In this document: positions 1 through 32,000 of the stretch, in pieces
Numbering within the stretch: position 1 is the first letter of the stretch
How the letters are laid out: the number at the start of each line of letters is the position of its first letter
Source of the DNA: Acutalibacteraceae bacterium
Lineage (GTDB): Bacteria; Bacillota; Clostridia; Oscillospirales; Acutalibacteraceae
Direction of reading: 5' to 3'
NCBI GenBank assembly: GCA_045631965.1
Contig: JAZQVR010000008.1
Coordinates: 95,879-127,878 of the forward strand
DNA: 32,000 nucleotides
The notes under the pieces: generated by a model
What the model saw: only the letters and a program-made list of their open reading frames with translations
Database searches by the model: none
Told to the model about the DNA's origin: nothing
Translations under genes and position numbers: made by a program

Positions 1-3000
1 CTGGAGCATACCGCCTGCAAGCATATTGAGCAGGAATGCATCACTCTGATCAACATAACCATCGCTGTTTACATCGCCGTATATTACAACATTTGCCATA
101 TGAAGCCAAGCACCATTCTCATCATAAAGCACAACGGTAACGCCTGTATACAGTCTGTCATTCGGCTCCAACTCAAATATGATATCCTGATCATAAACAG
201 CTATACGGACATTGGAAATCTGATTTCGAAGCTGAGAAACAGTCATATTAAGGTTCGGATACACGCCGTAAATATATGCACCATCGATATGGTCGTTTAT
301 TTTAAGGAATGCGGTAGGCAGGAACGATATCAAACCGGGCTCATCAAGGACGGCACGTACATTGACATCTGCCACAACATAATCAAATTTCGTATCCCAC
401 TTGATGAACGCGTAGCCGGGCACAACAGGATCCGGAGGAGCAATCGCCTTGCCACCTCGTTTGGTCGCCGCCATCCAGTAATGCTCGCCGTTAACAGTGA
501 AGTTAACAGCGTAGATTACTGCATCGGAACCATCCTCCGCACAGTGAACGGGATGCTCTGTACCCTGTGCCCAGGTAAGCTCCGTACCGTTTGCATTAAG
601 CCGGTAAGCCGTTGCACCGTTGACAATTTCGTAGCTGTTCTGTGTTTCACCTAAAACGCAATCGGCAGATGGCGCTGTGTTTTCAAAATAATAGCAAAGC
701 TGTGCTTCATAAGAACCATCCTGCTCGCCGCAGATTGCACCGAAGCAGCTGTTACCTGTAACATTACCTGCGTTATATACGGAATACAGGTCACCGTAAG
801 ATATACCGACAATACCGCCGACATAAGTTTTACCGCAGACATCGGCAACATTTGCGCTGTTTGTTATACTGCCGAAATTTCTGCCGACAAGGCCGCCTAC
901 TTCAGTTGAAGCCGAAGCACCGACATTACCTCTGTTATAACACATATTGACGGTTGCACCGTCGCTGTTGCCTACGATACCGCCCATAACCGACTGACCG
1001 ACGACCGAAGCTGAATTATAACATTTATATATTTCGGAATTATTGAAACCTGCTATACCGCCGACCTCGGATTTACCGTTTATACTGCCGCCGTAAACAT
1101 TGCAGTTATATACAGATACGGCAACGCTGTTACCGACAACACCGCCGACATAATTATTACCGCTTACCGTTATGTCTTCAAGAGTAAGCGCCTCGATAAA
1201 CGAATCGGTTACATATCCGAAAAAGCCGACATTGTCTTCACCAACGATATTGATACCCTTGACAGTATGATTATTGCCGGCGAAATAGCCGCCGAAAGGT
1301 CTGCTCTGTGTACCGATTGACACAAAATTATCCGTCATATCAGCTGCGTGCATTGTTATATCCGCTGTCAGAACATAATTAGCGAGATTATATTCATCTT
1401 CGTTATTCACAAAAGCAGACACAAGGTGAAGGTCACGCTCGTTTTCGATAATATATGTGCCCTCTGTTTCGCTTTGCTTGAGTTCAAACTTAAAGGCAGG
1501 ATATTCGCTGCTGATAAATACGGGACAATATCCGTTATGGCCCCAGAAATCACTGCCGTTTTCACGGTTCATAACACCCGAAAGATAGCCCGAATAGAAC
1601 CAGCCGTACGGAACAGCCGTACCGTAAGATGACATACCGAACTGCTCACAGTAATACAAGCTGTTTATATCGCTTACCTCTGCTGCAGTACACACCGTAT
1701 CATGCATATTACCTGTTACCCTGCCGAAAGAATGAGCCTGTTTTGCTTTAAGCGAAGGCGATACAGCGACAATACCGCCCGCCAAGGAAGTACCGTTTAT
1801 AGCAGCATAATTATAGAAATAGCTCATATCAAGAGCACCGCTGCCGAGAATACCACCTGCAGTAACACCGCTGATATCACCGCTGTTACTGTTATTAGAG
1901 CCGTTGAGATTGCCTTTTCCGAGGATACCGCCCGCAAACGAACCGCCCGAAACAGGAGCGGTATTCGCAGTATGGTTAACCGTAGCGGAAACAGCGTCGC
2001 CGATAATACCGCCTGCATAACCTTTTGAGGTAACCACACCGCTGTTTGATGAACGGATAACCGTAACAGACTCTGCCAACGAACAGCCGATAATACCGCC
2101 TGCATAATCGTCGGCGTTTATCTTGCCGCTGTTATGAGAATTGGCAACCGTAATACGCCCTGAAACCAAGCCGACAATACCGCCTGCATAATAGCCACCG
2201 ATTGTCTCTTTCAAACTCGGATCGCTGTATTTTTTTACAGTTACTCTGCCGTTAAATGAACAGCCGGAAATATTTGCAGTTGTTTCGCCTGCTATGCCGC
2301 CGACACTTTCAACACCGACAAGCACAGCCGAAGATGAACAGCCGCTTATTGTGCCTTCACTCTTACCGACTATACCACCGATTCTGCCGTAGCCCTCAAA
2401 ATACGAACGCGTAACATTCAGGTCTGTGATAGAGGCTGTATCTGTAATTATTCCGAAAATTCCAAGCTCGGAAGCATCGGCTGCCATAGCATCGTGCTTA
2501 ATATAAAAACCTGAGAGAGTATGACCGTCACCGTCAAACTTGCCTTCATAAAACTTAACGTAATTATCGGAATTGGTGTAATCGTAACCGCCTATCGGCA
2601 TCCAGATTTCAGCATCGTTATAGAATGAAGTTAAACCGCCGACAATCGCATACTTACCGTCATTCATCTCAATATCAGCAGTAAGCCTGCCGTTGATTGC
2701 GACATTGCCGAAACGCACCTCATCTCTGAACCAGATAAGCTGCTCAAGATTTGAAATAAGATAGTATCCGTCTGTATCGCGAGCAGTTTCAAAACGGGCG
2801 TAAATACTTGTATGCTCAACAATGTCTGTTGAAAAATCAAATGTATTACCATTCTTATCCGTCCAGCCGACAAAAGTCATTCCGTCAGGCGGTGTCGGGT
2901 CATCAGGCTTTGTCGCATCAAAGCCGTGGTCCACAGTCTGCGTGGAAATTACGGAGCCGTCAACATTCAGGAATGTAACGTTATAATTATCACGCACAAG

Positions 3001-4599
3001 ACCCGTTATCTCAACTGTCTGGTCCTCGGTAATATTGCTGATTGTGTAAATAATACCGTATTTAGCCTTAAGCACTTCACCGTTTGCAGTAACAACCGGA
3101 TCAGAATTCATATATATATCCGCAAGCTCAATAGAAAACGCAAAACTTCCGCCATATTCAACCTCTGTAGAATATTCAGGCAACGGATATATAGTATAAG
3201 CTTCACTTTCGGGCAGGTTGACCGTATATGTATTTACCGCCATCTCGCCGACAGTGATTGTTATGTTTTCGGTAACATTGTTAACCGTATATTTACCGCC
3301 GCGCAGTGCAACACGCACCTTATTCGCCCATACAAGAATCTCCGACTGAGTATAGGCCGGGTCAACCTCAATTGTAAACGAGTAATCCTCGCCATAATAA
3401 ACTATGTTTCGACCGCTTTCGGGTATAATCTTAAAGTAATCCGCCTCGGGCAGAGTTACATAAAACCTGCTGACTATCTCACCGGTAAACATATAGAAGT
3501 CACTTGATTTTTCGGATTCGGCACCCGAAAGGAAATTCTCGCCGTCGCCCAAAGGCTGAACGGTAAAATAATACTTACCGTAGCTTGTAAAATGACCACC
3601 GAAGTTACAACTTAACGCATCAGTTACGGTGAAAGTTTTCTTCAACTCGTATCCGGGGTCATTGTAATAATACAGATTTACAATGTAGCCCGTTGCATTC
3701 GCAACGGAATCCCACCTTGCAACAGGATTGGTTGTGCCTGCATCGTCTATTACAGTATCGTCCCAATAAAGCTTCCTCGGCGGATTGAGGACAGGCTTAC
3801 CGCTGAAGGTTATACGGAAATATTTCTGACCCGTATACTCCTTTATCGGTGAGCCGGGAGAAGAATTACCGCCACCGACAGAAGCGTTTGCACTCCACTC
3901 AACATAAGCACCCTCACCGTAAAGAGCGAAAGCCTTGGACTGCGACCTGACCTCAACATCAGTATTACCGCCGCTGATATAGACATTACCTTTTGAGGAA
4001 TAAAATCCGTCGCTGCCGCTCAGACGCACTCTGCCTGAAGTGATTTTAAGGTCACCAAAGGAGTATATGCACCTTGTTGAAGTGTGTATATTAACATTGC
4101 TTGTGGTATCGATATTAACACCCTTGATTGCCATAATACCTGCAAGGCCATCGATATTAAGCGACGCACTCTCGGTAACGGAAACAGTGTAATCGGTATT
4201 AAGAGCATATGAGTTGTCGCATATAAGTGTAAGAGAGCCGTTACCGGTAAATTTAACATTGCCGATAACTATCATTGCACTCTTTGAGGATGCGTAAATA
4301 TAGTTATTACCCCTGAGCTCAACAGTAAGGTTGCCGCTGTAAGGATATACAAACAAATCAGATTTAGGCTGATAGCTTGTACCGAAATTTTCGAGTGTCA
4401 GCTTATCTTCCGATGCATCATAATGCCAGTTTACAAGTTCAAGTGCACCAAGGTCGGTATATTCTTTATAGTAAGTCTGGCCATCGATTACCATTCGCAT
4501 AATACCTGCCGCTCTTGCTACGGGCACAGTCGCAATCAAGCACACAACGGAAAGCAAAACACACATAAAGACCGATAGTATTTTCTTGGCTATTTTCAT
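1..4599 (-). CDS. Giant secreted cell-surface protein with GLUG-like repeats and a C-terminal dockerin (more than 1533 aa; 3' end beyond the window)
   Basis: Absent from the ORF track because it runs off the left edge. On the minus strand AGGAGG lies 8 nt before the ATG at 4599. The product starts MKIAKKILSVFMCVLLSVVCLIATVPVARA, a signal peptide. The frame was spot-checked at several points, including nt 2100, 1200 and 78, and is consistent. Between about 800 and 2400 there are repeated units such as AGGIIGD, VGGVVGNS..VYNCNVYG and MGGIVGNSDGATVNMCYNRGNV. The last codons read YGDVNSDGYVDQSDAFLLNMLAGGMLQ, a dockerin type I Ca-binding repeat. Confidence 0.85.
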   Translation of the reverse strand, partial: MKIAKKILSVFMCVLLSVVCLIATVPVARAAGIMRMVIDGQTYYKEYTDLGALELVNWHYDASEDKLTLENFGTSYQPKSDLFVYPYSGNLTVELRGNNYIYASSKSAMIVIGNVKFTGNGSLTLICDNSYALNTDYTVSVTESASLNIDGLAGIMAIKGVNIDTTSNVNIHTSTRCIYSFGDLKITSGRVRLSGSDGFYSSKGNVYISGGNTDVEVRSQSKAFALYGEGAYVEWSANASVGGGNSSPGSPIKEYTGQKYFRITFSGKPVLNPPRKLYWDDTVIDDAGTTNPVARWDSVANATGYIVNLYYYNDPGYELKKTFTVTDALSCNFGGHFTSYGKYYFTVQPLGDGENFLSGAESEKSSDFYMFTGEIVSRFYVTLPEADYFKIIPESGRNIVYYGEDYSFTIEVDPAYTQSEILVWANKVRVALRGGKYTVNNVTENITITVGEMAVNTYTVNLPESEAYTIYPLPEYSTEVEYGGSFAFSIELADIYMNSDPVVTANGEVLKAKYGIIYTISNITEDQTVEITGLVRDNYNVTFLNVDGSVISTQTVDHGFDATKPDDPTPPDGMTFVGWTDKNGNTFDFSTDIVEHTSIYARFETARDTDGYYLISNLEQLIWFRDEVRFGNVAINGRLTADIEMNDGKYAIVGGLTSFYNDAEIWMPIGGYDYTNSDNYVKFYEGKFDGDGHTLSGFYIKHDAMAADASELGIFGIITDTASITDLNVTRSYFEGYGRIGGIVGKSEGTISGCSSSAVLVGVESVGGIAGETTANISGCSFNGRVTVKKYSDPSLKETIGGYYAGGIVGLVSGRITVANSHNSGKINADDYAGGIIGCSLAESVTVIRSSNSGVVTSKGYAGGIIGDAVSATVNHTANTAPVSGGSFAGGILGKGNLNGSNNSNSGDISGVTAGGILGSGALDMSYFYNYAAINGTSLAGGIVAVSPSLKAKQAHSFGRVTGNMHDTVCTAAEVSDINSLYYCEQFGMSSYGTAVPYGWFYSGYLSGVMNRENGSDFWGHNGYCPVFISSEYPAFKFELKQSETEGTYIIENERDLHLVSAFVNNEDEYNLANYVLTADITMHAADMTDNFVSIGTQSRPFGGYFAGNNHTVKGINIVGEDNVGFFGYVTDSFIEALTLEDITVSGNNYVGGVVGNSVAVSVYNCNVYGGSINGKSEVGGIAGFNNSEIYKCYNSASVVGQSVMGGIVGNSDGATVNMCYNRGNVGASASTEVGGLVGRNFGSITNSANVADVCGKTYVGGIVGISYGDLYSVYNAGNVTGNSCFGAICGEQDGSYEAQLCYYFENTAPSADCVLGETQNSYEIVNGATAYRLNANGTELTWAQGTEHPVHCAEDGSDAVIYAVNFTVNGEHYWMAATKRGGKAIAPPDPVVPGYAFIKWDTKFDYVVADVNVRAVLDEPGLISFLPTAFLKINDHIDGAYIYGVYPNLNMTVSQLRNQISNVRIAVYDQDIIFELEPNDRLYTGVTVVLYDENGAWLHMANVVIYGDVNSDGYVDQSDAFLLNMLAGGMLQ

Positions 4600-4841
4600 G
4601 CATCGCACCTCCTTTTGAAGTAGGTTGTATTATAATAAAAGCAGTATATACACTTATACAAATAAATACTCTTTATTATAATACTACAGATAAAGAAAAA
4701 TAGCAATAACAAAGATAAGCTTTCATCTTTGTGCAAATTGAGCATAAAACAACCATAAAACATACCGCAAAACCTATTGTTATAATTCCGCTTATTTGTT
4801 ATACTGACAATATAACACTTCATCGCAGGAGTTTATCTTCA

Positions 4842-6776
4842 ATGAAACAAATCAGGAACATCGGCATTTTTGCTCATGTAGACGCAGGAAAAACAACATT
4901 ATCGGAACAAATATTATCTCACGCAGGTGCTATACGCTCAATCGGCAGCGTTGACTCCGGCACCGCTCACACAGACAATCTGCCCGTAGAGAGAAGAAGA
5001 GGTATATCCGTAAAAGCTACCTGCGTTTCTTTGGACTACAAAAACATCCGCATAAATCTTATCGACACACCCGGTCACGCAGACTTTTCCGCAGAGGTCG
5101 AACGCTCTATGTGGGCACTTGACGGTGCTGTTCTGGTAGTTTGTGCCGTAGAAGGTGTTCAGCCGCAGACAGAAGTACTGTTTGAGGCTATGTGCAGACA
5201 GAATATACCTGTTATATTTTTTATCAACAAAACCGACCGCGAAAACGCTGATGCACCGCAGGTTGCAGAGCAGATAAAGCGTTTACTGACTCCGTATGCA
5301 GTTATTCTTTCAGACACAGAAGCAGTCAGCGAATTGGTTTGCGACAACTGCGATGAACTGCTTGAAAGATACTTGAACGGCGAGCAATTCTCTCAAACTA
5401 TTTTAGACGAAAAGCTGACGGACTTGACTCACTTCTGCAAAGCTTATCCTATACTTTACGGCTCTGCGTTGAGAGATGACGGTGTAAACGAGTTGCTTGA
5501 CTGCGTTGTAAAATATCTTCCTGCACCCAAACAAGGCAACGAGCTGTGCGGAGTTGTATTTGCCGCGCAGCACGACAAAAATATGGGCAGAGGTGTCTGG
5601 GTACGCTTATACAGCGGTTCGCTTGAAAACCGCGAGGCTGTTACTTTCAGCACAGGCATTGACCCTGTTACAGGCGAGCCGAAACAGATACAGCAAAAAA
5701 TTACGCAGATTTATGATGCAAACCTCAATCCGTCGGGCAAAATATCATCGGGCGAAATCGGCATAATATACGGACTCGGCAACATCAAAATCGGTCAGAT
5801 TATCGGTAATGTAAACTGTACGCAAAGACATATTGAACCGGGACAGTTAAGGTCACCTCTGATCACGGTGCAGGTAATTCCTTCAAACCCTGAACAAATG
5901 CAGGAGCTTCGCCGTGCGTGCGATATTCTATCAGGCGAAGATCCCCTGCTGCAGGTGCAATATATCAAAACTTTTAACGAGCTTCACCTGCGTGTAATGG
6001 GTACCATGCAGCTTGAAATTATCGAAGAGCTGCTGCAGACACGTTTCGGTCTTAATGTCACATTCGGCTCACCTGCTATCATTTACAAAGAAACGATAGC
6101 TTCACGCTGTGAGGGATTTGTCGCATACACTATGCCGAAGCCTTGCTGGGCAGTGCTGAAGTTTAAAATCGAGCCAGCCGAAAGAGGAAGCGGAGTGACA
6201 TTCACATCAGAAGTACCTTACAGAGATATTATGGAGCGTTATCAGCATCAGGTTGAGCAAGCAATTCCGATCGCACTCAACCAAGGCAGACTCGGCTGGC
6301 AGGTAACCGACATAAACATTAAGCTGATTGACGGTGAACATCATCTTATACACACGCATCCTCTGGACTTTATTGTTGCAACACCCATGGCTATTCAGGA
6401 CGGATTGCAACGCGGCGGCAGCACACTGCTTGAGCCGATATTAGCAGCAAAATTTATTCTGCCGACAGAATATGTTGGCAGAGTTATGAGCGATGTAATT
6501 GCTATGCGTGGCAGTGTAATTGACAGCACTAACGACGGCAACCGCGCTACCATAAACGCACTGATACCCGTACAGACAAGCCTCGACTACTCCACTACCC
6601 TTGCAACATTCACAAGCGGCAGAGGCACAATGAGTGTTCAGTTCCACAGCTACAAAGAATGTCCGCTCGAATTGGGTGCTACCGCAAAGAGAAGAAGCGT
6701 TGACCCGCTGGACACCTCAAAATACATATTAGCCGCCAGAAGTGCACTGGACGGAGATATATTCAATATTGACTGA
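4842..6776 (+). CDS. Translational GTPase of the TetM/TetO ribosomal-protection / EF-G family (644 aa)
   Basis: AGGAG lies 10 nt upstream of the ATG at 4842. N-terminus is MKQIRNIGIFAHVDAGKTTLSEQ (G1 motif), followed by DTPGHADF (G3) and INKTDR (G4). Length and domain order match TetM (about 640 aa). The track ORF start at 4731 is an unsupported upstream extension. Confidence 0.85.
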   Translation: MKQIRNIGIFAHVDAGKTTLSEQILSHAGAIRSIGSVDSGTAHTDNLPVERRRGISVKATCVSLDYKNIRINLIDTPGHADFSAEVERSMWALDGAVLVVCAVEGVQPQTEVLFEAMCRQNIPVIFFINKTDRENADAPQVAEQIKRLLTPYAVILSDTEAVSELVCDNCDELLERYLNGEQFSQTILDEKLTDLTHFCKAYPILYGSALRDDGVNELLDCVVKYLPAPKQGNELCGVVFAAQHDKNMGRGVWVRLYSGSLENREAVTFSTGIDPVTGEPKQIQQKITQIYDANLNPSGKISSGEIGIIYGLGNIKIGQIIGNVNCTQRHIEPGQLRSPLITVQVIPSNPEQMQELRRACDILSGEDPLLQVQYIKTFNELHLRVMGTMQLEIIEELLQTRFGLNVTFGSPAIIYKETIASRCEGFVAYTMPKPCWAVLKFKIEPAERGSGVTFTSEVPYRDIMERYQHQVEQAIPIALNQGRLGWQVTDINIKLIDGEHHLIHTHPLDFIVATPMAIQDGLQRGGSTLLEPILAAKFILPTEYVGRVMSDVIAMRGSVIDSTNDGNRATINALIPVQTSLDYSTTLATFTSGRGTMSVQFHSYKECPLELGATAKRRSVDPLDTSKYILAARSALDGDIFNID

Positions 6777-6777
6777 C

Positions 6778-7094
6778 AAAACAACAGAGCAACCGCAAAC
6801 GCCCACGCCCGATAAGGAAGTATTTGTTTCTCGAGAAAAATTGCCTGTATCTTTGTCAAAAGCCTCGCAAGGCGACAGCCTTGCTACGTTTTTGGCTTCG
6901 ATACAAGAAATTTTTTACTCTTACGAAACTGCGAAGCACTTTAAAATGAAATTTTAAGATACAAGAAAAGGAAAATCCCACAGATAATGCTGACGCATAT
7001 CCGTGGGATTTGACACATTATTGTGCTGAAAATTCACATTTTAAAGAAATACTGCCTTATCGAGCGTGGGCGAAAGCGATTGCTCTGTTGTTTT
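6778..7094. repeat. MITE-like unit of about 317 bp, defined by imperfect 46-bp terminal inverted repeats
   Basis: The reverse complement of 6778-6826 aligns with 7047-7094 at about 40/46 positions (aaatact[t/g]ccttatcg[g/a]gcgtgggcg...attgctctgttgtttt). The track shows the same thing as mirrored peptides, ILPYRAWAFAVALLF and ILPYRAWAKAIALLF. It sits between convergent genes. Confidence 0.55.
6867..6893 (+). terminator. Rho-independent terminator downstream of the TetM-like gene
   Basis: GCAAGGC-gaca-GCCTTGC (7-bp stem, 4-nt loop) followed by tacgttttt. Confidence 0.7.
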
Positions 7095-7162
7095 ATTATC
7101 TGATATGCACCGATTATCAAACAATTTCTTATAAAAATATATTTTCAAATAGTATTTCGATG

Positions 7163-7513
7163 TCAACCTTCTACATTGTCACCATCAGGGTCACATGAAT
7201 TGCAATATAAATCATAAGCATTATTGGTTTTTCTTGAGCAAGTATCATTTTTGCCCATACAATAATATGAGCCTCCGTCATCATAATTATAGTCTTTACC
7301 TGCAGCCTGATTTGCATACCAATCATTCATATCGTTTTTATAATCATCACTGTCGTAATTGTTTTTATAATCATCGCTGTCATAATTGTTGTTGTAACTG
7401 CCTACCGTATTGCTTTTGATTTCATTTATTTCATTGACACCATAAATAATAAGAATTATAGAAACAACAACGCATATAGTACCTGCTATCCATTTGTGTG
7501 TAGTTAAACTCAT
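7163..7513 (-). CDS. Small membrane-anchored protein with tandem NNYDSDDYK repeats and a Cys-rich tail (116 aa)
   Basis: Internal ATG at 7513 (MSLTTHKWIAGTICVVVSIILIIYGV, one TM helix) with AAAGG upstream. A 27-bp DNA unit is repeated twice at 7344-7397 (23/27 identical). The longer track start (7639) would run through a terminator. Confidence 0.6.
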   Translation of the reverse strand: MSLTTHKWIAGTICVVVSIILIIYGVNEINEIKSNTVGSYNNNYDSDDYKNNYDSDDYKNDMNDWYANQAAGKDYNYDDGGSYYCMGKNDTCSRKTNNAYDLYCNSCDPDGDNVEG

Positions 7514-7594
7514 TTTTATCAACCTTTCACTTTTCTTATAAATTTCAGCGGAAACCAAACTCCTTTCTTTCAGAACAACACTTTTTATCTCCGC

Positions 7595-7630
7595 AAAATA
7601 AAAAAGTGCGCCTACCGAAGTAAACGCACC
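7595..7630 (-). terminator. Intrinsic terminator or attenuator on the minus strand, upstream of the small repeat protein
   Basis: Minus strand reads GGTGCG-tTTAC-TTCG-GTAgg-CGCAC followed by ttttttatttt. This is a UUCG-capped stem plus a U-run. Confidence 0.65.
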
Positions 7631-7651
7631 AAAACGCAAACTCCGATAGTC

Positions 7652-7800
7652 GCCAAACTAATCAATGCAAAATGGTATAACCTCACAAGCAAAGCGGAAT
7701 TTGCATTTTATCAAATTCATTCTTCGCTTATGAGGCAAAAGATATACTTCTTCTAAAAGAAAAAAATTATACCTATTTTGCAATATTCGATTAGTTTGGC
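7652..7800 (-). ncRNA. Extended imperfect hairpin of about 150 nt (candidate structured leader or sRNA)
   Basis: Nested complementary arms: gccaaactaatc/gattagtttggc (12 bp perfect), tgcaaaat/attttgca, ggtataa/ttatacc, cctcacaagcaaag/cttcgcttatgagg (2 mismatches), gaattt/aaattc. One arm carries a 31-nt A-rich bulge. Confidence 0.35.
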
Positions 7801-7806
7801 ATAATT

Positions 7807-7836
7807 AGTATATCATAGTTATTTAAATTATTGCAA
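7807..7836 (-). promoter_or_regulatory. Sigma-70-like promoter on the minus strand, firing into the long hairpin
   Basis: Minus strand TTGCAA-18 nt-TATACT. The predicted start is about 7800, the first base of the hairpin's outer arm. Confidence 0.4.
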
Positions 7837-7917
7837 TAGTTTAAGCAAAAAAGCAATTTTAACATTGTCGGCATCGCACCTGCAAATAATCTGTTATAAT
7901 AAATTTATCGAAAACAC

Positions 7918-7946
7918 TTGATTTTTTTAACGGTTTAATATATAAT
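7918..7946 (+). promoter_or_regulatory. Promoter of tRNA-Pro
   Basis: TTGATT-17 nt-TATAAT, about 30 nt upstream of the tRNA 5' end. Confidence 0.7.
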
Positions 7947-7975
7947 AATCAAGCTGTCCGAAAGGCAACATATTT

Positions 7976-8052
7976 CGGGGTGTGGCGAAGTTTGGTATCG
8001 CGCTTGGTTCGGGACCAAGAGGCCATGGGTTCAAGTCCCGTCACTCCGACCA
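7976..8052 (+). tRNA. tRNA-Pro (anticodon CGG), CCA encoded
   Basis: Cloverleaf folded by hand. Acceptor CGGGGTG/CACTCCG, D stem GCGA/TCGC, anticodon stem CTTGG/CCAAG with loop ttCGGga, T arm ATGGG-TTCAAGT-CCCGT, then ACCA. Length 77 nt. Confidence 0.93.
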
Positions 8053-8061
8053 TCTGAAAGA

Positions 8062-8108
8062 AATCCGAACCCTCATCTTATAGGTGAAGGATTCGGATTC
8101 TTTATTTA
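8062..8108 (+). terminator. Terminator hairpin after tRNA-Pro (member of a hairpin family, see findings)
   Basis: AATCCGAA...TTCGGATT stem followed by ctttattta. Confidence 0.6.
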
Positions 8109-8301
8109 TATCGAATATCCGTACTGATCTTATGCTCAAGTTTATTCGCAAAATAATGGCCTTCCTGTGAATGATGATATCAAATTACAGGAAGGCCATT
8201 ATTTAGGAAAAAATCTTCGTTCAAACAAAATCTAAAACTGTATATAAGGAGATATACAATTTATATTTTATAATCATATCCATTAATATCAAAAAATATA
8301 T

Positions 8302-8538
8302 CTATAATGAATTGGTTTTGTTTGCAATTGTTTCAATATTATTTCTTGCAGTTTCTCCCGCAATTCTTGCTTTGTGAGTAGTTATTTCTGCATTAAGCTT
8401 TTCTCTATAAAGGAGATTTGAACGTCTTAACAATTCTTTGTTTCTACGTCTTTCGGGTATTGTAACAAAATAATAAATAGAATATATTGTTAATATTACA
8501 CATAGCACTATTAACAGTATAATTAAAAACACCTTCAT
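8302..8538 (-). CDS. Small single-pass membrane protein (78 aa), unknown function
   Basis: AAGGGGGTGA lies 4 nt before the ATG at 8538. Product MKVFLIILLIVLCVILTIYSIYYFV (TM helix) followed by a charged helical tail. Third gene of the operon. Confidence 0.6.
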   Translation of the reverse strand: MKVFLIILLIVLCVILTIYSIYYFVTIPERRRNKELLRRSNLLYREKLNAEITTHKARIAGETARNNIETIANKTNSL

Positions 8539-8562
8539 ATTATCACCCCCTTCAGAATACAA

Positions 8563-8832
8563 TCAGGATTCGTTTGTATTATTCATAGCAATTTCAAGAG
8601 CGTGCATTGCATCCAAAACTTGCTCAAAAATGATTTTTTTGGGTAAGTTTTCCATATTATATTCTTTTGCCCAATCTTCAATTGCACAACCGATCAATTC
8701 CATTAATCTTGCAATTTTGTCATCAGGAAAATTCATATATTCCGTTGCTTCTTCATACGATATATAACTCTCTTTGTCCTTTTTATTTTTGGAGAGTTTT
8801 AATAATTTTAAGAGTTTTAAATCTTTAATCAT
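8563..8832 (-). CDS. Small acidic helical protein (89 aa), unknown function
   Basis: The ATG at 8832 is 7 nt after the upstream stop, with GGTGA 8 nt upstream. The track start at 8937 would overlap the upstream gene by 98 nt. Confidence 0.5.
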   Translation of the reverse strand: MIKDLKLLKLLKLSKNKKDKESYISYEEATEYMNFPDDKIARLMELIGCAIEDWAKEYNMENLPKKIIFEQVLDAMHALEIAMNNTNES

Positions 8833-8839
8833 TCGCAAA

Positions 8840-9196
8840 TCACCACATCTCTCCATTTTCAAATTTTTTAAGATTTCGTCTAAGGATGTCATTAAGATCA
8901 AGAAGTTGATCCATGGCCATATCAAGTGACTTACCATGTAATCTTCCTTGTTTCGTTAATGTATCAATATATTCTTGTGTTCTTGCGATTTGTTCAAGAT
9001 TTGTTGTTACAATGCTAAAAGTGTTATATGCTCTTGCGTCCGCTAACACTTTTTCAGTTTGATTTTTAAGCATCTCAAACTGAGCCCGCTGTATGGTTCC
9101 AGCTGCTTTTGTTTTTGTAATAAAATTAGTGATGTTTCCTGTGATGGCGACTGCAGCATCTGCTACTACCGGTACCAGAGAATTTAATTCTGTCAT
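8840..9196 (-). CDS. Hypothetical helical protein (118 aa), first gene of a three-gene operon
   Basis: ORF with AAGAAAGGGAAA upstream of the ATG at 9196. No recognisable motif. Confidence 0.55.
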   Translation of the reverse strand: MTELNSLVPVVADAAVAITGNITNFITKTKAAGTIQRAQFEMLKNQTEKVLADARAYNTFSIVTTNLEQIARTQEYIDTLTKQGRLHGKSLDMAMDQLLDLNDILRRNLKKFENGEMW

Positions 9197-9254
9197 ATTG
9201 ATTTCCCTTTCTTGAAATAATTTAATCGCATATTCTTACGATTTTTTCAATACA

Positions 9255-9283
9255 ATTATAAACCCATAAGAAAAACAAATCAA
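9255..9283 (-). promoter_or_regulatory. Promoter of the three-small-gene operon
   Basis: Minus strand TTGATT-17 nt-TATAAT. Confidence 0.65.
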
Positions 9284-9301
9284 TGTGCGCAATGTGGTAA
9301 C

Positions 9302-9330
9302 AAAAATAGCCACACATCAATGTATGGCTA
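9302..9330 (-). terminator. Rho-independent terminator ending the SIR2-HAD operon
   Basis: Minus strand TAGCCA-tacattgatgtg-TGGCTA followed by tttttg. Confidence 0.6.
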
Positions 9331-9435
9331 AAAATATGTGTTTTCAATTATGTAAAAATGTGACGCAAGTAAAAAAATAAGTTGATAAAATTAACATATT
9401 TGTAACAGTGGCGTGACAATACGTAACAGAAAATA

Positions 9436-10464
9436 TTACAATATGAATTTTAATATTTGAGACAAGTCATTACATTCAACAATTGTATTATGCCAAACTG
9501 TGTCGTCATGATAATTTGTGTGGGTGGGATTAATGCACAATGTTTTTGCACCAGACTGATATGCCCAAGTGTCATTATTGGAGTTTCCAATAAAAAGGAT
9601 ATCCGATGTTGCAATTTCCAATCTCTCAGAAATATGTTTTATGTAATTTGCTTTGCCTTCAAAATCATATTCTGTTCCAATTATCTTGTGGAGAATGGAT
9701 GTATGCATATCAAAAACAAATTCGTTTGCCTCAATTTCAGAAAAAAAACTGTGGCAATTCCCCAAAACGTTTTCAATAATATCCATAATTGAACCAGAAA
9801 CAATATAAAGTTTAATATTTCTTTCTTTTATTATTTGTAATGTTTTTTTACAACCTTTAATTAACTTTATATTGTTAGCAAGCTTCAATACTTGCTGTCT
9901 TGTTAGATTTTTTGCGATAAACTTTTCAGCTGTTTTGTTACACCACTCTTGATGAGAAAAATCGCCCTTATCGTATTGTTGATGAAGAGATTGACATTCT
10001 TGGACGTCATACCCTAACATTTCCCACAAAGATTCCCAAGTCGTTCTTGATTTTGATTTAGTAAGAGTACCATCAAAATCAAATATTACAGCTTGAATAC
10101 ATCCAGTAGATTCATAACGATTTTGTGAATCGCTGAAATAGGGTGCTTTATTTTTTTCATTCACATAACACTCTTTTATGATAGCGCATATGTATCGTCC
10201 GATTTCATTAGATTTAACATCTTCAATATTATTCTTAAAAACATTTTGCACATTGATTAACAGCGTTTTTTGCTGAATTATGTTCAGTTTTTTTATCTCT
10301 TCTTCAAACAGCACGCACAGTGAATCAATGTCGTCAGGCATAGTTTGACGTTTGCTTGAATACTGTCTAACTGAAGGTATTCCCACATTAACTACTTTAG
10401 CAATAACATCATCACTTATACAACAATAATTTTTTACAAGTTTATATATTGAAGAAAAAAGCAT
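9436..10464 (-). CDS. HAD-superfamily (PSPase-like, subfamily IB) phosphatase with an N-terminal extension of about 130 aa, possibly HTH (342 aa)
   Basis: HAD motif I VIFDFDGTLT, motif II YIVSGS, motif III lysine in EGKANYIK, motif IV FIGNSNND. The start is uncertain (see the finding at 10440-10500). Confidence 0.75.
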   Translation of the reverse strand: MLFSSIYKLVKNYCCISDDVIAKVVNVGIPSVRQYSSKRQTMPDDIDSLCVLFEEEIKKLNIIQQKTLLINVQNVFKNNIEDVKSNEIGRYICAIIKECYVNEKNKAPYFSDSQNRYESTGCIQAVIFDFDGTLTKSKSRTTWESLWEMLGYDVQECQSLHQQYDKGDFSHQEWCNKTAEKFIAKNLTRQQVLKLANNIKLIKGCKKTLQIIKERNIKLYIVSGSIMDIIENVLGNCHSFFSEIEANEFVFDMHTSILHKIIGTEYDFEGKANYIKHISERLEIATSDILFIGNSNNDTWAYQSGAKTLCINPTHTNYHDDTVWHNTIVECNDLSQILKFIL

Positions 10465-10511
10465 TACGCCACTCTGACATCATTGATCACCTCTAATATG
10501 AATACAATAAA

Positions 10512-11990
10512 TCAATGCTCTTTAATTCTTTTTAGAATACTAGGAATTTCTTTGTAGTCATCTATCCATATAACATTAACACCAAGCTCACGATACATTG
10601 ATTCCTGAATTGATTCATTAACATTTTCAAATCTAATAAAATCTTCTGAATTTTCTGATGAGTTTAGTCTATTCCTTTTCATTATCACATAATGGTTTGA
10701 TACAACCTCACCTTCAATATGCTTTTGTGCACTGATTTCAAGTAACCGTCTCAAATTAGGATCTGTCATAGACAAACCAATAAATATACAAGTATTATTA
10801 ATCAAAAAATTAAGTTGAGTAATATTTGCCCAGTTATATGGTTCTAACATTAATTTGTGGTATCCTTCTTCCGAAAAAACCAACAATGATTTGGCTAAAT
10901 TTTTATACTCATTTTTATGTTTTGGCAAAAAGCCATGGACATGGTAAACTCCTAATTCATCATTTGATACTACCATACCTTCATTATAGATTGAGCTATA
11001 TTTCACTCGATTTTTTTGAAGATTCTGTTCAACCAAATCGTCAAAATTATAATTTATGATTGCTTGAATACCAGTTTTTCCTCTATTAGGAATGCACAAT
11101 TGAACAATTTCCTTCAGTAAATCAGATGAAACAACTGCATTTTCATACAATGTATCACTTAAAACTTTTTCAAATTCATTTGCAAATCCTTGTCTTAAAA
11201 ATCTTGCTTGTAATAGTGGTGACGCATTATTTTGCTCAATCAGTTTGTCAACAATTTCGCGCTTTGATGTATCGCTTATATTAACACCATTTTTAGACAG
11301 TTCATTATCAACAAGAGCAACAAATAATTTTGATACTAAAGTATTCCAAGTAGCTATACCCGCATCTTTAGATACTCCAGCACCTAAAAATAGTACAATA
11401 TTATCATTTTTATAATCATTAGCAAGTTTAGTTATATAGTCATCATTTTTATTTGTGTTTAATAATGTGTTTCGTATTCCTTGATTAATGGTGTCTTTTA
11501 CAAAAACTGTGTTAATATTTAAATATGTACTATTAAATAACTCGATATTTTTAGAAAAAATGTTAATTAAATCATCTATATTCCATAAAACTACATTGAA
11601 TTTTTGATCAAGCCGTATATTTTCGACATATTTATAGTGATTATTTGCAATTTCACCTACAAACACAATAATTAGGTTTTCAATATTTTCATTTGTAGAT
11701 ATATTTCTTTCAATAATTCTTCTAAGCATATGCAGTGAAGCAGATTGTGAACGATAAAATTTGAATTCAAAAACCGTCTTACCTACAAATTGATCAAAAC
11801 CTTCTGGTGCACAAGCATCATAATAATGCTTATCAACAACATGGGAGTGATCGAAAATAAAACTTTTCCCCTGACTTTCTATATAGTCTTTAAGCATTAT
11901 CGCTATTAATTTCTCTAAGGCCATATACGAATAGCGGATATTGCTATCGGTATTTAACAATTCTAATAATTTATTTTTTAATTCATTCAT
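10512..11990 (-). CDS. SIR2-like (SIR2_2 / ThsA-type) domain protein with an N-terminal PD-(D/E)xK-like module (492 aa)
   Basis: AGGTG lies 7 nt before the ATG at 11990 (MNELKNK). C-terminal half carries VLFLGAGVSKDAGIATWNTL, IINYNFDDLVEQ, GVYHVHGF and CIFIGLSMTDPNLRRLL. N-terminal part carries YDACAPEG...KTVFEFKFY (D...E-x-K). Confidence 0.75.
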   Translation of the reverse strand: MNELKNKLLELLNTDSNIRYSYMALEKLIAIMLKDYIESQGKSFIFDHSHVVDKHYYDACAPEGFDQFVGKTVFEFKFYRSQSASLHMLRRIIERNISTNENIENLIIVFVGEIANNHYKYVENIRLDQKFNVVLWNIDDLINIFSKNIELFNSTYLNINTVFVKDTINQGIRNTLLNTNKNDDYITKLANDYKNDNIVLFLGAGVSKDAGIATWNTLVSKLFVALVDNELSKNGVNISDTSKREIVDKLIEQNNASPLLQARFLRQGFANEFEKVLSDTLYENAVVSSDLLKEIVQLCIPNRGKTGIQAIINYNFDDLVEQNLQKNRVKYSSIYNEGMVVSNDELGVYHVHGFLPKHKNEYKNLAKSLLVFSEEGYHKLMLEPYNWANITQLNFLINNTCIFIGLSMTDPNLRRLLEISAQKHIEGEVVSNHYVIMKRNRLNSSENSEDFIRFENVNESIQESMYRELGVNVIWIDDYKEIPSILKRIKEH

Positions 11991-12234
11991 AATAAAACAC
12001 CTGTATTCTAATTTGTAATTTTGAATTTCATTTCTTATAAAAACTATAATTATAAACACAAACTAAATATAAGAATACTTTATTAAAGCAAATAGTTAAA
12101 TACGTAATACAAAAACGTGTCGTTTTTCGACAAAAATGCTTATTTTTCGACCTATTCATTTTATAATCCACACATTCGACAAAGTCTCCTTAAATTTGTA
12201 CAATGAAAATACAAAATTTAAAGGAGGACTTTTT

Positions 12235-12600
12235 ATGTCAAACAAAAATTTTATCAGTTATCGCCGAGTTGGAGATTTTAACATTCCAAACCTAACCATT
12301 CCACCCGAAGAAGCAACTATATCCCTCAGCAAATGGGGAATGATGTATAAAGATTATCTTGAAAAGCACAAGACTGCACTTTTCAACTCCCTTCTTATTC
12401 AAGGTAAGCTATATCAGCACTGTGCCGGGATAGAAAATCAGGCAACAGGTATGTTTGATACTCTCGTTGAGCAGATGAAGAAGGCTGAAGGTATAACTGA
12501 GCAACTAAAAGAAGAAAATCAAATGGAATGGATATGCCATATGCAAAATATTGAAGCAAGAGCACGGGAAATTGTTAATAGCGAAATTATATTCAATTAG
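12235..12600 (+). CDS. tnpV: TnpV-family transposon-associated protein (121 aa)
   Basis: AAGGAGG lies 7 nt before the ATG at 12235. Product MSNKNFISYRRVGDFNIPNLTIP...WGMMYKDYLEKHKTALFNSLLIQGKLYQHC matches the TnpV pattern remembered from Tn4451-type clostridial elements. Confidence 0.7.
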   Translation: MSNKNFISYRRVGDFNIPNLTIPPEEATISLSKWGMMYKDYLEKHKTALFNSLLIQGKLYQHCAGIENQATGMFDTLVEQMKKAEGITEQLKEENQMEWICHMQNIEARAREIVNSEIIFN

Positions 12601-12609
12601 CAAAATCGG

Positions 12610-12646
12610 CGGCAGGGTGAAAATTCCCTGCCGTCAATCATTTTTG
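12610..12646 (+). terminator. Terminator after tnpV
   Basis: CGGCAGGG-tgaaaatt-CCCTGCCG followed by tcaatcattttt. Confidence 0.7.
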
Positions 12647-12652
12647 TTCGGA

Positions 12653-12681
12653 TTGATTTTTTATGTAGAAAATAGTATAAT
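12653..12681 (+). promoter_or_regulatory. Promoter of the two-component operon
   Basis: TTGATT-17 nt-TATAAT. Confidence 0.6.
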
Positions 12682-12714
12682 TATTTTACAAACTTGCTGA
12701 AAGGAACTACTGCC

Positions 12715-13428
12715 ATGCTCAATATTGCTATTTGCGATGATGAACTGATTGAAATTGAATATCTGACATCGCTCACACAGGAGTGGGCAAAGGCAACCAA
12801 AACCGCCGTTAACATTTCGGACTTTGCGAGTGCGGAGGCGTTCCTTTTTAAGTATGAGGAAGACAAAAACTTCGATATTCTTCTGCTCGATATTCAGATG
12901 AATGCGATGGACGGCATTGAACTTGCAGAAAAAATCCGTGAAAACAACAACGGTGTACAGATTGTTTTCATAACCGGTTTTCCTGACTATATTTCACGTG
13001 GATATGATGTTTCAGCACTTCATTATCTGATTAAACCCGTTGAAAAGGAAAAGTTCTTTTCGGTTCTTTCAAAAGCATGTGATAATCTGAAAAAAGAAGA
13101 AAAGTTTATTCTAATTTCAGTTGATAACGAGAATCTTAAAATAAATCTAAAAGATATTATTTATATTGAAGCCTTCGGACATTCAAGCTGTGTTGTTTGC
13201 GAAAACGATGAATATAATGTTAAACTCCCAATTTCAGATATAGCCAAAATGCTTGACGGAAGTTTTACTCAATGTCATCGTTCATACATCGCAAATCTTT
13301 ATCACACTGCAAGGATTACAAAGACAGATGTAGTCTTTGATAATGGCAAAAGCATTCCTGTTTCAAGACGAATGTACAGCGATGTTAATATGGCTTTCAT
13401 CAATTTTTACAGAGGTATAAATCAATGA
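12715..13428 (+). CDS. LytTR/AgrA-family response regulator (237 aa)
   Basis: MLNIAICDDE...LLLDIQMNAMDGIELAEKIR receiver domain plus a C-terminal LytTR-like domain (FIEAFGHSSCV...CHRSYIANL). The ATG at 12715 follows AAAGGA. The track start at 12694 is a TTG. Confidence 0.85.
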   Translation: MLNIAICDDELIEIEYLTSLTQEWAKATKTAVNISDFASAEAFLFKYEEDKNFDILLLDIQMNAMDGIELAEKIRENNNGVQIVFITGFPDYISRGYDVSALHYLIKPVEKEKFFSVLSKACDNLKKEEKFILISVDNENLKINLKDIIYIEAFGHSSCVVCENDEYNVKLPISDIAKMLDGSFTQCHRSYIANLYHTARITKTDVVFDNGKSIPVSRRMYSDVNMAFINFYRGINQ

Positions 13429-14168
13429 ATTACTGGATTATTGCCGCAGCAGTTGCAGGTTTTTGGCTTGTAATTTTATTGGCTGTTGTGCTGACAAGAA
13501 GATATATCCGTAACTTTACGGATAAGCGTATAGCCGAATATCAGAACGACCTCATCACAAAGCATTGCGAGGAAGTTCAGAACATTTATAAAACAATGCG
13601 TGGTTGGCGTCACGATTATAAAAATCACATACAGGTTATGCGTGCATCTCTTGAAATGGGCAATCTTACCGAGCTTGGCAACTATCTTGGCGAACTCTCG
13701 GTTGATCTCAATACGGTTGATACTGTTGTTAAAACAGGTAATGTTATGGCAGATGCAATTCTCAACAGTAAACTTGCACTTTGCAAAGCAAGAAATATTC
13801 CTTATGAGGTTACTGCAACGATCCCGCAAGAGTGCAGTGTCAATGATGTTGAACTTTGCGTTATTATCGGCAATCTGCTTGATAATGCTATGGAAGCCTG
13901 TGAAAAAGTCGAGGATAAAACGAAGAGATTTATCCGGGTTTATATCGGAGTTTTCAAAGAACAGCTTTACATAAATGTGACTAACTCGATGATTGGTACT
14001 CCCGTTAAAAGAGGTAAGGCATATAAATCTTCAAAGGGCGAAAATCACGGGTTCGGACTTATGAGAGTTGACAGAATTGCTGATAAATATAACGGTTTTG
14101 TCAATCGTCAGTTTGAAGACGGAGTATTCGGTACGGAAATTATGTTGCCGTTCGTGCAAAGCAAATAA
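13425..14168 (+). CDS. AgrC/HPK10-type GHKL sensor histidine kinase with a single TM helix (247 aa)
   Basis: Overlaps the RR stop by 4 nt. Carries an N-terminal TM helix, an H-box WRHDYKNHIQV, an N-box IIGNLLDNAMEA and a G-box GENHGFGL. Confidence 0.8.
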   Translation: MNYWIIAAAVAGFWLVILLAVVLTRRYIRNFTDKRIAEYQNDLITKHCEEVQNIYKTMRGWRHDYKNHIQVMRASLEMGNLTELGNYLGELSVDLNTVDTVVKTGNVMADAILNSKLALCKARNIPYEVTATIPQECSVNDVELCVIIGNLLDNAMEACEKVEDKTKRFIRVYIGVFKEQLYINVTNSMIGTPVKRGKAYKSSKGENHGFGLMRVDRIADKYNGFVNRQFEDGVFGTEIMLPFVQSK

Positions 14169-14181
14169 CCATTCGTGCAAA
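14151..14181 (+). promoter_or_regulatory. Direct repeats TTCGTGCAAA x2 in 21-bp phasing (candidate LytTR boxes)
   Basis: Identical 10-mers at 14151-14160 and 14172-14181, start-to-start 21 bp, immediately upstream of the ABC genes. Confidence 0.3.
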
Positions 14182-14206
14182 AGCAACCTTTTTAGGTTGC
14201 TTTTTT
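14181..14206 (+). terminator. Hairpin plus T-run between the kinase and ABC genes
   Basis: AAGCAACCT-tttt-AGGTTGCTT followed by tttt. Confidence 0.55.
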
Positions 14207-14231
14207 GGTATGTTAATATTGGGTGATAAAT

Positions 14232-16049
14232 ATGGGTAAATCTAAAAAGAAGAAACGGTATAATCTGTTTCAAAATTTAAAATTCGTATTCAAGCATATT
14301 CATTCGTGGGATAAATGGGCTTTGCCCGTCTATTTCGCAAAAACTCCTGTTGATATTGTTTATTCGTTGGGACAGACCTATTTTGCTCCGATTATAATTG
14401 CACTTGTTGAAAGTGGCAAAAGCGTAGGGATTATTCTTGGCGTAACATTTTTGGTTAGCGGTATTCTTGCTTTATCCGCAAAGTACAATGAGCGATTTAA
14501 TGCCATAACAACGAATAAACGTCAAGATATCAGCAGACGATTTGATTTAATACTCGGCGAAAAGATTATGAGTATGGATTATGAAATCCTTGAGGGACCA
14601 GTTGGTAAAAATAAACTTCAAAAAGCCAAAAACTCTCTCGGCAACGAAGGCGTATATGTTTTTCTTGATTACTTATTTAAACTAATAACCGCTTTAGTTG
14701 GTTTCACAAGTTTTGTAATTATCATTTCAACACTCAATCCGTGGATTGTTGTTGTTCTCTTTATCTCCTTTGTATTACCCCTTTTAGCGGATTTGGTTGC
14801 CGATAAACTTGTAAACGGCACTAAAGACAAGAGAGCTGAAATAGACAGGCATCTCAACTATATGACCAAAAGCTCTCGTGATTTCTATATTGCAAAGGAT
14901 ATCAGACTTTACAATATGAGAGATTGTCTGCAAAGAATGAGCGAATATTTCATCGGCGAAAAGAAATTTTGGACAAACAAGGTTTATCTTTATTATTTCA
15001 TATCCGATGTTGTAAGAACGGTTATGGGGATTGTTGTCAGAGGCGGTGCATACGCATATCTGATTTATATGTGCCTTACCTCTGATATAAGCGGTTCCGA
15101 GCTTGTTCTCTACATCACATCAATTCTGACTTTCGGAACCTGGATTTCAAATCTTGGTATGAGCATTAACTCTGTTCATCAGCTTAATATCAGTATGTGT
15201 GATTACAGAGAATTTCTTGATATTGAGAACACAATGGAGAACGAAAACGGTCTGCCGATTCCAAGTGAACAACCTTATGACATAAAGATAAAAGATCTGA
15301 GTTTCACTTACCCCGGTAGTGAAAATGCTGTTTTACAAAATATAAACCTACATATCGCACCCTGCGAAAAGCTGGCTATTGTCGGCTTGAATGGTGCGGG
15401 TAAAACAACACTTGTTAAACTTCTTTGCGGCCTTTACAGACCGATTCATGGCGAAGTGCTTCTCAATAATACAAATATTTTTGAATTTAACAGAGATGAC
15501 TATTATTCTGTTATTTCCGCTGTTTTTCAAGACGCAAGGTTTATGCCGATAAGCATTGCTGAAAACATTTCAATGCAGCCTATTGAAAAATCAGACATTG
15601 CAAGAATTAACGATTGCGTCAAACTTGCAGGACTTTCAGACAAAATTGCAAGCCTCAAAAATGGTATTGAAACAAAGCTCGTGAAGAACGTAAATGATGA
15701 TGCTGAAGAACTTTCGGGCGGAGAAATGCAAAAACTCCTGCTTGCAAGGGCAATTTATAAAAATTCGCCGATAATTATTCTCGATGAACCTACTTCTGCA
15801 CTTGACCCGATTGCAGAAAATGAAATGTATCTGCGATATAGTGAGCTTACTGAGGGCAAGACTTCTGTCTATATTTCTCACAGACTTTCATCAACAAGAT
15901 TCTGCGACAGGATTATTCTTCTTGACAACAACACTATTGTTGAAACAGGAACTCACGATGAACTTATGGCTATCGGTGGCAAGTATGCCGAGATGTTCGC
16001 AATTCAAACCAAATACTACGAAAAGGCAGGTGAAAAGAATGAAGATTAA
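14232..16049 (+). CDS. ABC exporter, fused permease-ATPase, subunit 1 (605 aa)
   Basis: N-terminal TM domain. Walker A GLNGAGKTT, signature LSGGEMQK, Walker B IIILDEPTSALD, H-loop YISHRL. GGGTGA lies before the ATG at 14232. Confidence 0.9.
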   Translation: MGKSKKKKRYNLFQNLKFVFKHIHSWDKWALPVYFAKTPVDIVYSLGQTYFAPIIIALVESGKSVGIILGVTFLVSGILALSAKYNERFNAITTNKRQDISRRFDLILGEKIMSMDYEILEGPVGKNKLQKAKNSLGNEGVYVFLDYLFKLITALVGFTSFVIIISTLNPWIVVVLFISFVLPLLADLVADKLVNGTKDKRAEIDRHLNYMTKSSRDFYIAKDIRLYNMRDCLQRMSEYFIGEKKFWTNKVYLYYFISDVVRTVMGIVVRGGAYAYLIYMCLTSDISGSELVLYITSILTFGTWISNLGMSINSVHQLNISMCDYREFLDIENTMENENGLPIPSEQPYDIKIKDLSFTYPGSENAVLQNINLHIAPCEKLAIVGLNGAGKTTLVKLLCGLYRPIHGEVLLNNTNIFEFNRDDYYSVISAVFQDARFMPISIAENISMQPIEKSDIARINDCVKLAGLSDKIASLKNGIETKLVKNVNDDAEELSGGEMQKLLLARAIYKNSPIIILDEPTSALDPIAENEMYLRYSELTEGKTSVYISHRLSSTRFCDRIILLDNNTIVETGTHDELMAIGGKYAEMFAIQTKYYEKAGEKNED

Positions 16050-17913
16050 AAATCTTGTTGAAATTGTCAAAAAGGATTTTAACACCACAAAAAGAGCGAT
16101 AAAACTTATTCAGACCTTTACTCCGAATTATTTTCTCCATTCTTTTCTGTTTGCTTTTGATTTGGCAGCAGCACAGTTTATCGGATATTATCTTGCTGCT
16201 GAAATTACCGATGAAGTAACAGGTGGCAAAGATATAAATAAGATGGCTATAATGGTTGCGATTATGGTTATATCGGAGCTTGCACTGGTGCTTCTGAGTA
16301 AGTATTCGTGGCGAAGAATAAGGGTAAATGAAATCATTACTCAGCAATGGGAAGAAATCTATCTTAATAACAAAAGTTTCTCTATGGACTACAAGAATAT
16401 GGAAGACCCTGAAATAAGAGCCAAAAGGCAAGCTATTGTTGATAACCGTAATTTAGGTGGACTTGCATATCTTGTTTCAAGATTGTCACACATAATGCGT
16501 AATGTAATTAATATCGTATTCAGCATCATTATGGTTTCCGATATGTTTTTCAGACACTCCGACAAAACTTTAAGCGGAATAGTCGGTTTTGCTGATTCGT
16601 GGGTAGCATCTTTGTTGCTCGGCGTTGTAATAATGGTTTCATGTGTTGTTTCTTTTGTGAGTATTCACTTAGTTGAAAGCAACAATTACAAAATAAACAA
16701 GAAGATTTCTTCAGCAAAAAAGATATATTCTTATTATCTCGGTGATTATCTTGATGACAGTAAGGCCTGCAAGGATGTTCACATTTTCAATCAGCAAGAA
16801 CTTATCAATGATGCTTCGGATAAAATCCACTCAAACTGGATATCTTTAATTAAGGAAAAAACAGATTTTTGGAAGAAACACACTGAAAAAACAATTGTTC
16901 TTGAATATATCATACTCGGATTAATTTATACCTTTGTCGCCTTAAAAGCGATTGCCGGAACCTTTGGAATCGGTAGTTTTGTTAAATATGCAACCTGTAT
17001 TCAAAAGCTACTGTGGAACACAAACGATTTTGGTGCAATGCTTTCAAGAATGCATACACTCAACGAGTATATTGAAGATTTCTTTGAATATGTTGATATT
17101 CCCACCGAAATGCACTACGGCACTATTCCCACAGAAAAAAGAATGGATAACAAATATGACATTGAATTTCATAATGTCAGTTTTAAATATCCGAATACCG
17201 ATAAATATGCTATCAAAAATCTCAACCTTAAATTCAAGGTTGGTGACAGAATCGCAGTTGTCGGTATGAATGGTAGCGGTAAAACGACAATGATAAAATT
17301 GCTTTGTCGTCTATATGACCCGACAGAGGGATATATAACTCTCAATGGAATAGATATTCAGAAATACGATTATGAAGATTATCTGAAATTGTTTTCTGTT
17401 GTGTTCCAAGATTTCAAGTTGTTTTCATTTTCTGTTGCCGAAAATGTTGCAGCAAGTGTTGATTATGACGAAGAAAAGGTTTGGTCAGCACTTGAAAAAG
17501 CGGGTATGTTTGAAAGAGTACAGGCTATGCCGAAGGGACTCAAAACCCCCATTTACAAGGATTTTGAAGAAGACGGTGTTGAAATCTCCGGTGGTGAAGC
17601 ACAGAAGCTCGCTATCGCAAGAGCACTCTATAAAGATGCAGCCTTTGTCATCCTCGATGAACCAACCGCATCACTCGACCCCATTGCAGAACACGAAATA
17701 TATTCGCGTTTCAATGATATGGTTAAGGACAAAACAGCGGTTTATATCTCGCACCGTTTGTCATCCTGCCGCTTCTGTGACAGAATCCTTGTATTCGATA
17801 ACGGACAACTGATTCAGGATGGCTCTCACGAAAACCTTCTTGAAAACACTGGTGGAAAATACAGTGAACTTTGGAATGCTCAGGCACAGTATTACGCTGA
17901 AAATAAAGTATAA
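16039..17913 (+). CDS. ABC exporter, fused permease-ATPase, subunit 2 (624 aa)
   Basis: The ATG at 16039 (MKIKNLVEIV) overlaps the upstream stop, with AGGTGA upstream. Walker A GMNGSGKTT, ISGGEAQK, FVILDEPTASLD, YISHRL. The track start at 15784 is an out-of-context extension inside the upstream gene. Confidence 0.9.
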   Translation: MKIKNLVEIVKKDFNTTKRAIKLIQTFTPNYFLHSFLFAFDLAAAQFIGYYLAAEITDEVTGGKDINKMAIMVAIMVISELALVLLSKYSWRRIRVNEIITQQWEEIYLNNKSFSMDYKNMEDPEIRAKRQAIVDNRNLGGLAYLVSRLSHIMRNVINIVFSIIMVSDMFFRHSDKTLSGIVGFADSWVASLLLGVVIMVSCVVSFVSIHLVESNNYKINKKISSAKKIYSYYLGDYLDDSKACKDVHIFNQQELINDASDKIHSNWISLIKEKTDFWKKHTEKTIVLEYIILGLIYTFVALKAIAGTFGIGSFVKYATCIQKLLWNTNDFGAMLSRMHTLNEYIEDFFEYVDIPTEMHYGTIPTEKRMDNKYDIEFHNVSFKYPNTDKYAIKNLNLKFKVGDRIAVVGMNGSGKTTMIKLLCRLYDPTEGYITLNGIDIQKYDYEDYLKLFSVVFQDFKLFSFSVAENVAASVDYDEEKVWSALEKAGMFERVQAMPKGLKTPIYKDFEEDGVEISGGEAQKLAIARALYKDAAFVILDEPTASLDPIAEHEIYSRFNDMVKDKTAVYISHRLSSCRFCDRILVFDNGQLIQDGSHENLLENTGGKYSELWNAQAQYYAENKV

Positions 17914-17997
17914 AATCATAATAGAACATAAAACAGCAAGATGAATTTAATGAATACATAGGATGTATCTAAATTAATAATTAAATAAAAATCACAG

Positions 17998-18032
17998 CCC
18001 ACATCGTAGCATACAGCTAAGGTGCGGGTTTT
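17998..18032 (+). terminator. Imperfect hairpin plus TTTT after the ABC operon (inverted relative of the 21737 hairpin)
   Basis: CCCACATCGTAGC-ataca-GCTAAGGTGCGGG (13 positions, 2 mismatches) followed by tttt. Confidence 0.45.
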
Positions 18033-18270
18033 GTGCGTCATTATATTGAAAAAAACAAGCGTTTTTGTCGAAATTTACAACGTTTTTGCAGGTAGCCTTG
18101 AACATAAAACTAGATTGCTGTACTTTTAATATGTATAGATATAATTTAGTTGGCAAAATCAACAAAATATCTGCGTAACAACTGTCATTCCGACAATTTT
18201 CAAAAACATTAAAATTTTTATGTTACTTTTTGAGATTTTCAACACTTTATATATAGAGAATAAGTATTAA

Positions 18271-19182
18271 TTACAGTTTATTTCTGTAATTATACTTATT
18301 AAGCACTTGTTTCTTTCTCTTGGTTGTTACCTCAGTGTATATCTCCGTTGTCGCAACACTACTGTGACCAAGGATTTCTTGAACGGAGCGTAAGTCTGCA
18401 CCGTTTGCAAGAAGATTAGTAGCAAATGTATGCCGCAAGTAATGTGGTGTCGACTTCTCATTAATTCCACAGGCTCTTTTTGTTGAATTATAAATATATT
18501 CTATACCGTGTATGCTTAGCTGTTCACCAAAACGGTTTACAAATATCTTATCTGTGTTGGTTGGTCGGTTTTTACGGATTTTCAGCCACCGGGTAAGATT
18601 GTTCCAAGTGTCGTTACAGGATATATAGATAAGTCTCTGTTTTCTCCCCTTGCCGTGAATGAGAATAGTTCGTTCAGAAAAAATCACATCACTAAGTGCG
18701 ATGTTTGAAGCCTCGGCTATTCTTATGCCGGTACTAATGAGTACATCAATCAAAGCAAGGTTGCGATAATTCTTCCACAAGTCAAAAGCGGTTGTCTCAT
18801 TTTCGGCACAGACGGTAAGATAAGTGAGCAGTTTTGAGGTTTCTTTTACCGCTAAAGTCTTTGGGAGCCGTCGCTCTTTCTTATAGCGAAAGTGGTGATT
18901 TTGATAGTAGTTTACATCAGTATAACCTTGCTCATAAAGAAAACCGAAAAACATTTTCAGTGTAATTAACTTTCGGCAAATTGTGTTATCTTTGAGCTTT
19001 CGCTCTTTGGATAACATTTGCACATATTTCAGGATTACCGTTTCATCAAGCTCATCGCTTCGCAGAAACGCCTGAAAATCTTTTAAATCCGAACGGTAAG
19101 CTATTATCGTTTTATCGGATAAATTTTTTGTAGATTGGATGACTTGTATAAATTCATCACTCGCTGTTTTTATACTTTTCAT
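18271..19182 (-). CDS. Tyrosine site-specific recombinase, XerC/XerD-like (303 aa)
   Basis: N-terminal SAM-like core-binding domain. Catalytic signature TGIRIAEA (Arg), HYLRHTFAT (His-x-x-Arg), LGHSSVATTEIYTEV (His, Tyr). GAGGAG lies before the ATG. Confidence 0.9.
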   Translation of the reverse strand: MKSIKTASDEFIQVIQSTKNLSDKTIIAYRSDLKDFQAFLRSDELDETVILKYVQMLSKERKLKDNTICRKLITLKMFFGFLYEQGYTDVNYYQNHHFRYKKERRLPKTLAVKETSKLLTYLTVCAENETTAFDLWKNYRNLALIDVLISTGIRIAEASNIALSDVIFSERTILIHGKGRKQRLIYISCNDTWNNLTRWLKIRKNRPTNTDKIFVNRFGEQLSIHGIEYIYNSTKRACGINEKSTPHYLRHTFATNLLANGADLRSVQEILGHSSVATTEIYTEVTTKRKKQVLNKYNYRNKL

Positions 19183-19255
19183 TTGATCACTCCTCGAAAT
19201 TTTGAAAATGTGTTCGCAAATTCATTTTAACAGAATTTCGAGAAGAGTTATATAA

Positions 19256-19280
19256 ACTTACAATAACTACTTATTATTGT
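19256..19280. repeat. Left copy of a perfect 25-bp inverted repeat
   Basis: acttacaataactacttattattgt. Its exact reverse complement is at 21076-21100. It contains an internal dyad ACAATAA-N7-TTATTGT. Confidence 0.95.
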
Positions 19281-19327
19281 AGAGTGAAAAGGCTTACTAA
19301 TTTAATTGATTAATTGGAGGGTGTAAT

Positions 19328-20353
19328 GTGGACAATATTGTTGAATCTAATTTTTGTATAAAGAGATTTACATCTTCAAAAGACAAGGACTTTGTTAAAG
19401 CTCTTATGTTATACAATGATACTATTCCTGTAGACACTAAAACCAGTTCAAATGAAATAATTTATTTTGCTGATCATTGTTCAATGCAACCCAAAAGAAT
19501 TATGTATTTTTTTGGACTATATTGTGACAAACATCTAGTTGGATTTGTTGAAACTGGATATCTGCTGACAACAAAGACTATAATTATTGATTACATAGTA
19601 CTTAAAGAAGGCTACCGATTAAATAGTATTTTTTATCCTTTATTTAGTCTTATACAACGATATTTTTCTGAAAATATGATTGATTATGACTATATTGCCA
19701 CTGAGGTTAGCACCAAATGTCCAGAACAATCTGTTGATTCAGAAAGTTTCTTTTCCAAGAAAATGTTGCAGATGGAAGATTTTAGAATTGCAGAAGTACT
19801 GTATCGACAGCCTAGACTGGGGTTAGATAATTTTGAAAGTAATTTTGATTTTCAATTAATGATAAAATCAAAACAACCCATACCTATGATAAAAAAAGAA
19901 ACATATCTTTCGATTGTGTATGATATTTATTTTGAACATTATTATCCATGGTATGAGGTTGCAGACAAATCACGAAGTGCTGATTATAGGAAACACTTGG
20001 AAACCGAATTTGAGCAAGTTAAATTAAAAGCAGAACAAGTGTCAGGAGATATAATTTTGTCAAATCAAAGTATCGCATGTGCTTATTACAAATCGTCTGA
20101 TTGTCATTATAATACAAGTACAGCAGGATTTGTTCCAAGTAAAAAAACAAAGGAAGCTCGTAAATGGATATTTGGGATAGGTATACCTTGTGTAACGATA
20201 GGTGCATTCCTCATTTCGATGGCAGCCTACTATTTGTTGAAAAAATCAGATATTCAGCCTGATAAATTTGCGGGTCTGTTTGCTGCAATATCAGCGACAT
20301 TAACAGGTATAATGACATTAGCTTTTTCAGCAATCACAAAATCAAAATCATAA
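19328..20353 (+). CDS. Hypothetical protein with a GNAT-fold-like N-terminal region and two C-terminal TM helices (341 aa)
   Basis: GTG start with GGAGGG 6 nt upstream. The segment RIMYFFGLYCDKHLVGFVETGYL...IIIDYIVLKEGYR resembles GNAT beta4-alpha3 but lacks the Q/RxxGxG/A motif. C-terminal hydrophobic helices WIFGIGIPCVTIGAFLISMAAYYLL and FAGLFAAISATLTGIMTLAFSAI. Confidence 0.55.
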   Translation: MDNIVESNFCIKRFTSSKDKDFVKALMLYNDTIPVDTKTSSNEIIYFADHCSMQPKRIMYFFGLYCDKHLVGFVETGYLLTTKTIIIDYIVLKEGYRLNSIFYPLFSLIQRYFSENMIDYDYIATEVSTKCPEQSVDSESFFSKKMLQMEDFRIAEVLYRQPRLGLDNFESNFDFQLMIKSKQPIPMIKKETYLSIVYDIYFEHYYPWYEVADKSRSADYRKHLETEFEQVKLKAEQVSGDIILSNQSIACAYYKSSDCHYNTSTAGFVPSKKTKEARKWIFGIGIPCVTIGAFLISMAAYYLLKKSDIQPDKFAGLFAAISATLTGIMTLAFSAITKSKS

Positions 20354-21052
20354 CTTTTTACATAATAAGATAGTGTTATGGGCTAATAAATACGATATTG
20401 GTTTAAACAAAATATCATAATGTGCATATTTTCCAGATTTTTCTTCTTGATGTAAAATTCGATTAGCCAACGCACTAATACAGTGAAATCTTTTTTGTCT
20501 TATGACTGATAGTCCACACTCATCTAAAAGTAGAGAAATCATCTTTTCAGAATATAGCCAAAGAGTATGAGTATGTCCCATATAATCATATTGTTGCTTA
20601 GTGGAAATTTTCCCATATTCAGATGTAAAGAACAGTTCTCCAGTATTGCTACGTTCAAATTCAAGAACCAAGTATCCACCTTTTTTCATTACTCGAGAGA
20701 ATTCTTTTATACTTTTAATCGCATCACAATAGTTTAGGACACTCCCTACGCAAATAATTGCGTCAAATACCTCATTTTCAAACGGTAAGTTTTCAATAGA
20801 AGCAACAGTATGTTTTTCAAACTTGCAAATTAGATTTTCGGCTACATCAACATGATGACAAACCCCTTTGATATCATATACGGTACCACCAGAACCAGCA
20901 TTAAGATAAAAACTTTCGGAAGACAATTTAGGAGCCAAATACCTTTTTATAAAGTTAATAATAATTTCATGGGTATAATTATACCATCTGTTATTTTCAG
21001 GCCACACGCTATCCATTGATGAATAGATATCTTTAGGGTTTTCAAAATTCAT
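20348..21052 (-). CDS. Class I SAM-dependent methyltransferase (234 aa)
   Basis: Motif I YLNAGSGGT, then FDAIICVGSVLNY and KKGGYLVLEF. The ATG at 21052 is preferred over the GTG at 21061. Its stop codon directly abuts the stop codon of the convergent 341-aa gene (20348-50 and 20351-53). Confidence 0.75.
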   Translation of the reverse strand: MNFENPKDIYSSMDSVWPENNRWYNYTHEIIINFIKRYLAPKLSSESFYLNAGSGGTVYDIKGVCHHVDVAENLICKFEKHTVASIENLPFENEVFDAIICVGSVLNYCDAIKSIKEFSRVMKKGGYLVLEFERSNTGELFFTSEYGKISTKQQYDYMGHTHTLWLYSEKMISLLLDECGLSVIRQKRFHCISALANRILHQEEKSGKYAHYDILFKPISYLLAHNTILLCKKL

Positions 21053-21075
21053 GTTTATCACTTCCTAATACATTA

Positions 21076-21100
21076 ACAATAATAAGTAGTTATTGTAAGT
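21076..21100. repeat. Right copy of the perfect 25-bp inverted repeat
   Basis: acaataataagtagttattgtaagt is the exact reverse complement of 19256-19280. Confidence 0.95.
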
Positions 21101-21131
21101 AACTTTTCAAAGCAAAGGAACGATATTACAA

Positions 21132-21683
21132 TTGGATATAAAAGAATTAACTGAAGAAGGATTAGGGTTTGAATCAGGCTCAACCAATCAAAAACACAAA
21201 ACCGACTTGACAGGAAAAGTCAGAGAAATAAAAAAAGACACACTTCCTGAAGAAGTAGTGTCAAATTTCCTAAATGGTGAATATAAAACATATATAACGA
21301 CTGATAAGGTAGTCTTGTACCGTACATACGGCAGAGGATACAGCAAAAACAAGGGAGCAACTTGGAATGGCGGTTATGCATCAACCGAATTTGCAGAATC
21401 AAGGATTGATGTAAAAATAAGACTTGCACTAAAACCTGAATGGCTAAATACCAGACTTGTTGAAGAAAAAATACTTGTACCTATTGGAACAAAAATTCAT
21501 GTGGGATTAGTCGCACCGGTTACACTCAATACAGGTAATGTATTGGCAGGTGGCGCAGAACAGGTTTTGTTGCCAAGAAATTGGCCGAAAGAATGGATAA
21601 TTGGTTATAGAGAAGTTACATCAAAACCTCTAATGGATTATCCTGAATTTTTTTCAACACCACCAAAAGATAATCGTGAATAA
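21132..21683 (+). CDS. Hypothetical protein with a faint NAD-utilising toxin (TNT/ART-like) signature (183 aa)
   Basis: TTG start with AAAGGAA upstream. Carries VVLYRTYGRGYS...GGYASTEF...RLALKP...VPIGTKIHVGLVAP...AGGAEQVLLP. The resemblance to the xRyG...GGxxQ pattern of TNT-type domains is from memory only. Confidence 0.4.
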   Translation: MDIKELTEEGLGFESGSTNQKHKTDLTGKVREIKKDTLPEEVVSNFLNGEYKTYITTDKVVLYRTYGRGYSKNKGATWNGGYASTEFAESRIDVKIRLALKPEWLNTRLVEEKILVPIGTKIHVGLVAPVTLNTGNVLAGGAEQVLLPRNWPKEWIIGYREVTSKPLMDYPEFFSTPPKDNRE

Positions 21684-21736
21684 ATTAAATAAAAACTACA
21701 TTCCGAAACAGTCAAAAACAATACTGTAACAGCAGC

Positions 21737-21771
21737 AATCCGCACCATAGCAATCGGCTACGATGCGGATT
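21737..21771. repeat. Hairpin between convergent genes, homologous to the tRNA-Pro terminator
   Basis: AATCCGCA-cc-aTAGC-aatcg-GCTAc-ga-TGCGGATT. The flanks match 8062-8109 (see finding). Confidence 0.6.
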
Positions 21772-21777
21772 CTTCAT

Positions 21778-22647
21778 TTATTTCTTTACAACAGGAACCC
21801 ATATTTCGCTACGGTAATCGGGGCTTCCCATATTACCCTCGGTATAAGCCTCAATATCCATTTCATAAGTAGGCTCATAGCCTGATGTCGGGAAGAATTC
21901 CGAAACAATTTTGTGCCACATATCCTGCATAGCTTTCGGCATTGCACCTTTGCATTCAAACACTGCCCATGTTCTTGCAGGAATCGTGTTTCTTCTGAAG
22001 CCTTCGGGAGTCTCAGTTTTTTCATCACATTTTGCTGCGATTGAATAATCAAACGTCTTTGCGTTTTCGGGAAGATTTCCGTAGCACACACCAAATATGA
22101 AGGTTTTGTCTGTCGTTAATTCTGTTAATCTCTTAACAGTTCCGTCTTTGTGAGAACGTGTCCAGAAATCAGGAATACTCTTGGCATTTTCTGAATTTTC
22201 AACAGTATGTGCTTCAACCTTTTCAATAATATCAAAAGCCTCTTTTTCTACAATTTTGTAGTCCATTATATTGCCTCCGCTTAATGCAATTTTCACAGTA
22301 AGGCGAGAAAAAGATTTGAGTTTTGAACCATCTTTTTTTGCTTCAGATGGTGTTATGCCGTGAAATCTTGTAAAAGCTCTTGTGAAACTTTCAGGACTTT
22401 CATATCCGTATTTAAATGCAATATCAATTACTTTTGAATCAGAAGCACACAGTTCATTGCCGGCAAGTGTTAGCCGTCTGTTTCTGATATAGTCTCCCAA
22501 AGTAATCCCACACAAAATACTGAAAATTCTTTGAAAATAGAATTCCGAACACGCTGCTTCTTTTGCAACAAGCTCCATATCTATTTCATCAGTTAGATGA
22601 TTTTCGATATAATTAATTGCATTCTGTATGCCCGTAATCCAATCCAT
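21778..22647 (-). CDS. AraC-family regulator with a GyrI-like effector-binding domain (289 aa)
   Basis: AGAGGTGA lies before the ATG at 22647 (MDWITGIQNAINYIENHL). AraC HTH GYESPESFTRAFTRFHGITPSE. C-terminal GyrI-like half ending SPDYRSEIWVPV. Confidence 0.85.
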   Translation of the reverse strand: MDWITGIQNAINYIENHLTDEIDMELVAKEAACSEFYFQRIFSILCGITLGDYIRNRRLTLAGNELCASDSKVIDIAFKYGYESPESFTRAFTRFHGITPSEAKKDGSKLKSFSRLTVKIALSGGNIMDYKIVEKEAFDIIEKVEAHTVENSENAKSIPDFWTRSHKDGTVKRLTELTTDKTFIFGVCYGNLPENAKTFDYSIAAKCDEKTETPEGFRRNTIPARTWAVFECKGAMPKAMQDMWHKIVSEFFPTSGYEPTYEMDIEAYTEGNMGSPDYRSEIWVPVVKK

Positions 22648-22784
22648 ATGCTCACCTCTTTGTGTGATTACATTATAAAGCAAAAGTAATGATAGTTCCT
22701 GACTTTTTATGCTCAGTATTGTATGGATATATTTTAACACACTTTATCTGTTGTTTCAATCAATGTGATATTCATTTTTTGTTA

Positions 22785-22813
22785 TTGAAAAGGCATACTA
22801 TTTATGCTATAAT
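22785..22813 (+). promoter_or_regulatory. Near-consensus promoter for the leader and APH-like gene
   Basis: TTGAAA-17 nt-TATAAT. Confidence 0.7.
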
Positions 22814-22861
22814 AAATTCAAATAAATCTGCAAAAGCAGATTCCGAAAGGAGAACAATTGT

Positions 22862-22894
22862 ATGAAAGTTTTTTATGAGGTAATCGTATCTTAA
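22862..22894 (+). CDS. Candidate 10-codon leader peptide MKVFYEVIVS
   Basis: AAGGAG lies 9 nt upstream of the ATG. It sits inside a structured 5' region of about 300 nt that ends in a terminator. Confidence 0.4.
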   Translation: MKVFYEVIVS

Positions 22895-23030
22895 ACTGAA
22901 TATGTGGTGCAAACGATTATCGAGGCATAGGCCTCTATGTTGTTGTGCCGTTTTAAAGTAACCTTTCGTGAATACTATAACTTTCGGTTGTAGCACACTT
23001 TAGGGTGTGTTATTTTTATGCATAAAATCA

Positions 23031-23077
23031 GCCGTAGGAAGTACCCACTAATGAGGGTTGCTTTCTACGGCATTTTT
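23031..23077 (+). terminator. Intrinsic terminator (attenuator) 48 nt upstream of the APH-like start
   Basis: GCCGTAGgAAG...CTTtCTACGGC (11 positions, 1 mismatch; inner ACCC/GGGT stem) followed by attttt. Confidence 0.7.
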
Positions 23078-23124
23078 GCGCTTGTTTTCAGATATTGTTA
23101 ACATAAATATTTGGAGGAATAAAA

Positions 23125-24087
23125 GTGAATAAAAATATAATAGAAAATAATTTTAATTTGATAGTATGTGATATACAACTTCTTGATAAACATTTTGGTA
23201 CTGAGCTTTATTTAATTAACACAGATGTCGGTAAATACATAGTTAAAATTCTGCCTTTGTATATGGAAAATGTAAAAAATGAAGGTGAAGTTACCGAATA
23301 TCTTTATAATAACGGACTTAAAGTTGCAAGATTTATGAAAAGCAACGATGACGCTTATGTGGTAAAAACACCTGAATTTCAGTTTACCGTTCAACAGTTT
23401 ATTGAAGGAGAATCACTACCGGTGAATACTGCACCTGATTGGTTTATCTGCAAATCTGCCGAGTTTCTTGGTCAAACAGTATTGTTGTTGAAAGATTATG
23501 ATGGGTTATCGTTACGATTTGGCAAAGACTTCTTTTCAACTAAAACAGTTCGCAGGAAAATATGGCAGTATAAAAAAGAGCTTGTCAGAGCGAAAAAAGC
23601 AAAAGATGTGAATATTATACCTATTTGGGAAGAACAAATCCGGCATCTCAAAAGAATCTCAAAATTCCGTATTGATACTAAAAAACTGACTTATGCCAAT
23701 TCGCACGGTGATTATCACATAGGTCAAGCTATCATACATAACAATGATTTCACGGTTGTTGATTGGAGTTCAGCTTGTCGATTGCCGATTTGTTTGGATG
23801 TTATAACATCTTATGTATTCTCAAGTTCCACCTGTGCTGCAGGTGAAATAGATGCAAACGGACTGAAAAAGTACATCAGTCAATTTACAGAAAAGTTTCC
23901 GTTAACGGAATATGATATAAAAACAATGCCTTATGTTCTGTATTATTGGCACTGTATGTGTAATTATCGTCCTGATGAACTCTGTGATATTCCTGACAGT
24001 TATAAAGCTATTGCAAAACTCATAAATAACTTTTTGAACTGGCTTTATGATAATGTTGAAGAATTGACGGAAGAACTAATTAAATAA
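23125..24087 (+). CDS. APH-family (aminoglycoside/macrolide phosphotransferase-like) small-molecule kinase (320 aa)
   Basis: GTG start with GGAGG 7 nt upstream. Brenner-type catalytic loop SHGDYHIGQAI and VVDWSSA. N-lobe lysine context YIVKILP. Confidence 0.7.
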   Translation: MNKNIIENNFNLIVCDIQLLDKHFGTELYLINTDVGKYIVKILPLYMENVKNEGEVTEYLYNNGLKVARFMKSNDDAYVVKTPEFQFTVQQFIEGESLPVNTAPDWFICKSAEFLGQTVLLLKDYDGLSLRFGKDFFSTKTVRRKIWQYKKELVRAKKAKDVNIIPIWEEQIRHLKRISKFRIDTKKLTYANSHGDYHIGQAIIHNNDFTVVDWSSACRLPICLDVITSYVFSSSTCAAGEIDANGLKKYISQFTEKFPLTEYDIKTMPYVLYYWHCMCNYRPDELCDIPDSYKAIAKLINNFLNWLYDNVEELTEELIK

Positions 24088-24100
24088 GTAAATTCACTCC

Positions 24101-24135
24101 GAGGTGTCGACTAAAAACCGACACCTCAATTATTT
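24101..24135 (+). terminator. Terminator after the APH-like gene
   Basis: GAGGTGTCG-actaaaaac-CGACACCTC (9-bp perfect stem) followed by aattattt. Confidence 0.7.
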
Positions 24136-24155
24136 AGAAAAGTTTTGAAAAACTA

Positions 24156-24184
24156 TTGACATTGGTAAACATTTGTTCTATAAT
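24156..24184 (+). promoter_or_regulatory. Perfect consensus sigma-70 promoter
   Basis: TTGACA-17 nt-TATAAT. Confidence 0.8.
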
Positions 24185-24190
24185 CATAAG

Positions 24191-24472
24191 CACAATTAAA
24201 TAAACGACTTTAAATCGTGCAAGCAGAGCAGTACCTTTACAGGCTGAAAATCTTCTAAGCGCCGTATGAAGTCGAATGTACATATCTTTCAAAAGAGCAA
24301 CACACAGCAAGAACCTACATATCAGTGTTGCAGAGACGAAAGAACCCACTTTCTTAATCGCGTAAGCGGGGCAGGACTCTGTTTTCAGAGCTGAAAAACC
24401 ACCAAGCACCGTAACGAAAGTCGATTGGATGTGGGATAACTATGTCCATTCGAGTTCGTACGGTGCTTTTTT
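24191..24472 (+). ncRNA. Candidate structured non-coding RNA of about 280 nt (class unknown)
   Basis: It lies between the consensus promoter and a 9-bp-stem terminator (AGCACCGTA...TACGGTGCT + TTTTT). Internal hairpins include GCAACAC/GTGTTGC, CGC-GTAA-GCG (GNRA) and GAAAG/CTTTC. Two half-modules are related to each other. The only plus-strand ORF is 42 codons with no SD. Confidence 0.5.
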
Positions 24473-24598
24473 GTGTTTTAAACGGATTTTTCAAGAGCTT
24501 AATGAAATAATTACCCTGCCGACAAAATTAACCCCTTTACAGAGGCGCAAATCGTCAAAAATCAACCTGAATCACTGCAAATAAAGGAGATTGATATT

Positions 24599-25486
24599 AT
24601 GGAAAACTTAAAAATTGACAAGGAATTTGAAATGCTCATACCGGCACTTACAATTGATGAGTATGAACAGCTGAAAAGCAACATCTTATCTGAAGGTGAA
24701 ATATTCAACCCCATTTTTACTTGGAATGGATATATCATCGACGGACATCACCGCTATCATATTCTGTCTGAACATCCGGCGCTTAAATACAAGATTGTTG
24801 AAAAGGAGTTTTCATCAAGATTTGAAGTGTTGTCGTGGATTTGCAATAATCAGCTCGGCAGAAGAAACCTTACACCCGAAAACAAGAAGTATCTTATAGG
24901 CAAAAGATATGAAGCGGAGAAAATGTCTCATGGTGGTGCAAGACGTGGTGCTGAATTTTCAACTGACCAAAATAGTCTGTTGAAAAACGGATTGACAACA
25001 AGACAAAAGATTGCAAAAGAAACAAAAACCAGCGAGGGATATGTTGCCCGAGCCGAGCGGTTTGCAAAAGGTGTAGACGCAGCAGAAGAAGCTGTTCCGG
25101 GCATTAAAGAAGAAATACTTTCAGGAAAAATAAAGAAGCCTGAAGGTGTAATAGCAGATATTGCAAAAGCTCCTGAGGAAGAAAGAAAATCTCTTACTGC
25201 AAATTTGAGATTGGTACAAAAATATGAAAAGCCTACACCTGCCATGATTCAAACTATAAGATCAATATGTGCAGAAATGAAAGAGTTGGATACAGCCGGC
25301 GATGTTGAAAGCTTTTTAGAAACATTAGAACTGGATGTGGAAAATCATATCGTATCATATAAATTCACTTTTTTTCATAATCCGAAACTTTTGAGTGCTG
25401 AGTATTTTCAAAGAACAATGGCGGTTATGCAAAAAATGATAGACTATATCGCAAGCATCAAGCCCGAGGAGTGTGATGAAACCTGA
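24599..25486 (+). CDS. ParB N-terminal-domain (ParB/sulfiredoxin-like) protein (295 aa)
   Basis: AAAGGAGA lies before the ATG. Carries LIPALTIDEYEQLKSNILSEG...NGYIIDGHHRYHI. Confidence 0.7.
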   Translation: MENLKIDKEFEMLIPALTIDEYEQLKSNILSEGEIFNPIFTWNGYIIDGHHRYHILSEHPALKYKIVEKEFSSRFEVLSWICNNQLGRRNLTPENKKYLIGKRYEAEKMSHGGARRGAEFSTDQNSLLKNGLTTRQKIAKETKTSEGYVARAERFAKGVDAAEEAVPGIKEEILSGKIKKPEGVIADIAKAPEEERKSLTANLRLVQKYEKPTPAMIQTIRSICAEMKELDTAGDVESFLETLELDVENHIVSYKFTFFHNPKLLSAEYFQRTMAVMQKMIDYIASIKPEECDET

Positions 25487-25533
25487 ATATTGATATTGTT
25501 TACGAGGAACCGCAAAGCAAAATCTTCTTCAAA

Positions 25534-25842
25534 ATGCCGAAGGTGCTGTTTACAGACGAATATAAGGATTTATCTGCAGAGGCGAAGCTGCTTTATGGAT
25601 TGATGCTCGACAGAATGCAGTTATCCGCAATAAACGGCTGGTGTGATAAAAATGGTGAGGTCTTTATTTTCTATACTATTGCCGAAACAAGTGAAAAACT
25701 CGGTTGTGGTCATGACAAAGCAACAAGGCTGCAGCGTGAGCTTGAAAAACACAATTTTCTCCGCCGTAAATATCAAGGCAAGGGCAGACCTGCGAAGCTC
25801 TATGTTTTACCTATTCCGAAAACACGCATCAGGTCACCGTAA
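25534..25842 (+). pseudogene. RepA_N-type replication initiator, N-terminal fragment only
   Basis: MPKVLFTDEYKDLSAEAKLLYGLMLDRMQLS...FIFYTIAETSEKLGCGHDKATRLQRELEKHNFL matches the RepA_N pattern. The conserved FFK-PK motif starts upstream of the ATG with no canonical start codon. The ORF stops at 102 aa, whereas from memory full-length members are about three times longer. Family-like residues (NKTE.SKTE) continue in another frame. Confidence 0.6.
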
Positions 25843-26407
25843 AAGTCGCAAGTAATAAGACTGAGTAGAGTAAGACTGAGATATATACCAACCGAGAAGA
25901 AGAAAAATATTCTTTAATTAAGTTAGTAATAACTTTAAGTATATATGGTGTATTGGCTGAATGCGAAAAACTGATGAATACGCATCATTTCTTCTTCGGC
26001 TCGTAAAATACCGAATAGAAATTGATTGAATGATATCGGCATTATTATTGAGATTTCCATTTGAAAAAAGCTAATTTTCAACGGTTTGAACCGAGGAAAG
26101 TTAGCTAAAAACGGCACTTTTGAAAAAACAAATTTTTTCATAGGAATAAAAATCGAAATTTGGCAAATCAGACGATAGAAATTGGCAAAACGAACAGTAC
26201 CCCGTCAGCAAAATTTCCATTAAAAATCGGTGCATTCTGCCCATAGTACTAAGAGCGGAATGCACTCGAAAATGGCTCTGTTGAAAAATATAAATTTTCA
26301 ACTGAATTGAATTTTTATTATTTTTTCACTAATTTCCATTATGGGGCGGTTTTGACAAAAAGAAACTGCCCTCACAAATGTGAGAGCAAGTATAGTTTAG
26401 TTTTTAA

Positions 26408-26860
26408 TCATAATATTTTTGTCTTAAGAACTAAATTGGATGCTTCTTTGTATCCAAGTTTTCCATAGAAATGATTATGCAAATCATCATTTACCGACTG
26501 TAACTGAATGAGCATTGCACCTTCTTTTTTTACACATTCTTCTAACTGTTTCATAAATACTGTTCCGTAACCTTTGTTTTGCAACTGTGAGGCAACAACA
26601 ATTTCAACCAAGTCATACGCAAACCAATCATCATATTGCTCAAAATAGCCAATAGCAAATGCAACGATATCATTTTTGCTTTCCCAAATTAAACAATATG
26701 AATCCTCACGGCTCCAAACCTGATGAATACGTTTATATGTAGTTTCAGTTGTCCATTCAGCATCTTCATGATTGTTATAGTATTCGATATAAAGCGAAGC
26801 AACACTATCAATATCTTTCTCAGCCATTTTTCTGGGTGTGGTTTTCAATTTTCCAAACAT
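26408..26860 (-). CDS. GNAT N-acetyltransferase (150 aa)
   Basis: VVASQLQNKGYGTVFMKQLEE (Q/RxxGxG/A acetyl-CoA motif) and HFYGKLGYKE. Confidence 0.8.
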   Translation of the reverse strand: MFGKLKTTPRKMAEKDIDSVASLYIEYYNNHEDAEWTTETTYKRIHQVWSREDSYCLIWESKNDIVAFAIGYFEQYDDWFAYDLVEIVVASQLQNKGYGTVFMKQLEECVKKEGAMLIQLQSVNDDLHNHFYGKLGYKEASNLVLKTKIL

Positions 26861-26869
26861 AAATAAGCC

Positions 26870-27235
26870 TTACTGTTCATTTTTATAAGCATACCCGAAA
26901 TCTATCGGAGGTAAAGTAACAGAAATATATATGAATTCGGTATCACCATCATTTAACAAACCGTGAATATCATTATCTGCAAATCTGACAACATCACCTG
27001 ATTTAAATTCTAATTCTTTATCATCTGCAAGAAGTAATTTGCCTGTTCCTTGAATAGCATACCAAATCTGCTCTGAAGTATCGTGTTTGTGTCTTGGTTG
27101 ATTTGCTCCGATTTTAATATGAACTTCTGTTATTGTGACTCTTTCGCTCTTTGAATTTTCAGGATTAATAAGCTGTTTTGAAACAACACCGGGATTTGAT
27201 AGTTCTTTTATGTTTTCTCTTTTTATAAACTCCAT
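26870..27235 (-). CDS. Cupin-domain protein (about 121 aa)
   Basis: PRHKHDTSEQIWYAIQGTG...GDVVRFADNDIHGLLN (cupin motifs 1 and 2). The ATG at 27235 is 1 nt after the upstream stop. The track alternative is the GTG at 27247. Confidence 0.75.
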   Translation of the reverse strand: MEFIKRENIKELSNPGVVSKQLINPENSKSERVTITEVHIKIGANQPRHKHDTSEQIWYAIQGTGKLLLADDKELEFKSGDVVRFADNDIHGLLNDGDTEFIYISVTLPPIDFGYAYKNEQ

Positions 27236-27236
27236 A

Positions 27237-27698
27237 TTAAAACTCACATTCCATTATATCGTTTTCTGATTTGAAACCATTTCTTGAATACCAATTAACA
27301 GAATTATCACTCGGCCATACAAAGATTAATTCACAGCCCTTTTCTTTCAGATAATTCTTGATGTATGAAAGTAATTCTGTACCGTAACCTTTGTTTCTAT
27401 ATTCTTTCATTGTATGAACATTGGTAAGGTAAGCAATATATGCCCCACTTGCTTTAGGCTTAGGCACTTTATCAATAATTGCAACATACATTGCAGAAAT
27501 TACAATTCCGTCTTGCTCCAAAACAAAAATTGTATATGTAGAATCATTTTTCAGAAATGTGATGTAATCATCTATGAAACTCTGCTTATCTGCACCAACA
27601 ATATTTGTTTCACCATAGGTTATATCATCTTCTGCAGAATGTTCCCATTTCATTTCTGCTAATTGTAAAAAATCTTTTTCTTTAGCTAATCTAATCAA
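27237..27698 (-). CDS. GNAT N-acetyltransferase (153 aa)
   Basis: TTG start with AAGGGTGA 6 nt upstream. Carries YRNKGYGTELLSYIKNYLKEKG and WYSRNGFK. Confidence 0.8.
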   Translation of the reverse strand: MIRLAKEKDFLQLAEMKWEHSAEDDITYGETNIVGADKQSFIDDYITFLKNDSTYTIFVLEQDGIVISAMYVAIIDKVPKPKASGAYIAYLTNVHTMKEYRNKGYGTELLSYIKNYLKEKGCELIFVWPSDNSVNWYSRNGFKSENDIMECEF

Positions 27699-27717
27699 AG
27701 TGATTCACCCTTAATAA

Positions 27718-28173
27718 TTATATATTTTTTATAAATGTGTAGCCGATTCTCTCAACTCCGTCTGCTGTTGTGCATTTTCCGATTTCCGAAACAGCATATC
27801 CGAATGATTGATAAAGATTTATTGCTGCTATATTATCTTCGGTTGTGTGAATTCCAAGTTGATTAACTGTATTACTTTTTGCAAGATTTTCAATAAAAGA
27901 TAAAATGCATTTTCCAAAACCTTTATGTTGGAATTCGGATTTAACCTGAAGCATACCTAACCAAAGAATATTATCTATAATTTCAATTCTGAACCAAGCA
28001 ACAGGCTCAGTCGTACGAACAATATAATAAATTGAGTTTTTATCTGAGAGAAGTTTCTCCCATCCATTAAAAGTTCTTTGCGCTCCGTGCAGCTTATTAA
28101 TATTCTGATTATATGTTTCATCTATAAAAGGGATGTCTGCTTTAGATGCAATATTGAAAACTATATTATTCAC
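27718..28173 (-). CDS. GNAT N-acetyltransferase (151 aa)
   Basis: FQHKGFGKCILSFIENLAK and NLYQSFGYAV. Confidence 0.8.
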   Translation of the reverse strand: MNNIVFNIASKADIPFIDETYNQNINKLHGAQRTFNGWEKLLSDKNSIYYIVRTTEPVAWFRIEIIDNILWLGMLQVKSEFQHKGFGKCILSFIENLAKSNTVNQLGIHTTEDNIAAINLYQSFGYAVSEIGKCTTADGVERIGYTFIKNI

Positions 28174-28378
28174 AATCCATCATCCCCTCAACAGTAGTTA
28201 TTTTATTATACCACACACTCACCAAACAAATCAACCTGAATACATATCCTCGAATAAACACAAGGATTTTTATCACAAAAAATTTTAATTAAAGGAAGTG
28301 AAAAAATGCTTTAGCAAAATGTAAAAACAACTTTTCAAAACTCAAAAATTAAACTCTTAAGAAAGGAAAAACACATTT

Positions 28379-29233
28379 ATGTCAAATGAAAAAATTGAAT
28401 ATTTGAATCTTGATTTGCTTCATCCGTTTGAGAACAATCCGTTTCAGAGCGTTGATGAAAGTGAATACGATGAGCTTCGTGATAGCGTTAAAGAGTTTGG
28501 AATTATCACTCCGCTTATTGTTAATAAGTCGGGTAACGGTTATGAAATCATTTCCGGACACAGACGATGGCAGATTGCAAAGGAATTAAATCTTAATGTT
28601 GTTCCTGTTTATGTCAGAGAATTTTCAAAAGAAGAAGCGGTAATTAATTTTGTTGACTGTAATCTCAGCCGAGAAAAAATCTTACCGAGTGAAAAGGCAC
28701 GTGCGTATAAAATGAAACACGATGCAATTAAAAAACAAGGCACAAGAACTGATTTAACTTCGTCACAAGTTGGGACGAAGTTCCGCAGCGATGAAAAGCT
28801 CGCAGAAACAATGCCCGATTCCCGAATGCAGATTCAGAGATATATCCGTCTTAATAATTTACAACCTGCTCTTCTTGATATGGTGGATGAAAAAAGAATT
28901 TCTTTTATACCTGCAGTTGAACTTTCATATTTAACAGAAGAGGAACAGCGCAACTTAATTGAAACTATTGAAAGTGAAGACTGCACTCCGTCACTTTCAC
29001 AAGCACAGCGTATGCATAAGTTAAGTGATGAGAAAAAACTCACTATGGATGCTATCTTTGAAATTATGCAGGAACAAAAAGCTAACCAAAAGGAATATGT
29101 AAAAATCCCGGTTGAAACTTTTAAGAAGTATTTCAAGAAAGATATGCCGCCGAAAAAGATGGAAGAAATAACTGAAAAGGCTCTTGCACGGTATGCAATG
29201 GTGCTTCAAAAGCAACGTCAGTGGGAGCGATAA
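28379..29233 (+). CDS. ParB/Spo0J-family protein of a mobile element (284 aa)
   Basis: LDLLHPFENNPFQ...GIITPLIV...YEIISGHRRWQIAKEL (ParB box) followed by HTH-like and helical regions. Confidence 0.8.
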   Translation: MSNEKIEYLNLDLLHPFENNPFQSVDESEYDELRDSVKEFGIITPLIVNKSGNGYEIISGHRRWQIAKELNLNVVPVYVREFSKEEAVINFVDCNLSREKILPSEKARAYKMKHDAIKKQGTRTDLTSSQVGTKFRSDEKLAETMPDSRMQIQRYIRLNNLQPALLDMVDEKRISFIPAVELSYLTEEEQRNLIETIESEDCTPSLSQAQRMHKLSDEKKLTMDAIFEIMQEQKANQKEYVKIPVETFKKYFKKDMPPKKMEEITEKALARYAMVLQKQRQWER

Positions 29234-29261
29234 AAACCGTGGTATCGTCTTTGCTAGCATT

Positions 29262-29281
29262 GGATTTGTTGCAACAAATCC
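29262..29281. repeat. Perfect 20-bp palindrome upstream of mobC (candidate oriT inverted repeat or operator)
   Basis: GGATTTGTTGCAACAAATCC is its own reverse complement. It lies 21-30 nt upstream of the MobC start. Confidence 0.5.
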
Positions 29282-29302
29282 GCTCAGAAGCAGAAGAAAG
29301 GA

Positions 29303-29632
29303 GTGAAACACTTGCCGAGAAAAAGACAACACCGATATGCTTTTTATCTCGATGATGAAGAAAATGAAATGCTTTTAAGTCAAACAAAAGAATATAATGT
29401 CAGCGTTTCAAAGCTCATAAGATTGTTGATTTTGTACCAATGCATAAAATTTCCGCCTAAAGAAATCCGTTCTGTTGTTCCGGAACTTCGCCGTATAGGT
29501 AACAATCTTAACCAGATTGCAAGAGCTTTAAACTCAAAATCTTTTGTAACCGATAAAGAAATCAGAAATGCAATTACAGAATTGCGTAATTGTGAAAAGC
29601 AATTGCTTGAAAATTTTGATACAGGGAGGTGA
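29303..29632 (+). CDS. mobC: MobC-family relaxosome accessory protein (about 106-109 aa)
   Basis: ELRRIGNNLNQIARALN, the MobC signature. The start is the GTG at 29303 or, with better SD spacing (AAAGGAG + 8 nt), the in-frame TTG at 29312. Confidence 0.8.
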   Translation: MKHLPRKRQHRYAFYLDDEENEMLLSQTKEYNVSVSKLIRLLILYQCIKFPPKEIRSVVPELRRIGNNLNQIARALNSKSFVTDKEIRNAITELRNCEKQLLENFDTGR

Positions 29633-29638
29633 AAATTT

Positions 29639-30154
29639 ATAGCAATAACAAAAATTAAAAAGTTAAAAACGGGACTTTCAAAGCTGATTGATTATGCAAT
29701 GAATCCTTCAAAAACTACTGTCGATAAAATTTTTAATGACGGTATGAAGAACGAAGAAGTAGTTTTTGTCAAAGGTATAAACTGCACTCCCGAATTTGTA
29801 AAAGCACAGATGCAGGAAACAAAAGATATGTTTAATAAGAACACAGGTAATGTCGGTTATCATATCATTCAATCATTTGATGATAACGAAGGTACGAATG
29901 AACAGTTTTTTGAAATCGGTTGCAGACTTGCTGAAGAATTATTCGGTGATAAATTTGAAGTCATTGTTGCACTTCATAAAAATACAGACAACCTTCATTG
30001 CCATATTGTAGTGAACAGCGTTTCATTTGTTGACGGTAAAAAGTTTAATGATAACAAATCTTTTCTGAATAAAATGCGGAATGTATCAGACAGGATTTGC
30101 AGAGAACAAGGTTTATCGGTTATTGAAAATCCGAAACCGTCAAAGCATCAATGA
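29639..30154 (+). pseudogene. MobA/VirD2-family relaxase, N-terminal about 170 aa only, with ATA at the position of the usual initiator Met
   Basis: GGGAGG lies 9 nt before ATA-GCA-ATA-ACA-AAA (IAITKIKKLK). From memory, family members start MAITKI. The HxDxxHxH motif is present as HKNTDNLHCHIVVNSV. The ORF ends at 30154, whereas from memory relaxases of this family are several hundred aa longer. The first canonical ATG (29699) lies 20 codons inside the conserved region. Confidence 0.65.
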
Positions 30155-30244
30155 GTAGTTCAAGCAACAGAAAAAGAAACAGCATTATACCAAATTGCTC
30201 CACCTAAGGAAGAAGATGTATACTATGACAATTCGAACATTCAA

Positions 30245-30922
30245 GTGCTTGCATCTGGTTTTAACGTAACAGAAATAATCAGCGAATCTTTTAAGATTAA
30301 AGCACCTTTTGAAGATTGGTTTTATATTCCATTTAATTTTAGGCATAAAGATAGAACTAATATGCTAGAAAAAGAACTAACCCGTTTGTCCAAAAATGAA
30401 TGTGTGGACTTGTATGATTTACAAGATATATGGAAAAGCGGTAGCGATTATATGAGAAGAAGAATACAGGAGGCTTACACCAGAGTTCCCGGATCTTTCA
30501 ACACAAATTCGATGGTTCTTTTTTCAGGAACAAACGAAACACACACACTCCAACATATGGTATTCCCTCATATTTCTGATCCGTGGCACTTTTTCACTTA
30601 TAACACAAAAAATTCCGGATGTTTATACACTGGAGATTATGATGCATCAGGGAAAAAGAAGTTCAATGAGCTTTATGCGGAATATAAAACATATTGGGAA
30701 TATATAGGATGTTTACAGATTCCTCATCATGGTTCAAGATATAATTACAATAGTGCTTTTTCTACACTTGATGCATACCACATAATTTCAGCAAGCAAAA
30801 AGAATAGACACCAGCATCCACACTCATATGTCATCAAAGATTTGTTATTAAACAATTCATATCCATATATTGTTTCCGAAGATGTTGGTAGTGCCGTTTA
30901 TACTGTGGTAGCTTTGAGGTGA
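30245..30922 (+). CDS. C-terminal portion of an MBL-fold (ComEC/Rec2-like beta-lactamase-fold) protein, probably 5'-truncated (225 aa)
   Basis: GCLYTGDYD and LQIPHHGSRYNYNS...ISASKKNRHQHPH match the distal metal-binding motifs of MBL-fold hydrolases. No HxHxDH motif and no SD at the GTG start. It is in the same frame as the relaxase fragment, separated by one TGA and 30 open codons. Confidence 0.5.
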   Translation: MLASGFNVTEIISESFKIKAPFEDWFYIPFNFRHKDRTNMLEKELTRLSKNECVDLYDLQDIWKSGSDYMRRRIQEAYTRVPGSFNTNSMVLFSGTNETHTLQHMVFPHISDPWHFFTYNTKNSGCLYTGDYDASGKKKFNELYAEYKTYWEYIGCLQIPHHGSRYNYNSAFSTLDAYHIISASKKNRHQHPHSYVIKDLLLNNSYPYIVSEDVGSAVYTVVALR

Positions 30923-30951
30923 TTTAATTTTAAAAACAGGAGGTTTTATAT

Positions 30952-31611
30952 ATGAAGGATTATAGAGATAAAGAATTAAAATACTTAATAATAATTCTTG
31001 TCTTACTCTTTGTATTTTTGTGTACACCAATTAAAGAGGTAAACATTACCGATCTAGAGTTTCATAAAACATTAACAACTATTTTTAGCAGTATAGTTGT
31101 ATCAAGTGTCTTATCGTTAGCAACATTTATATGCGACTGTTTGTTGAGTACTAATCTAAAAAACAAACTGGTGGGGCTGTTCTTTATCCCTAAAGCCGGA
31201 GAAACAATCTTTACTCGCCTCAATAAATGTTCTGTCAAAGACGATAGATTTTTAAATTCTGAAGCTAAAACAAAATATAAAGGAATAATATCCAATATAC
31301 CTCAGAATAAAAACGATCGTTACGAGTACGAAAACTCTAATTGGTATAAAATATATAGGAAATATCAAGATAAAGGACAAGTATTGCAAAGCCAAAAGGA
31401 TTATTTAACCTGCAGAGATTTGTTTATAGAAACAATTGTATTTCTTGTATTATATTTTTTGTCATTGATTTTTTACGGTGAATTCGTTACTTTTTCTTTC
31501 AAATTTTTACTTGTTATAATATTAACAGCTGTTGTAACAAACCTTTCAACGCATGTAAAAATGAATCGTTTTGTTAACACGGTAATTGCACTTGATGTTG
31601 CTGAAAAATAA
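30952..31611 (+). CDS. Four-TM membrane protein, unknown function (219 aa)
   Basis: AGGAGG lies 9 nt upstream of the ATG. Four hydrophobic helices (about residues 11-27, 41-64, 150-170 and 174-195) flank a charged loop of about 85 aa. Confidence 0.65.
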   Translation: MKDYRDKELKYLIIILVLLFVFLCTPIKEVNITDLEFHKTLTTIFSSIVVSSVLSLATFICDCLLSTNLKNKLVGLFFIPKAGETIFTRLNKCSVKDDRFLNSEAKTKYKGIISNIPQNKNDRYEYENSNWYKIYRKYQDKGQVLQSQKDYLTCRDLFIETIVFLVLYFLSLIFYGEFVTFSFKFLLVIILTAVVTNLSTHVKMNRFVNTVIALDVAEK

Positions 31612-31633
31612 TTAAATTAATGGAGAATAAAAA

Positions 31634-32000
31634 ATGAGTCAAACCATAACATTTTATCCTCTCGGAAATGCAGAAACATGTTTGTTAGAATTAAATGATG
31701 GGGCTAAGATACTGTTTGATTTTGCACATATGCGTACTGATGCAACTGATGATTTGAGATATGACATAAAAGAAGAATTGTCAAGTATAAAAGAATTTGA
31801 AGTTGTAATGTTTTCGCATGCTCATGAAGATCATGTGAAAGGGGCAAGTGAATTCTTTTATTTAGAACATGCTAAAAAATATCAGTCAGATGAACGTGTT
31901 AATATTAAAGAATTATGGGTATCTGCAGCTTTTTTGTTTGATACAGATTTAGAAAACCAGTCTGATGCAAAAATAATAAGAAACGAAGCTCGGCATCGTT
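31634..32000 (+). CDS. MBL-fold metallo-hydrolase, N-terminal 122 aa (runs off the right edge)
   Basis: Absent from the track because it is edge-truncated. GGAG lies 8 nt before the ATG at 31634. Product MSQTITFYPLGNAETCLLELNDGAKILFDF...VVMFSHAHEDHVKG (HxHxDH). The frame is open to the end of the window. Confidence 0.75.
   Translation, partial: MSQTITFYPLGNAETCLLELNDGAKILFDFAHMRTDATDDLRYDIKEELSSIKEFEVVMFSHAHEDHVKGASEFFYLEHAKKYQSDERVNIKELWVSAAFLFDTDLENQSDAKIIRNEARHR

Follow-up and report, generated by a model that had tools for sequence, protein, structure and literature searches.

A promoterless two-gene cassette between inverted core sites, probably flipped by an adjacent Xer-like tyrosine recombinase, in an Acutalibacteraceae bacterium

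A 25-bp sequence beside a tyrosine recombinase gene of an Acutalibacteraceae bacterium recurs, 1.8 kb further on, as its exact reverse complement, and the two copies enclose a pair of convergent genes. What is this repeat for? An earlier note, made from the sequence alone, had offered three readings: a segment inverted by the recombinase, a small two-gene mobile cassette bounded by terminal repeats, or an operator shared by two promoter regions. We followed these up in the whole stretch of 32,000 nucleotides in which the repeat was noticed (the window; contig JAZQVR010000008.1, positions 95,879 to 127,878). According to our analysis, with a probability of about 0.8, the block 19256-21100 is a promoterless two-gene cassette that the adjacent Xer-like recombinase inverts by conservative site-specific recombination at two core sites, the flip presumably deciding which gene is read. 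The features concerned are the following.

18271-19182, minus strand: Xer-like tyrosine recombinase, 303 aa, presumed invertase (Pfam Phage_integrase and N-terminal SAM-like domain)
19183-19255, no strand assigned: recombinase-proximal control region (Shine-Dalgarno hairpin, extended -10 box, weak cassette-facing candidate promoter)
19256-19280, plus strand: left, recombinase-proximal core site (outer arm ACTTACAATAA 19256-19266, spacer CTACTTA 19267-19273, inner arm TTATTGT 19274-19280)
19328-20353, plus strand: cargo gene A, 341-aa membrane-anchored GNAT-fold protein (AlphaFold model and Foldseek)
20348-21052, minus strand: cargo gene B, class I SAM-dependent methyltransferase, 234 aa (Pfam Methyltransf_11)
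21076-21100, minus strand: right, distal core site, exact reverse complement of the left site
21132-21683, plus strand: 183-aa NADase/ART-fold toxin-like protein, outside the distal site (predicted structure and fold matches)

The repeat, the recombinase and its control region

The repeat (ACTTACAATAACTACTTATTATTGT at 19256-19280, reverse complement at 21076-21100) was re-found exactly, with 25 of 25 positions paired. Allowing up to 3 mismatches, it has 2 matches in the window against 0 expected from 100 shuffles, which bears out the earlier statement that such a match is beyond chance. The dyad ACAATAA-N7-TTATTGT, also announced before, is present in both copies and has the layout of a dif/lox-type core site, namely two inverted arms around a 7-nt asymmetric central region. 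In many related loci, the arms extend to 11 bp (ACTTACAATAA). By this anatomy, each copy is a recombinase core site, with inverted binding arms around a strand-exchange spacer. Since the left and right sites point in opposite directions, recombination between them would flip the cassette and not delete it.

The gene at 18271-19182 had been described as XerC/D-like, and its product matches Pfam Phage_integrase (PF00589) with E = 1.2e-36 and conserves all six catalytic positions (R, K, H, R, H, Y) when aligned to E. coli XerD (1a0p). It scores 228.5 bits against the XerC model (cut-off 335) and 220.5 bits against the XerD model (cut-off 330); being under both equivalog cut-offs, it is Xer-like but neither XerC nor XerD. 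Against the integron-integrase model TIGR02249 it reaches 103.8 bits (cut-off 265). Its relatives carry only the database name "tyrosine-type recombinase/integrase", and exact-protein look-ups found neither the recombinase nor the 183-aa protein on record. We presume that it acts as the invertase.

Over the Shine-Dalgarno sequence of the recombinase gene, a 9-bp inverted repeat had been claimed. It is real and longer than that, the arms of the palindrome lying at 19190-19204 and 19231-19245, and the predicted RNA hairpin has an energy of -16.4 kcal/mol (z = -2.8). An Rfam search found no known RNA family at the hairpin, a tRNA being the sole match in the window. By inspection of the sequence alone, an extended -10 box (TGTTAAAAT, minus strand, 19224-19232) is directed toward the recombinase, and TTGAAA (19202-19207) and TTTTAA (19225-19230), 17 nt apart, are a weak promoter candidate in the direction of the cassette; promoter scan tools gave no strong site within 19183-19255. 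This control region is nearly invariant across about 35 loci.

Cargo genes and the transcription that may reach them

Searches of Pfam, NCBIfam and PADLOC returned no match for the 341-aa and 183-aa proteins, so that structure prediction was required for both. The AlphaFold model of the 341-aa protein (pLDDT 83.5) comprises a GNAT domain at about residues 1-190, a helical region and two C-terminal hydrophobic helices, and Foldseek matched it to GNAT acetyltransferases with probability 1.0 and a target-normalised TM-score (TMt) of about 0.7, in agreement with its first description as a GNAT-like protein with two transmembrane segments. The other enclosed gene does encode a SAM-dependent methyltransferase, as had been proposed (Pfam Methyltransf_11, E = 1.9e-9); the mechanical ORF spans 20348-21061 from a GTG at 21061, and gene calls on public contigs use the ATG at 21052 as start. 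The stop codons of the convergent genes adjoin (methyltransferase TGA 20348-20350, 341-aa ORF TAA 20351-20353) and terminator prediction found none between them, so the pair is arranged as originally reported. The orientation present in the window places the GNAT gene toward the recombinase. We collected 109 homologs of the GNAT protein, and the methyltransferase partner was always present where the context was read.

Outside the distal site, the ORF noted before as toxin-like has, in its predicted structure (pLDDT 80.5), the fold of Tne2/Tse6-like NADase toxins. Its best fold match is the T6SS NADase Tne2 (probability 1.0, TMt 0.73, E = 3e-3), and Tse6 and Rhs1-CT are further matches. Homologs begin 31-38 nt beyond the distal site in 11 other loci, and the protein is a conserved backbone partner of the module in the window lineage.

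Within the cassette, the start codon of the methyltransferase gene is 23 nt from the site, which leaves no room for a promoter. Across the family, cargo genes start 0-90 nt from the sites, simple convergent pairs make up 49 of 54 cassettes, and 3' ends overlap or lie at most 5 nt apart at 47 of 55 junctions. Almost every cassette thus joins two convergent gene sets whose 3' ends overlap, and it leaves no space for promoters of its own. Their cargo includes ThsA/ThsB, TIR, STAND, SIR2 and Abi-alpha proteins as well as TIR-STAND and TIR-radical SAM combinations.

A sister lineage (63-70% identical) has a near-consensus promoter directed at the cassette, TTGAAT-17-(TG)TATAAT, whose end lies 17 nt ahead of the proximal site; the distal flank there has a terminator-like hairpin in many loci and no consistently placed promoter. 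In the window lineage, scanning for consensus promoters gave 26 sites, no excess over shuffles (mean 21.3, sd 5.4), and scoring for a cassette-facing promoter gave weak candidates only. Two other candidates were rejected. On the methyltransferase side, an in-site promoter (CTTACA, 17 nt, first inner bases) would place the transcription start inside the ribosome-binding site of that gene, and a distal-flank -35 (TTGAAA) paired with the in-site TATTAT would have a spacing of 20 nt, which is too long.

We propose that the recombinase would bind the outer and inner arms of each site and exchange strands in the 7-nt spacer, and that recombination between the two oppositely directed sites would flip the block. 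Orientation would then set which of the convergent genes is read in sense from the fixed control region on the recombinase side. The gene opposite would stay silent, with antisense read-through passing across it and perhaps on into the downstream NADase-like gene. This effect on expression is inferred from the promoterless cargo together with the outside consensus promoter of the sister lineage. In a more distant lineage (recombinase 32% identical), both outer flanks transcribe toward the cassette, so inversion there would swap promoters and not switch genes on or off. In some cassettes ThsA and a TIR/ThsB protein, both needed by one system, lie on opposite strands, an arrangement that a strict either/or switch does not fit.

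Inversion and exchange at the sites across loci

Both orientations of the window cassette occur in natural populations. A Logan contig from SRR27361827 is precisely 19256-21100, a contig from SRR34955586 begins exactly at 21100, and public contigs end or branch precisely at the left site. In a contig from DRR848587, the GNAT end runs into AAGTT, which is right-flank sequence (21101-21105) in reverse complement, and in a contig from SRR24653867 the methyltransferase end is joined to TATAA, the left flank (19251-19255). The window orientation was also found in two more samples (ERZ27317341 and ERZ28594304). The junction evidence in the DRR848587 and SRR24653867 contigs amounts to just 5 nt each, and both junctions read precisely as predicted.

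Related loci from different samples give the same picture. An identical cassette lies in both orientations between identical flanks in loci L080 and L081, and L100 and L101 likewise differ by a flip between identical flanks and encode an identical recombinase protein. Flipped cassettes between identical flanks also distinguish L088-L091 from L092, L093 and L095-L097. For 37 of the 109 GNAT-protein homologs, the longest contig is cassette-sized (1.77-1.95 kb).

Inverted repeats can mislead assemblers and can recombine homologously, and the apparent inversions might accordingly be assembly artefacts or products of RecA-dependent exchange between the repeats. We consider this very improbable. The 25-bp repeat is shorter than the k used for assembly (31 for Logan; apparently 141 for the k141-named contigs, as inferred from their names only), so orientation is resolved by the k-mers. 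When we simulated assembly, a single orientation gave no break, whereas both orientations together gave a unitig of exactly 19256-21100. A length of 25 bp is at or below that needed for efficient RecA exchange. Neither an artefact nor RecA explains why conserved arms accompany covarying spacers.

This covariation appeared when the sites were compared across loci. Our search for relatives of the recombinase kept 80 genome loci with 63-96% identity, and in nearly all of them the site ACAATAA-N7-TTATTGT lies 73-95 nt upstream of the recombinase start codon, with an inverted partner site 1.6-7 kb away. The same arms occur in about 50-80 related loci. The spacers fall into 27 types, and for 104 of 112 sites the exact reverse-complement spacer is found at a partner site within the locus. 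The 25-mer is also kept perfectly on a metagenome contig with a different cargo, although the recombinase gene there has only 84% DNA identity to that of the window. As the spacers vary between loci yet match within a locus, they mark a strand-exchange region and not an operator, and matching of the two spacers is, on this pattern, a requirement. That inversion depends on the adjacent recombinase is presumed from association, the motif accompanying this recombinase family in about 80 loci and a 32%-identical lineage having different arms.

The same observations bear on the possibility that the two copies are a shared operator, bound by a repressor or by the recombinase as a regulator, for two divergent promoter regions whose DNA never rearranges. 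Each copy does hold a dyad and sits between divergent genes, and any promoter able to drive the cargo genes would overlap a site, so that a protein bound there probably affects transcription. An operator gives, however, no reason for reverse-complement spacers within a locus that vary among loci, and both the observed orientations and the contig breaks precisely at the sites speak against it. As the sole function of the repeat, it is contradicted by the spacers and the inverted junctions, and we give it only a very slight chance. Of the three original readings, it is recombinase-driven inversion that the two orientations, the motif kept beside the recombinase family and the covarying partner spacers favour.

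The reading as a mobile cassette held in part. The block is exchangeable: its counterpart in L046 is 87% identical over 19258-21100 and lies in unrelated flanks, and the L013 locus is syntenic with the window on both sides (88-93%) with a different cassette, homology ending exactly at the sites. A small non-autonomous transposon, of which the repeats would be the terminal inverted repeats, could account for a perfect repeat around a discrete block present in different contexts. Such an element is nevertheless most unlikely here: the repeats enclose no transposase gene, the unlike flanks TATAA and AACTT show no target-site duplication, and in syntenic backbones precisely the same position is taken by different cassettes. 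The arm-spacer-arm form is moreover that of a tyrosine-recombinase core site, and the repeat is always found with the recombinase.

Could the sites then serve mainly for docking and exchange, a natural form of recombinase-mediated cassette exchange as in pdif modules or integron cassettes, with inversion as a by-product of their inverted arrangement? Besides L046 and L013, three loci (L008, L049, L022) have a flank in common with the window only up to 19280 or from 21076 on, and recombinases 96% identical to one another adjoin unrelated cargo. Single loci hold tandem modules with different spacers (L045, L046, L073), second-type sites are nested within many cassettes, and two recombinase lineages whose sites differ in their arms both serve the GNAT and methyltransferase pair. 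Homologous recombination in the conserved flanks could also produce exchange, though, and no circular or free cassette intermediate was seen. Within samples, inversion is frequent enough to break assemblies repeatedly, which suggests selection for flipping itself. Exchange as the main function, which is compatible with inversion by the recombinase, therefore stands at somewhat less than an even chance in our estimate. Searches of plasmid and phage collections found no DNA nearly identical to the window, and the exact 25-mer had no match among viral contigs.

Breadth of the family and relation to known systems

The window cassette is one member of an apparently undescribed, large family of flippable and swappable cassettes in gut Firmicutes, many of them with anti-phage immunity genes. 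The system is widespread, in dozens of uncultured gut Clostridia species and on at least one cultured Paenibacillus plasmid with a similar module (Paenibacillus sp. IHBB 10380, NZ_CP010977.1), where a perfect 30-bp repeat surrounds a convergent pair downstream of a 44%-identical recombinase. Its layout is strictly conserved, with a dedicated recombinase in service. The loci fragment into cassette-sized contigs and are thereby hidden from MAG-based surveys. In the full-text literature outside subscription journals, neither the recombinase family nor convergent flip cassettes of whole genes nor control of Thoeris by inversion turned up; a recent paper does no more than raise the possibility that DNA inversion regulates defence genes (PMC13552941).

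Tentatively, and with rather less confidence than for the inversion of the window cassette, we suggest a platform common to Firmicutes. An Xer-like recombinase and inverted core sites, addressed by the 7-nt spacer, would form a landing pad, on which promoterless convergent cassettes, many of them immune modules, would be swapped among mobile elements and flip continuously beneath promoters fixed outside. If true, such a platform would rank beside integrons as a cassette system, with inversion as its basis, and it would provide gut Clostridia with phase-variable, swappable immunity: innate immune genes (Thoeris, TIR, SIR2, STAND proteins, Abi) would become phase-variable. In the window lineage, whichever cargo gene is "on" may be coupled to the constant downstream NADase-like effector. 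Why a two-gene immune system should be placed head-on, without a terminator, on a flipping segment is a puzzle. For engineering of inversion or cassette exchange in Firmicutes, the recombinase and its sites are candidate tools: the arms are short and symmetric, the 7-nt spacer is programmable, and its 27 natural variants seem to be orthogonal within a single locus.

The closest known systems are the pdif modules of Acinetobacter, the G segment of phage Mu and the RecV switches. The pdif (pXerC/D) modules of Acinetobacter plasmids are likewise discrete, carry inversely oriented Xer-type sites and recur in different contexts, as do the cassettes of L046 and L013 relative to the window. According to a passage of PMC9947245 citing Blackwell & Hall 2017, they invert reversibly between site pairs with an identical central region. 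Their sites combine an asymmetric XerC/XerD pair with a 6-nt central region and are served by the chromosomal XerC/XerD, whereas here the arms are symmetric, the spacer has 7 nt and a dedicated recombinase gene lies beside the module. The present cassettes differ further in their fixed convergent, 3'-overlapping and promoterless layout, in their hosts, which are gut Clostridia and Bacilli, and in their largely immunity-like cargo, that of pdif modules being antibiotic resistance.

The Mu G and P1 C segments are a few kb long, have short inverted repeats and an invertase gene adjacent outside, and carry convergent gene sets read alternately from a fixed outside promoter. The window resembles them in the invertible segment of a few kb, the short repeats and the adjoining recombinase gene. 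Gin and Cin are, however, serine recombinases that need an enhancer and Fis, while the neighbour here is a tyrosine recombinase with dif/lox-like sites, and it does not belong to the Gin/Cin/Hin class. Here, moreover, no constant 5' coding part lies outside the segment, and the cargo is exchangeable and does not consist of tail fibres.

In RecV-type (C. difficile) and Fim-type (E. coli) switches and in the "invertons" of PhaseFinder, a tyrosine recombinase inverts a segment flanked by short repeats and thereby creates population heterogeneity (PMC7446863, PMC9286219, PMC6083910). Compared by design, RecV and Fim segments are about 0.15-0.7 kb long and hold a promoter or regulatory element, whereas here the promoter would be outside and whole genes flip; most catalogued gut inversion switches flip promoters or reshuffle gene halves. 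Tyrosine-recombinase inversions are known from defence loci, where type I R-M hsdS shufflons (PsrA/CreX) and other gene-altering inversions give alternative states (PMC7096588, PMC7672463, PMC9881135). The hsdS repeats lie inside coding sequence and gene halves are reshuffled, while the repeats here are intergenic and complete, unrelated genes are exchanged.

Integron cassettes, finally, likewise lack promoters and can be exchanged, being served by a tyrosine recombinase and a promoter that lies outside; defence genes are known from chromosomal integrons. The window differs from them in having no attI/attC, its sites being simple double-stranded dyads, two of them inverted around each cassette, with inversion as the probable main reaction.

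The repeated site, the recombinase and the enclosed genes

The earlier note described a perfect 25-bp inverted repeat around a convergent gene pair next to a tyrosine recombinase gene; on re-examination of the window, all its factual points were correct. The features concerned are the following.

18271-19182, minus strand: tyrosine recombinase of 303 aa, left of the block and divergent (PF00589, E = 1.2e-36)
19256-19280: left repeat copy ACTTACAATAACTACTTATTATTGT, with its perfect reverse complement at 21076-21100
19328-20353, plus strand: 341-aa ORF between the repeat copies, TAA stop at 20351-20353
20348-21052 from ATG (to 21061 from GTG), minus strand: class I SAM methyltransferase, TGA stop at 20348-20350
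21132-21683, plus strand: 183-aa ORF right of the block, just outside the distal site

The repeat is beyond chance, as claimed: it has only two matches in 32 kb at ≤3 mismatches and none in 100 shuffles. Both copies carry an asymmetric 7-nt spacer, CTACTTA, between the inverted arms ACAATAA and TTATTGT, and the outer arm of each copy is longer (ACTTACAATAA). Judged by its sequence, each copy is built like a tyrosine-recombinase core site. The adjacent recombinase falls below the cut-offs of the XerC, XerD, XerA, XerS and integron models, the last of which rules out an integron. In an alignment with E. coli XerD all six catalytic residues are present; the protein is Xer-like, as the earlier note had proposed.

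Between the sites, the stops of the two genes abut and no terminator is predicted between them, as the earlier note had read. For the 341-aa protein, the structure model (pLDDT 83.5) predicts a GNAT fold, then a helical region and, at the C-terminus, two hydrophobic helices; it matches many GNATs with a Foldseek probability of 1.0, in line with the guess of a GNAT-like protein with two transmembrane helices. The gene opposite encodes a Methyltransf_11 enzyme. The 183-aa protein, suspected to be toxin-like, is predicted to fold like the T6SS NADase toxins Tne2 and Tse6, and 11 other loci have a homolog at this position, ~31-38 nt beyond the distal site. Downstream of this ORF there is no obvious immunity gene; what comes next is a convergent AraC/GyrI regulator.

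The small inverted repeat noticed at the recombinase Shine-Dalgarno is real and forms part of a long imperfect palindrome with 15 nt per arm (19190-19204 / 19231-19245; -16.4 kcal/mol as RNA, z = -2.8). This palindrome encloses candidate -10 boxes of both divergent promoters and is nearly invariant in ~35 loci, with U-G or C-A variation in one arm only. Two related terminator-like hairpins of 32 nt, 78% complementary (17999-18030 and 21737-21768), lie on either side of the recombinase, the cassette and the 183-aa gene taken as one unit. Further out, window 1-8100 looks like an island junction: GC falls from ~45% to ~31% near 7000, with a tet(M/W)-type ribosomal protection GTPase (4731-6776) on the high-GC side and a tRNA-Pro(cgg) (7976-8052) ~1 kb past the drop, within the low-GC stretch. 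The rest of that stretch (9436-17913 and 22000-31700) looks like a mobilisable element and includes a HAD hydrolase + SIR2_2 pair, TnpV, a LytTR two-component system, two ABC ATPase/permease fusions, an AraC/GyrI regulator, an APH-like kinase, RepA_N, three GNATs with a cupin, ParB and a MobA/VirD2 relaxase.

Orientations of the cassette in public assemblies

We looked up the exact GNAT-like protein and methyltransferase in public assemblies. A Logan contig (assembled from public sequencing runs) of SRR27361827 is 1845 bp long and corresponds exactly to 19256-21100, and a contig from SRR34955586 begins exactly at 21100. The DRR848587 contig joins AAGTT, the reverse complement of the right outer flank (21101-21105), to the repeat and the GNAT side, while that of SRR24653867 joins TATAA, the left outer flank (19251-19255), to the repeat and the methyltransferase side. 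These are the junctions expected from a clean inversion. Logan assemblies are de Bruijn graphs with k = 31 (PMC12424806), which exceeds the 25-bp repeat, so that the repeat alone cannot create a branch. In our simulation, the region came out as one unbroken unitig when only one orientation was present. When both were present, the inner unitig was exactly 19256-21100 and the four junctions were 35-nt unitigs, reaching 5 nt past the repeat exactly as in the observed contigs. The window orientation was found with hundreds of flank bases in two other samples.

Related sequences behave in the same way. For 37 of the 109 homologs of the 341-aa protein the longest contig is of cassette size (1.77-1.95 kb), and many MAG contigs stop at the inner edge of a site. 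The inverted arrangement, which the earlier note had proposed to seek in related genomes, was found: identical or near-identical cassettes from different samples are inverted relative to each other while their flanks are identical (locus L080 vs L081), as are those of L100 vs L101, which encode the same recombinase protein, and of L088-L091 vs L092, L093 and L095-L097. Across species, cargo families occur in both orientations relative to the recombinase. Together with the flipped junctions and the matching spacers of partner sites, the presence of both orientations in public assemblies supports inversion as the main interpretation, and the find is real.

Site conservation and exchange of cassettes

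We scanned the recombinase protein against one genome per species and kept the 80 best loci (63-96% identity), most of them from Acutalibacteraceae, Ruminococcus and other Clostridia MAGs of ruminant and other animal guts. In nearly all of these 80, ACAATAA-N7-TTATTGT lies 73-95 nt upstream of the recombinase start, with a second, inverted copy another 1.6-7 kb out. The arms are almost invariant while the spacers vary (27 types), and in the 52 loci with at least two sites, 104 of 112 sites have an exact reverse-complement spacer partner in the same locus. The others are accounted for by a contig end, a partner with two arm mismatches, or chance look-alikes. Strand exchange by tyrosine recombinases needs an identical central region in the partner sites. 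A shared repressor operator, which the dyad in each copy had suggested, would not constrain spacers to match and does not by itself account for the data; the recombinase-site reading is favoured. In agreement with this, one metagenome contig keeps the 25-mer perfectly although its recombinase DNA is just 84% identical and its cargo entirely different (a small membrane protein and an Abi-alpha protein).

It also fits that a recombinase lineage of 32% identity (L087, L088) uses other arms, GGATAAT-N5-ATTATCC. Palindromes of this site type, GATAAT-N5-ATTATC, are nested just inside both cassette ends, ~15 nt inward of the ACAATAA sites, in L010, L015, L016, L027, L030, L033, L034, L036, L045, L049 and L055, which suggests from sequence that cassettes may pass between the two recombinase systems.

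Comparison of flanks and cassettes placed the breaks in homology precisely at the sites. Both flanks of the window's cassette have syntenic counterparts in L013 (8277-14230, 17080-19281 and 21054-24482, at 88-93%), which holds an aminotransferase and a pentapeptide-repeat protein between its sites in place of the window cargo. In L008, L049, L010, L014, L027 and L044 the right flank is common with the window only from 21076 or 21077 on, and in L022 the left flank only up to 19280. Conversely, the cassette of the window recurs in L046 (87% identity over 19258-21100) amid unrelated flanks; L046 has two tandem modules that differ in spacer, and this is the second. The mobile-cassette reading thus held in part: cassettes are exchangeable, with homology breaking at the sites, but there is neither a transposase nor a target duplication. 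Tandem invertible modules with different spacers occur in L045, L046 and L073, where the outer module has no recombinase of its own; this implies recombinase action in trans and spacer-based insulation between modules.

Cargo, expression and relation to known systems

The cargo is a simple convergent pair of gene sets in 49 of 54 cassettes. The ORFs overlap or are separated by ≤5 nt at 47 of 55 convergent junctions, which leaves these without a terminator. Across the loci compared, cargo genes start 0-90 nt inside the sites; in the window the methyltransferase ATG and the GNAT start lie 23 nt and 47 nt from their respective sites, leaving no room for a promoter within the cassette. L014, L044, L045 (first module) and L037 break the convergent rule with a third, outward-pointing gene at the proximal site, a PLP-dependent decarboxylase in the first three and an uncharacterised 268-aa ORF in L037. 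The types of cargo found elsewhere are listed below.

Cargo of cassettes in other loci
ThsA (SIR2-STALD; PADLOC E = 6.6e-143) opposite a TIR/ThsB protein
TIR proteins opposite radical SAM or STAND NTPases
Abi-alpha, LmuA-, Dsr2- and viperin-like proteins
Pentapeptide-repeat proteins opposite ATP-grasp/radical SAM, aminotransferase or decarboxylase genes
Methyltransferases and glycosyltransferases

The GNAT + methyltransferase pair also occurs as a cassette of the second recombinase lineage; in L088-L092 this cassette is a neighbour of Hachiman (HamA + helicase) and a YgjP-like gene, i.e. it lies in a defence island.

The anatomy of the sites, their association with the recombinase, the matching of spacers, the two natural orientations and the replacement of cassettes are all observed; the effect of a flip on expression we infer from the flanks. 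In the lineage with 63-70% identical recombinases, a near-consensus promoter (TTGAAT, 17 nt, TATAAT, often with an extended TG) is directed into the cassette, with 17 nt between its end and the proximal site. No promoter is consistently placed in the distal flank, where many loci have a terminator-like hairpin. A flip should here select which cassette strand is read, the other gene being crossed by antisense transcription. At the equivalent position, the window lineage has a conserved hairpin and an extended -10 box facing the recombinase, and only weak candidates for an inward promoter. The 183-aa gene begins ~31 nt past the distal site in the direction of any read-through and, speculatively, may be transcribed by read-through across the cassette. 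Both in the 32%-identical lineage and on a plasmid of Paenibacillus, it is the recombinase gene that reads into the cassette. This 17-kb plasmid (NZ_CP010977.1, from the cultured Paenibacillus sp. IHBB 10380; L102 7705-11300) encodes a 44%-identical recombinase, after which comes a perfect 30-bp inverted repeat (core TAATAA-CTATGAA-TTATTT, ribosome-binding site included) around a convergent, overlapping gene pair, and offers a tractable model.

Thoeris defence needs both ThsA and ThsB, which a strict either/or switch would never express together when they are placed head-on. Possibly the far gene is kept at a low level by a -10-like element within the site, or the flip adjusts the ThsA:ThsB ratio, or the selected function is exchange and not switching.

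A targeted full-text literature search found no description of this recombinase/cassette family or of inversion-controlled Thoeris; a 2026 paper goes no further than suggesting that DNA inversion might regulate defence genes (PMC13552941). The window locus belongs to a large family that is apparently undescribed. RecV/Fim switches and PhaseFinder invertons flip promoters, unlike the present system, and hsdS-type gene-altering inversions have their repeats inside genes (PMC9881135, PMC7672463), which also sets them apart. The Mu G segment is similar in logic, although its recombinase is a serine enzyme and the present one a tyrosine enzyme. The nearest known systems are the Acinetobacter pdif modules, which likewise lie between inversely oriented Xer-type sites and show inversion between site pairs with a common central region (PMC9947245). 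What distinguishes the window system from pdif modules is symmetric arms around a 7-nt spacer, a recombinase dedicated to it and a fixed convergent layout, along with different hosts and cargo.

Follow-up and report, generated by a model that had tools for sequence, protein, structure and literature searches.

What does a stretch of DNA encode that leads from a consensus promoter to a strong terminator on a decayed mobile element and holds no credible ORF in between? This question is raised by positions 24156–24472 of the 32-kb stretch of Acutalibacteraceae DNA analysed here as a whole (hereafter the window). A preliminary description had taken the interval for a structured RNA built from two homologous half-modules, which would serve either as a tandem cis-regulatory leader or as a trans-acting regulator; the same two options remain after the present analysis, and the genomic context favours action in cis. 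The reading preferred here, tentatively and at somewhat less than an even chance, is that the feature is a tandem leader RNA which would act as a termination switch of gut-Clostridia integrative elements, with a zinc-ribbon protein as its likeliest effector.

Promoter, flanks and coding potential

The unit opens with a putative sigma-70 type promoter on the plus strand, read from the sequence, in which TTGACA (24156–24161) and TATAAT (24179–24184) are separated by 17 nt, within the 16–18 nt expected for sigma-70/SigA. It agrees with the consensus at 12 of 12 hexamer positions, as the preliminary description had it, and is the sole such match within 23000–26000; transcription is predicted to start near 24191. 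Both hexamers are unchanged in five homologous loci (L002–L005 and L088), while the spacer and the sequence 5' of the −35 hexamer are divergent, and the conserved stretch of the tandem unit as a whole extends from the −35 hexamer to the U-run, with both flanks divergent across loci.

Directly ahead of the unit and 3' of an APH-like gene (stop 24087), the sequence contains a hairpin, GAGGTGTCGAC-taaaaa-CCGACACCTC (24099–24125, plus strand), which is likely a terminator or an insulator; it also precedes the unit in L002 and L005, and a similar one is found in L088. Comparison of upstream flanks further revealed a 5' leader motif, ACAATTAAATAA (24193–24204, plus strand), the counterpart of a conserved (A)ACTGAATA motif preceding the single-module copies described below. 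On the downstream side, a 126-nt leader (24473–24598, plus strand) with the Shine–Dalgarno (SD) sequence AAAGGAG (24585–24591) leads to a ParB-like gene. The earlier placement of the unit 5' of this gene is correct, with the distance from terminator to ATG (24599) amended from 125 to 126 nt. In the RNA-labelled runs, the unit sequence is present solely in assembled contigs that extend beyond the terminator, so nothing is learned from these runs on transcript ends.

Could the interval encode a small protein instead? Two candidate ORFs exist, one of 42 codons on the plus strand (24266–24394) and one of 91 aa on the minus strand (24134–24409). Reading-frame preservation was not found among the relatives: a 2-nt deletion in L004 and L088 shifts the frame of the plus-strand ORF past residue 12, and the minus-strand ORF retains 53–66 residues in these two loci and is altered in L003. 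No SD was found for the small ORF of the unit, the minus-strand ORF had no match in Pfam, and the substitutions track helices and not codons, so that the codon-pattern conservation named in advance as evidence against an RNA was not seen. A small protein gene was rejected on these grounds and is hardly conceivable, in keeping with the original view that no credible ORF is present.

Two homologous modules

The RNA contains two modules on the plus strand, M1 (24205–24274) and M2 (24346–24423). Alignment of approximately 24203–24284 with 24345–24432 gave 61 identities in 90 columns with a score of 24, compared with −10.6 ± 3.9 in 1000 shuffles; the homology first noticed over about 40 of 52 positions is thus real and longer, and the modules span about 80 nt, not about 55. 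A covariance model (R1) made from 38 modules matched the window exactly twice, at 87.7 bits for M1 and 88 bits for M2, and M1 is additionally supported by covariation and folding.

Within M1, helix P1 (24205–24212/24267–24274) is followed by the joining strand AAUC, by P2 (24217–24224, G-U-[GCAA]-G-C), by P2' (24225–24228/24252–24255), which encloses P3 with a UA bulge (24229–24246) and an A-rich bulge (24247–24251), and by the invariant 3' core UAAGCGCCGUA (24256–24266). M2 has the same parts, namely P1 with one C–C mismatch (24346–24353/24416–24423), P2 (24360–24367, G-C-[GUAA]-G-C), P2' (24368–24371/24399–24402), P3 (24372–24393, CUCUG-UUUU-CAGAG), an A bulge (24394–24398) and the 3' core CAAGCACCGUA (24403–24413). 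Two of the four hairpins listed in the preliminary description belong to M2, namely the GNRA-capped CGC-GUAA-GCG stem (24359–24368) and the CTCTG-TTTT-CAGAG hairpin (24377–24390).

The other two concern the region between the modules, where folding indicated a hairpin (24285–24343, plus strand) with the outer stem UCUUUC/GAAAGA. Its inner stem, GCAACAC/GUGUUGC (24297–24303/24325–24331), is present as listed and is retained in L004, L006 and L088 despite a 2-nt deletion. The GAAAG/CTTTC pairing also exists as an alternative, since GAAAG (24338–24342) may pair with CUUUC (24349–24353), the 5' strand of M2 P1. A type III toxin–antitoxin locus (ToxIN-like) was considered as well and rejected: the two copies, 147 nt apart and 68% alike, form no tandem array, and the downstream gene is ParB-like and has no toxin domain.

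Covariation and module architecture

The structure of the module was set by hand and checked by pair counts. Run on the raw MAFFT alignment, RNAalifold found no more than the base of the terminator and the closing pairs of P3, since register shifts obscured the rest. In the hand-set structure, standard pairs occupied 80.7% of the cells, compared with 30–44% when the partners were slid by 1–3 columns, and 77 cells carried double changes, compared with 32 ± 4.4 in column shuffles, none of which (0/500) reached 77. Covariation, proposed earlier as a check, was found in P1, P3 and the terminator. The pairs of P1 swap among C–G, A–U, U–A and U–G; P3 keeps its shape with differing sequences (CCC/GGG, CUCUG/CAGAG, CCAA/UUGG and CCGGUC/GAUCGG); and the basal pairs of the terminator are A–U in 15 cases, G–C in 12 and G–U in 3. 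The loop of P2 is invariably GNRA (GCAA, GUAA or GCGA) and carries a 29-nt hairpin insertion in Ruminococcus albus, as expected of an exposed loop. P2' shows one A–U to G–C double change, in the M2 lineage only.

These comparisons showed the module to be a three-way junction of about 75–80 nt with a variable P1, a tiny GNRA-capped P2 and a variable P3 with a purine bulge. Hardly any variation is seen in its junction strands, AAUCG-N-GNRA-GC-R-GAG and CCAAGC-R-CCGUA, of which the first lies outside the pattern used for searching; both are kept in relatives reached via the protein alone. The invariant core yields no covariation, and its pairing could be either P2/P2' or a long 'zipper' stem; the zipper pairing of the junction strands performed no better than P2 plus P2' (N25–R73 in 20/38, N25–G30 in 30/38). 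Many G–U pairs are invariant and would read A–C on the other strand, indicating that the fold is specific to the plus-strand transcript.

Terminator and mutually exclusive folds

The RNA of 24190–24475 has a minimum free energy (MFE) of −87 kcal/mol (z = −5.29), a stability equalled by none of 200 shuffles, and from its sequence the feature is predicted to be a structured RNA of about 280 nt and a self-contained transcription unit. It ends in the intrinsic terminator T1 (24404–24472, plus strand; fold −37.7 kcal/mol, recognised as an inverted repeat), an interrupted 27-bp hairpin (24404–24466) followed by TTTTTT (24467–24472). A terminator with a U-run was indeed described at this place, but its stem is about 27 bp long rather than 9 bp, and a simple terminator scan missed it because of the bulges. 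The G+C-rich hairpin with an immediate U-run that characterises intrinsic (Rho-independent) terminators was found in T1 and in 40 distinct related units.

The 5' strand of T1 (24404–24431) consists of the M2 core and the 3' strand of M2 P1, and its 3' strand occupies 24441–24468. The nucleotides of the 3' core and of the 3' strand of P1 thus serve twice, once in the module and once as the 5' strand of the terminator, so that only one of the two structures can form at a time; two well-supported structures that exclude each other argue for a regulated attenuator. The base of the terminator stem, on which termination depends, is built from CCAAGC-R-CCGUA. A terminator needs no fixed sequence, yet this strand is invariant, which points to specific recognition in the module-folded state. 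The terminator fold is favoured, at −83 kcal/mol compared with −67 kcal/mol when both P1 helices are enforced, and the P1 of M2 is weak (−7.4 kcal/mol); with the terminator thermodynamically dominant, antitermination would need strong help. The 3' strand of T1 is also complementary to the 3' part of M1 (24257–24284) at 24 of 28 positions, and its duplex energy is −38.0 kcal/mol with M1 and −32.3 kcal/mol with M2.

Distribution and the single-module form

The RNA family is missing from Rfam. At gathering thresholds, Rfam 15 (4227 models) recognised only a tRNA (7976–8049) in the whole window. At E ≤ 10, the region 24050–24650 gave three chance matches of 13–19 bits, all over the promoter and the upstream hairpin, and a single-module relative (L037:6250–6650) likewise gave chance matches only. 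The first impression that the unit resembles no catalogued riboswitch was thereby upheld. BLASTN of the unit and of a single-module leader had no match in plasmid and phage collections, and a pattern scan of IMG/VR returned 0 matches, so that there is no evident sign of phages carrying the family. Neither this RNA motif nor the zinc-ribbon family introduced below was found described in the literature searched.

Metagenomes were scanned with one pattern drawn from the part common to M1 and M2. The scan returned 85 stretches, about 70 of which are true relatives, mostly from the human gut, representing about 40 distinct sequences; about 16 of the 85 are chance matches, and R1 found no module in those that were tested. 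Nearly all relatives consist of a single module joined straight to a long-stem terminator. A hairpin of 25–35 bp closes each of the 40 distinct units (median −39 kcal/mol), and 36 of them have the P1 3' strand embedded in such a hairpin, at −26 to −44 kcal/mol. The single module with its long-stem terminator is the ancestral form and the tandem a rare derivative. Because nearly all relatives are single-module, the tandem is taken to derive from a duplication that copied the terminator's 5' strand along with the module, an origin that explains why the 3' strand of T1 pairs better with M1 than with M2.

Association with a zinc-ribbon gene

In about 60 single-module loci, the RNA lies directly 3' of a gene for a 93-aa zinc-ribbon protein. 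The gene order in these loci is a LexA-like S24 repressor, one or two small genes, an M78 (ImmA-like) peptidase, the zinc-ribbon gene and then the RNA, which is followed by a sigma70 region-4-like gene of about 200 aa. Further 3' stand an HTH_17 excisionase-like gene and a tyrosine integrase, or PemK, ParB-like, DUF6551 and serine recombinase genes. For an independent test, four zinc-ribbon clusters of 47–53% identity were picked blind to the RNA, and the RNA was found immediately 3' of the gene at 10/10 loci (41–86 bits). Among more distant relatives (34–52% identity) it was present at two of three loci, on plasmid pRUMAL02 of R. albus 7, around RUMAL_RS19795 to RS19790 (protein identity 39%), and on a fecal contig (52%); the Vescimonas locus (34%) has the long-stem terminator only.

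The protein family has an invariant CPICG...KCRKCKF signature, a K/R/H-rich tail and no Pfam annotation. Searches of Pfam, NCBIfam and PHROGs gave sub-threshold matches only, a PDB profile search gave a weak similarity to ribosomal protein L37Ae (E = 0.004), and an AF2 model of modest confidence (pLDDT 68) had no Foldseek match with E < 0.2; nothing among these family and structural matches points to RNA binding. The strict linkage of RNA and gene resembles that of known protein–RNA pairs, namely lambda N and nut, Mu Com and mom, and conAn1 and conAn2, which makes this protein the most likely effector.

A small molecule or an ion could work the same switch, in which case the RNA would be an orphan riboswitch and the window copy a tandem-aptamer ON switch with one expression platform, activating element genes upon a rise in the ligand. 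The module offers what such a riboswitch would need: a covarying three-way junction of aptamer size with an invariant junction and variable peripheral helices, and a P1 that overlaps the terminator as in the classic ON-switch design. In addition, the tandem copy has no zinc-ribbon gene in cis, and tandem aptamers with one platform are known from the glycine riboswitch. Genes for the metabolism or transport of a single compound were not found downstream, where sigma-like regulator, Xis/Int, PemK, ParB-like and RepA_N genes stand instead; the RNA occurs only in regulatory regions of mobile elements and never beside metabolic or transport genes. The ancestral RNA, moreover, is always 3' of the same protein gene even at 39–53% identity, the pattern of a protein–RNA partnership, and Rfam offers no match. 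A small-molecule or ion effector is thus regarded as unlikely.

Proposed mechanism

The RNA family sits at a control point of integrative elements in gut Clostridia and most likely decides between a stop and read-through into element genes. In the termination switch preferred here, the terminator would win by default, and polymerase starting from the consensus promoter would stop at 24467–24472, setting free a transcript of about 280 nt. An effector that holds the module core and P1 would prevent the base of the terminator from forming. Read-through would then reach the ParB-like and RepA_N genes in the window, and the sigma-like regulator and excision or recombination genes in the ancestral elements. 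The effector is proposed to be the zinc-ribbon protein with its arginine-rich tail, encoded directly 5' of the single-module copies. Since the single 3' strand of T1 can pair with either M1 or M2, both modules of the tandem copy would have to be occupied for termination to be blocked, which might give a steeper, AND-like response.

No zinc-ribbon homologue was found anywhere within the 32-kb window, whose copy of the RNA is a derived tandem under a promoter of its own. The protein would thus come in trans from a co-resident element. On a bolder and rather unlikely extension of this idea, the zinc-ribbon protein and the module form a new protein–RNA antitermination pair gating excision, replication and transfer genes, with the window version either eavesdropping on a helper or acting as a decoy. 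If true, a small mobilisable element would switch on its ParB-like and RepA_N genes only upon induction of the helper, or an RNA decoy would soak up the signal and confer immunity against related elements; the integrative elements concerned abound in the gut Clostridia of humans and animals.

Tandem relatives and the window element

The ParB-like gene (24599–25486, plus strand; 295 aa with a DGHHR motif, ParB-like by PHROG) would be the first to be expressed upon read-through. It is followed by a RepA_N gene truncated to 102 aa (25534–25842) and, further 3', by three GNAT genes and a cupin gene on the opposite strand, a canonical ParB gene, a MobC/NikA-like gene and a relaxase truncated to 151 aa. 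The window element is a degraded mobilisable element, and the decay suspected at the outset is borne out by both truncations and by inserted cargo.

Via the ParB-like gene, six further tandem loci were reached in metagenome-assembled genomes assigned to Clostridia, Acutalibacteraceae and Oscillospiraceae, from human and deer guts, all six of which contain the unit. Identity to the window across these loci is 94–99% for the unit, 84–90% for the ParB-like gene and 73–89% for the leader. The unit is thus the best conserved part of the locus, and such an excess in conservation of a non-coding segment over the gene beside it indicates selection on the RNA. This conservation bears on a further view, namely that the unit is a functionless, decaying leader remnant or a set of hairpins acting at the DNA level (a single-strand origin, an oriT or protein-binding repeats). 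The degraded surroundings would suit a remnant, but the unit is more conserved than the adjacent coding sequence, compensatory changes with many G–U pairs preserve RNA helices, neither the promoter hexamers nor the U-run vary, and the plasmid and phage collections held no match; this view is very improbable.

In five of the relatives, the terminator and the ParB-like gene are set apart by an extra repeat-rich spacer of about 430–500 nt, in which that gene's own promoter may lie; the spacer is missing from the window and from L005. In the eighth tandem copy, L088, the promoter, M1 and M2 are present and only a convergent gene follows, so that a leader role is impossible there. With no effector gene in cis in the window and no downstream gene to control in L088, action in trans stays a real alternative. 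The window unit would then be an autonomous, abundant RNA of about 280 nt that either serves as a decoy with two sites, titrating the effector of related integrative elements, or pairs with their leaders and thereby blocks or senses their activation, the ParB-like gene being incidental. Such a role agrees with the perfect consensus promoter and the very strong terminator, with conservation that is confined to the stretch between them and gives way to at least five different sequences 3' of the U-run in different loci and metagenomes, with the long spacer at five loci, and with two binding modules per transcript, which would suit a sponge. Against it, seven of the eight tandem copies are co-oriented with and 5' of the same ParB-like/RepA_N operon (all seven representing one element lineage), the ancestral role of the family is clearly cis, no target complementarity was found outside the RNA family, and the proposed RNA is itself a prediction, the RNA-labelled runs giving assembled contigs only. 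A trans-acting RNA is thus considered somewhat improbable, and the cis-acting termination switch remains preferred. More distant ParB-like genes (up to 61% identity, plus a 75% relative in L007/L008) do not have the RNA directly upstream.

Comparison with known systems

Tandem homologous aptamers that share one expression platform are known from the glycine riboswitch (RF00504), and the RNA described here has the same layout: M1 and M2 are homologous, aptamer-like modules that score about 88 bits each, and a single terminator is complementary to both. The likeness concerns the architecture only. The fold and the conserved nucleotides differ, the present RNA is tied to mobile-element regulators and not to ligand metabolism, and the glycine aptamer model had no match in 24050–24650 even at E ≤ 10.

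Lambda N with nut boxB, whose fold is GNRA-like, and Mu Com with the mom mRNA are phage protein–RNA pairs; N acts processively via Nus factors, and Com acts on translation. The proposed switch resembles them in that a hairpin in a nascent transcript would be bound by a small protein, basic or of the zinc-ribbon type, which changes the fate of this transcript, and the CxxC-x18-CxxC spacing and the arginine-rich tail of the zinc-ribbon protein recall Com and N. Unlike in these pairs, the bound region here would be the 5' strand of a terminator, and no sequence or structural homology to them was detected.

Among the systems of Gram-positive mobile elements, conAn of pLS20-type plasmids is similar in that a small protein gene followed by a structured RNA heads a mobile-element operon and controls read-through (PMC8191782). 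In that system, ConAn1 has about 172 aa, and conAn2 is an RNA of 260–600 nt whose sequence is little conserved and whose action on terminators further 3' is processive (PMC8191782). The present module differs in being 80 nt long, in having an invariant core whose nucleotides are shared with its own terminator, and in being accompanied by a 93-aa zinc ribbon. The zipper-type attenuator cATT of pLS20 is likewise a leader attenuator of a conjugative element that alternates between antiterminator and terminator conformations, with a long imperfect stem-loop and an upstream flank complementary to the terminator (PMC13401043). Its abstract defines cATT by its architecture and mentions no effector, whereas the junction strands of the present RNA are nearly invariant across very divergent elements, suggesting specific recognition (PMC13401043). 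The cis-acting antiterminator RNA canT of Tn916 also governs read-through of insulating terminators near the regulatory/excision end of a Firmicute conjugative element; it is set apart by its description, according to which it needs 341–452 nt and is processive without a defined conserved fold (PMC11658703). conAn, cATT and canT, the closest systems described, have in common with the present RNA that an RNA governs read-through where operons of Gram-positive conjugative elements begin. They differ from it in size and processivity, and none is described as joining a conserved junction core to a terminator of its own.

Significance

Integrative conjugative and mobilisable elements spread resistance and fitness genes in the gut microbiota, and the control of their activation in Clostridia is little known. 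A conserved, covarying RNA switch with a putative partner protein would constitute a control point between an SOS-type repressor/protease module and the genes for excision, replication and transfer. The RNA family is also a candidate for an orphan riboswitch class or for a new N/nut-like antitermination pair, and its tandem version would be a natural case in which a single terminator strand is contested by two sensor modules. The RNA switch is also present in a cultured strain, R. albus 7, on its plasmid pRUMAL02.

Conserved elements accompanying the RNA modules

Each module is an RNA of about 80 nt folded into the helices P1, P2 and P3, and its 3' strand doubles as the 5' strand of the terminator. 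A conserved segment, GCUUCGUACUGCGUUAG, lies 10–40 nt past the terminator U-run in related loci such as L021, L033, L064 and L109. It is complementary to the module's own AAGCGCCGUACGAAGC at about 14 of 16 positions, and the two segments covary, GUA-C-GAAG occurring with UUC-G-UAC and GUA-U-GAAG with UUC-A-UAC. GCUUCGUACUGCGUUAG is a third competitor for the AAGCGCCGUACGAAGC strand of the module.

In the single-module loci, a hairpin formed by AGUCCUUUCC...GGGAAAGGACU is also found 3' of the terminator and hides a Shine-Dalgarno sequence within it. This hairpin is followed by a conserved micro-ORF of 12–15 codons with the pattern MF..W(L)C..A(K/R/E)YP-stop, located immediately 5' of the sigma-like gene (examples of hairpin and micro-ORF, all from related loci and not from the window, are L021:454 on the plus strand, L039:6794, L112:3010 and L116:2994). 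The YP-stop ending was shared by all of the distinct micro-ORF peptides (17/17). The micro-ORF has the look of a leader peptide and may stall the ribosome.

On the other side of the RNA, the zinc-ribbon gene (L037:6586-6867, minus strand; the family also comprises proteins P0121-P0218) always lies 3' of the ImmA-like peptidase gene and overlaps its end. In these proteins of about 93 aa, an N-terminal helix is followed by the invariant zinc ribbon CPICG-x17-KCRKCKF and a tail rich in K, R and H; they match no family in Pfam or NCBIfam.

Diversity of the family within gut samples

In gut metagenome assemblies from three runs (X3, X6 and X12), the conserved segments of the module (window 24208-24285) were covered at 2–12 times the contig depth of their flanks, and contigs broke off within P3; several family members therefore occur together in one sample. 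The coexisting members differ in their P3 sequence, as exemplified by CGGUCAUUGACCG and CGGUCGCUGACCG.

The ParB-like gene and the surrounding element

The ParB-like protein encoded 3' of the unit (window 24599-25486) contains an IIDGHHRY motif, has no match in Pfam or NCBIfam and matched only PHROG ParB-like families (~1e-7). Its residues 1-207 are 61% identical to the product of a separate 208-aa gene 5' of the ParB-like gene in the related locus L009. A spacer of 430–500 nt, missing in the window and L005, separates terminator and ParB-like gene in other tandem-unit loci (L001:140-530, L002:2410-2905, L003, L004 and L006). Motifs including AATATATGGTGA and ACATAGGTGA occur in it in several copies, and it may contain operators, iterons or a promoter belonging to the ParB-like gene itself.

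Window 25534-31611 is a degraded mobile element, in which the RepA_N gene is shortened to 102 aa and a MobC/NikA gene (29303-29632) precedes a relaxase nuclease domain ORF of just 151 aa (29699-30154). Three GNAT genes and one cupin gene on the opposite strand form a block (26408-28173) between RepA_N and a canonical ParB (28379-29233). The sole Rfam match within the window was a tRNA gene (7976-8049, plus strand, 62.5 bits). A tyrosine recombinase gene (18271-19182, minus strand) is located 5 kb upstream of the unit. The AraC/GyrI-like regulator and APH-family phosphotransferase genes directly 5' of the unit (21778-24087) are probably cargo.
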